From the NCBI GenBank assembly GCA_963667785.2, contig CAXXMU010000002.1, positions 320,001 through 384,000 on the forward strand: a stretch of 64,000 nucleotides of DNA, in the 5' to 3' direction. The notes beneath the pieces were generated by a model, which was not told the DNA's origin, made no database searches, and was given only the letters and a program-made list of their open reading frames with translations. Position numbers and translations under genes: made by a program. Position 1 is the stretch's first letter. Every line of letters starts with the position of its first letter. This document shows positions 1-64,000 of the stretch, in pieces. Origin of the DNA: Alphaproteobacteria bacterium. Its GTDB lineage: Bacteria; Pseudomonadota; Alphaproteobacteria; UBA828.

Positions 1-9996: not shown

Positions 9997-12379
9997 CCGA
10001 TCTCATCGCGGACCGCTGGCTCCTCGATCGCCCGAACTCCTATATCGGCCGGTCCGTTCCGCGCCCCAACGCGCCCCGGCTTGCGGAAGGCCGCGGCGCC
10101 TTCGTCGACGATATCGAGATCGGCGGGCGGGCGGGGCACGCGGCCTTCGTGCGCTCTCCCCACGCGCATGCCCGGATCAGGTCCATCGACGCGGACGCGG
10201 CCAGGGCGGCGCCGGGGGTGATCGCGGTCGTGAACGGGCGCGAGCTCGCGGAGATACACGACCCCTGGGTCGGCGTGCTGTCGCATCTCAAAGGCCTCAA
10301 GTCCGCGCCGCAATATGCGCTGCCGCTGGAAACGGCGACTTGGCAGGGCGAGGCGGTGGTGGCGGTGGTCGCTGAGAGCCGCGCCAGGGCCGAGGACGCG
10401 GTGGAGCGCGTGACGATCGACTGGGAGGTGCTGCCGGCCGTCGCCGACGCCGAGACCGCGCTCGACCCCGCTACGACCGTCATCCACGAGAGCCTCGGCG
10501 ACAACCTCGCCTGGCGGCGCGAGGCGGACTTCGGCGATATCGAGGCGGCTTACGCGGAGGCCGACCATATCGTCGAGGAAACCTATGTCTTCGCCCGGCA
10601 TACGGGGGTATGCGTCGAACCGCGCGCCATCCTCGCGGACTGGAACCCGGGGGAGGGACAGCTCACCGTGTGGCACAACAACCAGTGCCCGCACATGGTC
10701 CAGAACATCCTCGCGACCCACTTCCGCCTCGACGAGCACCGGGTCCGCGTGATCGCGCGCGATGTGGGCGGATCGTTCGGAATCAAGGTCCACACCTATG
10801 CGGACGAGATCGCGACCGTCGGGCTCTCGATCCTGCTCAAGCGGCCGGTCAAGTTCGTGGCGGACAGGCTGGAGAGCTTCCTCTCCGACATCCATGCGCG
10901 TGACCAGCGGGTCCTGGGGAAGATCGCCGTCAGGGAGGACGGCACCATCCTCGCGTTCGAGATCGACGCGCTCAGCGGAATCGGTCCCTATTCCATGTAT
11001 CCGCGCACGAGCGGGATTGAGGCGAACCAGATCGTGAACCTGACGGGCGGCCCCTACGCCTTCGACCACTACCGGGCCCAGGCGACCGTCGTCTTCCAGA
11101 ACAAGAACATGATGTGCCAGTACCGCGCGGTCGGACATCCGGTCAAATGCGCGGTGACCGAGGGGCTCGTGGATGCGGCGGCGCGCGCGACCGGCCTCGA
11201 TCCGGCCGAGATTCGCCGGCGGAACCTGCGCGCGGACGATTCCTACCCCTGCCGCTCGGCGCAGGGGCTCCCGTTCGAGAACCTCTCGCACCAGGAGAGC
11301 CTCGCGAAACTCCTGGACGCGATGGACTACGACGCCCTGAAGGCGGAGCGCGACGCCCTTCGCGCCGAGGGGGTCTATCGCGGCATCGGCCTTGCAAGCT
11401 TCATCGAGGTGACGAACCCGTCCGCGATGTTCTACGGCGTGGGCGGCGCGCGCATATCCGCGCAGGACGGGGCGACCATGCGCCTCGACGCGCGCGGCAA
11501 CGTGTTCGTAGCCACGGGCGCGACCGAGCAGGGCCAGGGCATGGAGGCGGTGATCTCGCAGGTCGCGGCGACGGCCGTCGGCGTGCCTCCCGACGACTCA
11601 AGATCGTCACCGGCGACACGGAGCACACGCCCTATGGCGGCGGCACGTGGGCCTCGCGCGCGGCCGGCATAGGCGGAGAAGCGGTGGCCCAGGCGGGCCG
11701 CGCGCTCCGGCAGCAGATCCTGCGCGCCGCCGCGGTCATGCTCCAGGAGGAGGCGGAGAACCTGGACATCCGGGGCGGGGTCGTGGTGGACGGGGCGAGC
11801 GGCGAGGAACGCATCGGCCTCGATGAGGTCGGACGCATCTGCTACTACCGGCCCGATACCCTGCCGGACGGCTTCCAGTCGGAGCTGGTCGCGACCCGCC
11901 ACTACGTCCCGCGCAAGTACCCCTTCGCCTTCACCAACGGCGCGCAGGCGTCATACCTGGAAGTCGATATCGAGACCGGCTTCATCTCCCTGCTGGATCA
12001 CTGGTGCATCGAGGACTGCGGCACCGTCATCAATCCGCAGCTCGTGGACGAGCAGATCCGGGGCGGCATCGTGCAGGGGCTGGGCGCCGCGCTCTGGGAG
12101 CAGTGCGTCTACGACGGCGACGGGCAGATGCTGAACGCCACCATGGCGGACTATCTCGTGCCCATGGCGGCGGAGCTGCCCGACATGCGTTGCGGCCATG
12201 CGGTCTCGCCCACATCCGAGTCCGATCTCGGTGCCAAGGGGGCGGGCGAGGCCGGCACCTGCGGCGCGCCGGCCGCGGTGATGAATGCGCTCAACGACGC
12301 GCTCGCACCCCTCGGCGCGCGGCTCACCGACATGCCCTTCACGCCCCAGAAGGTGCTGCGCGCGCTCGGCAAGATCTGA
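9993..12379 (+). pseudogene. Molybdopterin-binding large subunit (CoxL/XDH family) split by a 1-nt deletion near 11598 (real lesion or sequencing error)
   Basis: N-part (DVGGSFG, QYRAVGHP, EQGQG) and C-part (KIVTGDT...GGTWASR, QIRGGIVQG, KGAGEAG) are in different frames and join at GACGAC-TCAAGATC. Confidence 0.85.
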
Positions 12380-12450
12380 GCCGCGAAACGGAAGGGACCG
12401 ACGGGTGGGGACGTCGCCCCGCGCCGAACCGCGCGCCGACGGACTCCGGA

Positions 12451-13075
12451 TCAGAAGATCTGTACGCGGATCGGGGTCGGCCGGCCTCCGGCAGCCGGGT
12501 TGTTGACCTGAGGGCAGTTGGAGACGATGGCGAGGACGTCGCGCTCCGCCCGCAGGTCAACGTGATCGCCGGGTCTGGACGGGCCGTCGACGAAGGTCCG
12601 CTCTGCCAGGCGGCCTCCTTCATGGACCGGCACGGCGCAGAAGAAGTTCACGTTGGGCACGATGTCCGTCCAGCCCAGGCCGTGTTCCGCCAAAGCGGCC
12701 AGGAAGTTCTCGCGGCATCCCGGCATGCCTTCCACGCCGTAGAGCATTGCGTTGCTCGGGGCGCTGCAGCAGCCGGCGATGGTGTCGTGATGACCGCAGC
12801 TGTCGGCCACCATGGTGAAGAGCGCCCGCCCCCGATCCGAGTAGAGCGCGTGGCCCGTGGTCAGGCGAAGGGTGCCGCTCTTCTTGATCGTGTTCGGCGC
12901 GTAGTAGCGCTCGCTGCGGGTCGGCCGCGTCGTAGCACAGGAAGTCGACGCCCTGCTCGCCCTCCAGGTCGACGATGCGCAGCACCTGGCCCCGCCGCAC
13001 GCGGGCCGACCACGGAGCGCCCGGCGCCACGACCTCGTCGTGGACGACAGGCGACGCGCCCTCTTCGTTCATCAC
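12451..13075 (-). pseudogene. Urea carboxylase-associated DUF1989-family protein with a 1-nt frameshift near 12915
   Basis: LRIVDLEGEQGVDFLCY continues in another frame as SERYYAPNT...HDTIAGCCS...SNCPQVNNP. Confidence 0.8.
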
Positions 13076-13239
13076 CGTGCCCTCCAGTCCGCTCCTTCGC
13101 CTACCCTAACCCATCCGGGCTGTCGTCCGGTGCCCGAAACGGTCGTCCCGCCGCGCCGGCCGCGCGTGGCCGGGAAACCGGCGATGCACTAGCATTCAGA
13201 ACCGGACCAGTCGCCGGAGGCAGGTCGAGGAGATACCCC

Positions 13240-14610
13240 ATGCCTGCCATTCGCAGCCTCGTCGTCGCGTTCGGCATCGTCCTGATGCTGGCGGCGACCG
13301 CCGCCCACGCCCGGGCAGAGGTCAACGACCGCGCCGTCATCCGAGCATTCCTGACCCTGCTCGTCGGCGACGTGAGCGACTCAGCGCGCGCCGCGGCGCT
13401 GATCGAAGCGCAGTGGCAACCATCGTTCCTGCCGATGGCTCTCGAGGTGATGCGCCTTGGCGGCAGCGCGGCGGTCACGGGCACCCTGCTGAGGATCATG
13501 GAACGGGAGACCGGCGCCGGGCACGGCCACGATCTCGACGCTTGGCAACGCGCCATGTGGAATGCGCCCGAGGCGCGGCACCCGCGCTATGCCGCCTTCA
13601 AGAGCGCGCTCTACAGCCTCATCGACCCGCGTTTCTCGGCGTACTTCGACACGGCCGGCGAGGCGCTCATCCGGCTCGACGAGATCGTCTGGGGCGGCGT
13701 GCGGCAGGACGGCATCCCGCCGCTCCGCGACCCGGCGATGCTGGCCGCGGACGACGCCGGCTATCTCGAGGACGACCACATCGTGTTCGGCATCTCCGTC
13801 AACGGCGACGCCCGCGCCTATCCGAAGCGCATCCTCGGCTGGCACGAGATGTTCGTCGATACCGTCGGCGGCGTGCCGGTCGCAGGCGTGTACTGCACGC
13901 TCTGCGGTACCGTGATCCTCTATCGCACCGAGCACGAAGGCGTGCCTCACCGGCTCGGCACGAGCGGCTTCCTCTACCGCTCCAACAAGCTCATGTACGA
14001 CCAGGCCACCCAGTCGCTGTGGAGCACGATGCGGGGCACGCCGGTGGTCGGGCCGCTTGTGGGCAAGGGCATCGTGCTGGAACGCGGGAGCGTGGTGACG
14101 ACCACCTGGGGCGAGTGGCGCAGGCGCCATCCCGCAACTCGGGTGCTCTCGCTCGATACCGGCCACCGGCGCGACTACGCCGAAGGGGCGGCCTACCGCG
14201 ACTACTTCGCGACCGACGAGCTGATGTTCTCCGTCCCGGCCCTCGACGGGCGGCTGAAGAACAAGGACGAGGTGTTCACGGTGCTGCTCGCCCGCCACCC
14301 CGAGGCGCCGCTTGCCATGTCGGCCGCGTTCCTCGCCCGGACCCCGGTCCATCACGATGCGATCGAAGGCACGGCGCTCGTGGTGCTCACCGATCCCTCG
14401 GGCGCGAACCGCGCCTACGCGAGCGAGGACGTGACGTTCACCCGCTACGACGGCGACCGCAGCGTGGAGGACGAAACCGGCATGACCTGGACGATGGACG
14501 AGCACGCGCTCACCGCCGAAGACGGCCGCGTGCTCCGCCGCCTCCCGGCGCAGCGGGCGTTCTGGTTCGGCTGGTTTGCGGCGTTCCCGAACACCCGGCT
14601 GGTGCGGTAG
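13240..14610 (+). CDS. DUF3179-family exported protein
   Basis: Signal peptide; WGGVRQDGIPPL, ARAYP..IL.WHE, YCTLCG, GTSGFLYRSNKLMYD, FWFGWFAAFP. Confidence 0.8.
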   Translation: MPAIRSLVVAFGIVLMLAATAAHARAEVNDRAVIRAFLTLLVGDVSDSARAAALIEAQWQPSFLPMALEVMRLGGSAAVTGTLLRIMERETGAGHGHDLDAWQRAMWNAPEARHPRYAAFKSALYSLIDPRFSAYFDTAGEALIRLDEIVWGGVRQDGIPPLRDPAMLAADDAGYLEDDHIVFGISVNGDARAYPKRILGWHEMFVDTVGGVPVAGVYCTLCGTVILYRTEHEGVPHRLGTSGFLYRSNKLMYDQATQSLWSTMRGTPVVGPLVGKGIVLERGSVVTTTWGEWRRRHPATRVLSLDTGHRRDYAEGAAYRDYFATDELMFSVPALDGRLKNKDEVFTVLLARHPEAPLAMSAAFLARTPVHHDAIEGTALVVLTDPSGANRAYASEDVTFTRYDGDRSVEDETGMTWTMDEHALTAEDGRVLRRLPAQRAFWFGWFAAFPNTRLVR

Positions 14611-14615
14611 CGGGC

Positions 14616-14657
14616 CGGAGGCGCCGGTCGAAGGCCGGCTTCCGTAAGTGAAAAATG
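14616..14657 (+). repeat. Degenerate partial copy of the dispersed hairpin repeat (see 28850 and 33831)
   Basis: CGGAGGCGCCGGTCGAAGGCCGGCTTCCGTAAGTGAAAATGG aligns to CGGAGGCGCCGGCTGCAAGCCGGCTGCCGTGAGCGAAAAGGG. Confidence 0.6.
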
Positions 14658-14749
14658 GTGGGAGGCCGGGCGTGCTCAGGTTGCCGGCGATCAAGACTGT
14701 TGGCCAGGCGGTGTAGCGGAACGGCCAACCACACCGATTGCAGCCACCG

Positions 14750-15172
14750 TTAGCGGACTGACCGAATATCCATAAAGCTCGTCGGCGTGAGTATCGGAAT
14801 GTTCTGGAACGGGGACATCTCGAGAAGGTCCCGGTCGCCGGTGACCAGGCAGTCCACCGCGCCCATCAGCGCCGTCTCCAGCAGCTTGTCGTCATCGGGA
14901 TCACGGCACCCGAGTTTCGCGCCGGCGATCGGAACCCATTCGGAGACCGCTTCGAGCTGGGCCAGGTAGACGGCCCTCCCGTCACGGCCGACATAACGAT
15001 CGAACTTCGGGAGAAGCAACCGCGTTCGCAACTCGTCGAACGTCTCGTCGGAGAACAGCAGCACGCCGCGCCCCTCCCGCACGGCATCGACGACCGCGCG
15101 TGGCGGCCCGTCCGGGCGAAGCGCCGCACTGATCAGGACGTTGGTGTCTAGGACGACACGCTCAGCTTTCAT
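14750..15172 (-). CDS. PIN-domain toxin of a type II toxin-antitoxin pair
   Basis: VVLDTNVLISA, CRDPDDDKLLE, LVTGDRDLL; overlaps the antitoxin stop. Confidence 0.9.
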   Translation of the reverse strand: MKAERVVLDTNVLISAALRPDGPPRAVVDAVREGRGVLLFSDETFDELRTRLLLPKFDRYVGRDGRAVYLAQLEAVSEWVPIAGAKLGCRDPDDDKLLETALMGAVDCLVTGDRDLLEMSPFQNIPILTPTSFMDIRSVR

Positions 15173-15413
15173 CCGCAAGCAGCGCGTCGAGCCGGGTCTC
15201 GGTCAAGCCCTTCGCGGAGGCTTCCTCGCCCAGGGCGTCCATGGTCGCGGTCAGGCGCTCCCACGCGGCGCCCCGAAGCCGCTCATACTGCTGGACCGAC
15301 ATCATCACGCCGACCGCGCGGCCCTTCCGCGTCACGCGCACGGGCGCGCTCTGCGCAGCATCGAGCAGGTGGCCGAAGCGGTTCTTGGCGTCTCTGGCGG
15401 CTATTTCCTTCAT
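15162..15413 (-). CDS. Phd/YefM-family antitoxin
   Basis: MKEIAARDAKNRFGHLLD...PVRVTRKGRAVGVMMS. Confidence 0.88.
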   Translation of the reverse strand: MKEIAARDAKNRFGHLLDAAQSAPVRVTRKGRAVGVMMSVQQYERLRGAAWERLTATMDALGEEASAKGLTETRLDALLADES

Positions 15414-15499
15414 GTAGCCAAGATAGCCACAATGGCTTTACGTCGCAATTGCTCTCTATCCGACGAACACCACGTCAGGCTTCGGTGACTCCGTGGCGT

Positions 15500-16813
15500 C
15501 TACCGTGCCAACCGCTGACGCGGCATCGGAATGCCGTGTTCGCGCAGCGTGCCTTGCACGCTCGGACGCTGAAGCCGGATGCGCCTGTCGCTCAACAGGT
15601 AGGAGCACACGTATCCGAGGCCCAGGATGAGCACGCCGATCAGGAAGCAGTAGATGATGGCGCGGTCGGGATACTGGTCCTTGAGATAGCCGATGTAGAG
15701 GGGACCGCAGACGCCGGCCGCCGCCCAGGCCGTCAGCATGATGCCGTAGACCGCCGACATCTTCCGCGCACCGAAGACGTCGAGGACGAACGAGGGCATG
15801 GTCGCGAAGCCGCCGCCGAAGCAGAGCATGATGTAGCAGACGAGAACCGAGAACACCCACGGATCGCGCTCGGTCATCAGGATGCCGAAGACGATCATCT
15901 GGCTGGCGAGCAGGATCCTGAAGACGCGGATGCGGCCGATGCGGTCGGACAGCAATCCCCAGAAGAGCCGCCCGAATCCGTTGCAGAGCGAGCTCGCGGC
16001 AATCAGCGTCGCGCCGTATTCGGCGAGGGTCTCCGGCTCCACGGACGGGTCGGCAAGTCCCCACACGTCCTGGAGCAGCGGCGACTGGAAGCTGATGACG
16101 GCGATGCCCGCGGCGATGTTGAAGAAGAAGACGAGCCACATGACGGCGAACTCGCCGGAATAGAGGCACTGGGCGGTCGAGTCCGGCTCGTCCTGCGCGC
16201 CCGACGTCCGGTCTTGCTGGAGGCGCCTCGTGAGCGCCGCAGGCGGGTCCCGCAATGCCAGGCTGCACGGGATCAGGACCGCGGCGAACACCACGCCGAG
16301 CCAGACGAAAAGCATCGCCAGATCGCCCTCCGTCTGCACCACCAGCAGGGGTGCCAGCCCCTTGCTGAGCACGACCGCGCCGATCCCGAAGCCCATGACG
16401 ACGATGCCCGTCGCCAGCCCCTTCTTGTCGGGGAACCACTTGGCCACCGTGGCGACGGGCGTGACGTAGCCGAGCCCGATCCCGATGCCGCCGATCACGC
16501 CGTAGCCGAGGTAGAAGAGCACGAGGCTGTCGAGCTGAAGGGCGAGGCCCGCGATCATGTAGCCGCCCGAGAACAGCGCGCTGCCGGCAAGCGCCAACGT
16601 TCGCGGCCCGACCCTGGGCAGGATCATGCCCGCTCCCGCCGCGGACATGCCGAGCGAGAATATCGTGATGCTGAACGCGAGCGCAGTATCGGTGAACGAC
16701 CAGCCGAGCTGCCTCACAAGGAGCGTCTGGAAGAAGCTCCACGCATAGACGGTCCCGAAGCAGACCTGCAGGACCGTGCAATAGAGGATCGCGGCGACGC
16801 GCGAGTGAGCCAT
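15500..16813 (-). CDS. MFS transporter, oxalate/formate antiporter (OFA) family
   Basis: GTVYAWSFF, KWFPDKKGLATG, NGFGRLFWGLLSDRIGR; about 12 hydrophobic segments. Confidence 0.88.
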   Translation of the reverse strand: MAHSRVAAILYCTVLQVCFGTVYAWSFFQTLLVRQLGWSFTDTALAFSITIFSLGMSAAGAGMILPRVGPRTLALAGSALFSGGYMIAGLALQLDSLVLFYLGYGVIGGIGIGLGYVTPVATVAKWFPDKKGLATGIVVMGFGIGAVVLSKGLAPLLVVQTEGDLAMLFVWLGVVFAAVLIPCSLALRDPPAALTRRLQQDRTSGAQDEPDSTAQCLYSGEFAVMWLVFFFNIAAGIAVISFQSPLLQDVWGLADPSVEPETLAEYGATLIAASSLCNGFGRLFWGLLSDRIGRIRVFRILLASQMIVFGILMTERDPWVFSVLVCYIMLCFGGGFATMPSFVLDVFGARKMSAVYGIMLTAWAAAGVCGPLYIGYLKDQYPDRAIIYCFLIGVLILGLGYVCSYLLSDRRIRLQRPSVQGTLREHGIPMPRQRLAR

Positions 16814-16820
16814 CGAAGGG

Positions 16821-17567
16821 CTATTCCTTCCCGCCCGGCTGCACGAGCCCGCTGGCCTTGTCTCGATCCATGACCTGCGAGAAGTAGAGGAAGAGGCGCG
16901 CAAGCTCGCCGGCTTCGTCGTTGCGGGCGAGCAGCTTCTCGTTCCCCTTGCCGTCGGCCTCCCGTTCGCGCGCGAGCTTCACCGCAAAGGCGAGAACCCC
17001 GTCGACCGGCCTCGATGCCTGGCCGACGAGCCAGATCGCCGCGAGGATGCCGACCACGAAGATGATGGAGATGAGATAGACCTGCTGGCCGATCGCTCTC
17101 TGGATCTTCAGCGCGACCAGTCCGGTGTCCATGCCGATGTGCACCGCGCCGGCGACTCCCGCCAGGATCGGACTGGCGACTTCGACGAAATCGCCCATGC
17201 CCGGCAGGCTTCGTTCCACGGTCACCGTGCTGGTCGCATCTCCCGTCCTGATCTCCTCCGGTATTCCCGGAACGAAGGTATGGGCGAGGAATTCCCCCGT
17301 TTCGCTGGTGATGTAGATGTAGCTGATGCCCTGGATCTCGACGAACTGATCGATCAGGGACTGGAGCGCCGTCAGGTTCCTGTTCAGCAGGATGTCGACA
17401 CTGGAATCGGCGATCGTCTTGGCGATGTCCCGGCTGTTCGACTCGTACTCCTCGGACAGGTGCGTATCGACCGTGTAGATGCAGAGAACCGATGTCGATA
17501 CGCCGATCACGCCGAACAGGAAGAACACGCCGAACAGCGTCTTTCGGAAGAGCTTCTGGATTCTCAT
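16821..17567 (-). CDS. Membrane sensor-like protein (TM-periplasmic-TM-HAMP) with no output domain
   Basis: Two hydrophobic segments flank a soluble domain; C-terminal HAMP-like RPV...RNDEAGELARLF, then stop. Confidence 0.65.
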   Translation of the reverse strand: MRIQKLFRKTLFGVFFLFGVIGVSTSVLCIYTVDTHLSEEYESNSRDIAKTIADSSVDILLNRNLTALQSLIDQFVEIQGISYIYITSETGEFLAHTFVPGIPEEIRTGDATSTVTVERSLPGMGDFVEVASPILAGVAGAVHIGMDTGLVALKIQRAIGQQVYLISIIFVVGILAAIWLVGQASRPVDGVLAFAVKLAREREADGKGNEKLLARNDEAGELARLFLYFSQVMDRDKASGLVQPGGKE

Positions 17568-17568
17568 G

Positions 17569-18849
17569 TCAGGCGAACCTGTCTTGCCAGCTGTCCAGGG
17601 GAACGAAGCGGCCTTCGTCGACAACGGTGTAGTAGACCTTCTGCAAGCCCTGGCGGCGCTCCGGTCCGAACGACACCAGCTCCCCGATCCCGAGATCGAA
17701 GTCGCTTATGCTGAAGACGGCGTCATCCAGCGCACCTCTCGCCGGGCTGTCGCCCAGGCGGGCCAGTATCTCGACCATCAGCTTGGCGTTGAGGAAGCCC
17801 TCCAGGCTGACGAAGCTGTGCGGGAACGGCGCGTAGTCCTCTCTCAGCAGCTCCTGCGGCGGCTGAGGGTCGTGTTGCGCCATCAACTGCTGGTACTGCC
17901 CGACCGCCGGAATCGCCGCGTCGTGATAGCTCGGCACGACCTGCGAGTTCACCAGCAGCTTGGTGTAGCGCTCGCCGTCGTCACGCCCCTGGGTGATGAG
18001 ATTGAGGAGGTTCTCGCTGCCGACGAACGAGACGTTGGCGATGGGCACCCGCAAGCCGAGGTCCACCGCGTCGCGCAGGAACGCGGCACACGCGGCGTAG
18101 GCGCCGATGCATATGACCGCATCGGGGCGCGATGCCTTCAGGATCTCCACCTGATCCCGCATGATGCCCGTGAACTTCGAGCCCCGCCGGTAGGTCGCCT
18201 CGCCGACGATCCGCTCGCCGAAGGGTTTCAGGGCCCGGCGAACGCCGGCCCAGCCGCTGCGGCCGTAGGCGTCGGCCTGATAGAAGACGGCGATGCGCTT
18301 GCGGCCGATGCCGACGAAGTTCTGAACCAGGCCGGCCGTCTCCTGCCGGTAGGAGGCACGCAGATTGAAGGCGAAGGCGCCGTATGGCGGCTCCCGCTGC
18401 GGCTGTGCGCCGGTGAACGGAAAGAAGAGATAGATCTCTCTCTCCTGAAATTTCTTGAGCATGGGAAGGACGCGCGTGACCGTCGGCGTGCCGACATAGC
18501 CGAAGAGCGCGAAGACCTCGTCCTCCAGCATCAGGGTCATGGTGTTCTGGACCGAGGGGTCGGGCTGATAGCCGTCGTCGTAGGTCCTGAGAACGACTCT
18601 CCGGCCCCTGACGCCGCCCTGGCGGTTGATGTGCTCGAAATAGGCGCTGGCGCCGCGGAAGAGCTCGATGCCGAGACCGCGCGACGGGCCGGAGAACGCG
18701 GCGGACATGCCGAGCACGATCTCGCCGTCGGTCACGCCCGATGATGCCGCCGCGCCGACGGGGCGCCAGCAGAGCCCTGTCAGGCATCCGGCAAGGCCGT
18801 ATCGAAGGAAGCCTCTTCTCGTCGTCGATGTCCCTAGAGGTACGCCCAT
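17569..18849 (-). CDS. Type I periplasmic (LivJ-like) solute-binding protein with Tat signal
   Basis: TTRRGFLR Tat motif; LGMSAAFSGPS, YDDGYQP, GYVGTPT, NLRASY. Confidence 0.85.
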   Translation of the reverse strand: MGVPLGTSTTRRGFLRYGLAGCLTGLCWRPVGAAASSGVTDGEIVLGMSAAFSGPSRGLGIELFRGASAYFEHINRQGGVRGRRVVLRTYDDGYQPDPSVQNTMTLMLEDEVFALFGYVGTPTVTRVLPMLKKFQEREIYLFFPFTGAQPQREPPYGAFAFNLRASYRQETAGLVQNFVGIGRKRIAVFYQADAYGRSGWAGVRRALKPFGERIVGEATYRRGSKFTGIMRDQVEILKASRPDAVICIGAYAACAAFLRDAVDLGLRVPIANVSFVGSENLLNLITQGRDDGERYTKLLVNSQVVPSYHDAAIPAVGQYQQLMAQHDPQPPQELLREDYAPFPHSFVSLEGFLNAKLMVEILARLGDSPARGALDDAVFSISDFDLGIGELVSFGPERRQGLQKVYYTVVDEGRFVPLDSWQDRFA

Positions 18850-18897
18850 CTGACCTCGCCCGCGCGGCATACCGGAGTAGCGGCTCGCCGCCGCGCT

Positions 18898-21147
18898 TCA
18901 CGACGGCATCGGTGACTCTTCAGCCTGCTCCAGCTCCGGGTCCGCCTCGTTCTCGATCTCGTCCTCGATCTCGTCGTCGACAATCTCCGGAGGAGGAGTC
19001 GCGGGCAGCGCGACGATCATTTCGGTGAACGCGCCGGGTTCGGACTCCACCCTCATCTCGCCGCCGTGCTGGCGGACGATGTCGCTCGACAGCGCGAGGC
19101 CCAGTCCGGTGCCCTGATCCGGCGGCTTGGTCGTGAAGAAGGGGTTGAAGATGTCGGCGATGATGTCGGGCGGGATCCCGTTCCCGTTGTCCCTGATCCG
19201 GATTTCGACGCCCTCTTCGGAACGCTTGGTGACGAGAGTCAGCGTGGGTTCGTACGCGCTCTCGGTATCGGCTCCCTCCGCATCTCTCGCGGCCTGCCGT
19301 TTCTCGACAGTCGCATAGCAGGCGTTGCTGACCAGGTTCAGGAAGACGCGGCCCACGTCCTGGGAGACGACGTCGAGCGATCCCACCGCCGGATCGAAGT
19401 CCTCGACGATCTCGAGCTGAAAGTGCTCATCGGTCGCCCGGGCACTGTGGTAGGCGAGCCGGGCATGCTCGTCGAGCAGGGCGTTGATGTCCGTCGGCTG
19501 CCGGTCGCCCGTGCCCCGCCCCATGCTGAGCATGTGCTGTACGATCTGGTTGGCGCGCTCGCCATGCTCCCGGATCTCCTTGAGGTTCTCCGTGAGGTCG
19601 GCGGTGATCTCCTCGATCAGCGCGCGGCGCTCCTTGTCCTTCTCGCCGTCCATGTCGCCGAGCGCCGCCTGCAGCTCCTCCAGCAACTCCTCCAGCAGCT
19701 CCTCCGATCCCTCGGCAAAGTTCTTGACGAAGTTCAGCGGGTTCCGGATTTCGTGCGCCACACCTGCGGTGAGCTCGCCGAGCGCCGCAAGCTTCTCCTG
19801 CATGACGATCTGATCCTGTGCCCGCTGCAGGTTGGTGAGCGCGTCCTCGAGCTGCTCGTTCTTGCCCTTGAGCTCGTCGGCCAGCTTCTCGACCAGGTTC
19901 AGCCGCTGGACCTCGAGCGCGTGGCGGCGGAAGACCTCCAGGGCCGCCGCCATGTCCGCAACCTCGCCCCGGCCGGTGACCTGGACCTCGGCTTCGAGAT
20001 CGCCCTCGGCCATCCCGCGCATCCGGTCCGAGAGCCGCCCCAGCCTGCGCAGCAGCATGCGGCCGACGTAGAGCCAGGCGATCAGCGCCGCGCCGACGAT
20101 GCTGATCACGCTGATCGCGATCAGAAGGTTGCGCCCGGTAAGGATCGCCGTCGACGAGGCGCGCGCCGCATCCTCGGTCTTCTCGCGCGCGGCGCTGACG
20201 AGGCTTTCCGCCTCGGCGGCAAGCTCGAGGGCGAGGTTGCTGTTGGAGGTGAGCAACTCCGCCTGACGCGCGGCGAGGACGAGTTCCTGGGCCCGCAGGT
20301 CGAAGCCCTGGCCCTGGTCGAGACCCAGATCGACGAGCCGGGAGAGCGCGGGCGCGACCCTGTCGCGGAGCGGAGAGGGACCGAGAGACGAGAGGCTGCG
20401 CTCGATATTGCCGGCGGACGACTCGAAGCGCTCCCTGAGCGGCTCCAGCAGGGCGATGTCGGAAACGTCGAAGGCGCTCGCGAGAAGCTGGATCGCGATC
20501 GTGGCGTTCTCCTGCAATCCCGCAAGATGGCGGTAGCGGGTGAACTCCGCCTCCGACAGGTGATCCGCGCGCGCCGCCGGCGCCTCGCCGAGTTCCCGAT
20601 AGCCGGTCATCGCGTAGAACAACTGGTCGTCGATGGCCGGGATCAGCGCATCGGCGAGCTCTCTCTGCAGCGTTTCGACTTCGGCACGCAACGCCGTGCT
20701 GCGCTCCGCGAGCAGGAAGCCCTCGGCCACCGATTCCTCGATGGCCCCGACGTTCGCGACCAGGGCGCCGCCCTGCGTGCGAATGCGCGTGAAGCGCTCC
20801 TCACCCGTACCCTGATCCGGCAGCGCTGCTACCTGAGCCTCGAACGCTTTCCGGTCATCGGAGATATCCTCGACCGTGCGGGCGAGCTCCTCCGGCGTCG
20901 CTGCGGCGGTCAGCCGCGGTCCGGCCGCCACGAGGGCGCCGCTCTGCTGCGCCACGCCGAACGCCGTCACCATCTCGGGCACGCTTCCTTCGTTGACCCG
21001 GCTCTGGACCTTGCCGACCTGGTCGAAGGAAACCAGGCCCACCACACTCGCGATGATGGTGAGCGCGACGGCGCCGCCGATACCCAGATAGAGCTGGGTC
21101 GAGAGCCGATAGCGACTGTCGAGCAGCCGTCGGGCCAACGCGATCAT
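18898..21147 (-). CDS. Sensor histidine kinase with large helical periplasmic domain (TorS-like) and HAMP
   Basis: H-box GVAHEIRNPLN, N-box NLVSNA, G boxes DNGNG and GTGLGL. Confidence 0.9.
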   Translation of the reverse strand: MIALARRLLDSRYRLSTQLYLGIGGAVALTIIASVVGLVSFDQVGKVQSRVNEGSVPEMVTAFGVAQQSGALVAAGPRLTAAATPEELARTVEDISDDRKAFEAQVAALPDQGTGEERFTRIRTQGGALVANVGAIEESVAEGFLLAERSTALRAEVETLQRELADALIPAIDDQLFYAMTGYRELGEAPAARADHLSEAEFTRYRHLAGLQENATIAIQLLASAFDVSDIALLEPLRERFESSAGNIERSLSSLGPSPLRDRVAPALSRLVDLGLDQGQGFDLRAQELVLAARQAELLTSNSNLALELAAEAESLVSAAREKTEDAARASSTAILTGRNLLIAISVISIVGAALIAWLYVGRMLLRRLGRLSDRMRGMAEGDLEAEVQVTGRGEVADMAAALEVFRRHALEVQRLNLVEKLADELKGKNEQLEDALTNLQRAQDQIVMQEKLAALGELTAGVAHEIRNPLNFVKNFAEGSEELLEELLEELQAALGDMDGEKDKERRALIEEITADLTENLKEIREHGERANQIVQHMLSMGRGTGDRQPTDINALLDEHARLAYHSARATDEHFQLEIVEDFDPAVGSLDVVSQDVGRVFLNLVSNACYATVEKRQAARDAEGADTESAYEPTLTLVTKRSEEGVEIRIRDNGNGIPPDIIADIFNPFFTTKPPDQGTGLGLALSSDIVRQHGGEMRVESEPGAFTEMIVALPATPPPEIVDDEIEDEIENEADPELEQAEESPMPS

Positions 21148-22331
21148 GGCTGCGCGGCGAGCCGAAGCGTGTCGATGGGATTGTAGCGGCCGTCCCTGCC
21201 GATCACCGTGACGAAGACGGCGTCCGAGCCCTGATTGTCGTCCTCGCCGTAGCGAAGCGCGAAGCCTCCGAGATCGATGGCGTCGGCGCCGCGGAGATTG
21301 TCGAGCAGGCAGGACCGGTCGACCGCGCGGCCGCAGCGTTCGAGCGCCTCGATTGCCAGGCGGCCCGCCAGATAGCCTTCGAAGGAGACGAAACCCGGCA
21401 CCACTTCGGGCGAGTGGGCCGCGAGCGCCCGGCGATAGGCGACGGTGACCGCGGGCTCGTCGCCGTCGGGGAAGGGCACCACCTGGGTCACGAAGACGCC
21501 CGCTCCCGATTCACCCAGCTCTCTGGCGAGCGCATTGCTGCCCACGAAGGAGATCGTGAGGAACACCGGATCGAAGCCGGTGCCCCGCGCCCAGGCGATC
21601 GCCGTGGCGACGGGCTTGTAGGCCCCGACGAGGATCACCGCTCCAGGGTCCGCGTCGCGCACGTCGAGCAATGCCGTCTTCACCGCGGTGGTGTTGCGCG
21701 GATAGACGCCGATCGCCACGGGCTCCAGCCCCCGCCGCTCGAGCGCCAGGCGTACCCCGCGATAGCCGGCCTGTCCGAAGGAATCGTCCTGATAGATGAC
21801 GCCCACGCGGTCGATGCCGAGATCCTCGATCAGGCGGGCGACGATTTCCTCTGTCTCCTGGTAGTAGGACGCCCGCAGGTTGATCACGTTCCGCCAACCG
21901 GCGTCGCGCAGGAACGCGGCGCCGGTGAAGGGGGCGAGGTAGGGAACGCCCGCTTCCGCCGCGATGGGCGTGGCGGAGCGTGAGGTCGGCGTGCCGACGG
22001 CGCCGATCAGGGCGAAGACTCCGTCGTCTGCGATCAGCTGGCGGGTGTTGGCTATCGCGGCTTCCGGTTCGTAACCGTCGTCGAGAGACCGGAGCACGAG
22101 CGTCCGCCCGTGCACGCCGCCTTGCCGGTTCGCTTCCTCGAACGCCGCCTCGATGCCGATCCGCAGGTTCCGGCCCAGGTCCTGGGCGGGGCCGCTGAAC
22201 GCGGCGGATTGTCCGAAGAGGATCTGCTGCTCGGTGACGCCGGGCTCCTCCGCCAGCGCCGGCCCGGCCGCCGCAAGCGCGACGCAGGCGGCCAGCAGGA
22301 CGGCCGCGCCGAGGCCACCCGTGCGCCTCAC
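21144..22331 (-). CDS. Type I periplasmic solute-binding protein (paralog of 17569-18849)
   Basis: Sec signal; FGQSAAFSGPA, LDDGYEP, GAVGTPT, NLRASY; its stop overlaps the kinase start. Confidence 0.85.
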   Translation of the reverse strand: MRRTGGLGAAVLLAACVALAAAGPALAEEPGVTEQQILFGQSAAFSGPAQDLGRNLRIGIEAAFEEANRQGGVHGRTLVLRSLDDGYEPEAAIANTRQLIADDGVFALIGAVGTPTSRSATPIAAEAGVPYLAPFTGAAFLRDAGWRNVINLRASYYQETEEIVARLIEDLGIDRVGVIYQDDSFGQAGYRGVRLALERRGLEPVAIGVYPRNTTAVKTALLDVRDADPGAVILVGAYKPVATAIAWARGTGFDPVFLTISFVGSNALARELGESGAGVFVTQVVPFPDGDEPAVTVAYRRALAAHSPEVVPGFVSFEGYLAGRLAIEALERCGRAVDRSCLLDNLRGADAIDLGGFALRYGEDDNQGSDAVFVTVIGRDGRYNPIDTLRLAAQP

Positions 22332-22341
22332 CCGATCCCCC

Positions 22342-23538
22342 TCACCCCGTGGAGCGATAGAGGGTTATGCAGGTGATGTCGTCCGACTGGGGCGTGTTGC
22401 CCGCGAATGCCCTCACGGCCTCGAAGACTGCCTTGTTGACTTCCTCGGCGTTCTCCAGCGCCCCGCCGTCGAATATCTGACGCAGCCGCTCCATTTCGAA
22501 CAGGTCGTTCTTGTGGTTCTCGGCCTCGGTGACGCCGTCGGTATAGAGCACGACGGCCTCGCCCGGCGCGATCTGCAGCCTGTCTTCCGCGTAGTCGATG
22601 TCGGACAGCACTCCGAGGGCGATCCCGCCGGTTGCCGGCAGCTCGGTGGAGCTTCCGTCGGAACGAACGATCAATGGCGAATTGTGCCCCCCGTTGGCGT
22701 ATACGAATTCCCCGCTTCCCGGATCGAAGACCGCATAGAACAGCGTGACGAACATCTCCGCCTCGTTGTCCTCGTGGAGGAGATTATTCACCTCGCGCAG
22801 CACCGTGCCGGGGCCGATGGCGCCGATGGCCGCGCCCTTGAGCAGGGTCCGGCACGACATCATGAAGAGCGCGGCCGGAACGCCCTTGCCGGAAACGTCG
22901 GCGACCGCGATGCCGATACGCCCTTGTCCGAGGCTCATGATGTCGAAAAAGTCGCCGCCGACCTCGCGCGCAGGCTCCATGCTTCCGAACACCTCGAAGT
23001 CCTGTCCCCGGGGAAATACGGTGGGCAGGATCGACTGCTGCATCTTGCTGGCGACATCGAGTTCCTTCTGTATCGCCAGGAGCCTATCCCGCGATTCCGT
23101 CGCCTCTCTCCACGCGATCAGGTTGCGCAGCGTCCGCTCGATGGTCACCCGAAAATCGTCGAAATCGATGGGTTTGGTCACGAAATCGAACGCGCCTCGG
23201 TTCATCGCAGTGCGAATGTTCTTCATGTCGCCGTATGCGGACACGATCACGGAACGCACGTCCGGATGGACATCCGGAATCTTCTCCAGGAGAGTGAGAC
23301 CGTCCATCTTGGGCATGTTGATGTCCGAGACCACCAGATCGATGCCCCGATCCTCGTTGAGCCGATCAAGAGCCTCGACGCCATTGTGGGCGAAGACGAA
23401 CTCGTACTGCTGGCGACGAATCTCCCGCCGCATGCGCTGCAGCACCAGGCGCTCCAGCGCAGGTTCGTCGTCCACGACGAGGATCTTGTAGGGATTCTCG
23501 CCCGCCAGCGTCGTGTCTGCGTCTGTTTCTTGTGCCAT
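22342..23538 (-). CDS. Response regulator receiver fused to a SpoIIE/PP2C phosphatase (RsbU-like)
   Basis: ILVVDDE...SDINMPKMDG...FVTKP receiver; VGGDFFD, ADVSGKG, YTDGVTEA, QSDDIT phosphatase. Confidence 0.92.
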   Translation of the reverse strand: MAQETDADTTLAGENPYKILVVDDEPALERLVLQRMRREIRRQQYEFVFAHNGVEALDRLNEDRGIDLVVSDINMPKMDGLTLLEKIPDVHPDVRSVIVSAYGDMKNIRTAMNRGAFDFVTKPIDFDDFRVTIERTLRNLIAWREATESRDRLLAIQKELDVASKMQQSILPTVFPRGQDFEVFGSMEPAREVGGDFFDIMSLGQGRIGIAVADVSGKGVPAALFMMSCRTLLKGAAIGAIGPGTVLREVNNLLHEDNEAEMFVTLFYAVFDPGSGEFVYANGGHNSPLIVRSDGSSTELPATGGIALGVLSDIDYAEDRLQIAPGEAVVLYTDGVTEAENHKNDLFEMERLRQIFDGGALENAEEVNKAVFEAVRAFAGNTPQSDDITCITLYRSTG

Positions 23539-23763
23539 TGCTTAACTCGTCTCAGCCCTGCGTGACGACCGCCGGAATGCCTATGGCGCGATGCCCTACA
23601 AGTCCCTCCACGATGAGCTTGTATGGCAACTCTTCTGGTTCAAGTCCACTCGGCTTTTTCACCGTCAAGCCCGACCCCATTCCTTGCTCTTTGCCGGAGG
23701 AACATGACGGGGCGATCGTTCTGGCCAACGATGCCGCCGCCCTCGACCGCACGACGAAATGCC

Positions 23764-24420
23764 TCAGTAGGCGCCGTGGGCGCGCGCCGCCACAATCACG
23801 CGCTCGATCTCGGCAACGGCGCCGACCACGTCGCGGCCCACCAGATCCATCTTGCGGAGCTGACTGATCCGGGCGCCTGCGTTCTTCACCTCTCCCCCGG
23901 GGAAGACATAGGAAAGGATGTTACAGGAATCCACCAGGGAGAGCAGCGCAACATCCCGAGGATCGGGTATCTCGTCCGAGAGAATGAGCGTCTTGATGCG
24001 CTCCTTGACCTCTCGCGCCGCCTCGCCGTCGGCCGTCTCGTAACGGCGGCTGCGGCGGCCCAGGAGCGATCTCTTCTCGCGCCGCTCCAGGATGCCGCGC
24101 TCCACGAGGCGGTCCAGCACCGCGGTCTGAAGGCCGGCCGCTTCGTCGGCGGACAACGTCTTGATCCAGGTCGACGTGTCGGTTGTTTCCGGATGATCCG
24201 CGATCCTGGCCAGGATGCGATCGAGGATGGCCTCTCCGGTCGGCGTGCGGTCGCTGACAACGAGCGTCTTCGGGTCGGTGTCGATCCGATACGCGAACGC
24301 CAGGTCCATCAGCACCGCACCGACCAGGGCGCATTCCAGGATGTTGGGGTGGATGGCAAGGAGCTCGCCGCTCTTCTCGTCCAGCAGCAGGAGACAGGTC
24401 TCTTCGACGAATGTCAGCAT
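23764..24420 (-). CDS. GPP34 (GOLPH3/Vps74) family protein
   Basis: MLTFVEETCLLLLD, GAVLMDLA...RI, PTGEAILD, LVERGIL pattern. Confidence 0.75.
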   Translation of the reverse strand: MLTFVEETCLLLLDEKSGELLAIHPNILECALVGAVLMDLAFAYRIDTDPKTLVVSDRTPTGEAILDRILARIADHPETTDTSTWIKTLSADEAAGLQTAVLDRLVERGILERREKRSLLGRRSRRYETADGEAAREVKERIKTLILSDEIPDPRDVALLSLVDSCNILSYVFPGGEVKNAGARISQLRKMDLVGRDVVGAVAEIERVIVAARAHGAY

Positions 24421-24753
24421 GGCACCGTCCAGTTCGGGAGTTGATGGCGGCAACGATGTTCAGACGCCGGGAGAGGGTCGGAGGGAACGCCCTGCGACGC
24501 CATCAACGAGCAATTGGGGCATCCAGACCGAGAGCATGCATCACGCGTTCCCACATATTCAAATAGTTAATACTTGTAACGGCGATGTCGTCGGCGTCCT
24601 GCTCCAATAGTTTCCATCCATTTGCACGGCGCCCTTTCTGCTTCATGGCCGGACACGTGCCTGCCCCGATGATGTATCATGCACCGACCCAGGGTCGCAC
24701 ATTGGCTGCCCGAATACGCAGCTCGACCCGCGCATCCCGGACCACGATTGCTA

Positions 24754-25614
24754 ATGGCGGACGGCACGGACATGCACGGCAAGGTCTGCCTCGTCACGGG
24801 CGCGGCCTCGGGCATCGGCCGGGCGGCCGCGCTCGGCCTCGCGGAACGCGGTGCGACGGTGGTGACGATCTGCCGCAGCGAGGCGCGCGGCGCTCCGGTG
24901 CTGGAGGCGATCGGGCGGCGGGGCGGCAGCGGCAGGGCGGCGCTTCTCGCCGCCGATCTCTCGTCCCAGCGGCAGGTGCGGGCCGTGGCGGCGGCCTTCC
25001 GCCGGCGTTTCGACCGCCTCGACGTGCTGGTGAACAACGCCGGCGTCGCCGGCGCGAAGCCCCGCCAGGTGACCGAGGACGGGCTGGAGCGGACCTTCGC
25101 GGTGAACCATCTCGCGCCCTTCCTGCTCACCGCGCTCCTCCGTGACATGCTCGAGGCGAGCGCGCCGGCGCGCGTGGTGACCGTGAGCTCGGCCGCGCAC
25201 CGCTACGCCGCGCTCGACTTCGACGACCTGCAGGGCGTCCGTCGCTATTCGCCCTTCGGCGCCTACTGCCGCTCGAAGCTCGCGAACGTGCTCTTCACCC
25301 GCGAGCTGGCGCGCCGGCTGGAGGGCACGGGCGTCACCGCCACCTGCATGCATCCGGGAGTCGTCGCGACGGCGCTCTTTCGCGACGCCCCGCGCTGGGT
25401 GCGGGCGTTCTTCGCCAGCCCCCTGGTGCTGACGCCGGAGCGAGGCGCGGACACGGTGCTCCATCTCGCCTCCGCGCCGGAGGTTGCGGGCATGAGCGGG
25501 CACTACTTCGTGCGACGAAAATCCGTCCGCCCCTCGCGCGCCTCCCGCGATGACGACGCGGCCCGGCGCCTGTGGGCGGCGAGCGAGGCGCTGACGGCAG
25601 CGAGCGAGGCGTAG
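24754..25614 (+). CDS. SDR oxidoreductase (retinol dehydrogenase-like)
   Basis: TGAASGIG, NNAG, VNHLAPF, YCRSK, HPGVV. Confidence 0.9.
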   Translation: MADGTDMHGKVCLVTGAASGIGRAAALGLAERGATVVTICRSEARGAPVLEAIGRRGGSGRAALLAADLSSQRQVRAVAAAFRRRFDRLDVLVNNAGVAGAKPRQVTEDGLERTFAVNHLAPFLLTALLRDMLEASAPARVVTVSSAAHRYAALDFDDLQGVRRYSPFGAYCRSKLANVLFTRELARRLEGTGVTATCMHPGVVATALFRDAPRWVRAFFASPLVLTPERGADTVLHLASAPEVAGMSGHYFVRRKSVRPSRASRDDDAARRLWAASEALTAASEA

Positions 25615-25659
25615 TCGAGGCGCCGGCGTGCTACGGTCGGGCCCTGGTGCGCTGGGAAG

Positions 25660-26688
25660 GTGAACCGAGTGCCGATCGAGACGAGAGCGCAGCCGCCGCT
25701 GGCGGTCGAGTGCAGGCGCGGGCCGGCGGTGGAGAGCCGGCATCTGGTCGATGCCGCGGTGGTCGACCCTGCGGGGCGGCTCGTGCAGGGCTGGGGCGAG
25801 ACCGACGCGGTCGTCTATCCGCGCTCGGCCATCAAGTCGGTGCAGGTTCTGCCGTTGATCGAGAGCGGTGCGGCCGAGCGTTTCGCTGTGACCGACGAGG
25901 AGATCGCGCTCGCCTGCTCGTCGCACAACGGTCAGGAGGCCCATGTGGAAGTCGTGCGCGGCTGGCTCGCGCGCGCCGGGCTCGGCGAGAGCGACCTCGA
26001 ATGCGGCCCTCACCTGCCCTACCACACGCCGTCTGCCCACGCCTGCGTGCGTGCCGGCGAGGCGGGGCGCGCGGTCTACAACATGTGCTCCGGCAAGCAC
26101 GCCGCGTTCCTGGTGACGGCGCGCGCGCTGGGCGAGCCGACGCAGGGCTACATCGCGCGCGACCACCCGGTGCAGCAGCGGGTCGCAGCCGCCATCGCCG
26201 CGCTCTCCGGCCACGATCTCGAGCGGGCGCCGTGGGCGATCGACGGGTGCAGCATCCCCACCATCGGCCTGCCGCTCTCGGCGCTCGCCCGGGCCGCGGC
26301 GCGCATCGCCGATCCCGCCGGCCTCGAAGACGAACGGCGGGCCGCGATCATGCGGGTACGCCACGCGGTCGCAGGCCACCCCTTCATGGTCGCCGGCGAC
26401 GGGCGCGCGTGCACGCGCATCATCGAGACGGCAGGCGAGCGCGTGCTGGTCAAGTTCGGCGCGGAGGGCGTGTTCTTCGCCGCGCTCTACGGCAGCGGCC
26501 TCGGCCTCGCGCTGAAGGTGCGGGACGGCGCCACGCGCGCCGCCGATGCCGCGGTCGCGGCGCTGCTCGATCGTCTCGGCGTCCTCGACGACCGCGACCG
26601 GGCGGCGCTGGCCGACATGCTGGACAAGCCCCTGCACAATTGGGCGGGCCGATTGGTGGGAGCCGTCCGCCCCACGCAAGACGGGTGA
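25660..26688 (+). CDS. Rhizobial-type L-asparaginase II family protein
   Basis: RSAIK, CSSHNG, NMCSGKH, DGCSIP, KFGAEGV. Confidence 0.88.
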   Translation: MNRVPIETRAQPPLAVECRRGPAVESRHLVDAAVVDPAGRLVQGWGETDAVVYPRSAIKSVQVLPLIESGAAERFAVTDEEIALACSSHNGQEAHVEVVRGWLARAGLGESDLECGPHLPYHTPSAHACVRAGEAGRAVYNMCSGKHAAFLVTARALGEPTQGYIARDHPVQQRVAAAIAALSGHDLERAPWAIDGCSIPTIGLPLSALARAAARIADPAGLEDERRAAIMRVRHAVAGHPFMVAGDGRACTRIIETAGERVLVKFGAEGVFFAALYGSGLGLALKVRDGATRAADAAVAALLDRLGVLDDRDRAALADMLDKPLHNWAGRLVGAVRPTQDG

Positions 26689-26709
26689 TCGAGAGGAAAG
26701 GGAGAAGCG

Positions 26710-27459
26710 ATGCTCAAGCTATCGGATTTCGCAGGCCGAGTGCTGCGCGAGGACGATCTCGACGATCTCGGCCGGCCCACCGGGGAGGTGATCGCCGAGG
26801 CCATCGACGAGGGCCGCACCGAGGAGGCCAAGACCCTCGCCCGCAACCTGATCCACGAGTGGAAGGGCCTCCACGACCTCTACTGCGACTGGGTCTGGGA
26901 CCTGCTGACCAAGATCGGGCGCAAGTTCGGCGAGGGCGAGGTCTACGCGATGCTGCGCGCGACGCAGGAGACCTGGATGATGAAGCGGACCTGGAAGGGG
27001 TTCCGCAGGATGACCGTCGAACGCCAGGTCACGCTCACCGCCGAGATGATGCGCGCGCATCGCTGCGGGCCCAGGCAGGAGGGCGACATCGACGTGCTGG
27101 AGGACGAGGACCGCTACACCATCGTCATGGACCCCTGCGGCAGCGGCGGGCGCATGCGGCGCGGCGATCCCGTGGACGGCACGCCGTCCCGCCTCGGCCC
27201 GCCCTACCATTTCGGCGCGACGCAGGAGGCGCACTGGTGGAGCTGGGGCCGCAAGGACGTGCCCTACTACTGCGTCCACTGCGCGCTCAACGAGATCCTG
27301 CCGATCGAGTGGGGCGGCGCGCCGCTCTGGGTCACCGACTTCGATCCCGACCACGCCAAGCCCTGCCGCTGGCACTTCTACAAGAAGCCAGGGCTGATCC
27401 CCGAGGAATACTGGACCCGCCTCGGCAAGGAGAAGCCGGCGCAATTCGACGAGGCCTGA
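26710..27459 (+). CDS. Conserved hypothetical Cys/His-containing protein
   Basis: Good RBS (GGGAGAAG) and codon bias; DPCGSGGR, YCVHC, PCRWHFYK. Confidence 0.65.
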   Translation: MLKLSDFAGRVLREDDLDDLGRPTGEVIAEAIDEGRTEEAKTLARNLIHEWKGLHDLYCDWVWDLLTKIGRKFGEGEVYAMLRATQETWMMKRTWKGFRRMTVERQVTLTAEMMRAHRCGPRQEGDIDVLEDEDRYTIVMDPCGSGGRMRRGDPVDGTPSRLGPPYHFGATQEAHWWSWGRKDVPYYCVHCALNEILPIEWGGAPLWVTDFDPDHAKPCRWHFYKKPGLIPEEYWTRLGKEKPAQFDEA

Positions 27460-27641
27460 GGAAGACTGGCGCACCGGGTCGGCGAAAGCCAGGACTCAGC
27501 CGATCGCCAATCCCGATAACGGACACCAGTCATGCATTATTGGACATAACACGACCATCTCTTGGCATAGCTATATCGTCCAATAGCTATGTCGTCCAAA
27601 TGTAATCACACTGCCGCCCAACAGATAATTTGGAGGACACG

Positions 27642-28247
27642 ATGCAACAACGGTGGACCGTGACGGTTGTGCTGCTTTCATCACTGGTGCTGGGAGCGTG
27701 CGCGACGCTCGTCGAGGGGAGCGAACAGACTGTGACGGTGATCACCGAGCCGCCCGGCGCGGTGTGCACCCTTACCCGGGGTGGGCAGACACTGGCAGTG
27801 GCAAATCCGACACCGAATTCGGTATTTATAGAAAAAAGCAAAGATAACATAAATATCATTTGTGAGAAGGAAGGGAATTTTGACGGTTCCGCTTCGCTTT
27901 CTTCTGACTTCCAGAACATGACGTTCGGCAATATATTATTGGGTGGCGTTATCGGTCTGGCGGTCGATGCAGGTTCCGGAGCGATGCACGAATATCCCGA
28001 CAGCGTTACCATTGTTCTGCCGCCGAAATCGTTCTCCAGCACTACCAACCGCGACGAATTCTTCGACCGCCAGAGGTCGCGGATCGAGCGGGAGGCCGAA
28101 TCGGCACTGGCTCGACTGAACGAGACCTGCGACGAGAAGACCCAGGATTGCGAAGGGCTCGCGCGAGCCATCGAAGACGCCCGAGACGCCGAACTGCGGG
28201 AGCTCGAACGGCAACGCGACGCGACGCGGATCGAATCCGCCGAGTGA
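27642..28247 (+). CDS. Putative lipoprotein (PEGA-like)
   Basis: GGAGG RBS; lipobox VLGAC; TEPPGAVC, GNILLGGVIGLAVD; locally AT-richer. Confidence 0.7.
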   Translation: MQQRWTVTVVLLSSLVLGACATLVEGSEQTVTVITEPPGAVCTLTRGGQTLAVANPTPNSVFIEKSKDNINIICEKEGNFDGSASLSSDFQNMTFGNILLGGVIGLAVDAGSGAMHEYPDSVTIVLPPKSFSSTTNRDEFFDRQRSRIEREAESALARLNETCDEKTQDCEGLARAIEDARDAELRELERQRDATRIESAE

Positions 28248-28363
28248 CCCGGCGGCTGGTCTCAAACAGCCCGGATCGAGGCAAGGTCGAGCTGCTGGGC
28301 AGAAGCGGCTGAATTGGACTAAACTGCGAACATCCGGTCGTCCTGACCGAGGTGCACGCCGCC

Positions 28364-28852
28364 ATGTCCGTGTCCTTGCCCGCCGCCACGCCTGCCCAGC
28401 TCGCGCTCGACCTCGCGCGGCCCTGCGTCGCCGAGGGCCGGGCAGACGGGCTCGCTCGCGGCGTCTGCCGGCTGCTTGATTCCATGGGCATCTGCGCGCT
28501 CGTCGAGGTGCCGCTCGGCACCGGCCGCCGCGCGGACGTGCTGGGGCAGGACGGCAAGGGGCGCTTCACCATCGTGGAGATCAAGAGCGGGCTTGCGGAT
28601 TTCCGCGCGGACACCAAGTGGGAGGACTACCGCGACCATTGCGACCGGCTCTATTTCGCGGTCGGCAGCGCGTTCTCGCTCGATGCGCTGCCCGAGAGCG
28701 CCGGCGTCATGGTGGCCGACCGCTTCGGCGCCGAGATCAGGCGCGAGGCGCCGCACCGGCCCATGACCCAGGGGCTGCGGCGCAGGCAGGCGATCCGCTT
28801 CGGCCGCGTCGCCGCCCACCGCCTGCGCTTCTTTCACGAGGGACCGGGATAG
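28364..28852 (+). CDS. mmcB: MmcB-family DNA repair protein
   Basis: GRRADV, IVEIKS...DFRADTKWEDY...CDRLYFAV, ADRFGAEI. Confidence 0.85.
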   Translation: MSVSLPAATPAQLALDLARPCVAEGRADGLARGVCRLLDSMGICALVEVPLGTGRRADVLGQDGKGRFTIVEIKSGLADFRADTKWEDYRDHCDRLYFAVGSAFSLDALPESAGVMVADRFGAEIRREAPHRPMTQGLRRRQAIRFGRVAAHRLRFFHEGPG

Positions 28853-28992
28853 AGCGTATCCGTCTCTGACGGATACGCGACAGGCCGCGACTGCGGCCCG
28901 CCGCTTATGCGGCGCCCTCGCGGAGGCGCCGGCTGCAAGCCGGCTGCCGTGAGCGAAAAGGGATGGAGCGAGTCCGCCTATAGCGGACTCGC
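28850..28992 (+). repeat. Dispersed multi-hairpin repeat, copy A
   Basis: About 85 nt near-identical to the reverse complement of part of 33831-33978; bounded by terminal hairpins. Confidence 0.8.
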
Positions 28993-29059
28993 GACAAGCC
29001 GCGACTGCGAGCGACAAAGGGCTGGTGTCCCGATCGCGACGAACAAGGTCTCCCCCGCA

Positions 29060-29145
29060 CGTCATGGCCGGGCTTGTCCCGGCCATCCACGTCTCGCGGC
29101 CGCGCTAGGCCGATAGAGATGCCCGGAACAAGTCCGGGCATGACG
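29060..29145. repeat. Alphaproteobacterial REP-like palindromic element
   Basis: CGTCATGGCCGGGCTTGTCCCGGCCATC...GATGCCCGGAACAAGTCCGGGCATGACG inverted arms. Confidence 0.75.
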
Positions 29146-29216
29146 AGGAGTTGACGGATACGCGACAGGCCGCTCGCTTCCGCGCCGCTTCGCACCGTGC
29201 TAAAAGCCGCCTCGCC

Positions 29217-29290
29217 TGGGGCGTAGCCAAGCGGTAAGGCAACGGGTTTTGGTCCCGTGATCCCAGGTTCGAATCCTGGCGCCCCAGCCA
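29217..29290 (+). tRNA. tRNA-Gln(TTG)
   Basis: TGGGGCG/CGCCCCA acceptor stem, ACGGG-TTTTGGT-CCCGT anticodon arm, GGTTCGAATCC T-loop, encoded CCA. Confidence 0.97.
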
Positions 29291-29342
29291 CGCCCTGCCG
29301 CCGGCACCTGAGGAGAGGGCCGATCGCCCGCCGCGATACCCC

Positions 29343-30698
29343 ATGATCCCGCGCTATTCACGCCCGGAGATGGCTGCGGTCTGGGCGCCGGAAACCCGCT
29401 TCGCCATCTGGCTGGAGATCGAGCGCCACGCGCTGGACGCCCAGGTCGCGCGCGGCGAGGCGCCGCAGGCGGCGGCGGACGCGCTCGCCCGCGCGATCCG
29501 CGAGCACGGCGACGCCCTCGTCGACCCCGCCCGAATCGAGGCGATCGAGCGTGAGACCCGCCACGATGTGATCGCCTTCCTCACCAACCTCGCCGACCAT
29601 GTGGGGCCCGACGCCCGCTTCATCCATCAGGGCCTCACCTCGTCCGACGTCCTCGATACCTGCCTCGCCGTGCAGCTCGACCGGGCCGGCGCCCTGCTGG
29701 AGCAGGGCATCGCCGCCGTGGCGGCAGCGCTGGAGCGCCGCGCCTTCGAGCACAGGCACACGCTTTGCGTCGGCCGCAGCCACGGCGTCCATGCCGAGCC
29801 CACGAGCTTCGGCCTCAAGCTCGCCGGCCACCATGCGGAGTTCGCCCGCGCCGGCGAGCGCATGAGGGTTGCACGGCGCGAGATCGCCACCTGCGCCATC
29901 TCCGGCCCGGTCGGCACCTTCGCGAGCGTGGCGCCCGAGGTCGAGGCGCATGTCGCCGCCGAGATGGGGCTCGCGCCGGAGCCGGTCTCGACCCAGGTCA
30001 TCCCGCGCGACCGCCACGCCATGTACTTCGCCGTGCTCGGCGTCGTTGCCGGCGCGGTGGAGCGGCTCGCGGTCGAGATCCGGCATCTGCAGCGGAGCGA
30101 GGTGGGGGAGGCGGCGGAGGCCTTCGGCAAGGGGCAGAAGGGCTCGTCCGCCATGCCCCATAAGAAGAACCCCATCCTGAGCGAGAACCTGACCGGGCTC
30201 GCCCGCGTCGTGCGCGCGGCCGTGACTCCGGCGCTGGAGAACGTCGCGCTCTGGCACGAGCGCGACATCAGCCATTCCGCCGTGGAGCGGGTCTTCGCGC
30301 CGGACGCGACCATCGCGCTGGACTTCGCGCTCAGCCGGCTCGCTGGCGTCGTCGACGGCCTCGTGGTGGATGCCGCGGCCATGCGGCGCAATCTCGAGAG
30401 CCGCGGCGGGCTGGTCTACAGCCAGCGCGTGCTGCTGGCGCTGGTCGAACGCGGGATCGGCCGCGAGGATGCTTACGCCATCGTTCAGGAGATAGCGCTC
30501 GACGTGTGGGAGGAGGGCGGCGACTTCGAGGCCGCGCTCGCCGCCGACGTGCGGGTCGCGGCCGTGCTCGACCGCGCCGCGCTCGCCGAGCTGTTCCGGC
30601 CCGAGCCCTGTCTCCAGCATGTCGATACGATCTTCGAGCGCGTCTTCGGGCGCATCACGGACGAATCAACCGAGAAGGAAGGGAGTGGACGTTCATGA
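29343..30698 (+). CDS. purB: Adenylosuccinate lyase
   Basis: MIPRYSRPEM, TRHDVIAF, GRSHGVHAEP, SSAMPHKKNP signature. Confidence 0.96.
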   Translation: MIPRYSRPEMAAVWAPETRFAIWLEIERHALDAQVARGEAPQAAADALARAIREHGDALVDPARIEAIERETRHDVIAFLTNLADHVGPDARFIHQGLTSSDVLDTCLAVQLDRAGALLEQGIAAVAAALERRAFEHRHTLCVGRSHGVHAEPTSFGLKLAGHHAEFARAGERMRVARREIATCAISGPVGTFASVAPEVEAHVAAEMGLAPEPVSTQVIPRDRHAMYFAVLGVVAGAVERLAVEIRHLQRSEVGEAAEAFGKGQKGSSAMPHKKNPILSENLTGLARVVRAAVTPALENVALWHERDISHSAVERVFAPDATIALDFALSRLAGVVDGLVVDAAAMRRNLESRGGLVYSQRVLLALVERGIGREDAYAIVQEIALDVWEEGGDFEAALAADVRVAAVLDRAALAELFRPEPCLQHVDTIFERVFGRITDESTEKEGSGRS

Positions 30699-31441
30699 TC
30701 GAGATGCAGGACCACATTGCGGTCATCACCGGCGCCGGCAGCGGGTTCGGCGAGGCCACGGCGTATAGGCTCGCGCGCGAGGGGATGCCGATCCTCTGCC
30801 AGGACATCAACGAGGAGAACGCCGAGCGGACCGCCGCCAAGGTGCGCGAGGGCAACGGCCGGGCCGCGGCAGTCGGCGGTGACGTCTCCAGCGAAGCGGA
30901 CGTGAAGGCGGTGTTCGAGGCCTGCCGGCAGTCCTTCGGCGACTGCACGCTGCTCTTCGCCAACGCCGGCTACGCCCGTCTCTCGCCCTTCGTCGAGATG
31001 CCGACCGAGGAGTTCGACCGCATGGTGGCGGTGCTGCTGCGCGGCGTCTTCCTCTGCGACCGCGAGGCGCTCGGCCCGATGCTGGAGAAGGGCGAAGGCG
31101 TCATCATCAACACCGCCTCGCAGCTCGGCCACAAGGGGGCCTTCGAGATGGCTCACTATGCGGCGGCGAAGGCCGGCGTGATCGGGCTCACCAAGTCGCT
31201 CGCGCTCGAGGTCGCGAGCCGCGGCGTCCGCGTCAACGCCATCGGCCCCGGCCCCTGCAACACCCCGATCCTCGACGACATCTCCGACGAGTGGAAGGAG
31301 AGGAAGGCCGCCGAGCTGCCGCTCGGACGCTTCGGCGAGGCCTGGGAGATCGCGGAGACGGTGGCCTTTCTCGCAGGCCCCGGCGGCGGCATCTACGTCG
31401 GCCAGACCCTCGGCCCCAACTCCGGCGACGTCATGCTGTGA
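30695..31441 (+). CDS. SDR oxidoreductase (FabG-like)
   Basis: TGAGSGFG, NAG, YAAAK, NAIGPG; start overlaps the purB stop. Confidence 0.9.
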   Translation: MIEMQDHIAVITGAGSGFGEATAYRLAREGMPILCQDINEENAERTAAKVREGNGRAAAVGGDVSSEADVKAVFEACRQSFGDCTLLFANAGYARLSPFVEMPTEEFDRMVAVLLRGVFLCDREALGPMLEKGEGVIINTASQLGHKGAFEMAHYAAAKAGVIGLTKSLALEVASRGVRVNAIGPGPCNTPILDDISDEWKERKAAELPLGRFGEAWEIAETVAFLAGPGGGIYVGQTLGPNSGDVML

Positions 31442-31471
31442 CGGCCGCCGTGCCGCGAGCTCGCGTCCGCG

Positions 31472-31654
31472 TCAGGCGCCCTCGCAGTCGCCGTCCCGCA
31501 CCGGCGGCGACGGCGCGGTGGCGGCGCGCGCTCTCTTCTGGCGCTTGCGCCGGCGCAGGTTCTCGCGGAGCGCCGCGGCGAGCCGTGTCTCGCGCTCGCG
31601 GCTCTTGGCGCCCGGGGGCGCCTGCGGCTCGTCCTTGCGGCGGTCCGTCGCCAT
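31472..31654 (-). CDS. Small basic hypothetical protein
   Basis: RLAAALRENLRRRKRQ resembles a recurrent small alphaproteobacterial protein. Confidence 0.55.
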   Translation of the reverse strand: MATDRRKDEPQAPPGAKSRERETRLAAALRENLRRRKRQKRARAATAPSPPVRDGDCEGA

Positions 31655-31728
31655 GACGCTTGCCACGGTAGCACGGATGACCGAGCCTCGCGGCGCCGGG
31701 CGGGGACTCGCCGGGGAGAGAGGGTGAC

Positions 31729-33036
31729 ATGGCCGATCCGCTCGCCTTCAAGCGCGACACGCTCAGCCTGCACGCCGGGCAGAAGCCGGACCCGGCGACC
31801 GGCGCGCGCGCCGTGCCGATCTATCAGACCACCTCCTTCGTGTTCGACGACACCGAGCAGGCGGCCTCGCTCTTCAACCTGGAGCGCGCCGGCCACATCT
31901 ATTCGCGCATCTCGAACCCGACGGTGGCAGTGCTGGAGGAGCGGATCGCGGCGCTCGAAGGCGGCGTCGGCGCGGTCTGCACCGCGAGCGGGCAGGCGGC
32001 GCTCCATCTCGCGGTGGCGACGCTGATGGACGCCGGCGGCCATATCGTCTCGTCCGCCTCGCTCTACGGCGGCAGCCACAACCTCTTCACCCACACCCTG
32101 CCGCGCTTCGGCATCGAGACGAGCTTCGTCGACCCGCGCGACACCGAGGGGTTCCGCCGGGCGATCCGCCCCGAGACGCGCCTCGTCTTCGGCGAGACGC
32201 TGGGCAATCCCGGCCTCGAGATCATGGACTTGCCGGCGGTCGCCGCCATCGCCCACGAGGCCGGCGTGCCGCTGATGCTCGACAACACCTTCGCCACGCC
32301 CTGCCTCTGCCGGCCCTTCGAGCTGGGCTGCGACATCGTCATGCACTCGGCGACGAAGTTCCTGGGCGGCCACGGCGTCGCCATCGGCGGCGTGCTCGTC
32401 GATGCCGGCACCTTCGACTGGGAGGCCTCGGGCCTCTTCCCGACGCTCACCGAGCCCTATGCCGGCTATCACGGCATCGACTTCGCCGAGGAGTTCGGGC
32501 CGGCGGCCTTCATCGCCCGCGCACGCGCCGAGGGGCTGCGCGACTTCGGCGCCTGCATGAGCCCGACCAACGCCTTTCACATCCTCCAGGGCGTGGAGAG
32601 CCTTCCGGTCCGCATGGCGCGGCATGTCGAGAACGCGCGCAAGATCGTCGTTTTCCTGGACGGACACGATGCGGTCTCGTGGGTGAGCTACCCGGAGCTC
32701 CCCTCGCATCCCGATCACGAGCGGGCGAAGACGCTGTTGCCGGCGGGCGCGGGCGCGATCTTCTGCTTCGGCGTGAAGGGCGGGCGCGAGGCGGGCCGGG
32801 CCTTCATCGAGGCAGTGGAGCTTCTCTCCCACCTCGCCAACGTGGGCGATGCGAAGAGCCTCGTCATCCATCCCGCCAGCACCACCCATCAGCAGATGGA
32901 TGCCGCGGCGCTCGAAGCCGCCGGCGTCGGCGAGGACATGGTGCGGCTCTCGATCGGGCTCGAGGACCCGGAGGATCTCATCGCCGATCTCGAGCGCGGC
33001 TTGCGGGCGGCCGCGCGCGCGGCCGGGGGGCGCTGA
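31729..33036 (+). CDS. O-acetylhomoserine aminocarboxypropyltransferase (MetY/Cys-Met PLP family)
   Basis: PIYQTTSF, YSRISNPT, DNTFAT, HSATKFLGGHG, HPASTTHQQ. Confidence 0.92.
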   Translation: MADPLAFKRDTLSLHAGQKPDPATGARAVPIYQTTSFVFDDTEQAASLFNLERAGHIYSRISNPTVAVLEERIAALEGGVGAVCTASGQAALHLAVATLMDAGGHIVSSASLYGGSHNLFTHTLPRFGIETSFVDPRDTEGFRRAIRPETRLVFGETLGNPGLEIMDLPAVAAIAHEAGVPLMLDNTFATPCLCRPFELGCDIVMHSATKFLGGHGVAIGGVLVDAGTFDWEASGLFPTLTEPYAGYHGIDFAEEFGPAAFIARARAEGLRDFGACMSPTNAFHILQGVESLPVRMARHVENARKIVVFLDGHDAVSWVSYPELPSHPDHERAKTLLPAGAGAIFCFGVKGGREAGRAFIEAVELLSHLANVGDAKSLVIHPASTTHQQMDAAALEAAGVGEDMVRLSIGLEDPEDLIADLERGLRAAARAAGGR

Positions 33037-33038
33037 CC

Positions 33039-33833
33039 GTGGAGCTCACCGTAAACGGCGCGCAAGCCTTCGCCGCGACCGGCGGGCGGCCCTTCGATCC
33101 CGCCCTGCCGGTGACGGTGTTCGTTCACGGCGCCGCCTTCGATCACACGGTCTGGAAGCTCCAGTCCCGTTACTTCGCCTGGCACGGCGGCAGCGTGCTC
33201 GCGGTCGACCTGCCTGCGCACGGCCGCTCGCACGGGCCGCCCAGGCCGTCGATTCCGGCGATGGTGGACTGGCTGATGGCGCTGCTGGACGAAGCGCAGG
33301 TCGGCGAAGCCGCGCTGGTCGGCCACAGCATGGGCGCGCTGGTCACGCTGGAGGCCGCGGCGCGCAACGCCTCGCGGGTCCGCAAGCTCGCGCTGCTCGG
33401 CGCCGCCGCCGCGATCCCGGTCAACGACCTGCTGCTCGGCACCTCGGCCGAGAACGATCACCATGCGCTGGAGCTGCTCACCGGCTGGGGCTACGGCCGT
33501 CGCGCGCACTATGGCGGCCATCGCATGCCGGGCATGTGGATGACCGGCGGTGGGTTGCGCACGCTGGAGCGTGCGGCGGCGGGCGTGCTGCACACCGATC
33601 TGGTGGCGACCAACGACTACGACGGCGGCGAGGCCGCTGCCGCGGCGGTCGCGTGTCCCGCGCTGGTGCTGATCGGCGCGCGCGACCTGATGACGCCGGC
33701 GAAGCGGGGGATGGCGCTGGCCGGCCTCATGGCAAGCGCGACCAGCGTGGTGATTCCCGAGGTCGGCCACATCATGCTCGACGAGGCGCCGGACGAGACC
33801 CTCGACGCGCTCCGGGATTTCCTCGCGGATTAG
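33039..33833 (+). CDS. Alpha/beta hydrolase
   Basis: FVHGA, DLPAHGRS, GHSMG nucleophile elbow, GH near C-terminus. Confidence 0.88.
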   Translation: MELTVNGAQAFAATGGRPFDPALPVTVFVHGAAFDHTVWKLQSRYFAWHGGSVLAVDLPAHGRSHGPPRPSIPAMVDWLMALLDEAQVGEAALVGHSMGALVTLEAAARNASRVRKLALLGAAAAIPVNDLLLGTSAENDHHALELLTGWGYGRRAHYGGHRMPGMWMTGGGLRTLERAAAGVLHTDLVATNDYDGGEAAAAAVACPALVLIGARDLMTPAKRGMALAGLMASATSVVIPEVGHIMLDEAPDETLDALRDFLAD

Positions 33834-33978
33834 CGCGTTTCCGCTTCACACGGAAACGCGCTCGCTCTTTGTCGCTCACGGCAGCCGGCCTTCAGCCGGC
33901 GCCTCCGCGAGGGCGCCGCATGCGCGGCGGGCCGCAGTCGCGGCCTGTCGCGTGTCCGCCAAAAGCGGACACGCGCTA
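33831..33978 (-). repeat. Dispersed multi-hairpin repeat, copy B, filling the gap between two convergent genes
   Basis: Reverse complement matches 28850-28992; both flanking TAG stop codons abut its terminal hairpins. Confidence 0.8.
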
Positions 33979-34665
33979 AATCACCAGGCGGTAGCCGCCG
34001 CCCTCGGTGACCAGCAGGCGGGGATCGGAGGGCTCCGGCTCGATCTTCTGCCGCAGCCGGTAGATGTGGGTTTCCAGCGTGTGGGTGGCGACGTTGGCGT
34101 TGTAGCCCCACACCTCGCTCAGCAGCACGTCGCGGGCGATCGCCCGGTCGCGCGCCCGGTAGAGGTACTTGAGGATCGCCGCCTCCTTCTCGGTGAGCCT
34201 GATCTTGCCGGTGCCGTTCGGCCGGATCAGCAGCTTCGACGCCGGCCTGAAGGTGTACTGGCCGATGGTGAAGGTCGCGTCCTCGCTGTGCTCGTGCTGG
34301 CGAAGCTGGGCGCGGATGCGCGCGAGCAGCGCGCCGAGGCGGAAGGGCTTGGTGACGTAGTCGTTGGCGCCGGAATCGAGGCCGAGGATGGTGTCGGCCT
34401 CGCTGTCGGCGGCGGTCAGCATGATGATCGGCACGGCGATCCCGCTCCGGCGCACGAGCTTGCAGACCTCCCGGCCATCCATGTCGGGCAGCCCGATGTC
34501 CAGCAGGATCAGGTCGAAGCCCCCGCCCTTGACCGCTTCCAGCGCCTCCCGGCCGGTGGCCGCCTCGCTCGCCGCGAACTCCTCGTACATGTGGAGCTGC
34601 TCGGCCAAGGACCGGCGCAGCGCCTGGTCGTCGTCGACGATGAGGATGGTCTTGCGGGCGCTCAC
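33976..34665 (-). CDS. OmpR-family response regulator
   Basis: ILIVDDD, LLDIGLPDMDG, DYVTKPF, LETHIYRLRQKIE, GGYRL. Confidence 0.93.
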   Translation of the reverse strand: MSARKTILIVDDDQALRRSLAEQLHMYEEFAASEAATGREALEAVKGGGFDLILLDIGLPDMDGREVCKLVRRSGIAVPIIMLTAADSEADTILGLDSGANDYVTKPFRLGALLARIRAQLRQHEHSEDATFTIGQYTFRPASKLLIRPNGTGKIRLTEKEAAILKYLYRARDRAIARDVLLSEVWGYNANVATHTLETHIYRLRQKIEPEPSDPRLLVTEGGGYRLVI

Positions 34666-34839
34666 GGCAGCGTTCCCATGGCGGCGTTCAGTCTTTCGCC
34701 GCACTATAGCACGACGCCGGCCCGTTGGAGGTGCCTGCGCAGGTGGCCGGCCTGCGGGCTGCCGGCATTCCCGCGCGGCGAGCGCCGTGATAGGGTGCGG
34801 CGAACTCTCCGGCGTTCACCCTATCAGGCGGGAATCATT

Positions 34840-35724
34840 ATGAAAGCGCTCCCCGCAACGCTTCTTGCGATCGCACTCGCGTCGACCCTTGCCGCCTGCG
34901 GGGGCGGGGGCAAGCGAGCGCCCAGCATCGAGGAAATCCGGGAGCTGACCGGCCTGTCCGCGCCGGCCGAGACGCCGGGGGCCCAGCGCGTGCGAGCGCC
35001 GGACATCGAAGCGCGCGCCGATTCCCTGATCCTGTCCACGGTACACGGGGAGACGAGCCTCGCCGAGGTTCCCACTTTTCGATTGGAGTCACGATGCAGC
35101 GGAACCCGGTGCACGATATCCGAGTCGAGCATCGGCCTCTCAGACACCATAGAGCTGTCCGACCTCGAGCCCGTGGAAGGCGCCGCCGACGCGATCGGTA
35201 CCAGGTACGGCATCACCCTGATGTCGCAGACCGCGGAGCTGATGGACGCGAGATTCGTTTCGTTCGGCGCGTGGATGGAGCACGGCGCATTCGCGGTCCA
35301 GACCGAGGACGGCACGCTTGAAGGGACCAGGATCAGCGCCCGCTACGCAGCGGCCGGGGGAGACCTCACGGGAGCGGCGCCGGCCGGGAGCGCAACCTGG
35401 CGCGGCCTCATGGTCGGAACGCCGGCCACGGGGAGCAGCCGCGGCGACCGGCTGCAGGGTATTGCGGCCCTGAACTACGACATGAATGCCGGCGGCGGGC
35501 TCGACGTCGCCTTCAGCAGCATCACGAACATCGAGCGCGGAACGGCGCACTCGACGGCCACCGTGATCTTCGCCGACGTGCCGATCGGGTCGGACGGGAC
35601 GTTCGAGACCGGCTTGGCCGGCAACCGCATCCAGGGCGGCTTCTACGGCCCCGGCCACGCCGAGGCGGCGGGCATCTTCGAGCAGTCGAACATCGTCGGC
35701 GCGTTCGGGGCGACGCTCCAGTAG
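34840..35724 (+). CDS. Lipoprotein with TbpB-like C-terminal beta-barrel
   Basis: Lipobox LAAC; GSATWRGLMVG and IQGGFYGPGHAEAAGIF...GAFGA barrel motifs. Confidence 0.72.
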   Translation: MKALPATLLAIALASTLAACGGGGKRAPSIEEIRELTGLSAPAETPGAQRVRAPDIEARADSLILSTVHGETSLAEVPTFRLESRCSGTRCTISESSIGLSDTIELSDLEPVEGAADAIGTRYGITLMSQTAELMDARFVSFGAWMEHGAFAVQTEDGTLEGTRISARYAAAGGDLTGAAPAGSATWRGLMVGTPATGSSRGDRLQGIAALNYDMNAGGGLDVAFSSITNIERGTAHSTATVIFADVPIGSDGTFETGLAGNRIQGGFYGPGHAEAAGIFEQSNIVGAFGATLQ

Positions 35725-35797
35725 GAAGGGGGCCGTACGCCGGTTGTCGGGATGGCAACAGGGGGCGGCGCGAGCCCCTGGACCGAAGGGCGCAAGA

Positions 35798-35823
35798 GAA
35801 AACTCCGGACGTCCGGGGCTTTC
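35798..35823. terminator. Putative bidirectional intrinsic terminator
   Basis: GAAAACTCCGGAC/GTCCGGGGCTTTC imperfect palindrome with A/T ends. Confidence 0.5.
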
Positions 35824-35856
35824 TGGACCTCTGCGGGAACCCGCGGTCTACCGGAA

Positions 35857-35870
35857 TGGTGGAGGCGGGG
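35857..35870 (-). other. Possible att site: tRNA/tmRNA 3'-end fragment CCCCGCCTCCACCA
   Basis: Minus strand reads CGCCTCCACCA, followed by a terminator-like hairpin; an AT-rich stretch lies on the island side. Confidence 0.4.
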
Positions 35871-36291
35871 TCTGCCAAGAAATGCACGCAACATAGTGAT
35901 ATAGAGTTCTATTCTTAGATATCGGTTCGCTCGCCCCCATAGTCGTGCCCACGCTGGAGGCGAGCAGAGGCGCAACCCGCAACGGTGGGTTCTACAATGA
36001 AATCTTATGGGTGCTATCAGCATGATGTCTTGGACGCTATATGATCGAATTGCATAGATTGCGTCTTGTCTGGAGTCGTACCGGCCCCGTCGGTACCGCG
36101 ACCTTCCCGAAGTTGGAGGCACAGGCATGGAGATTCGCGGCAGGTGGGAGCGCGAAGGGGCGCGCATTCGCGCCGCCGCAGGAGCCCTCGTGATGCCGGC
36201 GGGCGGGCGCGCGACGTTGCCGGCGGGGCCTCTCGGGCATCCCGCGACATGGGATCGGTCCCCCCGGTCCGCCTGACGGGAATCGACGTCG

Positions 36292-37452
36292 ATGACTTCG
36301 GGATCGAGCATACCGGCGGGTTCTTCGACGCCGCCCGTGTTCGTGACCGGTTCGGCCGGGCATGTCGGCGCCAACCTCGTGCGCCGGCTGCTCGACGAGG
36401 GCGTGCCGGTCCGGGTGCTGCTGAGACACGGCGACAACAACGAGGGCCTGGAGGGTCTCGAGGTCGAGCGCGCCTACGGCGACATTCGCGATCTGGATGA
36501 CACCAGGCGGGCGATCGCGGGGTGTCGGGGCGTCTATCACTGCGCGGCCTACGTCTCGACCATCGCAGGCAACCGCGCCCATCGCCGCGACCTGTTCGAG
36601 TGCAACGTTCTCGGCACCCGCAACGTGCTGCAGGCGGCGCGGGAGGCGGAGGCCGGCCGGGTGGTCGTGACGGGCTCGTTCAGCGCGGTCGGATACGACC
36701 TGGACGATCCGTCCGCTCCCAGCAACGAGACCATGCAGTTCTATCCCATGGAGCGCACGATGCCCTACGAGCGCAGCAAGTCGCTCGTCGAGCAGGAGTG
36801 CTGGCGCGCGGCGGCAACGGGACAGGACGTGGTGGTCGCAACCTGTTGCGCGGTGGTGGGGGGCGCCGACTTTCTCCCCTCGCGGCTGGGAAGAACCCTG
36901 TGCGACTACACCAACGGCAAGCTCCGTGCCTATGTCGATGGCGGGTTCGAGTTCGTCGCGGCCCGCGACATCGTCGAGGGGCACCTGCTCTGCATGCGCC
37001 ACGGCCGCTCGGGCGAGAAGTACATCTTCAGCACAGAGTACAAGACCATCTCGGATATCCTGGATCTCTTCGAGGAGGTCTCGGGCGTCCCGCGGCCGCG
37101 CCGGCGCATGCCGACCCGCCTCATGCTCGTCTTTTCGGAAATCGCGAGCTTCTATCTGAGCCGGGTCCACCCGGGCTTTCCCCAGCGCTTCACGCCCGGC
37201 GCCATCCGCCTGTTGCAAAAGCGCCGGCACGCCGACATCGGCAAGGCGAAGCGGGAGCTCGGCTATCGGCCGACCGGCCTCCGCGCCGCGGTGCACGAGG
37301 CCTACGCGTTCCACTACGGCCGCGACAAGATCGCGAACCCGCACGCGAAGCGCCCGCGCGAGGACGACGCGAGGCACCGTGTCGCGTCAGAGGAGGGCGA
37401 TCCCGCGCCGGACCAGGGCATGCGGATGATGGCAGGCGGGAGCGCGACATGA
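36292..37452 (+). CDS. NAD(P)-dependent 3-beta-HSD/epimerase family protein, SdmB-like sterol C-4 demethylation reductase/decarboxylase
   Basis: VTGSAGHVG, YERSK extended-SDR motifs; ATGA overlap with the Rieske gene; sterol gene context. Confidence 0.72.
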   Translation: MTSGSSIPAGSSTPPVFVTGSAGHVGANLVRRLLDEGVPVRVLLRHGDNNEGLEGLEVERAYGDIRDLDDTRRAIAGCRGVYHCAAYVSTIAGNRAHRRDLFECNVLGTRNVLQAAREAEAGRVVVTGSFSAVGYDLDDPSAPSNETMQFYPMERTMPYERSKSLVEQECWRAAATGQDVVVATCCAVVGGADFLPSRLGRTLCDYTNGKLRAYVDGGFEFVAARDIVEGHLLCMRHGRSGEKYIFSTEYKTISDILDLFEEVSGVPRPRRRMPTRLMLVFSEIASFYLSRVHPGFPQRFTPGAIRLLQKRRHADIGKAKRELGYRPTGLRAAVHEAYAFHYGRDKIANPHAKRPREDDARHRVASEEGDPAPDQGMRMMAGGSAT

Positions 37453-38546
37453 AGGCGGCGCTACGCGAACCGCCCGGCTTCGAGGATGCCGGCAACCTGC
37501 GCCAGCAGGCGCGCGCCGCGGGCATGGACCCGAATTACTGGTATCCGGTCGAGGAGGTGCGCCGGATCAAGCCGGAGACGGTGGTCGAGGTCGTTTTCTG
37601 GAAGCGCTCCATCGCGCTCTTTCGCGGAAGGGACGGCACCTTCCAGGCGGTCGAGGATCGCTGCGCGCATCGCCAGCTCAAGCTCTCCCTCGGCGACGTG
37701 CAGGGATGCCGGCTGGTCTGCGCCTATCATGGCTGGGAGTACGGCGGGGAGGGGCGTCCCGCCGGGGTGCCCCACGACCCCGAGGGGCGAAGCTTTCCGA
37801 AACTCGCGCTCAAGACCTACCCGGTGAAGGTCCGCTACGGTCTGATCTGGCTCTTCCCGGGGGATCCGGCGCTGGCGGAGGTACGCCGGATCCCGGATAT
37901 TCCCGAGCTCGAGGGACGCGGCCGCTGGGCCTGCGTGCCGCTCTGCTTCACGTGGTCGGCTCACCACTCGATGGTGATCGACAACGTGAGCGACTTCACC
38001 CACGCACATCTGCACCGCCGCTACCGGCCCTTCGACGGGGCCACCCTCACCCGCTGCGAGACCCTCGGCGACAACGTGCATCTCGCCTACGACACGCACG
38101 TCGGGCGCGGGCGTATCTCCGGACTCTTCGTCGATCATCGGCGGCTCGATACCAACCGCATGGAGCTCTGCTACGAGTACCCCTACCAGTGGTCGAACAC
38201 CGACGACGCGATCAAGCACTGGCTCTTCGTGCTGCCGGTCGATGAGCGCACCAGCCGGGTGTTCTTCCTGTTCTACTTCAAGTCTCTGAAGGTTCCGTTG
38301 CTGCCCGTGCGCATTCCCCGCTTCGCCATGACCGCGGTGATGAAGGTCTCCAACCGCCTGCTCATCGCGCCCCTGCTCACCCAGGACCAGTTCGCGCTGG
38401 AGGCGGAGCAGGAGGGTTACGAGAAACACTGGGAGGCCCGTCCCGTCGAGTTCAATCCGGTGGTCAAGGCCTTTCAGAAGGTGACCGTGCGCAAGTGGCA
38501 GGAGCATCTGGCGCGCGAGACGGAGGCCGGCGATGCCGCCGCCTGA
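37449..38546 (+). CDS. Rieske non-heme iron oxygenase, SdmA-like sterol C-4 methyl oxidase
   Basis: CAH...CAYHGW Rieske ligands; DNVSDFTHAHLH mononuclear iron motif; sterol gene context. Confidence 0.75.
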   Translation: MKAALREPPGFEDAGNLRQQARAAGMDPNYWYPVEEVRRIKPETVVEVVFWKRSIALFRGRDGTFQAVEDRCAHRQLKLSLGDVQGCRLVCAYHGWEYGGEGRPAGVPHDPEGRSFPKLALKTYPVKVRYGLIWLFPGDPALAEVRRIPDIPELEGRGRWACVPLCFTWSAHHSMVIDNVSDFTHAHLHRRYRPFDGATLTRCETLGDNVHLAYDTHVGRGRISGLFVDHRRLDTNRMELCYEYPYQWSNTDDAIKHWLFVLPVDERTSRVFFLFYFKSLKVPLLPVRIPRFAMTAVMKVSNRLLIAPLLTQDQFALEAEQEGYEKHWEARPVEFNPVVKAFQKVTVRKWQEHLARETEAGDAAA

Positions 38547-39633
38547 AGCGCTCGACCTCTCGTCGGCGCTCTCGGGCGAGACCCTGCTCGAGGCCGCGGC
38601 GATGGTGCTGGGGTTCATCGCCCTCCTTTTCGTGACGTCGCTGATCCTGCCAGGGCGCCGCATCACGGGCCCGGATGCCGACGGGAACGAGCGCGTCTAC
38701 AAGCTCAACGGCCTCGCGCTCTTTGTCATCACCTTGCTCGTTGCGGGCCTCGCCCAGGGCTTCGGCTGGTTCTCCCTCTCGGTGCTGCATACCCACCTGC
38801 TCGCCCTCTTCGTCGTGGCGAACGGATTCGCGTTCGCTTTCTCCGGCTGGCTCTACCTGCGCGGGGTGCTCAGGCCCCGTTCGGAGTCCGGGTCCTGGCG
38901 GGACTTTTTCGACGGGGTGGATGCCGCTCCGTACTGGCTCGGGCTGGATATCAAGCTCTTCAGCTACTGCCCCTCCCTCATCGGCCTGGCGCTCTTCAAC
39001 GCATCGTTTGCCGCCGTGCAGTACGAGACCTACGGCGAGCTGACCCTGGCGATGATGCTCTATCAGACCTTCACGTTCCTGTACGTGCTCAACTACTTCC
39101 AGTTCGAGCAGGGGATGATCCATACCTGGGACATCGTCCGCGAGCGCTTCGGCTGGAATCTGGTCTGGGGCGACTACGTGCTGGTGCCCTTCTTCTACTG
39201 TCTCCCCGGCTGGTGGCTGGTCCACGCGCCGGAGCCGCTGTCGCCGGCCGCCGCCGCCGGGATCGTCGTGCTCTTCCTGTTCGGCTTCTGGATCTTCCGT
39301 GGTTCCAACCAGCAGAAGCACCGCTTCAAGCGCGACCCCACTGTCAAGATCTGGGGGCAACCCGCCAAGACCCTGGACGGGCGCCTCCTCGTCTCCGGCT
39401 TCTGGGGCATCGGGCGGCACCTCAACTATACGGGTGAGATCTGCGTCTACCTCACTTTCGCCCTCACCACCGGGTTTGTCTCCTGGGCTCCGTTCCTGTT
39501 GCCGGCGTGGGTCGCGGGTCTGCTGTGGCACCGTTCGATACGCGACGAGCGCCGCTGCCGCGCCAAGTATGGCGAGCTGTGGGAGCGCTACACGCAGAAG
39601 GCCCGCTTCGCGATGCTGCCCTTCATCCACTGA
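38533..39633 (+). CDS. ERG4/ERG24/DHCR7-family sterol reductase (probably Delta14)
   Basis: YKLNG, DIVRERFGWNLVWGD, SNQQKHRFK, LLVSGFWGIGRHLNYTGE, RDERRCRAKYG. Confidence 0.9.
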   Translation: MPPPEALDLSSALSGETLLEAAAMVLGFIALLFVTSLILPGRRITGPDADGNERVYKLNGLALFVITLLVAGLAQGFGWFSLSVLHTHLLALFVVANGFAFAFSGWLYLRGVLRPRSESGSWRDFFDGVDAAPYWLGLDIKLFSYCPSLIGLALFNASFAAVQYETYGELTLAMMLYQTFTFLYVLNYFQFEQGMIHTWDIVRERFGWNLVWGDYVLVPFFYCLPGWWLVHAPEPLSPAAAAGIVVLFLFGFWIFRGSNQQKHRFKRDPTVKIWGQPAKTLDGRLLVSGFWGIGRHLNYTGEICVYLTFALTTGFVSWAPFLLPAWVAGLLWHRSIRDERRCRAKYGELWERYTQKARFAMLPFIH

Positions 39634-39641
39634 GAACGGAG

Positions 39642-41051
39642 ATGGCCAACCCATCCCATAGCATGGCGACCCTGCCTTCGGCGGATCTCCCACCGCGGGC
39701 GGACGAGACACTTCCCGAGCTCGCGGGCAGGTGGCCGCTGCTCGGCCATCTGCCCGAGTTCCAGAGGGATCCGGTCGCCATGTTGAGCCGCGGCTGGCGC
39801 GAGCATGGCGAGCTCTTCCGTTTCCGGCTCGGGACCCGCGCGTTCGTTCTCTTCACCGGGCCCCAGGCCCACGACTTCTATTTCAGGACGCCCGAGGAGC
39901 AGCTGAACGCCAAGGCCGTCTATCGCTTCACCGTCCCCATCTTCGGACGCGGCGTGGCCTACGACACCTCCCCCGACATCATGGCGGAACAGCTGGGCTT
40001 TCTCTTTCCGGCGCTCCGCGAAGCGGCCATGCGCAGGTTCGCCCTCATCATGTTCGAGGAAGCGTGGCAGTTCGCCGACGCCCTCGGCGACGATGGGGAA
40101 ATCGATCTGCCGCACGCGATGAACGAGCTCACGGTCAAGATCGCGAGCCGCTGCCTGATCGGACAGGAAGTCCGCGATCGGGTGGACACCGGCTTTGCCG
40201 AGACCTACCACGACCTGCAGAAGGGCATTAACACCCTGGGATTCTTCCTGCCCAATCTTCCCGTCGCGTCGCATCGAAAGCGCGACAGGGCCCGGCGACG
40301 GGTGGCGGAGCTCTTCGGGCAGATCATGGCGGCGCGCCGGGACGCCGGGGCCAGCCCCGACGACTTCATGCAGACGCTCATGGACGCCCGGTACAAGAAC
40401 GGCCACTCTCTGAGCGACGACGAGATCACAGGGATCCTGCTGACGGTGCTGTTCGCGGGCCAGCACACCAGCGCGGTGCTCGCGACCTGGACCGGTCTGG
40501 AGCTTTTCAGGGCGCCATCCTACCTGGCGCGGGTGAGAGACGAGGCAGAGGACGTCTACCGCGAAGCGGGGTCCATGAGCATCGACAGCCTCCAGCGCCA
40601 GCCGGCTCTGGAGAACGCCGTCCGCGAGTGCGAGCGGCTGCACCCGCCGCTGATACTGCTGGTCCGAAAGGTGCTCGAGCCCCTGCGCTATGGAGAGCGC
40701 GTCGTGCCTGCCGGCACCATGGCCATGGTGTCGCCGGCGGTCTCGCACCGCCTGCCCCACATCTTCGCCGACCCGGAGCGCTTCTTCCCCGACCGCTTCG
40801 CGTCTCCCGCCTGCGAGGACAAGCAACACCGCTACGCCCTGATCGGCTTCGGCGGCGGCAAGCACGCGTGCATGGGGAAGAATTTCGCGTACATGCAGCT
40901 CAAGGCGATCTGGACCGTTCTGCTCGATCGCTTCGAGTTCTCCCCCAGCGGCGCCTTTCCGCGTCCGAACTACGGTAGCTGGGTGACGGGACCCGAGAGA
41001 CCGTGCCGCGTCCGCTACCGTCGTCGCTCGCAGCCGAGCGTCTTCCGATGA
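39642..41051 (+). CDS. cyp51: Cytochrome P450 CYP51-type sterol 14-alpha-demethylase
   Basis: YRFTVPIFGRGVAYD, LFAGQHTS I-helix, ExxR, GFGGGKHACMG heme motif. Confidence 0.9.
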   Translation: MANPSHSMATLPSADLPPRADETLPELAGRWPLLGHLPEFQRDPVAMLSRGWREHGELFRFRLGTRAFVLFTGPQAHDFYFRTPEEQLNAKAVYRFTVPIFGRGVAYDTSPDIMAEQLGFLFPALREAAMRRFALIMFEEAWQFADALGDDGEIDLPHAMNELTVKIASRCLIGQEVRDRVDTGFAETYHDLQKGINTLGFFLPNLPVASHRKRDRARRRVAELFGQIMAARRDAGASPDDFMQTLMDARYKNGHSLSDDEITGILLTVLFAGQHTSAVLATWTGLELFRAPSYLARVRDEAEDVYREAGSMSIDSLQRQPALENAVRECERLHPPLILLVRKVLEPLRYGERVVPAGTMAMVSPAVSHRLPHIFADPERFFPDRFASPACEDKQHRYALIGFGGGKHACMGKNFAYMQLKAIWTVLLDRFEFSPSGAFPRPNYGSWVTGPERPCRVRYRRRSQPSVFR

Positions 41052-44000
41052 GCGGCGCCGCGTCGCGGCGTTACGACGTGGCCATTGTCGGCGCGGGGCC
41101 GGTGGGGAGCCTGTGCGCGCTCGCTCACGCACGGAAGGGCGCCCGGGTGGCCCTGCTGGAAGCGAACCCCAAGGCGTCCGGGCGCCTGGCGGGCGAATGG
41201 CTGCATCCGCCTGGCGTGCGGATACTGCAGCACTTCGGGATCGGGCTCGACACCCTGCCTCGCAGCACCGCGGGCAAGGGATTCGTGGTATTTCCCGATG
41301 ACGGCTCGGAGCCGATCGTCCTTCCCTACTTGAACGGCTCGCAGGGTCTGGCCTGCGAACATGCGCTGCTCGTCTCGAAGCTGCGGGAAGCCGCGGAGAA
41401 CGAGACGGATGTGGACTTCTTCACCCACGCGCGGGTGAGTGCGGTCGAAGACGGGCGGTTGGCCTATACCAACAACGGCACGGTTCACTCCGTCGACGCC
41501 GAGCGGATCATCGGCGCCGACGGGCGGGCGTCGGTCGTGCGCCAGTCCCTGGGCCTGTCGACGGAGCCGGTTCACTGCTCGCGGATGCTGGGGATCACCG
41601 TGAGCGACGTGAGCCTGCCCTTCGAGGGTCACGGGCACGTGCTGCTCGGCGGGCCGGGGCCGATTCTCGCATACGGTCTGGCAAACGATTGCGTCCGGAT
41701 CATCGTCGACGTTCCGCTGGACCGTTGGACACGCCAGGATCGGGTCGGCTTCCTGACGGAATCCTATGCAACGCTGCTGCCGGAGGCTCTCATGCCGGCG
41801 TTCGTCGACGCGGTGCGCGCGGGGCAATTCCACGTTGCGGCCAATCAGTTGCGGCCGCGCGTCACGTACGGCACCCCGCGTCGCGTGCTGATCGGCGACG
41901 CGGCCGGGCACTACCATCCGATGACGGCGGTCGGCATGACCCTCGGCTTTGGCGATGCGCTTGCCCTCGCCGAGGGCGGGAGCTTTCGCGACTTCGCCGC
42001 CGGGCGTTTCCGGGCGACCCGCGTGCCGGAGATGCTCGCCATGGGGCTCTACGAGGTCTTTGCCGATCATCGGGCCGAGGCGGTGGCGATGAGACACGCG
42101 GTCTACTGGGGATTGCGGGCGAACTCCGATTACCGGGAGCGGACAACGCGGATTCTCGCCTGCGAAGACCGATCCGCGTTCGTCATGGGTCTCGCGTTCT
42201 TCGGAACGGCGGCCCGGGCGGCGGTCGTGGAGATTCCGCTCTCCTTCCGCCGGTTCGCGCCGCGTCAGGGCCTGAAGATCTTCGGTGCGCTCACCGTTCG
42301 TCTCTTGTGGCTCCTGCGCTGGGCTCTGCAGCTGCGCCAGTCGCGACGCCAGGGCGGGCAGAATGACGAGCGGGCCCTGGACAGCCTGTCCCGCGCGCTT
42401 CTGCACTCCATGCCGCCGAGGCTCGACGCGTCCGGGCAAGGCCGGCCGAAGGACGCCGAGGCGGCCGACGCCGGTCCGGCCTTGAGGAGCGCGACCGCGC
42501 GCCTCCTGAGTCTCCAGGGCGAGGACGGTGGCTGGGAAGGCGAGATGGTCTGGTGCCCCATGCTCACCGCGCAATACGTGCTGCTGCACCACATCATCGG
42601 GCGGCCGCTCGAGCCCGGCCGGCGCCGGCGCGTGCTGCGCTCCTTCGAACGAACTCGTCTCGAAGGCGGCTCATGGGGCCTGCACGAGCATTCTACGCCC
42701 CACCTCTTCGTCACCGCCCTGGTCTACGTCGCCGCCCGGCTGCTCGGGGTCGAGCGGGACGATCCCCTGGTCGAGCCGGCCCGGCGCTTCATTGAGGCCG
42801 AGGGGATCGTGGGCATTCCCAGCTGGGGGAAGTTCTGGCTGGCGCTCCTGAACCTCTACGACTGGCGCGGGGTCAACGCCGTTCTGCCGGAGCTGTGGAG
42901 CCTGCCGCGGCGCTTGCCCCTGCACCCCTCGAATTGGTACTGCCACACCCGGCTCATCTACATGGCCATGGCGGCGATCTACCCGCACCGCTTCCAGGCG
43001 CCCGTCACGCCCTCGATCGCGGCGCTGCGGGAGGAGCTGTACCCCCAGGGATTTGCCGAGGCGGATTTCTCCGCCGCCCGCGACCGCCTGCGGGAGGCCG
43101 ACCTCTACGCACGGCCGAGCGTGTGGCTCAAGGTTGGATACAAGATTGCGCGCGTGTTCGATCGGCTCCACGGCAAGCGCCTGCGCGCCCGTTGCACGGA
43201 GGCGATCGTCAGGCAGATCAGATGGGAGCTGCGAACCACCAGCCATACGAGCATCTCTCCGGTGAGCGGCCTCCTCAACATGCTTGCGCTCTGGCTGCGC
43301 GATCCGGACGATGCCGACCTCCACCGGGCGCTCGCGAAGCTGGACGACTGGATCTGGGAAGACGAGGACGAGGGCGCGCGCGTCGTCGGCGCGAGAAGCG
43401 CCTCGTGGGACAGCGGCTTCGCGCTGCAGGCGCTGGCGGCGGTGCCCGCGTTCGACGGGGTGGGGGACGCGCTGCGGCGCGGCGCCGACTTCCTGCTCGG
43501 GGAGCAGATCGCCGCCAGCTTCGACGGGTTTCGCGAGGCCTATCGTACCGACCCCAGGGGCGGCTGGTGCTTTGCCGGGGGGTGGCACGGCTGGCCGGTG
43601 AGCGACTGCACCGCGGAAGCGGTGCTCGGACTTCACGCCGCCGGTCGTGGCGCCACGCACGCGGGCGCGTTGCGCGATGCGGTCGGGTTCATGCTGCGCT
43701 GCCAGAACCGCGACGGCGGATTCGGCAGCTACGAGGCGCGGCGCTCGGCGTTCGGTCTGGAGTGGATGAATCCGGCCGAGATGTTCGGCGACTCGATGAC
43801 CGAGCAATCCTACGTCGAGTGCACCGCGTCCTGCCTCGCGGCGCTCGCCGCCTGCGTGGAGGAGGTTCCGCACATCGCGGACGGAGCGGTGACGGGCGCG
43901 ATCGCTCGGGGCGATGCCTGGCTGCGCCGGACTCAGGCGAGCGACGGCTCGTGGCGCGGCGTGTGGGGGGTTCAGTTCATCTACGGCACGCTCTTCGGGG

Positions 44001-44473
44001 TCAGGGGTCTTCTCGCCGCCGGGGCCGGCCCCGGCGATCCGGCGCTGCGCTCGGCCTGCCGCTGGCTGCTGGAGCGCCAGCGGGCAGATGGGGGATGGGG
44101 CGAGCACCACAGCGGATGCCTGAGCGGCCGATACGTCCCGCACGAGGAAAGCCAGGTCATCCAGACCGCGTGGGCGTTGATCGCGCTGCTCGAGGCGGGC
44201 GAATCGAACTGGACCGCGATTGCGCGGGGCGCCCGCTTCCTGCTCGACACGCTGGACGGGGACGGGACATGGCCCAAGCAGGACATGGTGGGCGTGTTCT
44301 TCCGAACGGCGCTCCTGGACTACGTGCTCTATCGACAGTATTTCCCGCTGCACGCGCTGGCCCTCTACGAGCAGCGCCGCCGAGAGCGGCTGGGCCTCGC
44401 CGCCCCCGCCGCCTGCACCACCGCCGCACCGCCGCCCCCGCCCGAAGCGGCTGCCGCCTGTTCGCTTTCCTGA
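41048..44473 (+). CDS. Squalene epoxidase-oxidosqualene cyclase fusion protein (1141 aa)
   Basis: N-half: GAGPVG, GEWLHPPG, GADG, GDAAGHYHPMTAVGMT; C-half: QW repeats, YCHTR, VSDCTAE, NPAEMFGD, YVECT. Confidence 0.9.
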   Translation: MSGAASRRYDVAIVGAGPVGSLCALAHARKGARVALLEANPKASGRLAGEWLHPPGVRILQHFGIGLDTLPRSTAGKGFVVFPDDGSEPIVLPYLNGSQGLACEHALLVSKLREAAENETDVDFFTHARVSAVEDGRLAYTNNGTVHSVDAERIIGADGRASVVRQSLGLSTEPVHCSRMLGITVSDVSLPFEGHGHVLLGGPGPILAYGLANDCVRIIVDVPLDRWTRQDRVGFLTESYATLLPEALMPAFVDAVRAGQFHVAANQLRPRVTYGTPRRVLIGDAAGHYHPMTAVGMTLGFGDALALAEGGSFRDFAAGRFRATRVPEMLAMGLYEVFADHRAEAVAMRHAVYWGLRANSDYRERTTRILACEDRSAFVMGLAFFGTAARAAVVEIPLSFRRFAPRQGLKIFGALTVRLLWLLRWALQLRQSRRQGGQNDERALDSLSRALLHSMPPRLDASGQGRPKDAEAADAGPALRSATARLLSLQGEDGGWEGEMVWCPMLTAQYVLLHHIIGRPLEPGRRRRVLRSFERTRLEGGSWGLHEHSTPHLFVTALVYVAARLLGVERDDPLVEPARRFIEAEGIVGIPSWGKFWLALLNLYDWRGVNAVLPELWSLPRRLPLHPSNWYCHTRLIYMAMAAIYPHRFQAPVTPSIAALREELYPQGFAEADFSAARDRLREADLYARPSVWLKVGYKIARVFDRLHGKRLRARCTEAIVRQIRWELRTTSHTSISPVSGLLNMLALWLRDPDDADLHRALAKLDDWIWEDEDEGARVVGARSASWDSGFALQALAAVPAFDGVGDALRRGADFLLGEQIAASFDGFREAYRTDPRGGWCFAGGWHGWPVSDCTAEAVLGLHAAGRGATHAGALRDAVGFMLRCQNRDGGFGSYEARRSAFGLEWMNPAEMFGDSMTEQSYVECTASCLAALAACVEEVPHIADGAVTGAIARGDAWLRRTQASDGSWRGVWGVQFIYGTLFGVRGLLAAGAGPGDPALRSACRWLLERQRADGGWGEHHSGCLSGRYVPHEESQVIQTAWALIALLEAGESNWTAIARGARFLLDTLDGDGTWPKQDMVGVFFRTALLDYVLYRQYFPLHALALYEQRRRERLGLAAPAACTTAAPPPPPEAAAACSLS

Positions 44474-44520
44474 GCGTCGGCGGCCTCGCGCAGGGCCGCG
44501 CGGCCGAAAGTCCGCGTCGT

Positions 44521-45552
44521 TCAGTCGCGCGAGTGCCCGGGCTTGCGGGCCAGGAAATAGAACATCGGCGTGAAGACGCCGGACCTGCCGCCGTCCACCA
44601 GCGCGTCCGCCCCCGCATTCAGGATCGTGCTGACCGCGCGGGCGCCCTCGGGAAAGAGCCGCAGCCTCTCGCCGACCCGCAAGGTCAGATTGGTCAGCGC
44701 GCGGCCGAGTGGCGTGCGCGGAATGCTCGAAAGGTTGAGGTCACGGCCCTGCAAGGCACGGTACCAGGGCATCGCCGGGTCCGCTTCGGGCGCGCGGTCG
44801 CGCGCTTCCAGCAGATCGAACCCCGCCCTTTGCAATGCGGCGGAAACCTCCGACGTGGTCGCGATATCCGGCAGCCCATTGCCGATCATGATGTCGTTCT
44901 TGATTCGCAGGTGCTCCGCGTTGGCGGGATCGAATTTCTCGGTGAGGCACCACTCGTAGCCCGCGAAACAGGCCCCCGGACGCAGCACGCGCAGAACCTC
45001 GCGGAACGCGCCCGTCTTGTCGGGCGCGTGGGGCATGGACTCGATCGCGATGGCAGCATCGTAGCGGCCGTCTTCGTCGGGAATCTGCATGTAATCGCCG
45101 TGAATGAAGCGGCACAACGATTCCACATCGCGGGTGTGAAGTTTGGCGCGCTCGATCTGATAGGCGTTATTGTTGATGCCGACAAAGCTGGCCCCGGTTC
45201 GGCGCGCCAGATTGCCCATCGGCCCGCCGACCCCGCATCCGACATCGAGCACGTGCATACCCGGCTTCAGGGACAGCTCTTCAGCCAGAAAATGCTGGTG
45301 CCGGAGCAGCGATGCCTTGAAGCTCTCGCCCCGCCTTCGGGGAGCGAAGTGAAAGGACTGACCCCAGCCGAACTCGTAGAAGTCGGTGACCAGGTCGTAG
45401 TAGCGATTCACGAAGGAGCGATAATGCTCCTTCCTGCGCTCCGGGCCGGCGTCGTAGATTTCGGTGTATTCGTCGACGGTGGGCTTCACCTCGTCCGGGG
45501 CAAGGTCCGCGAGGGTGCGCGGTTTCGATCGCGTGGCGGAAGGACGATTCAT
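44521..45552 (-). CDS. smt: Sterol C-24 methyltransferase (SMT/ERG6 family)
   Basis: YYDLVTDFYEFGWGQSFHFA (region I), LDVGCGVGGP, NNNAYQ, IESMPHAP, YEWCLT, FTPMFYFLARKP. Confidence 0.9.
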   Translation of the reverse strand: MNRPSATRSKPRTLADLAPDEVKPTVDEYTEIYDAGPERRKEHYRSFVNRYYDLVTDFYEFGWGQSFHFAPRRRGESFKASLLRHQHFLAEELSLKPGMHVLDVGCGVGGPMGNLARRTGASFVGINNNAYQIERAKLHTRDVESLCRFIHGDYMQIPDEDGRYDAAIAIESMPHAPDKTGAFREVLRVLRPGACFAGYEWCLTEKFDPANAEHLRIKNDIMIGNGLPDIATTSEVSAALQRAGFDLLEARDRAPEADPAMPWYRALQGRDLNLSSIPRTPLGRALTNLTLRVGERLRLFPEGARAVSTILNAGADALVDGGRSGVFTPMFYFLARKPGHSRD

Positions 45553-45740
45553 CGGCACATTCTGCCAGAGCCGCACGTCGTCCCCAAGACCGGAATATTG
45601 CGGGAGGTCCCAACACCTCGCTTCTTGACCCAGATATCGACGGCGTCCAGAGCATGGCGCCTTTGTATACGGCGCCGGACTCTCCGCAGGGTACAATGCG
45701 ACGCGCCGCAACGCTGCAGCGTCTGAGAGGACCGGATCAC

Positions 45741-46475
45741 ATGCCAGAAGAGCAGGCGGACGGGGCCCCTTCCGAACCCGGCGCGCGCCGGGTTCGGTTG
45801 GCGATCCCGCCGATCGTGTTTACGGGGCTTGTCATCGCGAGTCTGACCGTGGCCGGTATCGGGGCGCGCTACGGCGTTCGCGGCGATTTCGACGTTATCC
45901 ATGGACTTCTGATCCTCTTCTTTTCCGTCAATCTGGTGATCTGCTATTGGGAAATCTGCCTGTTCTTCAGGCGCGACTACATCGAGAAGCGCGCCGAATA
46001 CTGGCATGAACGCCGGCAGAAAACAGGCCGAACGTCGGGCATCGAGTTCCTTACCGGACCTGTTCCGTTGAGGCGAATACTATCCTTGACGACATGGGCG
46101 GACGTCTGGGCCACGTATTCGCAGTTTGACACTTCGTACACCGACCGGCGCACATATGGTTACAACGTGGACATCGCCAACGGCTTCGTAACGCCGGTGC
46201 CGATGCTGATTCTTTTCGCCGCCTTCACCGTCGACTTCCTGCCCGCCCTCGTCGCCGGCATCATCGGGGCGATGATGTTCTGGCAGTTGGCCTACGCGAC
46301 ATCGGTCTATTGGGTCAGCTTCTTCGTGGCCAAGCGGCAGAGCCGCATCCGCCGAAAGGACCTCTACATCTACATCTGGGCTCTGAACTGCCCGTGGGTG
46401 CTGTTCGCCCTGCTGGGACTCTACGTCTCGATTCGCCTGATCGTGAACGGCGACTACAGCGTTCTCGGCTATTGA
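45741..46475 (+). CDS. Membrane protein, EBP/EXPERA-like (candidate sterol Delta8-Delta7 isomerase)
   Basis: About 5 TM segments; WATYSQFDTSY and ALNCPW resemble EBP WxxYxxxDxRY and NxxW; adjacent to the sterol genes. Confidence 0.55.
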   Translation: MPEEQADGAPSEPGARRVRLAIPPIVFTGLVIASLTVAGIGARYGVRGDFDVIHGLLILFFSVNLVICYWEICLFFRRDYIEKRAEYWHERRQKTGRTSGIEFLTGPVPLRRILSLTTWADVWATYSQFDTSYTDRRTYGYNVDIANGFVTPVPMLILFAAFTVDFLPALVAGIIGAMMFWQLAYATSVYWVSFFVAKRQSRIRRKDLYIYIWALNCPWVLFALLGLYVSIRLIVNGDYSVLGY

Positions 46476-46646
46476 TCGCGGCATTTCCAGATCGCCTTCG
46501 GCAAGGCAGACGGCGACACGTCCGGGCACGGCGCCGCCCCGCGCCGCCCGTTCCGCCGCCAGCCGAAGGGGCCTCGTCGTCGAACCTTTCCGCGCTCGAA
46601 GCTCAGACACCCCGCTGCTCGTCTTCCAGGAAAGTCGTCATAGCTC

Positions 46647-47018
46647 ATGCAGAAGACAGCCGTCATAGACGGTCTCCAGTACGCCAACTGGTCGGACAAG
46701 GTATTTCGACAGATGGGCGACAGACATGTCGTCGCCATCCATGTCACCATCTGCTACCACGAGAACTTTCGTGAAACCGTCGCGAACATTGCCGCCTGGA
46801 GCCGGCGTTTCGATCAGTTCTCCGAACTGATTTTCCCGCTCCACTCGGCGGACGATGTCGACAGGGCGATGAGGGAGGAACGCACGGCCATCGTGTTCGG
46901 CTGCCAGAACTGCTCGCCGATCGAGAACGACATCGATCTCGTTCGCATATGCCGGCCGCTCGCCCACGGCAGCTGGCTGCGCTTCTTCCGGGAGTCGTTC
47001 AGCCCGCAGGGCTCGTGA
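46647..47018 (+). pseudogene. Membrane (renal-type, M19) dipeptidase with a large in-frame internal deletion
   Basis: N-terminal IDGLQYANWS...FGCQNCSPIENDI is fused directly to a C-terminal-like GSWLRFFRESF; only 123 aa. Confidence 0.7.
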
Positions 47019-48727
47019 TGGGCTGTCCGGCCGATGACCGTGCGATCGCCCCGCTGCGCGCGCCCGAGCACGTCATGCGGCTGGCGCGCATGGGCGCGTC
47101 GTTCCAGACACGCCTGAGCTTCATGCGCCAGTTGATCCGCCGCATGCGAAGGGAGCGGTGGCGGTTCGAGCGCCTCCGTTTCGACCTCGACGCACGGGGA
47201 TACGGCACCGCCGTTTACGCGGCCCACGGCCCGCAGCGGACCTACTCGCTCATCGCGTACACGCACGAGATCCGTCCGGAGCAGCGCACCGACCGCGTGA
47301 TCGCGGAGGCCTGGGATGCCACGTTCTCGTTCTTCGACGGCGTGCCGGACGATGCGGATATCGAACGGTTGCGCGCCAACACGCCGAGGCAGGAGGACGG
47401 CCGCTTCACCTCCCGCGAGCTCACGCTGGCCCGCGCCAACAAGAGCATGCGCCTGTTCGAGCATGTCGTCGAAAGCCTCGCCGCCGGCCGACAGCCCGAC
47501 GCCGCCCGGCTGGCCGAGGTCGGCTACCTGATGCGCACGACGGCCGTCTATGGGAGCGGCAAGTTCGGTTGCGCCGACCGCGCCAAGATTGCGGACCGGA
47601 CCGAGATGCGCGGACCCTTCCAGGCCGAAATGCTCACGGTCTATCTGATCCGTTGGCTGAGCATCGACCTGGTCAACCACGTGGCGCGCGGCCGGGGCGG
47701 CGCGCGGGCCGCTCCTCTGAATGCCGACTACGCGCGCTATCTGGGCATCGGCAACGCCACCGGGCTGGGAATGGCTCCCTTCCTCATCAAGCACCCGGTG
47801 CTCATCAACAATTGGGTCCTGGCGCGGGAGACCGCGCTCGCGCGGGTGCGAGCGCTGCCGTCCGCGACCGCCGGTCAGGTCGCCGCCTTCATGGCCCTGC
47901 TGGACCGCGCCCGCCGCTTCGTCGGCGAGTGGAACGTCGACGACGAAGCCCAGACGGCGCGCATTCGCACGCTGCGTGCCGAGCTCGGCGAGCTGGAGAG
48001 CTGGTGCGAGGCCGGGCTTCGTCGCCCCCATCCGTGGGACGCGATGTACCGCCACGCCGAGGAAGCCTTCTCCGCCGAGGGGCAGGAGTTCGCCGTCTCG
48101 CTGCTGCTCGAGCAGCAGGGCCCGGTCGTGGACGCGCTCGGCGACGAGATGAGCGCCCCGGAGCCGCACAGGCTCAGGGCCGAGATGTCGCTGGGCGAGC
48201 TGCTCGGCATCATCGATGCGCATTATGGCTGGGCGTTGGCGACCGACTACTCGCGGCCCGAAGCCGTGCAGCGCTTCTGGTATTACTCCGAGGAGAAGCT
48301 CGAGCCTCGGGTGGGCGACCGCCACACCGAGCCCGGCGCCGACCTCGAAATGCCGATCGCGATCGCCCGGGACGTGAGCCGGCTCAGGGACCGGCTTCTC
48401 GAATACGACACGGCGCTGACGGTCGCCGACTTTCTCGTCGCCGCGCCGGAGTACCGCAGCATCGTCTGGCGGGTGCAGATGGCCTCGGACTGTCCCTACG
48501 GCGAGATCCGCGACAATCTGCTCGGCGCCGGCCAGCGCCCGGTCGACATCCTGCGCTTCAAGCTCTCGTTTTTCGGCGTCGCCAAGTTCGATCCGAAGTC
48601 CGATCTGTGGACGCGGGTCAACATGTATCAGGGCGCGCCGCTGCCGCAGGAGATCGCCGATGCGCGCGAGACCGAATGGGTGTTTCCGACAAGGCCCGCG
48701 GCACTGTCGGCCGAGGCGATGCCATGA
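47018..48727 (+). CDS. Conserved hypothetical protein
   Basis: Long ORF with strong codon bias (RTDRVIAEAWD, YLMRTTAVYGSGKFG, GIGNATGLGMAPF); coupled to both neighbours. Confidence 0.75.
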   Translation: MGCPADDRAIAPLRAPEHVMRLARMGASFQTRLSFMRQLIRRMRRERWRFERLRFDLDARGYGTAVYAAHGPQRTYSLIAYTHEIRPEQRTDRVIAEAWDATFSFFDGVPDDADIERLRANTPRQEDGRFTSRELTLARANKSMRLFEHVVESLAAGRQPDAARLAEVGYLMRTTAVYGSGKFGCADRAKIADRTEMRGPFQAEMLTVYLIRWLSIDLVNHVARGRGGARAAPLNADYARYLGIGNATGLGMAPFLIKHPVLINNWVLARETALARVRALPSATAGQVAAFMALLDRARRFVGEWNVDDEAQTARIRTLRAELGELESWCEAGLRRPHPWDAMYRHAEEAFSAEGQEFAVSLLLEQQGPVVDALGDEMSAPEPHRLRAEMSLGELLGIIDAHYGWALATDYSRPEAVQRFWYYSEEKLEPRVGDRHTEPGADLEMPIAIARDVSRLRDRLLEYDTALTVADFLVAAPEYRSIVWRVQMASDCPYGEIRDNLLGAGQRPVDILRFKLSFFGVAKFDPKSDLWTRVNMYQGAPLPQEIADARETEWVFPTRPAALSAEAMP

Positions 48728-49467
48728 GCGAGACGCTGACGCCTTTGTCTCTGAACGAGATCTGCTTCTACTTCACGCGGGCGGCGGTGGGTGCCGGTGC
48801 GCCGTTCGGGATCGGCGAGGACTTTGCGGAGGCGTCGAAGTCTCTGGCCTATCTGGGCTTCGATCCGGCCCAGGCTGCCGTGCCGGCTTTGCGCGGACTT
48901 AGCTGCGGCCTGAGCGGCACGTCGCTCTCGCTGCGCACTGCGGGGGATGCCATTCATGTCGGGAGCAGTGACGCTCCCATCCTGTCCGCGCTCTACGCCG
49001 GGCCGGTGGCCGCCGACCGGCTGTCGATCGAGGCGGGGTGCGGCAGGGAGCGGCATCTCCGACTCGACGACACGGACCAGCCGCTGCTGATCGTGGGGGC
49101 GATTGCTGCAGCGGGCATCGATAAAGCCCGGATCGCCCTGTCGTGGCCGTTGCGGAACGGCAGACGCGCCGTGGTCGAGCTGAACGGCGGCATCGCGACA
49201 ATCGCCGGCCTGTATTCCCGAAGCGTCGCATCGCTTGAGCCTGCACCGGTCGACATCCTCCTCAACGGCACGCCTCTCGAGATGGAGCCCGCGCGCACGG
49301 CGACGAGGAGTCTCGCGGAGGGCAGGTCCAAGTCAGTCCGCCACGGTGTCGACGTGGACGAGGTGGCAAGGTCGACGGTGCTGGCGTTCTTCGAAAAGTG
49401 TCTCGTGCCTGCCACCGATCGGTCCCGCGATGCCGGGGCCGGGGCCGGTCTCACCGACAACGACTGA
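48724..49467 (+). CDS. DUF3726-like protein
   Basis: SLNEI...RAAVGAG..FGIGED N-terminus; SRDAGAGAGLTDND C-terminus. Confidence 0.65.
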   Translation: MSETLTPLSLNEICFYFTRAAVGAGAPFGIGEDFAEASKSLAYLGFDPAQAAVPALRGLSCGLSGTSLSLRTAGDAIHVGSSDAPILSALYAGPVAADRLSIEAGCGRERHLRLDDTDQPLLIVGAIAAAGIDKARIALSWPLRNGRRAVVELNGGIATIAGLYSRSVASLEPAPVDILLNGTPLEMEPARTATRSLAEGRSKSVRHGVDVDEVARSTVLAFFEKCLVPATDRSRDAGAGAGLTDND

Positions 49468-49715
49468 GGCACCGTCACCCGACCCCGTACGGGGCCAGTC
49501 GGTGCGACGCCATGCTGGGCCTCTGCGGCAATGCGCCTCGCCTCCGGAATAATTCACATGAATCGAGAGAAACATGAGAACACGGTCGTTTCGGCGTCGC
49601 CGAGCGTCGTGTATTCCGCGCGGCCGAGGTGTACGAAACAGCGAGCCCGTGGCGCGGCCGCCGGTCAGCCCCTAGACTCAGTGTCGGCTGCAATCCGGCC
49701 GAAGGAGCGCCGCCG

Positions 49716-50603
49716 ATGGCTCGTATCGACATTCAGTTCACCCTGTTCTCCGCCTTCTACTCGCCGCTGATCGCGACGATGGCAGGCGGGTTCCTGGCCG
49801 AGGAAGGTCTGGAGGCGGAGTGGTCGGTCGCACCGCCGGGAGGTTCCGCCATCGCGGCTCTGAAAGACGGCGCGGCCCATGTCGTGCAGTCGGCGCCGAG
49901 CCAGGCCTTCGGGCCGCTGTCGAAGGGCGAGGACCCCGGCGTCGTCCACTTCGCTCAGATCAACGAGATGGACGGCTTTTTCCTCACCGGGCGGGCGGGC
50001 GACCCGGATTTCGACTGGCACAAGCTGGACGGCGCCGAGGTCGTGCTGTTCGGCGGTGGCCAGCCGCTCGCCATGTTCAAGTATGCCTGCCACAAGGCGG
50101 GTATCGATTACGGCCGGCTGAAGGCGATCCACCCCGGCAATGCCCTGGAGATCGACCGCGCCTTTCGCGACGGTGTGGGCCAGTATGTCCAGCAACAGGG
50201 ACCGTTTCCCCAGCAGTTGGAAGCGGATGGCATCGGCCGCGTCGTGGCGCAGGTCGGCCGGCAGGTCGGCCGCTGCGGCTTCTCCAGCTTGTGCGCTCGT
50301 CCGGATTGGCCAGAAACGCCCATGGCGCGGGCCTTCACACGCGCGTATCGCAAGGCGCGGCTCTGGCTCAACGAAACGCCGGCCGCCGAGGTCGCTCGTG
50401 CCGAGCAACCCTACTTTCCGGAGATCGGGCTGCCGGCGCTCGAACGCTGCATCGCTGCCTACCAGCAACTCGGCTGCTGGGCGCCGCATATCGAGATCAC
50501 CCGCGCAGCCTACGAGGCGACGCTCGATATCTTTGCTTACAACGGCCTGATCTCCGAGCGCTTCGCCTACGAGCGGGTCTGTGCAGCGCCGCCGGAGGAC
50601 TAG
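49716..50603 (+). CDS. NMT1/THI5-like ABC substrate-binding protein
   Basis: FSAFYSPLIA...GFLAEEGL, FAQINEMDGFFL; no permease nearby. Confidence 0.75.
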   Translation: MARIDIQFTLFSAFYSPLIATMAGGFLAEEGLEAEWSVAPPGGSAIAALKDGAAHVVQSAPSQAFGPLSKGEDPGVVHFAQINEMDGFFLTGRAGDPDFDWHKLDGAEVVLFGGGQPLAMFKYACHKAGIDYGRLKAIHPGNALEIDRAFRDGVGQYVQQQGPFPQQLEADGIGRVVAQVGRQVGRCGFSSLCARPDWPETPMARAFTRAYRKARLWLNETPAAEVARAEQPYFPEIGLPALERCIAAYQQLGCWAPHIEITRAAYEATLDIFAYNGLISERFAYERVCAAPPED

Positions 50604-50695
50604 CCCAAGTTCCTCGCCACGGTCACGTCGGAGACCGCCCTGATGACCGAGAAGGGGTGGGAACCGCTGAACCATAGGCGGCACGAGAGAGTCCA

Positions 50696-50896
50696 GTGAG
50701 ATTGGTCGCCTGGAACTGCAACATGGCCTTGCATCGCAAGCTCGACGCGCTGCGGCGGCTGCGACCCGACGTGGCGGTGGTGAGCGAGTGTGCAGAACCC
50801 CAGGTAGTGGCCGAGCGGGCTGGCCTCGCTTCATCTCCGGCGCCTGCGGCGGATCTGGCCGACGGTGATAGTAGGGCGAAGCTCGTTTCCGGATAG
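50696..50896 (+). pseudogene. N-terminal fragment of an endonuclease/exonuclease/phosphatase family gene
   Basis: MRLVAWNCN...PDVAVVSEC is the first two EEP motifs; stop at 66 aa. Confidence 0.55.
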
Positions 50897-50934
50897 CTCA
50901 CTCGCATGCGACGGTTTGGTGACGGGAGGCAGCC

Positions 50935-52068
50935 GTGGATAACCTGGAAAGACTCGATTCTCTTCTTCGAGAGATCGACGCGTTGAGCCGGCATTCCGTC
51001 GGCTACCCTTGCAATCACGACTTCGACTACACGGCGCTGCTGCCCTTCATGCGCTACGTCATCAACAACGTGGGCGACCCTTTCCACGACAGCAACTTCC
51101 AAAGCAACACCCACGAGATCGAGCGCGAGGTCATCGGCATCTTCGCCGATCTGATGCACATCTCGCGCGAAGGCGTGTGGGGCTACGTCACGTCCGGCGG
51201 CACCGAGGGCAACATGTACGGCCTCTACCTCGCGCGGGAGCTCTATCCGGACGGCGTGGTCTATTTCTCGCAGGATACCCACTACAGCGTCGTCAAGATC
51301 ATGAGCGTGCTCAAGGTGCGCAACATCATGATCAGGAGCCAGGACAGCGGGGAGATCGACTACGACGACCTCCGCGAGACGATCCGCATCAACCGGGACG
51401 TGCCCGCAATCGTGCTGGCGAACATCGGCACGACGATGAAGGGCGCGATCGACGACGTGAGCAGGATCCGCGGCATCCTGGACGACCTCACGGTGACCCG
51501 GTCATACCTGCACGCGGACGCCGCCCTGAGCGGCATGATCCTGCCGTTCGTGGATGACCCGCAGCCCTACGGGTTCGATGCCGGGTTCGACAGCGTGTCG
51601 ATCAGCGGGCACAAGATGGTCGGCTCGCCGCTGCCCTGCGGCGTCGCGCTGACCCGGCGCGAGTACGTCTCGCGTATCGCGCGCGCCGTCGAATACGTGG
51701 GCGTGCTGGACACCACGCTCACGGGCTCACGCAACGCCATCACGCCGCTGATGATGTGGTACGCGTTCGAGCGGAAGGGGCTGGAGGGCTTCAGGCGCAT
51801 CGTGAACCGATGCCTCGATACGGCGGAATACGCGGTCGGGCGCTTCAACGACGGCGGCATCCCGGCGTGGCGCAACAGGAACTCCGTCACCGTCGTGTTT
51901 CCCAGGCCGCCGGCAGACGTCGTGCGCAAGTGGCAGCTCGCGCCGTACGAGGACATCGCGCACCTCATCGCCATGCCGCACATAACGCGCGCGACCATCG
52001 ACGCCGTGGTGGACGACTGCATGCGCGGAGCGACGGCACCGAGAGACGAAACGGAGACAACCGCATGA
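50935..52068 (+). CDS. hdc: PLP-dependent histidine decarboxylase
   Basis: GYP, INNVGDP, WGYVTSGGTEGN, THYS, HADAALSG, SISGHKMVGSPLPCG, GSRN; a related serine decarboxylase is not excluded. Confidence 0.82.
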   Translation: MDNLERLDSLLREIDALSRHSVGYPCNHDFDYTALLPFMRYVINNVGDPFHDSNFQSNTHEIEREVIGIFADLMHISREGVWGYVTSGGTEGNMYGLYLARELYPDGVVYFSQDTHYSVVKIMSVLKVRNIMIRSQDSGEIDYDDLRETIRINRDVPAIVLANIGTTMKGAIDDVSRIRGILDDLTVTRSYLHADAALSGMILPFVDDPQPYGFDAGFDSVSISGHKMVGSPLPCGVALTRREYVSRIARAVEYVGVLDTTLTGSRNAITPLMMWYAFERKGLEGFRRIVNRCLDTAEYAVGRFNDGGIPAWRNRNSVTVVFPRPPADVVRKWQLAPYEDIAHLIAMPHITRATIDAVVDDCMRGATAPRDETETTA

Positions 52069-52457
52069 CCAGGATCGTCGTCATCGCCAACAACGAGGCG
52101 GGCGTCATCGCCGACATCGCCGGAGCCTTGGCCGAGCGCAACATCAATATCGAAACCATCAGCGCTGAGGCGCTGGGGGAGAAGGGCGCGATAACGCTCA
52201 CCGCGGACGACCACGACGGCGCCCTGCGTGCGCTGACGGACGCAGGCTTCAAGACGGTATCCGACGAATCGCTGGTCCTCAGGCTGCGGGACGAGCCGGG
52301 TGCGCTGGCCAGGCTGGCGGAAAAGTTCAGGCAGGCCGGCGTGAACATCCGGAGCCTGCATATACTGGACCGCCGAAACGGCTACGCCACGGTCGCCATA
52401 TCCGCAGATGATCGCGCCAGGGCGGAGTCGCTGGTGGAGCCGGATGCAGCGGTGTAG
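52065..52457 (+). CDS. Tandem ACT-domain protein
   Basis: NEAGVIADIAGALAERNINI and DEPGALARLAEKFRQAGVNI; ATGA overlap with hdc. Confidence 0.82.
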   Translation: MTRIVVIANNEAGVIADIAGALAERNINIETISAEALGEKGAITLTADDHDGALRALTDAGFKTVSDESLVLRLRDEPGALARLAEKFRQAGVNIRSLHILDRRNGYATVAISADDRARAESLVEPDAAV

Positions 52458-52512
52458 GGGAAGAGACGAGGCGCGAGTCGTGTTGCGGTGAAGGCGCCTT
52501 GATCGGCGCCCG

Positions 52513-52943
52513 CTACTCCCGGCTCTCCCTGACCCAGCCGTTCTCGAACACCGGGCCGTCGCAGCCGCAGAAGCGGGCGATGCGGGCGAGCTCGCGCCCG
52601 ATGCGCTCCAGCCGCCCCTTGCCGAGGCGCACGCCCCGCTCGGGCCAGAGCGCCCGCACGCTGAGGCGGCCCTCCCGGCGGCGCATGTCGATGCGCCCGA
52701 CAAGCCGGTCGCCCTCCAGAAGCGGGAAGGCGTAGTAGCCGTATTCGCGCTTCTCCTCCGGCACGTAGATCTCGATGCGATAGCGGAAGCCGAACAGCCT
52801 TCGGCGCGCCTGCGGTCGCGCAGCGGCGGGTCGAAGGGGCTGAGCACGCGCACCCCGGCGGGCGGCTCCGGCGCCCGCTCGGCCCGCTCGCACAGGTCGG
52901 GGTGCGCGAGCAGTCGGCGGACCTCGCCGAGCTCGCGCGCCAT
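52513..52943 (-). pseudogene. C-terminal remnant of a YcaQ/AlkZ-like winged-helix DNA glycosylase, frameshifted near 52800
   Basis: LSPFDP.LRDR.R then, in a shifted frame, [34 protein letters not shown]; N-terminal part absent. Confidence 0.72.
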
Positions 52944-52957
52944 GACGGGCCCTGGGT

Positions 52958-53419
52958 TCAGAGGGGCAGCTCGGTCGTCGATTTGATCTCTTCCATAGAA
53001 AGCAGAGAGGTGATGTTGAAGATCTTCACCTGCGAAATGAGCGCCTGGTAGAAGTCGTCATAGGCCCTGGCGTTCCGGACACGGACTTTCAGGACGTAAT
53101 CGACGTCGCCGGCCAGACGGTGGGCCTCCATCACTTCCGGGCGCCCCTTCAGAGTCTCCAGAAACCGGTCCTGCCATTCCTTCTGGTGCTCGGAGGTCCG
53201 GATGAGCACGAAGAAGCACGCCTCCAATCCCAGCTTGTCAGGGTCCAGGAGAACCGTGTTCTGTCGAATGATCCCCGCGGCCCGGAGCTTTCGTATTCTG
53301 TGCCACACGGGCGTGCGCGAGGCGCCGGCAATCTCCGCGATGTCATCGAGGGAGCGTGAGGCGTCCTCCTGCATCGCCGCAAGAATTTTCCGATCGACGC
53401 CATCGAGCTGGACAGCCAT
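52958..53419 (-). CDS. Lrp/AsnC-family transcriptional regulator
   Basis: LDGVDRKIL...[15 protein letters not shown]; [11 protein letters not shown]; divergent from cysG. Confidence 0.92.
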
Positions 53420-53565
53420 TTCGACCTCCGCTGCAGACAGAAAATTATTTCTAATAGTGTTGAGACATCACATGATTTGTCCTTATTTTTCCACCATACT
53501 ATCACGAACTTAGAAATTATGTACTATTTGTCGCCACCAAGCGTAATCGGCGACAGGCGGTCTCC
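53420..53565. promoter_or_regulatory. AT-rich divergent promoter region between the Lrp regulator and the cys operon
   Basis: Markedly AT-rich intergenic stretch between divergent genes. Confidence 0.5.
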
Positions 53566-54969
53566 GTGCAGCATTTCCCGATCTTTCTCCGTCTCGCGGG
53601 CCGGCAGGTCGTGGTCTCCGGCGCCGGGCAGGCTGCGGTGGCCAAGCTGCGCCTGCTGCTCAAGACCGACGCCGAGATCACCGTATTCGGCCCCGACCCG
53701 GAACCGGACATCCTGTCTTGGCACCGCGAAGGTGCGTTGCGCCACGACGAGCGCCGCGTGGACGCCGGCGACCTCGACTGCGCGGTGCTCCTCTATTGCG
53801 CGAGCGACGATCCCGCCGACGATGCGCGCGCCGCCGCGCTGGCCCGCCGGCGACGAATCCCCGTCAACGTCGTCGACGATCTCGAAGGCAGCGACTTCAT
53901 CACGCCCGCCATCGTCGACCGCGACCCGGTCACGGTGGCGATCGGGACCGAGGGGACGGCCCCGGTGCTGGCGCGGAACCTCAAGGCGACACTCGAGGCC
54001 CAGCTGCCGGCGTCTCTGGGGCCGCTCGCTCGCATCGGCCAAGCGTTCCGGAGCAGGTGTGAGAGCGTACCCGCGGGCCGCACGCGACGGGCGCTCTGGT
54101 CCGAGTACTTCTTCCGGCGTGGCCCGCGCGGCTATGCCAGGGAGGGCGAGAAGGGCGCACGCGAAGCGCTCCGCTCGCTGCTTGACGAAGCCGCGAGTGC
54201 AACCCGCCCTCCGGGCCTGGTCTCCTTCGTGGGCGCGGGGCCGGGCGACCCGGAGCTGCTCACACTGAAGGCCCGCAACCTGCTGCACGAGGCGGACATC
54301 GTGGTGCACGACCGGCTGGTCTCCTCGCAGGTGCTCGAGCTTGCGCGGCGTGACGCGGAGCGGGTCTCAGCCGGCAAGTCGGGATACGGCCCGTCGTGGC
54401 CGCAGGCGCGAATCGACGCGCTGTTGGTCCAGCATGCCCGGGCGGGCAAGCATGTGGTCCGCCTCAAGTCCGGCGACCCGGCGGTGTTCGGCAGGCTGGA
54501 CGAAGAGATCGAGACGCTGGAGGCGGCTGGCATCCCGTGGGAGGTCGTTCCGGGAATCACGGCGGCCGCCGGCGCGGCGGCGGACATGGGGGTCTCTCTC
54601 GCGCGCCGCGGGCGCAACTCGGAGCTTCGTATCCTCACTGGCCGCGACGTTGAAGGCTTCGCCGAGCACGACTGGGCCGTCCTTGCCCGCCCTGGATCAG
54701 TCGCCGCGATCTACATGGGAAAGCGGGCGGCCGCTTTCCTGCGCGGGCGCCTGCTGATGCGCGGGGCCGCGCCATCGACGCCGTTGACGATCGTCGAGAA
54801 CGCTTCGCGCCGGGACAAGCGGATCGTCGCGACGACATTGCTCGGGCTGCCCGACGCGCTGGACGAAGCGCACCTTGCGGGACCGGTGGTGCTGATGCTC
54901 GGCATCCTGCCCCGCGATGCCATGAGCAAGGCGGAAACGGACTGCGCGGCCCAGCAGGAGGCGGTCTGA
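53566..54969 (+). CDS. cysG: Siroheme synthase
   Basis: MQHFPIFL, DFITPAIVDR, VGAGPGDPELLT, RLKSGDP, VPGITAA. Confidence 0.94.
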   Translation: MQHFPIFLRLAGRQVVVSGAGQAAVAKLRLLLKTDAEITVFGPDPEPDILSWHREGALRHDERRVDAGDLDCAVLLYCASDDPADDARAAALARRRRIPVNVVDDLEGSDFITPAIVDRDPVTVAIGTEGTAPVLARNLKATLEAQLPASLGPLARIGQAFRSRCESVPAGRTRRALWSEYFFRRGPRGYAREGEKGAREALRSLLDEAASATRPPGLVSFVGAGPGDPELLTLKARNLLHEADIVVHDRLVSSQVLELARRDAERVSAGKSGYGPSWPQARIDALLVQHARAGKHVVRLKSGDPAVFGRLDEEIETLEAAGIPWEVVPGITAAAGAAADMGVSLARRGRNSELRILTGRDVEGFAEHDWAVLARPGSVAAIYMGKRAAAFLRGRLLMRGAAPSTPLTIVENASRRDKRIVATTLLGLPDALDEAHLAGPVVLMLGILPRDAMSKAETDCAAQQEAV

Positions 54970-55271
54970 TGGCCCGCGCCTTCAGGCCCTGCGTTCTGAC
55001 CGCGAACGACCTCTTCGACGGCGACGTGGTCTACCTCGCGCCGGACGGCGCCTGGACGCGCCGCCCGGGCGGCGCGCGCCTCTTCGAGGACGAGGCGGAG
55101 GCCAATCGCAGCCTTGCGGCGGCCGAAGCGCAGGAGGACGTCATCGTCGGCCCCTATCTGGCGGCCGCTGCGCCCGGAGGGCGTCAGGGCCCCAAACCGG
55201 TCCACGTGCGGGAGGTGCTGCGCGCGGCCGGGCCCTCCAACTACTGCCACGGCAAGCAGGCGGGGAGCTGA
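54969..55271 (+). CDS. DUF2849 protein
   Basis: LTANDLFDGDVVYL, VGPY, REVLRAAGPS; usual cysG-cysI context. Confidence 0.82.
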   Translation: MARAFRPCVLTANDLFDGDVVYLAPDGAWTRRPGGARLFEDEAEANRSLAAAEAQEDVIVGPYLAAAAPGGRQGPKPVHVREVLRAAGPSNYCHGKQAGS

Positions 55272-55274
55272 CCC

Positions 55275-56945
55275 GTGTACCGATACGACAGCTTCGACCG
55301 GGAATTCGTTCGCAATCGGGTCGCGCAGTTTCGCCAGCAGGTGGAGCGGCGGATCGACGGATCGCTCACCGAGGAAGAGTTCAAGCCGCTGCGGCTGATG
55401 AACGGGCTCTACCTGCAGCTGCACGCCTACATGCTGCGCGTGGCGATTCCCTACGGAACGCTCGACAGCCGCCAGATGCGGCAGCTGGCCCGAATCGCTG
55501 AGCGCTGGGACAAGGGCTACGGGCACTTCACCACCCGACAGAACGTCCAGTTCAACTGGCCTAGGTTGAAGGACGTGCCGGACATCCTCGATGCTCTCGC
55601 GGACGTGGAGATGCATGCGATCCAGACATCCGGGAACTGCGTCCGCAACGTCACCGCCGACCATTTCGCCGGCGCGGCCGCCGACGAGATCGCCGATCCC
55701 CGCCCGACCGCCGAGCTGCTCCGGCAATGGTCGACGGATCACCCGGAATTCGCGTTCCTGCCCAGAAAATTCAAGATCGCGGTGAGCGGCTCCCCGGTCG
55801 ACCGCGCCGTGACACGCGCGCACGACATCGGCATCCGTATCGTCCGCAACGGCGCGGGTGAGATCGGCTACGAGGTCTCGGTCGGCGGCGGGCTCGGGCG
55901 CACCCCGGTGATCGGAACGGTCATCCGCGACTTCCTGCCCGAGGGAGATCTGCTCCCCTACGTCGAGTCCATCCTGCAGGTCTACAACGCCATCGGGCGC
56001 CGCGATAACAAGTTCAAGGCGCGCATCAAGATCACGGTGGGCGAGCACGGGATCGAGGCATTCCGGCAGCGCGTCGAGAAACGCTTCCGGATTCAGCGGA
56101 GGGCATTCGAGGGTGCGGACCGGGCGCTCTTCGAGGACATCCGCACGATGTTCGCAGCGCCGGCATACATCGAGGCGCCGACCGGAGCGTTCGACGCGGC
56201 GCTCGCGCGCGATCCGGCGTTCCGGTCATTCGTCGACATCAATCTGCATCCGCACCGGAATCCGGACTACGTAATCGTCACCGTCTCGCTCAAGGCCCAC
56301 GGAGCGACGCCGGGCGATGCCACCGCGGAGCAGATGCGCGTCATCGCCGACCTGGCGGAGCGCTACGGCCATGACGAGATCCGGATCAGCCACGAGCAGA
56401 ACTGCATCCTGCCCCACGTGCACAGGTGCCACGTGCCGGCGGTGCATGCGGCGTTGCGAAAGGCGGGGCTCGCCACCGCCAACGTCGGGCTGGCATCGGA
56501 CATCATCGCCTGCCCGGGGATGGATTACTGCAATCTGGCCACCGCCCGCTCCATCCCCATCGCCCAGGGAATCGCCACCCGTGTGAAGGAGCGCGGGGAC
56601 GAGCGCCTTGTCGGCGATCTCAAGATCAAGATTTCCGGCTGCGTCAATGCCTGCGGCCACCACCATGTCGGCCATATCGGCATTCTCGGCCTCGATCGCG
56701 CCGGCGCCGAGAACTACCAGATCACGCTCGGCGGTGACGGAACCGAGACCGCTGCCCTCGGCGAACGCACCGGCCCGGGCTTTGCCTCAGATGACGTCGT
56801 CCCTGCCGTTGACCGGCTGATCGACACCTACCTCGAGCTCAGGTCAGACGAAGACGAAGCCTTTCTCGCGACCTACCGGCGCGTCGGCATGCAGCCGTTC
56901 AAGGCGGCGCTCTATCCCGACGCCGCACTGGCCACAGGAGGCTAG
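55275..56945 (+). CDS. cysI: Sulfite/nitrite reductase hemoprotein
   Basis: RLMNGLYLQLH, HFTTRQNVQ, FLPRKFK, ACPGMDYCNLA, SGCVNACGHHH. Confidence 0.92.
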   Translation: MYRYDSFDREFVRNRVAQFRQQVERRIDGSLTEEEFKPLRLMNGLYLQLHAYMLRVAIPYGTLDSRQMRQLARIAERWDKGYGHFTTRQNVQFNWPRLKDVPDILDALADVEMHAIQTSGNCVRNVTADHFAGAAADEIADPRPTAELLRQWSTDHPEFAFLPRKFKIAVSGSPVDRAVTRAHDIGIRIVRNGAGEIGYEVSVGGGLGRTPVIGTVIRDFLPEGDLLPYVESILQVYNAIGRRDNKFKARIKITVGEHGIEAFRQRVEKRFRIQRRAFEGADRALFEDIRTMFAAPAYIEAPTGAFDAALARDPAFRSFVDINLHPHRNPDYVIVTVSLKAHGATPGDATAEQMRVIADLAERYGHDEIRISHEQNCILPHVHRCHVPAVHAALRKAGLATANVGLASDIIACPGMDYCNLATARSIPIAQGIATRVKERGDERLVGDLKIKISGCVNACGHHHVGHIGILGLDRAGAENYQITLGGDGTETAALGERTGPGFASDDVVPAVDRLIDTYLELRSDEDEAFLATYRRVGMQPFKAALYPDAALATGG

Positions 56946-56946
56946 C

Positions 56947-57390
56947 GTGGAACGCGGGAGCCCCAGGATTCTCGTCCGCGACTCCGGGTTCCAGGACGAC
57001 GACTGGCGCGGCGAATTCATCCAGTGGAGCGGAGAGGGCGACCGTTCCGCTCTGCCTCACGGTGTCGCGTTGGATGTCGAGAACACCGTGCCGGCTGAGG
57101 ACATCGTGCCCCTCTTCGGGCGCATCGCTCTGATCCGCATCGCCTTTCCCTCGCATATGGACGGCCGGGGGTTCTCGCTGGCCCGTTATCTGCGCCTGCT
57201 CGGCTACCGCGGTCGGCTTCGTGCATCCGGCCGCTTCCTCGCTGATCAATACGCCATGGCCCGGCGAAGCGGCTTCGACGAGGTCGAAATCGACTCGACG
57301 CTCGCCGAGCGGCAGCCGGAAGAGCAGTGGCTGTTTCGCGCGAATTGGCGGACACACGACTATCGGGAGCGGCTGGGCCGGCGCCTGTAA
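56947..57390 (+). CDS. DUF934 protein
   Basis: FPSHMDGRGFSLAR.LR..GYRGRLRA...DQY...RSGFD. Confidence 0.85.
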   Translation: MERGSPRILVRDSGFQDDDWRGEFIQWSGEGDRSALPHGVALDVENTVPAEDIVPLFGRIALIRIAFPSHMDGRGFSLARYLRLLGYRGRLRASGRFLADQYAMARRSGFDEVEIDSTLAERQPEEQWLFRANWRTHDYRERLGRRL

Positions 57391-58082
57391 GGCGTACGCG
57401 GGCGTGGAGTTCGAGTATCACACCACCGGGGGCGAGGTGACGCGGCTCGAGTTGGGGCTCACCGCCGAAGACGTAACGGAGCCTGGAGCGCAACTGGCGC
57501 AGCTCGGCGAGGAACCGTGCTCGACCGAGCACTGACGGGGAAGCCGGGCGGAGGGCGATGTTCGGTGGCGAGACGTTCATCGTGCGAATCGACGAGGACG
57601 CCTTGGCCCCGCGCGGGCATGGCCGTGGCGTAGGTACGTGGCGGGAAAGCGGCTCCGCCGGCGCATTGACCGGTGCCGAGCCGTTACCAGCTGTTGCGAT
57701 GAGGGCGTAGGCGGCGAGCCGCGTCTCGTGCAGTTCAATGGCGGTGCTGGCCCTCGCGGGTGGACGCCTGCGCGGCATCTGGTATTCGTTCGGCGAAGCC
57801 GTGGTAGTTTGAGTGAGCGGCGGTTGTGTACGACCGCGCTGACCGGGAACCTCTTGGCCGCGCACCCGATCTCCTGCGCAGGCTCGGCGGTTCCACGGCT
57901 TGGCCGAACGGATTCCGCCGCAGAAGTCAGAAATGGGCTGGAGTTTACTTCTTCAAGCCTACTTGGTGTGTATGTTCCCAAATCCGCTGTCGCGGTCACA
58001 CTCGCGCTGTCTTCCAACCCATTGAGTTGAAACGACTATTCGTGTCAGCGCGGCAGGCCATACTAGTGGTGAGAAATACGGG

Positions 58083-58790
58083 CTAGTTCTTGACGAAGTG
58101 ACCCAGGTAATGGCGGCTTTCCGCTCGAAGGTCGCCCGGACTTACGCGAGCATCGTGAACAAGACGCTCCGTACAGCAGACATACGCGACGTTCGCCGCC
58201 TGAAGCATACGCAAACAGGGAACACCCCGCGCGTTCCGGATATATGTGTCGGCGATTTCGCAGGGATGGAGGCGTTCCGGTGACGCCACGCACTCTGCCA
58301 TTTCTTCGATCGGCACGGGCACCACGTAGACATGCCTGTCTCCAGGTCCCCTGTTGACGACTATCCGGTTCCGGCTCTTCCACCTCGAGGACAGGTCGAG
58401 TCCATCCCACGTGTCGAGGTGCAACCCCAGCCTCAGACCCGATCCGCGATCCACCGTGATCGAAGGATGAGTCCCGTGATCGACGGAAGCGTCGAGCGCA
58501 ACAACCGGCGACAGGCTGAGAAATGGCGTGAAGTCCAATTCCCTCTCGGAATTCACGTCGCAAGGGAAGAGCGCAACGAAGTCCAGCTCGTCCTCGATCG
58601 TCAACGCGTCGAGAGAGGCGGTGTATTGTTCGATCTCACGTTGGCCCAGCCTTCGGAAGTCCACGGGCAACCTGGCGTCGGGTCGGTAATCGACGGCGTC
58701 CGGACAAGACTCGTGCGCACAGACGAGCGTTTCGCTGAACGAAATCAGATCGCGCACGTCGCCGAGCCTGCGGTCGACGTAGATTCTCAT
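58083..58790 (-). CDS. Hypothetical metalloenzyme (HxD...H; candidate Fe(II)/2OG-type RiPP tailoring enzyme)
   Basis: GLHLDTWD, NRIVVNRGPGDR, AYVCCTERLVHDA; co-oriented just downstream of the rSAM gene. Confidence 0.6.
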   Translation of the reverse strand: MRIYVDRRLGDVRDLISFSETLVCAHESCPDAVDYRPDARLPVDFRRLGQREIEQYTASLDALTIEDELDFVALFPCDVNSERELDFTPFLSLSPVVALDASVDHGTHPSITVDRGSGLRLGLHLDTWDGLDLSSRWKSRNRIVVNRGPGDRHVYVVPVPIEEMAECVASPERLHPCEIADTYIRNARGVPCLRMLQAANVAYVCCTERLVHDARVSPGDLRAESRHYLGHFVKN

Positions 58791-58889
58791 CGAGGACTTG
58801 CTGATACCGGCGCGAGAACGCGTTGACGCCGCGAATTACCTGGATTCATAAGGGCCCCCATGCCGCAGACCACAGGCATGTCGACTGCC

Positions 58890-60092
58890 TCAGATCAGGT
58901 CCGCGCCGATCTTTTCCAACGGCTCGCCGTGCAAAGCCAAATACTTCAACAAGTGGGTGTAGAACCTGTCCAATCCTTCACAATAGACGGTGGGGTTGTC
59001 GAATCCATTGCTGCTCGCATACCGGTGTACCGGCTGACCGCTGCCACAGACGTCGCGCCAACAACAATCCGAACACGCAGATGCAGGTGTCTTCTTGAAA
59101 TATTCGAATTCGTGAAACAATGGATCCTGAATGATTTCCTCCAGGCTGAAGCTCTTCAGATCCCTGTACTCGTATCCGCTCCAGTACTTCGTGGATCTCA
59201 GCGTGTCGTCCGGCCCGACTCCGCCATCGGACGATACCGTAAGCAGAAGATAGTCCGGGTCACCTCTCCCGGCAGCGAAAAGGAAATTCCCGCTTCCGTA
59301 GAGTCGCGCCAGAAAGTGATCGATGAACCTGACGCCGACAGATTCCTCGTCATTCACCATCTGGTCGAAAATCTCGATCAGGAAATCCCCGTACGCTCCG
59401 GCATCGCCACCGAAATTGTCGTGGTTCAGGTCGGGGAGCAGGAAGTCGATGAGCCCCACGTGCAGGTCGCGGCGAAAGTGTTCGTAGATTTCCCTGGGAT
59501 CGAATTTCTCTCCGATCACAGCCAGGACCATGGGAGGCTGATGCAGGTGCTCCTGACATAGCGCCAGGCCGCGAACGGTCGCCCGGTAGGACGACCTGCC
59601 ATGATGATCGAGACGATGGGCGTCGTTGTGCACCTGCGCGCCGTCGAGGCTGACACCCACCTCCACGCCATGTCTGTTGAGAATCTCTATCCACTCGAGA
59701 TCGATCAGCATGCCGTTGGTCTGGATCGTCAGCGACAGGTCGACGATGCCCGCCAGACCCGATCTGATCTCATGGCAGATACCGTCGAGCCGGGCCTTCG
59801 GCATCAGGAGAGGTTCGCCGCCGTGCAGGTGGATCGCTATTCGTTGCAGCTCGTACTCTTCGGAGAATTGTCTGAGCCGCTGCACCAGCAGTGCGACCGT
59901 GTCATCCGATATGAACGCCGCATGACTCTTGTAGCTGTCGTCGCCCGCATTGAAGAAATAGCAATAGTCGCAATCCAGGTTACAGCGTTCGGTAATTTTC
60001 AATATGACTTCCAGCGTTTTGAGCTTGCGGAAGTTCACCGTTCTCCTATCGGTGGCGACAGGTGTCTTCGAGTCTTGCATCGCTGTGGCCAT
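58890..60092 (-). CDS. Radical SAM/SPASM peptide maturase (cyclophane-forming FxsB/XyeB/DarE-like); start 60092 or 60080
   Basis: ILKITERCNLDCDYCYFF, HGGEPLL, QTNG, GVSLDG, PDDTLR, CSDCCWRDVCGSG..HRY...NGFDNPTVYC. Confidence 0.88.
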   Translation of the reverse strand: MATAMQDSKTPVATDRRTVNFRKLKTLEVILKITERCNLDCDYCYFFNAGDDSYKSHAAFISDDTVALLVQRLRQFSEEYELQRIAIHLHGGEPLLMPKARLDGICHEIRSGLAGIVDLSLTIQTNGMLIDLEWIEILNRHGVEVGVSLDGAQVHNDAHRLDHHGRSSYRATVRGLALCQEHLHQPPMVLAVIGEKFDPREIYEHFRRDLHVGLIDFLLPDLNHDNFGGDAGAYGDFLIEIFDQMVNDEESVGVRFIDHFLARLYGSGNFLFAAGRGDPDYLLLTVSSDGGVGPDDTLRSTKYWSGYEYRDLKSFSLEEIIQDPLFHEFEYFKKTPASACSDCCWRDVCGSGQPVHRYASSNGFDNPTVYCEGLDRFYTHLLKYLALHGEPLEKIGADLI

Positions 60093-60440
60093 TGGAGTCA
60101 GCTCGAACGCGTCGCCGTCGCATGCGGGCAATTCCTGCCGAATGGCAGATCGTCGAGGCCTGCATTGAACGCGCGCCCCGGCGACGCGGCGAACTCAAGC
60201 GAGGCGACGGCTCTGTTCGGGGAACGATACCGCGCGTCTTTCAAGGTATGCGCCCGCCCGCCTGCCTCGGGCCGTCCGGGTCGAATTCCGCACTTGGTGT
60301 GCAAAGCGCCTGCCGACCGCCGCCAAGCCCCGCGGCCGTCGAGCGACCCCTTCGTCCGCAAAAGCCGATAACTCCCTCGAGCCTCTCCGGCTTCAGGAGC
60401 AGGCAACAGGCCCTTAACGCAGGCGACTACCCGCCGCTGC

Positions 60441-60713
60441 CTAATCGGTCACGGACGGCGCAGAGACGAAATTGCCGCCCGACCCGGGATGATTTGCCGC
60501 CACCACGGACGGCGCCGAGACGAAGTTGCCGCCCGACCCGGGATGATTTGCCGCCACCGCGGACGGCGCCGAGACGAAGTTGCCGCCCGATCCCGGATAG
60601 CCTGGGATCTTCTGCCGCAGATTCGGGCTGATCGCCTTACCTGCCGCTGCCCTCTGGTCCTCGGCCGAGATCCCCAGCTTCTCACGGAGCTTGCGTACTT
60701 TCAGGTCTTCCAT
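60441..60713 (-). CDS. Putative RiPP precursor with three tandem core repeats
   Basis: GAGGTG RBS; charged leader of about 38 aa, then (Y/H)PGSGGNFVSAPS x3; repeat differences are mostly synonymous. Confidence 0.82.
   Translation of the reverse strand: MEDLKVRKLREKLGISAEDQRAAAGKAISPNLRQKIPGYPGSGGNFVSAPSAVAANHPGSGGNFVSAPSVVAANHPGSGGNFVSAPSVTD
60450..60599 (-). repeat. 54-bp tandem repeat (about 2.8 copies) encoding the precursor cores
   Basis: Unit CACGGACGGCGCCGAGACGAAGTTGCCGCCCGACCCGGGATGATTTGCCGCCAC on the + strand. Confidence 0.92.
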
Positions 60714-60928
60714 GAGTCACCTCGTGGTCCGTGTGATAAATGGCAATCGGGAGCCTCTACTCTACACCCGGATCTCTCGATACAGAGAATTTATTTCCTA
60801 TAGATGCTCGGCACTTTTCTTATGCGGGCTCGGCTCGTGCGGCGATCCGCTCTGGCTCGGAGACTCGCCAAGCCTGCATCGTCGATCGCGAAGGCACGGT
60901 CCTGGGAGAACGCGCACTCGACGGGGCG

Positions 60929-61423
60929 TCAAAAGATGATGCTCACCGCCCCGTGCCAGGAGAGGTCCTCCAGATCCAGCACCGCGCGGCGGTACGCTAT
61001 CCTCAAGTCCCCGCCGTCCCTCCTCAGGATGTACTCGACGGTGCCGACGTAGGGCGCTCCTTCGCCGCTACGGAACCGGTAGACGAGGACGTTTGCGGAG
61101 ACCGACAGGTGCCCCTCGTCGGTCTCTTCGACGCGCACGTTGGAAACGAAGCGGCGGGTCCGCGACCGCGGGCGCTCGCGGTGGGAATAGCGGCTGTTCA
61201 AGCGCGCCGCTCGAGCGCGCAACCGGATGATATCGTCGTCGATGAACACCAGATCGCGCTTAGGGTCCCCTTCCGGCAAGTCCGTGGAGGGAACCACGTA
61301 CCGAGCGTCGTCCGTGAACAGGCCAACCCACTCCTCCAGCCTCCATTCGTCCAGAAGCGCCGCTTCCCTGAACAGGAACTCCTCGACCGTCGCCCGCAAC
61401 GAGCACCCGCTGTCGGCCGTCAT
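60929..61423 (-). CDS. Aromatic ring-hydroxylating dioxygenase beta subunit
   Basis: VEEFLFREAALLDEWRLEEW, PRSRTRRFVSNV; ATGA overlap with the alpha subunit. Confidence 0.9.
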   Translation of the reverse strand: MTADSGCSLRATVEEFLFREAALLDEWRLEEWVGLFTDDARYVVPSTDLPEGDPKRDLVFIDDDIIRLRARAARLNSRYSHRERPRSRTRRFVSNVRVEETDEGHLSVSANVLVYRFRSGEGAPYVGTVEYILRRDGGDLRIAYRRAVLDLEDLSWHGAVSIIF

Positions 61424-62778
61424 CGCTCGCCGGTCCGACAGTGCCCAGGGTCGCCGGCCTCCGAAGAAGCCGCTGCGGCTTGCGATGTTGCGGGCGGCCC
61501 ATCCTGTACGTCGGTCGTATCGAGGCCCTGCATATTCGCGTGCCACTGCCGCCAGAATCCCCGCATTTGGAGCTCGTCTGCCGTTCCCGGACAGGGCGTC
61601 AGCATGCCCCTCGAGATGTCGGACCACTCGGCTTCGGTAGCGCGGAAGCCGGCCTGACAGGATTCCAGCGCTTCCACGTCATCCGGTGTGGCAAAGCCGC
61701 CCGGTCCGAGGAAGGTCAGGTAGCTGTCGAGTCGGGTGGCCAGCACCGCGCCCGACTCCTCTCTGGGCACGAGGTGCCAGGCCGTGACCTCCATTCTGTC
61801 CGGTGACAGGGGCTCGATATACCTGATGCTGATCGCCACGAAGTCCATGATCAGCAGGTTCGGATAGACGAGCAGGTTTCGAGAGGTGTCGGCCATCCGG
61901 TAGGCACGGTCTTCTCCGTATGTCTGCACCAGCCGCTCGCGCACCCGCGCTATGCGCTCCCTGGCCTCCTCGCCGAATATCGGGTGCCAGCGGGCGATGG
62001 GGCGGCCGTTCCTGGCTATGTTCTCCGATACGCAGTGGCCGTTGCCCAAGGCCCTTCCTGCGCCGGGGGGACGGGCAGCTAGCGTGTCCCCGCTGTCGTC
62101 TGTCCCGAGGCCGGTCATATAATCCACGTAGGTCCGATGCGTCGGGATCAGGTGGTATCCATCGAGGCTGTTCTCGGCCAACAGCTTCCAGTTGGCCTTC
62201 ATGGCGTACTTGTTGGAACCGGGAATCACCCGCATCCCTTCCTCGGCCTGGTCGACGACCAGGTCAAGGTAGTCTCTGGCCCCCGCCAGGTAAGTGACCA
62301 GGTCCTCGCCCTGCGCGTTGAAGCTCACGAAGTAGAAGCCCCGGTAGTTGTCCACCCTGGGTGGCTTCTTCAGGCCGAGTTCGCTCGGATCGAAGTCGGG
62401 GCCATAGGCCTCTCTTCTGGGAACGCCGATCAGCTCGCCGCGGGTGTCGAAAGTCCAGGCGTGATAGAAGCACCGCAGAACCTCGGCATTCCCGGAATCG
62501 CGGCGGCATATCGTGGCACCCCGGTGCGGGCAGGAGTTGAAGAACACCCGTATCTGCCCGTCTTTGCCGCGAACAAAGAAGAGCGGTCGGCCAGCGACCG
62601 TGCGGCGGCGGTAGTCTCCGGGCCTCTCCACCTCCGATTCGTGTCCCAGGTAGATCCAGCATCTGTCGAAGATCAGTTCCCGTTCCCGCTGGAACAGATC
62701 GGAGGACGTCATGCACGACCGATGGACCCTGAAGACCCCGCGCTTCCGGTCGTCGATGATTAGGTCCTGGATGTCCAT
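61420..62778 (-). CDS. Aromatic ring-hydroxylating dioxygenase alpha subunit
   Basis: NSCPHRG...CFYHAW Rieske motif, NWKLLAENSLDGYHLIPTH, GPGGFATPDD. Confidence 0.92.
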   Translation of the reverse strand: MDIQDLIIDDRKRGVFRVHRSCMTSSDLFQRERELIFDRCWIYLGHESEVERPGDYRRRTVAGRPLFFVRGKDGQIRVFFNSCPHRGATICRRDSGNAEVLRCFYHAWTFDTRGELIGVPRREAYGPDFDPSELGLKKPPRVDNYRGFYFVSFNAQGEDLVTYLAGARDYLDLVVDQAEEGMRVIPGSNKYAMKANWKLLAENSLDGYHLIPTHRTYVDYMTGLGTDDSGDTLAARPPGAGRALGNGHCVSENIARNGRPIARWHPIFGEEARERIARVRERLVQTYGEDRAYRMADTSRNLLVYPNLLIMDFVAISIRYIEPLSPDRMEVTAWHLVPREESGAVLATRLDSYLTFLGPGGFATPDDVEALESCQAGFRATEAEWSDISRGMLTPCPGTADELQMRGFWRQWHANMQGLDTTDVQDGPPATSQAAAASSEAGDPGHCRTGER

Positions 62779-62945
62779 GAGATCACCCGTATGCCCCGAA
62801 TCTCGATTTACAAAAGGATGCCGGTGTTTCGTCGCAAGCGACTCTCGCAGCAGCGCGATTCGACCTGAAGGTCCTGTCGCCTCGCGAGGCGACAAACGCC
62901 AACATAGCGCCGCCGCCTTCGCAGGTCACAACGATCCACTGCGCT

Positions 62946-63134
62946 CTCGCCGGGCTCGGCGTCGCGCTCGTCCCGGCGATGACGGCGCATCGCCACGTGG
63001 ATGCCGGGCGGCTTCGGTGCGTCGAGGCACCGGAAGGGCAGATGGATCGCCCTTGCGCCGTGGAGCATCCGCACGCCATCGCGGGCTGGCCCATCGTCGG
63101 CGGCCCAGTAGAATGCTTCGAGCGCTCCGCGTGA
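62946..63134 (+). pseudogene. C-terminal remnant of a LysR-type regulator
   Basis: LAGLGVALVPAMTAHRHVDAGRLRCV matches the end of a LysR substrate-binding domain; no start or HTH. Confidence 0.5.
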
Positions 63135-63309
63135 GCGTCTCGAGTGTCAATCGCCGAGCCTGGCGAAGCCGAACTGGGGCGACCCCGAGGGTATGACCTG
63201 AGCGGTCGCCCTGTTCCATGAAGTAGCGCTATCCAGTCGCTCGCGACCGCAGGAAGGTGGAGACCGGTCCCGGTCTCGACATCGTCGCGAGCCAATCAGG
63301 GAGACACTT

Positions 63310-64000
63310 ATGCGCATCTACAACTACAAGAAGGGGACGGCGCGACGGCTCGCGGTGGAGGATGACAACCAGCTGGTCGACTTGATCGATGCGCTGGGCG
63401 GCCAGCGCACGCTCACCGCGCGGGACCGCGACGCGCTCGCCGACACGATCTCCTTCATCGAATCAGGAGATCGGGGCCTGCGCCTCGCGCGCAAGGCGAT
63501 CCGCGAAAGCCGCGCCGCCGGCAAGGGCCGCCGCAGCCTGGCCCGGGCCACGCTGTTCGCGCCCGTCGAGCCCGCGGTCATCCTGTGTTCGGGAGAGAAC
63601 TACTGGGATCACCGGGACGAGAAGCCGGTGGTCGAGGGCAAGGAGCCCGAGTTCTTCATCAAGCTCCAGCAATGCGCCAACGGCCCCTACGACGACATCG
63701 TCTACGAGCCGAAGATCACCCGGAAGCTGGACTACGAGACCGAGCTTGCCATCGTCATCGGCAAGGGCGGGCGCCACATCCCCAAGCGGGATGCGATGAA
63801 GCACATATTCGGCTTCACCGTCATGAACGACGTCACGGCCCGGGACCGGCAGGTCAAGATGCGGCCCGACGGCACCTCGCAATACGCGCTCGGACCGGGC
63901 AAGAACTTCGATACCTCAGCCCCGCTCGGCCCCTGCATCGTCACGACGGACGAGCTTGGCAACCCGCAGAAGCTGGCGCTCCGCACCTGGGTCAACGACG
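63310..64000 (+). CDS. Fumarylacetoacetate hydrolase family protein (runs off window)
   Basis: GENYWDH, LDYETELAIVIGK, MNDVTARD, GKNFDTSAPLGP; GGGAG RBS. Confidence 0.9.
   Translation, partial: MRIYNYKKGTARRLAVEDDNQLVDLIDALGGQRTLTARDRDALADTISFIESGDRGLRLARKAIRESRAAGKGRRSLARATLFAPVEPAVILCSGENYWDHRDEKPVVEGKEPEFFIKLQQCANGPYDDIVYEPKITRKLDYETELAIVIGKGGRHIPKRDAMKHIFGFTVMNDVTARDRQVKMRPDGTSQYALGPGKNFDTSAPLGPCIVTTDELGNPQKLALRTWVND

Follow-up and report, generated by a model that had tools for sequence, protein, structure and literature searches.

Clusters of steroid genes (CSGs) in sponge symbionts are the closest described systems. In the consulted text of Kelly et al. 2022, Microbiome (PMC9531527), they are reported from 115 of 537 sponge MAGs of 10 phyla, in the order DFR-like, hypothetical, ERG24, CYP51, and LSS with SMT on the opposite strand (including an alphaproteobacterial clade), and omega values of 0.13–0.26 are given for three core genes. 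The CSGs of Ircinia and other sponge-symbiont MAGs share order and strands with the locus analyzed here, SMT1/ERG6 lying opposite at the 3′ end; like the present cassette, they are spread over many phyla with evidence of horizontal transfer. However, SdmB and SdmA went unrecognized in that paper as the identities of its first two genes, and the parts consulted say nothing of an epoxidase fusion; several CSGs carry “ERG2”, whereas the adjacent gene here belongs to an unnamed EXPERA-like family. In the consulted text of Brown et al. 2023, Nat Commun (PMC10070321), sdmAB are named in such clusters, a fused SMO/OSC appears in the methods, and sponge-symbiont SMTs from such clusters were active in vitro. 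As here, SMT is clustered with sdmA, sdmB, and OSC in symbionts of Aplysina aerophoba and in other uncultured bacteria, and the hypothesis of bacterial de novo side-chain-alkylated sterols is common to both works; the headline SMTs of that text, however, make 24-isopropyl sterols and carry Gly249, whereas the SMT described below has Asn249. The sequence-only reading of this DNA had placed its novelty in the combination of genes and host; this cannot be maintained, since the same order was published for sponge MAGs of 10 phyla including Alphaproteobacteria (consulted parts of PMC9531527 and PMC10070321). This very cluster may already be among those of Kelly et al. 2022.

Methylococcus capsulatus (PMC10202945, PMC13277303) likewise uses SdmA/SdmB-type C-4 demethylation and CYP51. 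Its CYP51 is a ferredoxin fusion, whereas the present one has no ferredoxin domain. Its soluble NTF2-type 8,14-Bsr is replaced here by a canonical membrane ERG24-type delta-14 reductase, so the expected intermediate has delta-8 and not delta-8(14) unsaturation. Beyond the Methylococcus set, the present locus adds an SMT, an isomerase candidate, and the fusion of epoxidase and cyclase.

Gene order and coupling

Seven genes, all with open frames, were found in their expected places at 36292–46475 of the window—the whole 64,000-nucleotide stretch of DNA analyzed. The starts of three of them, cyp51 (39642), SMT (45552), and the 244-aa gene (45741), were later than those of the longest ORFs; the coordinates of the sequence-only reading otherwise held, as did its five coupled genes and convergent SMT, while its label “EBP-like” for the last gene had no database match behind it. 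The region is a real and intact bacterial cluster, putatively for making methylated sterols from squalene, with the products predicted below.

The genes sdmB and sdmA were joined by an ATGA start/stop overlap, and so were cyp51 and the fusion gene; sdmA and erg24 overlapped by 14 nt. Spacing between erg24 and cyp51 was 8 nt, with GGAG located 5–8 nt ahead of the cyp51 ATG. Judged from this spacing, sdmB, sdmA, erg24, cyp51, and the fusion gene are one translationally coupled unit. SMT and the fusion gene converged, their ends 47 nt apart, and the 244-aa gene was divergent from SMT with a 188-nt spacer. The non-coding leader upstream of sdmB (36000–36291, forward strand) formed the left end of the DNA common to same-genus cassettes: blastn homology to loci L016 and L020 began at 36000–36004. 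Conservation of the leader was confined to close relatives and did not extend over the set of 64 upstream regions compared; nothing resembling a sigma-70 site was found in it.

Predicted route from squalene to methylated sterols

Family assignments in Pfam, NCBIfam, and PDB bore out the proposed pathway of squalene epoxidation, cyclisation, C-14 demethylation and reduction, SdmAB-type C-4 demethylation, and C-24 methylation. Squalene would be supplied by HpnC (252 bits, cut-off 250), HpnD (306, cut-off 279), and HpnE (393, cut-off 283), encoded elsewhere in the genome, as the search called for by the sequence-only reading revealed, all above curated cut-offs. Outside the window, the genome also encodes another ERG4/24 reductase and another SMT, which go part of the way towards closing the other gaps; the search for a C-5 desaturase gave no convincing candidate. 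Of two FA_hydroxylase genes, one accompanied the cluster in seven of the eight genomes of the genus that carry it but was present in 3 of the 13 remaining genomes too; the other showed no co-occurrence with the cluster.

The squalene monooxygenase::oxidosqualene cyclase fusion (41048–44473, forward strand, ATG start) is a single open frame of 1141 aa, or 1156 aa if counted from the GTG at 41003. Its residues 24–406 matched SE PF08491 (84 bits) and FAD_binding_3, and residues 495–1123 matched SQHop_cyclase_N and _C. The protein scored 747 bits with TIGR03463 (below the cut-off of 851) and 496 bits with TIGR01787 (above the cut-off of 323), and it matched human lanosterol synthase 1w6k (E 9.5e-127) and human squalene monooxygenase 6c6n (E 8.7e-24). 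The VSDCTAE motif was retained. It was the sole cyclase found in the genome, no hopene cyclase being detected. The fused enzyme would epoxidize squalene and then cyclize it to a protosterol. Positions 381/449/453 of human lanosterol synthase read Ala/His/Val, which is neither the lanosterol nor the cycloartenol pattern, so the cyclisation product can be predicted only tentatively; a protosterol of lanosterol type is more likely than cycloartenol.

The P450 gene (39642–41051, forward strand, ATG start, 469 aa) is assigned to CYP51 sterol 14-alpha-demethylase: the best 56 listed PDB matches were all CYP51, the top one being 6mcw (E 6.6e-106), presumably the Methylococcus enzyme, and the first non-CYP51 match scored 137 bits. 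Neither a ferredoxin nor a reductase that could serve CYP51 or SdmA was found in the cluster. The ERG24-type sterol reductase (38533–39633, forward strand, 366 aa) matched PF01222 (ERG4_ERG24) with 230 bits, its best solved relative being delta(14)-sterol reductase 4quv (E 3.1e-67), from which we infer delta-14 reduction. CYP51 would thus remove the 14-alpha methyl group and the reductase would saturate delta-14, giving a delta-8 sterol.

One or both C-4 methyls would be taken off by SdmA and SdmB. The Rieske oxygenase (37449–38546, forward strand, 365 aa; Pfam Rieske and VanA_C) had NF052579, 4beta-methylsterol monooxygenase, as its best NCBIfam match (399 bits, cut-off 600), the next family scoring 33 bits, and C-4 methyl oxidation is its probable role. 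The SDR (36292–37452, forward strand, 386 aa; Pfam Epimerase, 116 bits, and 3Beta_HSD) was closest in NCBIfam to NF052578 SdmB (295 bits, equivalog cut-off 600) and is the putative C-4 decarboxylase/3-ketoreductase partner of SdmA. Known SdmAB pairs remove one methyl, remove both, or require a third enzyme (PMC10202945), so the sequence does not tell whether both C-4 methyls are lost. SdmA, SdmB, and the cyclase (TIGR03463) were all below their NCBIfam equivalog or subfamily cut-offs.

The sterol C-24 methyltransferase SMT1 (44521–45552, reverse strand, 343 aa) had Sterol_MT_C (69.9 bits) and a methyltransferase domain. Its residues Tyr81, Phe83, and Asn249 (yeast numbering) were placed by anchoring on motifs printed in a 2025 preprint (10.64898/2025.12.19.695621), as was the conserved-residue count; by our own count, all 25 residues said there to be conserved in functional SMTs were present. 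Asn249 is the residue of an SMT mutant still making C29 but no C30 sterols, and the rule of the same preprint predicts methyl or ethyl products and not isopropyl for it. SMT1 would methylate C-24 once or twice, giving C28 or C29 side chains and probably no isopropyl group. Gly249 was found in only 3 of 64 aligned SMT sequences.

The 244-residue membrane protein

The last gene (45741–46475, forward strand) encodes a 244-aa multi-pass membrane protein of an unnamed family. At the position matching its start, 21 of the 22 homologues compared had ATG and one had GTG. No Pfam, NCBIfam, or PDB sequence match was found for this protein; EBP likeness as a database match was rejected (Pfam EBP E 7.1, 7.5 bits against a cut-off of 25.7), and only 2 of 56 members of its family reached E < 0.01 for EBP. 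In hhalign, however, the family aligned at 83–86% probability with a bacterial family built on a query protein that scores above the Pfam EBP cut-off (E 5e-6 to 1e-5, 127–128 columns), with a score of 45 against 10–18 for 21 shuffled controls. Members of EBP/EXPERA (PF05241), including the Zavarzinia compransoris protein named “emopamil-binding family protein” by NCBI, have similar size and multi-pass layout; the C-terminal 128 residues align profile-to-profile, whereas the N-terminal half does not align. Both share W-x2-Y-x3-D-x2-Y, an acidic residue about 11–14 positions on, Y-G-T-x2-Y/F, and N-x2-W in the last helix, and the 244-aa gene adjoins sterol genes. By this profile kinship the protein is a remote EBP/EXPERA homologue.

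The gene was present in all eight cluster-bearing genomes of the genus and in 1 of 13 others; among 401 genomes of the class searched, it occurred in exactly three, the same three that encode the cyclase. No ERG2/sigma-1 family gene was found here, and control genomes gave no match either. The protein is probably the candidate delta8-delta7 sterol isomerase missing from the pathway, and would shift delta-8 to delta-7. The proposed delta-7 product is tentative, the remote EBP homology being its sole basis.

Host, alternative readings, and probable mobility

The identity, order, coupling, and distribution of the genes were observed directly, as were the genes for squalene; we infer every catalytic step, the product, and expression in this organism. 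It is likely that the genes make up a functional cassette for sterol biosynthesis and that their bearer is an alphaproteobacterial sponge symbiont. Joining of sponge, other eukaryotic, or foreign DNA to the genome during assembly or binning would be compatible with an estimated contamination of 6.6% and with cassette flanks unique within the genus. Yet the contig is 974 kb long with even G+C, the cluster lying 356–366 kb from its start; the genes are intron-free, overlapping, and of SdmAB type, that is, bacterial; and in run X3, which belongs to a different study, each border is spanned by a contig that continues into the same flank (record 25 at 35658–36645, record 29 at 45213–48500). Such an artefact is extremely improbable. 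Continuity at the borders, including 35.7–36.3 kb, was thereby confirmed, and the suspicion of a chimeric contig falls for these borders. The alphaproteobacterial host was corroborated as well: the fusion protein falls in an alphaproteobacterial clade, and the same-genus genome G018, which holds L016, is labelled “Alphaproteobacteria bacterium”.

The genes might instead mainly remodel sterols of the host sponge by methylation, reduction, and isomerization. Same-genus genomes in which no fusion was found do carry a second ERG4/24 reductase (G001, G006, G019), SMT2 (G002, G006, G019), or SMT1-like genes (G002, G009, G013); however, G001, G006, G009, and G019 are 62–96% complete in 160–640 contigs, and absence of the cyclase there is unsure. 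Remodelling is rendered unlikely by the intact fusion coupled to tailoring genes and by HpnCDE with no hopene cyclase as another squalene consumer. Tailoring of a non-sterol or unusual tetracycle or pentacycle such as parkeol or an arborinol-like compound is quite improbable: Ala/His/Val at the product-determining positions, which fits no textbook pattern, and the sub-threshold TIGR03463 score point that way, but the 1w6k match and the retained motif do not, and CYP51, delta-14 reductase, SdmAB, and a fully conserved SMT, all coupled to the cyclase, are known only on sterols. We hold it just as doubtful that the cluster is recently acquired, unused cargo, silent or decaying. It is patchy in the genus (fusion held by 8 of 21 genomes), the fusion match has in-frame stops in relatives (one TGA each in G005, G010, and G017; TGA and TAG in G014), and no promoter-like site was found; here, however, all seven frames are open with catalytic motifs retained, omega values in the consulted text of PMC9531527 are those given above, and RNA-library contigs cover a close relative of the cluster. 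One study with two metatranscriptome runs supplied these contigs, which extend from sdmB to SMT at about 91–95% identity and therefore come from a relative; as RNA evidence for the cluster they are weak, DNA carry-over being possible.

The cassette is discrete and 10.5 kb long: 36000–46505 was common to same-genus loci at 88–91% nucleotide identity, while the flanks differed in all within-genus pairs compared, placing it in different genomic contexts. Among 80 related loci, sdmB (at least 55% identity), sdmA, and erg24 were found in 67, 68, and 67, respectively, and in 33 the SMT gene ran convergently towards the fusion gene at a distance of no more than 1.5 kb. Since the five-gene order recurs in 60 of the 80, from MAGs labelled as at least eight phyla, the arrangement is not due to chance. 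Identity of the fusion was far above that of housekeeping purB for one Nitrospirales genome (72% vs. 49%) and for two Alphaproteobacteria (78% vs. 64% and 77% vs. 69%). The best explanation on these comparisons is that the cassette moved between bacterial phyla inside sponges. Many of the 80 loci have isolate names styled like those of MAGs from sponge studies, and 21–33% of sampled words were found in runs labelled sponge metagenome.

Sterol biosynthesis genes and the predicted sterol nucleus

The genome assembly (G000) was 4.09 Mb in length and consisted of 14 contigs with a G+C content of about 70%; it was estimated to be 98% complete and 6.6% contaminated, and the window (C2:320001–384000) was located inside a 974-kb contig. 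Seven open reading frames were found between positions 36292 and 46475, confirming the seven genes noticed in the sequence-only reading. Starts downstream of the longest-frame starts were placed for three of them: cyp51 (39642), the sterol C-24 methyltransferase gene (SMT1, 45552), and the last gene (45741).

The first gene (+ strand, start at 36292) encoded an sdmB-like SDR with SdmB as the best NCBIfam family (295 bits), and the second (+) an sdmA-like Rieske/VanA_C oxygenase with SdmA as the best family (399 bits; the next family scored 33 bits). They were followed on the same strand by an ERG4_ERG24 reductase (38533–39633; PF01222, 230 bits against a cut-off of 27; best PDB match the delta(14)-sterol reductase 4quv, E 3.1e-67) and a CYP51 P450 (39642–41051), for which the best match in a PDB sequence search was 6mcw (E 6.6e-106); the top 56 matches listed were all CYP51 (195–358 bits), and the first other P450 scored 137 bits. 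A squalene epoxidase–oxidosqualene cyclase fusion with the SE domain and both cyclase domains was encoded in a single frame (41048–44473, +). Its epoxidase half matched PF08491 (84 bits, cut-off 20), the FAD-binding PF01494 (88 bits), and human squalene monooxygenase (6c6n, E 8.7e-24). The cyclase half contained the N- and C-terminal domains, retained the VSDCTAE motif with the catalytic Asp, and matched human lanosterol synthase (E 9.5e-127); the fusion scored 747 bits with TIGR03463, below the cut-off of 851, and 496 bits with TIGR01787, above the cut-off of 323. SMT1, a methyltransferase with a Sterol_MT_C domain (44521–45552, −; 69.9 bits against a cut-off of 21.7), was convergent with the fusion gene across a 47-nt gap. 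The last gene (45741–46475, +) encoded a 244-aa membrane protein with no Pfam or NCBIfam match. Signs of translational coupling were seen throughout the five-gene row: ATGA overlaps at the sdmB/sdmA and cyp51/fusion junctions, a 14-nt sdmA/erg24 overlap, and an 8-nt gap between erg24 and cyp51 with GGAG ahead of the start.

The pathway proposed earlier from these families, leading to C-4-demethylated, C-24-alkylated delta-7 sterols, is largely right as a biochemical reading but stays a prediction at three points: how oxidosqualene is cyclised, how far C-4 is demethylated, and whether a delta-7 sterol results. At the positions corresponding to residues 381, 449, and 453 of human lanosterol synthase, read off an alignment, the cyclase had Ala, His, and Val. 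These positions are product-determining, with Thr/Cys/Val for lanosterol and Tyr/His/Ile for cycloartenol; on that footing the Val would lean towards lanosterol and the His towards cycloartenol. The clustered ERG24-type protein is predicted to be a delta-14 reductase, a regiospecificity that we infer from sequence. It was of the canonical membrane type, unlike the soluble NTF2-type 8,14-Bsr, which according to PMC13277303 yields delta-8(14) sterols in methanotrophs; a delta-8 intermediate is therefore to be expected.

SdmA (399 bits) and SdmB (295 bits) were far ahead of every other family as matches to these two adjacent, coupled genes; both scored under the NCBIfam equivalog cut-off (600 each). 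The products are homologues of SdmA and SdmB and, under NCBI's rule, not equivalogs. Characterized SdmAB pairs differ, as described in PMC10202945: that of Methylococcus removes one methyl group, that of Calothrix both, and that of Enhygromyxa requires SdmC. One SdmAB pair was encoded in G000, and the other SdmB-like genes were just 29–34% identical.

The squalene synthase, C-5 desaturase, and second reductase found lacking from the window in the sequence-only reading were sought in the whole genome, which supplied the squalene genes and the second reductase. HpnC (251.9 bits against 250.45, barely over), HpnD (305.9 against 278.6), and HpnE (392.7 against 283.05) all exceeded the NCBIfam equivalog cut-offs; hpnC and hpnD were arranged in tandem beside dxr (C2, 245–247 kb), and hpnE was located on contig C8. 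Squalene–hopene cyclase was absent from G000 and the fusion was the sole cyclase found in the genome, leaving squalene without another obvious cyclase; sterols may have replaced hopanoids in this organism. Most of the relatives' genomes searched (G001–G040) contained a cyclase-domain match of about 30% identity and SHC-like length.

The second ERG4/24 reductase (C1:508854–509990, −; L011:5851–6990) was 32–35% identical to the clustered one, scored 126 bits with 4quv, and adjoined genes for an old-yellow-enzyme-type flavoprotein and an SDR. It was present in six of the eight cluster-bearing genomes of the genus and in three genomes without the cyclase. A C-5 desaturase could be called for neither of the two FA_hydroxylase-family genes. 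The one at C6:149807–150880 (+; L012:4807–5883) matched OlsE weakly (46 bits; cut-off 475). It occurred in 7/8 cluster-bearing and 3/13 other genus genomes, which are kin and not independent; the other was found in 2/8 and 5/13, respectively. The C6 gene is a possible candidate for a sterol desaturase or oxidase. ERG2/sigma-1 (PF04622) was not found in G000 by a weak search, in which control genomes gave no match either.

One gene order was observed on two small contigs (C8:50001–60000 and C9:1–9000; L014 and L015): a 176-aa gene, hpnE, an HpnD-like SQS_PSY gene, trmFO, and a gene of about 960 aa, with hpnE split on C9. The duplication suggests that the assembly is redundant or includes a second strain, which fits the 6.6% contamination estimate.

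Sterol methyltransferases and the side chain

Residues of SMT1 were numbered as in yeast, solely by counting from the motifs printed in preprint 10.64898/2025.12.19.695621. SMT1 had Tyr81, Phe83, and Asn249 (context I-G-N-G-L-P), and by our own count from the motifs it retained 25 of the 25 residues conserved in functional SMTs, with Trp286 shifted by one. [quoted passage not shown] SMT1 lacks the Gly249 of propylating enzymes. Its product class is predictable under the Gly249 rule: SMT1 would make 24-methyl and perhaps 24-ethyl sterols, not isopropyl ones. Among 64 aligned SMTs from related loci, residue 249 was Asn in 29, Asp in 23, and Gly in 3.

A second methyltransferase with a Sterol_MT_C domain, SMT2, was encoded at C6:314043–315071 (−; L111:8040–9071), about 440 bp from a tRNA-Asn gene. 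It was 45% identical to SMT1, deviated from the Region I motif (Ser86, Leu89), and had Ile249, and may therefore be inactive on desmosterol and 24-methylenecholesterol or act on a different substrate; orthologues with 63–90% identity were present in seven other genomes of the genus, three of them without the cyclase. Genus genomes without the cyclase still carried SMT and ERG4/24 paralogues, and some symbionts may accordingly re-tailor host sterols. In some gammaproteobacterial loci (L038, L042, L080), an SMT gene was located just downstream of the fusion gene, with a product only 46–47% identical to SMT1.

The 244-aa EXPERA/EBP-like protein

The last gene of the cassette gave little by standard annotation. 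Its product scored 7.5 bits (E 7.1) with Pfam EBP (PF05241), below the gathering cut-off of 25.7, and had no match in NCBIfam. PDB sequence searches with two profiles of the family yielded no EBP match: one gave chance-level hits (E>0.6) and the other none. The family was conserved. In 22 close homologues, mean column identity was 74%, and Asn64, Trp70, Glu71, Trp119, Asp121, Trp123, Tyr126, Asp130, and Tyr133, as well as Asp144, Asn147, Asn216, and Trp219, were conserved. A search among 1.84 billion cluster representatives found 322 family representatives at E<=1e-3; a second search found 565 proteins, and the 120 listed had no Pfam domain and were named only "hypothetical". Pfam EBP reached E<0.01 in 2 of 56 diverse family members.

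A resemblance to EBP emerged from profile-to-profile comparison. The profile compared was that of a bacterial family whose query protein (from G085) was over the Pfam EBP cut-off and is named "emopamil-binding family protein" at NCBI; most listed relatives of that family carry a precomputed PF05241, and several of the 27 aligned sequences lack it. With hhalign, the two profiles matched over 127–128 columns with a probability of 82.7–86% and E values of 5e-6 to 1e-5; the first comparison gave 82.7% and E 9.6e-6 over 127 columns. In a rerun they scored 45.5, whereas the reversed profile reached 17.3 and 20 column-shuffled profiles 10.3–18.0; probabilities in these controls did not exceed 0.6%. 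In a language-model atlas, 22 of the 30 nearest clusters fell in a set with EBP in 20% of its members, which we treat as a lead only.

The distribution of the gene supports a role in sterol metabolism. Every one of the eight genus genomes with the cluster contained it, as did 1 of the 13 others. Among 401 genomes drawn evenly from the class, it occurred in exactly the three having an oxidosqualene cyclase, two of which belong to the same genus, so that two independent lineages are represented. Judged by profile comparison, the 244-aa protein is probably a distant relative of EXPERA proteins; its distribution is linked to sterols, and it is a putative sterol isomerase. The wider claim—that it represents a bacterial branch of the EXPERA/EBP superfamily, tied to sterols and so far unrecognised, and is the delta8–delta7 isomerase of sponge-symbiont sterol cassettes—is held tentatively, at somewhat less than an even chance. 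Under this proposal, the gene, which forms a divergent pair with the SMT gene, would travel with it and would enable the formation of delta-7, 24-alkylated sterols of "eukaryotic" type in bacteria.

No delta-8,7 isomerase was found named for such clusters in the literature consulted; the nearest was "ERG2" in several clusters. The unnamed EXPERA-like gene is the most useful new lead of this analysis: a concrete candidate, open to experimental test, for the delta-8,7 isomerase step in bacteria.

Distribution, borders, and possible expression of the cassette

When species-representative genomes were scanned with the fusion protein, 369 relatives were found, of which the best 80 were 65–91% identical. 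Titles of the MAGs among these 80 named Alpha- and Gammaproteobacteria, Nitrospirales, Binatia, Acidimicrobiia, Bryobacterales, Rhodothermales, Nitrospinaceae, Thermodesulfobacteriota, Porisulfidus, Rariloculaceae, Poriferihabitaceae, and "Spongia_Bin9". The five genes were present in matching order and strand in 60 of the best 80 loci. An SMT of at least 55% identity was found in 56, being convergent with the fusion gene and within 1.5 kb of it in 33; the 244-aa gene was found in 28 and stood beside the SMT gene as in G000 in 15, some misses among these 80 being due to loci cut by contig ends. From 21 to 33% of the sampled words of the cluster were found in runs labelled sponge metagenome, and the relatives' titles were those of sponge MAGs.

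The combination and the host had been considered novel in the sequence-only reading; this view has to be given up, as the arrangement, Alphaproteobacteria included, has already been published (PMC9531527 and PMC10070321). Kelly et al. (2022) described clusters of steroid genes (CSGs) in Ircinia MAGs of 10 phyla (115 of 537), with the order "DFR", hypothetical, ERG24, CYP51, LSS and with SMT1/ERG6 or FDFT1 in the reverse orientation (PMC9531527). In G000, ERG24, CYP51, and LSS are adjacent in this order on the + strand, as in CSGs. The cassette shares further CSG features: a 5' SDR ("DFR"-like), the "hypothetical" gene (here the Rieske oxygenase), and an SMT gene 3' of the row, encoded on the − strand. 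The same paper reports horizontal transfer and low omega values for CSGs and places such clusters on the alphaproteobacterial clade in its figure (PMC9531527); Brown et al. (2023) report the identification of sdmA and sdmB in such clusters, the trimming of "fused SMO/OSC homologs", and the in vitro activity of symbiont SMTs (PMC10070321). The cassette is a well-assembled addition to the published sponge-symbiont sterol clusters. Complete, intact, and 10.5 kb in length, with its squalene supply identified, it is convenient for heterologous expression.

24-Alkyl steranes are taken as fossil traces left by eukaryotes, and 24-isopropylcholestane as one left by sponges. This reading is weakened if bacteria possess cassettes that can produce sterols of this kind, a point already made in PMC10070321 and PMC9531527; the window is therefore another well-assembled example and not a discovery in this respect.

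As a sign of transfer, the fusion protein was conserved far more strongly than housekeeping PurB: identity was 72% vs. 49% with a Nitrospirales genome, 78% vs. 64% and 77% vs. 69% with two Alphaproteobacteria, and 91% vs. 86–87% within the genus. In a FastTree phylogeny of 81 fusion proteins, labels clustered by class, with 11 changes where shuffling gave a mean of 35.8; the tree was shallow throughout, and the G000 protein grouped with those of three loci of the same genus (L016, L020, L017) in an alphaproteobacterial clade with a support of 100. The fusion was encoded in 8 of the 21 genus genomes. DNA identity with the three loci (88–91%) was confined to 36000–~46505, a stretch that begins 290 bp ahead of sdmB and closes shortly after the final stop codon, and they had only the cassette in common with each other too. 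GC3 was dropped as a sign of foreign origin: the background was bimodal, owing to a crude ORF caller, and the cluster genes lay at its 31st–65th percentile.

Synteny on the left with three congeners (G002, G018, G013) ended at 34694, after an OmpR-type regulator, and was not resumed within the 15 kb compared, so no simple insertion site was apparent; on the right, 46500–49594 was unique to G000 within the genus. The border zones shared no direct or inverted k-mers of 9–12 nt, and homology broke off with the stop codon of the 244-aa gene. The nearest tRNA gene was located at 29217–29290, and no transposase or integrase domains were found in the flanking ORFs scanned. The sequence-only reading had made its case depend on a contig free of chimeric joins at the cassette; continuity was verified by contigs of a sequencing run from a different study (X3), which spanned both borders with matching flanks. 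Another run (X1) also contained identical pieces but was not counted, as it may represent the source sample.

No conserved regulatory motif was found across the 64 upstream regions compared, and no sigma-70-like promoter was found. Terminator-like sites were not in excess (8 against 5.7 ± 2.5 in shuffles), and an Rfam search returned tRNA only. Contigs of two metatranscriptome runs of one study (X19, X20) covered sdmB to SMT1 at about 91–95% identity; this is a weak hint of expression, as they are contigs, not reads, from a relative, and DNA carry-over is possible. They gave no cover over most of 45.7–47 kb and low cover on the flanks, a gap that is uninformative because the contigs come from relatives with different flanks.

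In-frame TGA or TAG codons interrupted the match to the fusion gene in four genus genomes (G005, G010, G014, G017), which may reflect frameshifts, errors of assembly, or gene decay. Adjoining the cassette on its right was a 123-aa M19 membrane dipeptidase fragment (46647–47018, +; profile positions 40–127 of 319), probably a truncated gene, and the 2.6 kb beyond it, unique within the genus, had no recognisable gene. Further right were an NMT1/THI5-like gene (49594–50628) and a PLP decarboxylase-like gene (50864–52100), copies of which, with 82–92% identity, lay scattered and without synteny in some genomes of the genus only; the latter gene had up to three copies per genome, and the region is variable. 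An intergenic repeat of about 150 bp with inverted ends, strongly self-pairing (RNA folding, −93.5 kcal/mol), was present at 33831–33980 and 28850–28993. In appearance it is REP- or MITE-like, with 45 copies of at least 120 nt in G000 and numerous copies in each of the genus genomes.

Follow-up and report, generated by a model that had tools for sequence, protein, structure and literature searches.

Triceptides are peptides in which an aromatic carbon is bound to the β-carbon of residue i+2 within aromatic-X-X motifs (excerpts of PMC11499958), and their precursors often hold several such motifs (excerpts of PMC11002830 and PMC11499958). The catalogue of putative triceptide pathways stands at about 3900 (excerpts of PMC11499958). 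MscB, a maturase of the FxsB family, joins C4 of Phe to the Ser β-carbon (excerpts of PMC11002830), and a His-Ser cyclophane is also known. In the minviopeptin pathway, MicC cuts the N-Cα bond of Gly8 in MicA, between HAS and GGFTKDL, so that Ser7 ends in an amide and the part set free carries an oxalyl group. This reaction is strictly Gly-dependent and required prior ADP-ribosylation of the substrate; R188 of MicC binds α-ketoglutarate and is essential, and the authors suggest functional diversification among MicC homologues (PMC12912966).

Here, we analysed a stretch of 64,000 nt from an alphaproteobacterial assembly (the window), in which a small ORF with a tandem repeat lies directly upstream of a gene for a radical SAM (rSAM)/SPASM enzyme (B), itself followed by a gene for a MicC-like oxygenase (C). 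The ORF very probably encodes a RiPP precursor that is modified by enzyme B. Within this frame, it probably represents gene A of a triceptide-like RiPP pathway, in which B would form the rings and C would act on the modified peptide.

The peptide gene and its conserved unit

The translated precursor reads MEDLKVRKLREKLGISAEDQRAAAGKAISPNLRQKIPG, followed by the units YPGSGGNFVSAPSAVAAN, HPGSGGNFVSAPSVVAAN and HPGSGGNFVSAPSVTD, which repeat the pattern (Y/H)PGSGGNFVSAPS(A/V)VAAN three times, with the last unit closing in SVTD before the stop (Table 1). At the DNA level, this corresponds to a 54-bp tandem repeat at 60450-60596 (2.7 copies, 95% matches, score 264 in Tandem Repeats Finder). Logan contigs from four public runs are broken within the array and none spans 60450-60596, while an identical 538-base contig (59964-60501) was found in two public runs.

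Table 1. Positions of the features at the locus, in window coordinates
Feature	Position	Strand	Details or basis
MicC-like α-ketoglutarate/Fe(II) oxygenase (gene C)	58083..58790	minus	235 aa; H124-D126-H212 triad and R152
Radical SAM/SPASM peptide maturase (gene B)	58890..60131	minus	413 aa when read from the first listed TTG; NCBIfam, Pfam Radical_SAM
Non-coding spacer between precursor and rSAM genes	60132..60440	minus	309 bases
Precursor peptide gene (gene A)	60441..60713	minus	90 aa and stop; leader of 42 aa, then 3 repeat units
Core motif copy 3, GGNFVSAP, codons 79-86	60456..60479	minus	precedes the tail SVTD
Core motif copy 2, GGNFVSAP, codons 61-68	60510..60533	minus	codons, homologue motif
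Core motif copy 1, GGNFVSAP, codons 43-50	60564..60587	minus	F46-V47-S48 is the predicted cyclophane site
Leader, codons 1-42 (MEDLKVRKLREKLGIS..PNL..KI.GY..)	60588..60713	minus	distance to first GG, sequence conservation
Shine-Dalgarno sequence GAGGTG	60718..60723 (60723..60718 as read)	minus	4 nt 5' of the precursor ATG
Rieske oxygenase beta subunit	60929..61423	minus	164 aa from an ATG overlapping the alpha stop; Pfam Ring_hydroxyl_B
Rieske ring-hydroxylating oxygenase alpha subunit	61420..62895	minus	Pfam Rieske, Ring_hydroxyl_A

A sequence-only reading of this stretch took the repeat to be selected at the peptide level. The features it cited are all present, namely the Shine-Dalgarno sequence ahead of the ATG, four synonymous differences between units (AAC/AAT, TCG/TCT, CCG/CCC and GGA/GGG) and two replacements (TAT/CAT, Tyr/His, and GCG/GTG, Ala/Val). 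By themselves, four synonymous changes among six fall short of significance (binomial P = 0.0585 at 28% synonymous sites). Moreover, comparison of the precursor with its orthologue in locus L006 revealed identical, parallel codon changes in units 1 and 2 (TCG to ACA at codons 42 and 60, AAT to GGC at codons 56 and 74, and AAC to AAT at codons 45 and 63), which points to homogenisation between the units; differences between the units of one gene are therefore weak evidence.

The case for peptide-level selection is carried by the comparison between loci instead of by the differences within the window. In seven locus pairs of equal architecture, dN/dS ranges from 0.00 to 0.21, and the window and L006 differ by 14 synonymous and 7 replacement codon changes (dN 0.047, dS 0.327, dN/dS 0.14). 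Across 19 loci, namely the window and 18 fetched ones, with 51 motif instances in all, the residues G, G, N, F and S do not vary, although each of them is encoded by two to four synonymous codons. Length differences between precursor loci are made up of whole codons, and most related loci have a Shine-Dalgarno sequence, GAGGTG or AAGGTG, at the same place. These patterns show that the precursor gene is real and its peptide under purifying selection, and indicate that it is translated. The conclusion of the sequence-only reading was thus right with respect to selection, and it is the within-window differences offered for it that fall away.

A search with the 90-aa product returned 95 homologues of 53-111 aa, none assigned to a Pfam family and all named, if at all, 'hypothetical protein'. 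They keep the reading frame, apart from four that look frameshifted; together with the low dN/dS and the retained Shine-Dalgarno sequence, this bears out the translated, repeat-bearing precursor that had been read from the DNA. Common to all 95 homologues are a 42-aa leader, whose sequence is conserved throughout the alignment, and one to five copies of GGNF[V/I/L]SA[P/A]. Motif counts are based on 91 homologues, the four frameshifted-looking ones (P0078, P0085, P0087 and P0092) being left out: one copy is present in 4, two in 20, three in 52, four in 14 and five in 1. The first GG lies 42 aa in for 80 of the 91. Among the 261 motif instances, 195 are exactly GGNFVSAP and the others are conservative variants, with I or L for V and A, I or T for P. 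Phe is present in 260 of them and replaced by Leu in one, the aliphatic position is occupied by V, I, L or even A among the homologues, and the residue preceding GG is A, S or T in 252.

The stretches between motifs behave very differently from the motifs themselves. They come in seven lengths (2, 3, 7, 8, 10, 13 and 14 aa), their 95 different sequences have no common motif, and in many homologues only GS, GA or GT separates the motifs. In the closest orthologue, which is 92% identical, His replaces Tyr and Gly replaces Asn. Since the spacers vary in both length and sequence, neither the Tyr/His position nor (A/V)VAAN is conserved. The conserved unit, as judged from the alignments, is GGNF[VIL]SA[PA] and not a Tyr- or His-led unit with its spacer: the leader closes with the first Tyr (..ISGY), and the His and VAAN fall within the variable spacer. 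In 24 of the 91 homologues the protein ends exactly in FVSAP-COOH. The Fxs family owes its name to the pattern FxSxx-COOH, which these ends fit.

No NCBIfam or Pfam model matched the precursor, and models for FxsA, YhhA and other named precursors returned only chance-level rows (5 family members, E up to 10). No longer form of the precursor turned up when proteins of 159-2000 aa were searched, a result that carries little weight.

The neighbouring enzymes and the distribution of the locus

Our comparison covers 21 loci: the window itself, 19 from genome records and L025, a closely related metagenome contig. In all 21, the precursor gene immediately precedes the rSAM gene; the gene for the MicC-like oxygenase directly follows the rSAM gene in 19 and is absent from L007 and L012. 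Two loci with a single-copy precursor, L013 and L014, retain the oxygenase. The gene order precursor-rSAM-oxygenase (A-B-C) is conserved. Between genes A and B, the spacer contains no significant RNA fold (z 0.50) and no promoter-like site, and the two terminator-like sites detected, a number that matches chance expectation, both lie outside it. In public contigs of related strains, 208 or 56 bases of this spacer are replaced.

The three best NCBIfam matches of the rSAM enzyme are all cyclophane-forming maturases, and all three fall below the curated cut-off: YhhB (280.8 bits, E = 1.4e-83, cut-off 445), XyeB (273.3 bits, E = 2.7e-81, cut-off 450) and FxsB (263.6 bits, E = 2.5e-78, cut-off 370). 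Anaerobic sulfatase maturase ranks next, at 144 bits and with an E-value about 40 orders of magnitude worse. The CxxxCxxC cysteines (C50, C54 and C57) and the C-terminal cysteines C353, C356, C357, C362 and C384 do not vary among 14 sequences, and the true start may lie further in than the first listed TTG, because homologues align from residue 4-28. By these matches, the enzyme is a homologue of characterised 3-CyFEs (three-residue-cyclophane maturases); since it is below the cut-off of every named 3-CyFE family, its chemistry could differ. A paralogue in the same genome (L005) passes the cut-offs for both FxsB (514.7) and YhhB (489.4). The YhhB-type enzyme of this genome is fused to an aKG-HExxH domain.

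The 235-aa product of gene C matched no Pfam or NCBIfam model. When its profile was searched against the whole PDB, the sole match was 9vkm_A, MicC (E = 3.2e-6), with residues 90-220 aligning to 147-281 of the MicC chain, that is, over the C-terminal ~130 residues and at low identity. H124, D126 and H212 align with MicC H160, D162 and H253, and R152 with R188 (the chain offset being 20 residues). All four residues are invariant among 18 aligned oxygenase orthologues, and the triad also in 112 oxygenase sequences. Among 1.84 billion representatives, 962 relatives were found at E ≤ 1e-3, most of them 270-290 aa long and sharing the C-terminal half. An AlphaFold2 model based on the 112 sequences (pLDDT 95.1, pTM 0.91) replaced an earlier model based on 18 (pLDDT 58.9, without a Foldseek match at E ≤ 1e-3). 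Its best fold match is KdoO (Foldseek E = 3e-4, probability 0.99; VIA Z 8.6, rmsd 3.7 over 165 residues), KanJ reached a VIA Z of 7.4, and Fe/α-ketoglutarate enzymes hold ranks 1-46 of the best 50 Foldseek rows, with RmlC cupins at ranks 47 and 49. KdoO and KanJ are the two structural neighbours reported for MicC (PMC12912966). As 9vkm itself is absent among the Foldseek and VIA rows listed for the model, the link between gene C and MicC is one of sequence. Alignment and model together identify the protein as a MicC-like α-ketoglutarate/Fe oxygenase with a predicted double-stranded β-helix fold. Furthermore, four of the six relatives of at least 500 aa start with an N-terminal rSAM motif CxxxCxxC, and P0102 consists of a GrrM/OscB-type rSAM enzyme (370.4 bits, cut-off 310) fused to a gene C-like domain (565-690). 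We conclude that the MicC-like oxygenase encoded by gene C is functionally tied to cyclophane-forming rSAM enzymes.

Other genes accompany this core less regularly. A pair of Rieske oxygenase subunits is present in the fetched flanks of 12 of the 21 loci, with beta always alongside alpha. It takes four arrangements, being either upstream (on the same strand or divergent) or downstream (on the same strand or convergent); the 164-aa form of the beta subunit also occurs in L002. The two subunits are conserved neighbours whose membership in the cluster is uncertain. A transporter of the xanthine/uracil permease family (PF00860) was found at 15 of the 21 loci, in shifting positions, and is not in the window. 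The flanks of the loci contain no conserved protease gene, and neither a RiPP-typical protease or exporter nor an ADP-ribosyltransferase was seen at the locus.

The locus records are MAGs labelled Alphaproteobacteria, Rhodospirillales, Gammaproteobacteria, Pseudomonadales and OMG group, plus one Thermodesulfobacteriota. An orthologue is present in one of 40 relatives of the window's genome, which makes the distribution patchy. A metagenome scan added one close locus, L025; in L026-L028 and L031 (36-46% identity), simple ORF listing gave no recognisable precursor.

A proposed pathway and its alternatives

We infer the Phe-Ser link, the order of the steps, the reaction of C and the final product as follows. 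The 42-aa leader presumably recruits the adjacent enzyme B, which most likely links the Phe ring to the Ser β-carbon in each F-[V/I/L]-S. An invariant F-x-S with a variable middle residue fits the triceptide rule, and one Phe-Ser cyclophane is therefore predicted per motif; with one three-residue cyclophane per copy of GGNFVSAP, the precursor in the window would carry three. We consider the formation of a cyclophane on F-x-S to be reasonably likely. Enzyme C, in turn, most likely acts on the modified peptide, either through hydroxylation of the α-carbon of a Gly, which would break the chain and leave a C-terminal amide, or through another hydroxylation. The context of the precursor GG is [A/S/T]-GG-N-F-x-S, and cleavage at GG would take off the leader and also, where a precursor has several copies, split the chain into units. 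That C cuts at the invariant Gly-Gly is a speculative proposal, and we rate it as rather doubtful; the role of the GG may be limited to flexibility or to recognition by enzyme B.

Taken to its full extent, this scheme would amount to a route free of proteases, in which C hydroxylates the first Gly of every GG and thereby frees the leader and each unit, while the Rieske oxygenase and the permease add ring hydroxylation and transport. Each released Phe-Ser unit would then be oxidised at its N-terminus and amidated at its C-terminus, and the copy number (1-5) would set the dose of product per precursor. We consider this complete version quite unlikely. To our knowledge, a Rieske oxygenase in a RiPP pathway would be the first of its kind.

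Instead of separate units, the precursor may yield a single multi-ring product, that is, one core with one cyclophane per motif, which C only decorates, for example through β-hydroxylation, and from which the leader alone is removed. Characterised triceptide precursors do hold two or three motifs per core, MicA having YSK, HAS and FTK, and hydroxylating α-ketoglutarate enzymes are common partners of rSAM enzymes, as exemplified by the aKG-HExxH/YhhB-type fusion in this genome. We take this as a serious contender that nevertheless falls short of probable, given that hypervariable spacers of up to 14 aa are unusual inside one bioactive core and that the only solved sequence relative of C cuts chains. 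The sequence-only reading went further in the opposite direction and proposed a multi-cassette precursor, from which separate cores, Tyr-led and His-led peptides among them, would be freed by a conventional protease recognising (A/V)VAAN as spacer. A copy number of one to five among homologues does resemble multi-core precursors, and the two full spacers in the window are nearly identical. Across the family, however, the spacers share neither length nor motif, and where they consist only of GS, GA or GT they leave no room for a protease recognition site; the Tyr/His and Asn positions are already altered in the 92%-identical orthologue, and no conserved protease gene lies beside the cluster. 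Both the two differently led cores and the proposed recognition spacer thus dissolve into the end of the leader and the variable spacer, and release of this kind seems very unlikely.

The chemistry of B can also be read differently, as an aliphatic modification like that of TvgB on TVGG, an epimerisation or a link through Asn. Such readings gain from the failure of every named 3-CyFE model at its curated cut-off and from the Asn of the motif, which is as invariant as Phe and Ser, and they have a precedent in TvgABC, where Gly-rich repeats together with an rSAM and an α-ketoglutarate enzyme yield cyclopropylglycine (excerpts of PMC11002830). We nonetheless judge them unlikely: cyclophane formers provide all three best family matches of B, some 40 orders of magnitude ahead of the next, Phe is nearly invariant (a single Leu in 261 instances), and the aliphatic position, occupied by V, I, L or A, is for this variability unlikely to be the reacting residue. 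That the ORF encodes an unmodified small repetitive protein beside unrelated enzymes is improbable in the extreme. Such a protein would explain why no family model fits the peptide, and no RNA run containing the locus is among the 16 public runs listed; yet the gene adjoins the rSAM gene in every one of the 21 loci, in MAGs of Alpha- and Gammaproteobacteria and one of Thermodesulfobacteriota, and a leader followed by motifs is an architecture typical of RiPP precursors.

Significance and comparison with known systems

With a triceptide-like pathway as the preferred reading, about a hundred unnamed small proteins from public genomes and metagenomes gain a concrete scheme and a testable motif, F-x-S in GGNFVSAP. 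The occurrence of MicC-type enzymes alongside rSAM enzymes is extended to proteobacterial genomes from runs labelled sponge metagenome. The family also offers a natural test case of whether oxidative cutting at Gly can replace proteases for repeated cores, and, if the Rieske link is functional, it would represent new chemistry of use to peptide engineers.

Among described systems, the triceptide pathways (XncB, OscB, MscB, YhhB, HaaB and HtkB) are similar in their homologous rSAM/SPASM enzymes and in precursors with repeated aromatic-X-X motifs, and the F-x-S of the window is the motif on which MscB makes its C4(Phe)-Cβ(Ser) link (excerpts of PMC11002830). They differ in that the window's rSAM enzyme is below every cut-off, that its precursor family, with the MEDLKVRKLREKLGIS leader and GGNFVSAP units, has no model, and that the long variable spacers and one to five copies are unlike those of characterised precursors. 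In GrrM/OscB systems, too, short Gly-rich units recur within each precursor and are the substrate of a cyclophane-forming rSAM enzyme, and a GrrM/OscB-type enzyme is the one fused to a MicC-like domain in P0102; the window's enzyme, in contrast, scores 108 bits against the GrrM/OscB model, whose cut-off is 310. For TvgABC (TVGG, poly-cyclopropylglycine), the likeness lies in a precursor with repeats that is accompanied by an α-ketoglutarate/Fe enzyme and an rSAM enzyme from the sulfatase-maturase group (excerpts of PMC11002830). However, nothing in GGNFVSAP, where the aliphatic position varies, corresponds to the Val that reacts in TVGG, the window's rSAM enzyme matches cyclophane formers best, and gene C has no Pfam match.

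Cyanobactin and dikaritin cassettes, to which the repeat had originally been likened, share several cores per precursor and a variable copy number with the present family. They differ from it in their conserved core-flanking recognition sequences, their protease and the kind of modifying enzyme, and triceptide precursors with repeated aromatic-X-X motifs provide a better analogy.

The minviopeptin cluster micABCD (Guo et al., PNAS 2026, PMC12912966) resembles the locus in combining a 3-CyFE with a 'hypothetical' α-ketoglutarate/Fe enzyme, in the MicC triad and Arg that are conserved in gene C, and in the Gly-Gly just before Phe-x-x in both precursors. On the other hand, gene C has 235 aa compared to the 295 residues of the MicC chain and aligns by its C-terminal half alone, no ADP-ribosyltransferase accompanies it at the window locus, and the motif in the window is repeated. 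MicC relatives accompanying rSAM enzymes have been described from Actinomycetota and Bacteroidota (PMC12912966), whereas the present loci come from proteobacterial MAGs. The motif strings were found in no relevant paper, and, at the level of titles and abstracts, no Rieske protein was found in a cyclophane-type peptide cluster with an rSAM enzyme; the enzyme cluster to which the window's rSAM belongs may already be drawn, uncharacterised, in a published triceptide similarity network. To these systems, the present family adds a new repeat precursor and, in Proteobacteria, a MicC-like partner, and the Rieske oxygenase and the permease may be further partners.

Genes beside the peptide cluster

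A Rieske ring-hydroxylating oxygenase, encoded as an alpha/beta subunit pair, adjoins the peptide cluster in 12 of the 21 loci compared (the window, L006-L010, L012-L014 and L023-L025), in four different gene orders. This oxygenase may be a member of the pathway, or else it may belong to a catabolic module that travels along with the cluster. Its identity to the window's Rieske oxygenase is 71-91% at the other loci, rising and falling with that of the radical SAM (rSAM) enzyme. A transporter of the xanthine/uracil-permease family (PF00860) with a C-terminal extension lies alongside the cluster in 15 of the 21 loci (L006 and 14 more), in differing positions and orientations, and is absent from the window.

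Features in the window and in compared loci
Feature	Locus	Positions	Strand	Remarks
Rieske oxygenase, alpha and beta subunits	window	60929-62895	minus	
Xanthine/uracil-permease-family transporter (PF00860)	L006	6585-8399	minus	about 590 aa
Candidate tyrosine-recombinase-like ORF	L007	8214-8909	minus	read from translation
Candidate sulfite/nitrite-reductase-like ORF, then candidate DUF934-like ORF	window	55275-57390	plus	by eye
Three tandem rSAM-enzyme paralogues	L027	3431-7245		metagenome contig
Second triceptide cluster, canonical	L005 (G000:C1:920096-924163)	ORFs 1227-1472 and 1438-3618		window's own genome
Run of N within the precursor repeat array	L008	about 2760-2860		assembly

Flanks, rearrangement and repeat number

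L007 is one of two loci without the MicC-like oxygenase gene, and the presence of a candidate tyrosine-recombinase-like ORF about 3 kb downstream of its cluster hints at a rearranged mobile region. In the window, the two plus-strand ORFs converge on the cluster, and this flank is not common to the other fetched loci. The assembly of L008 carries undetermined bases within the precursor repeat array, and public contigs also break within the window's array; repeat counts of this precursor family in short-read metagenome-assembled genomes should be treated with caution.

Related enzymes and a second triceptide cluster

Three tandem paralogues at L027 share 32-36% identity with the window's rSAM enzyme, and a simple ORF listing gave no obvious precursor at this locus. 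Among the relatives of the MicC-like oxygenase, P0102 (994 aa), P0146, P0193 and P0230 naturally combine a radical SAM and a MicC-like oxygenase domain in one protein, and P0102 passes the GrrM/OscB model. At the second triceptide cluster, the precursor belongs to the YhhA family (NF041705, 58.3 bits versus a cut-off of 36), and the adjoining 726-aa enzyme, whose chain also includes a fused aKG-HExxH peptide beta-hydroxylase domain, scores above the cut-offs of both the FxsB and YhhB models.
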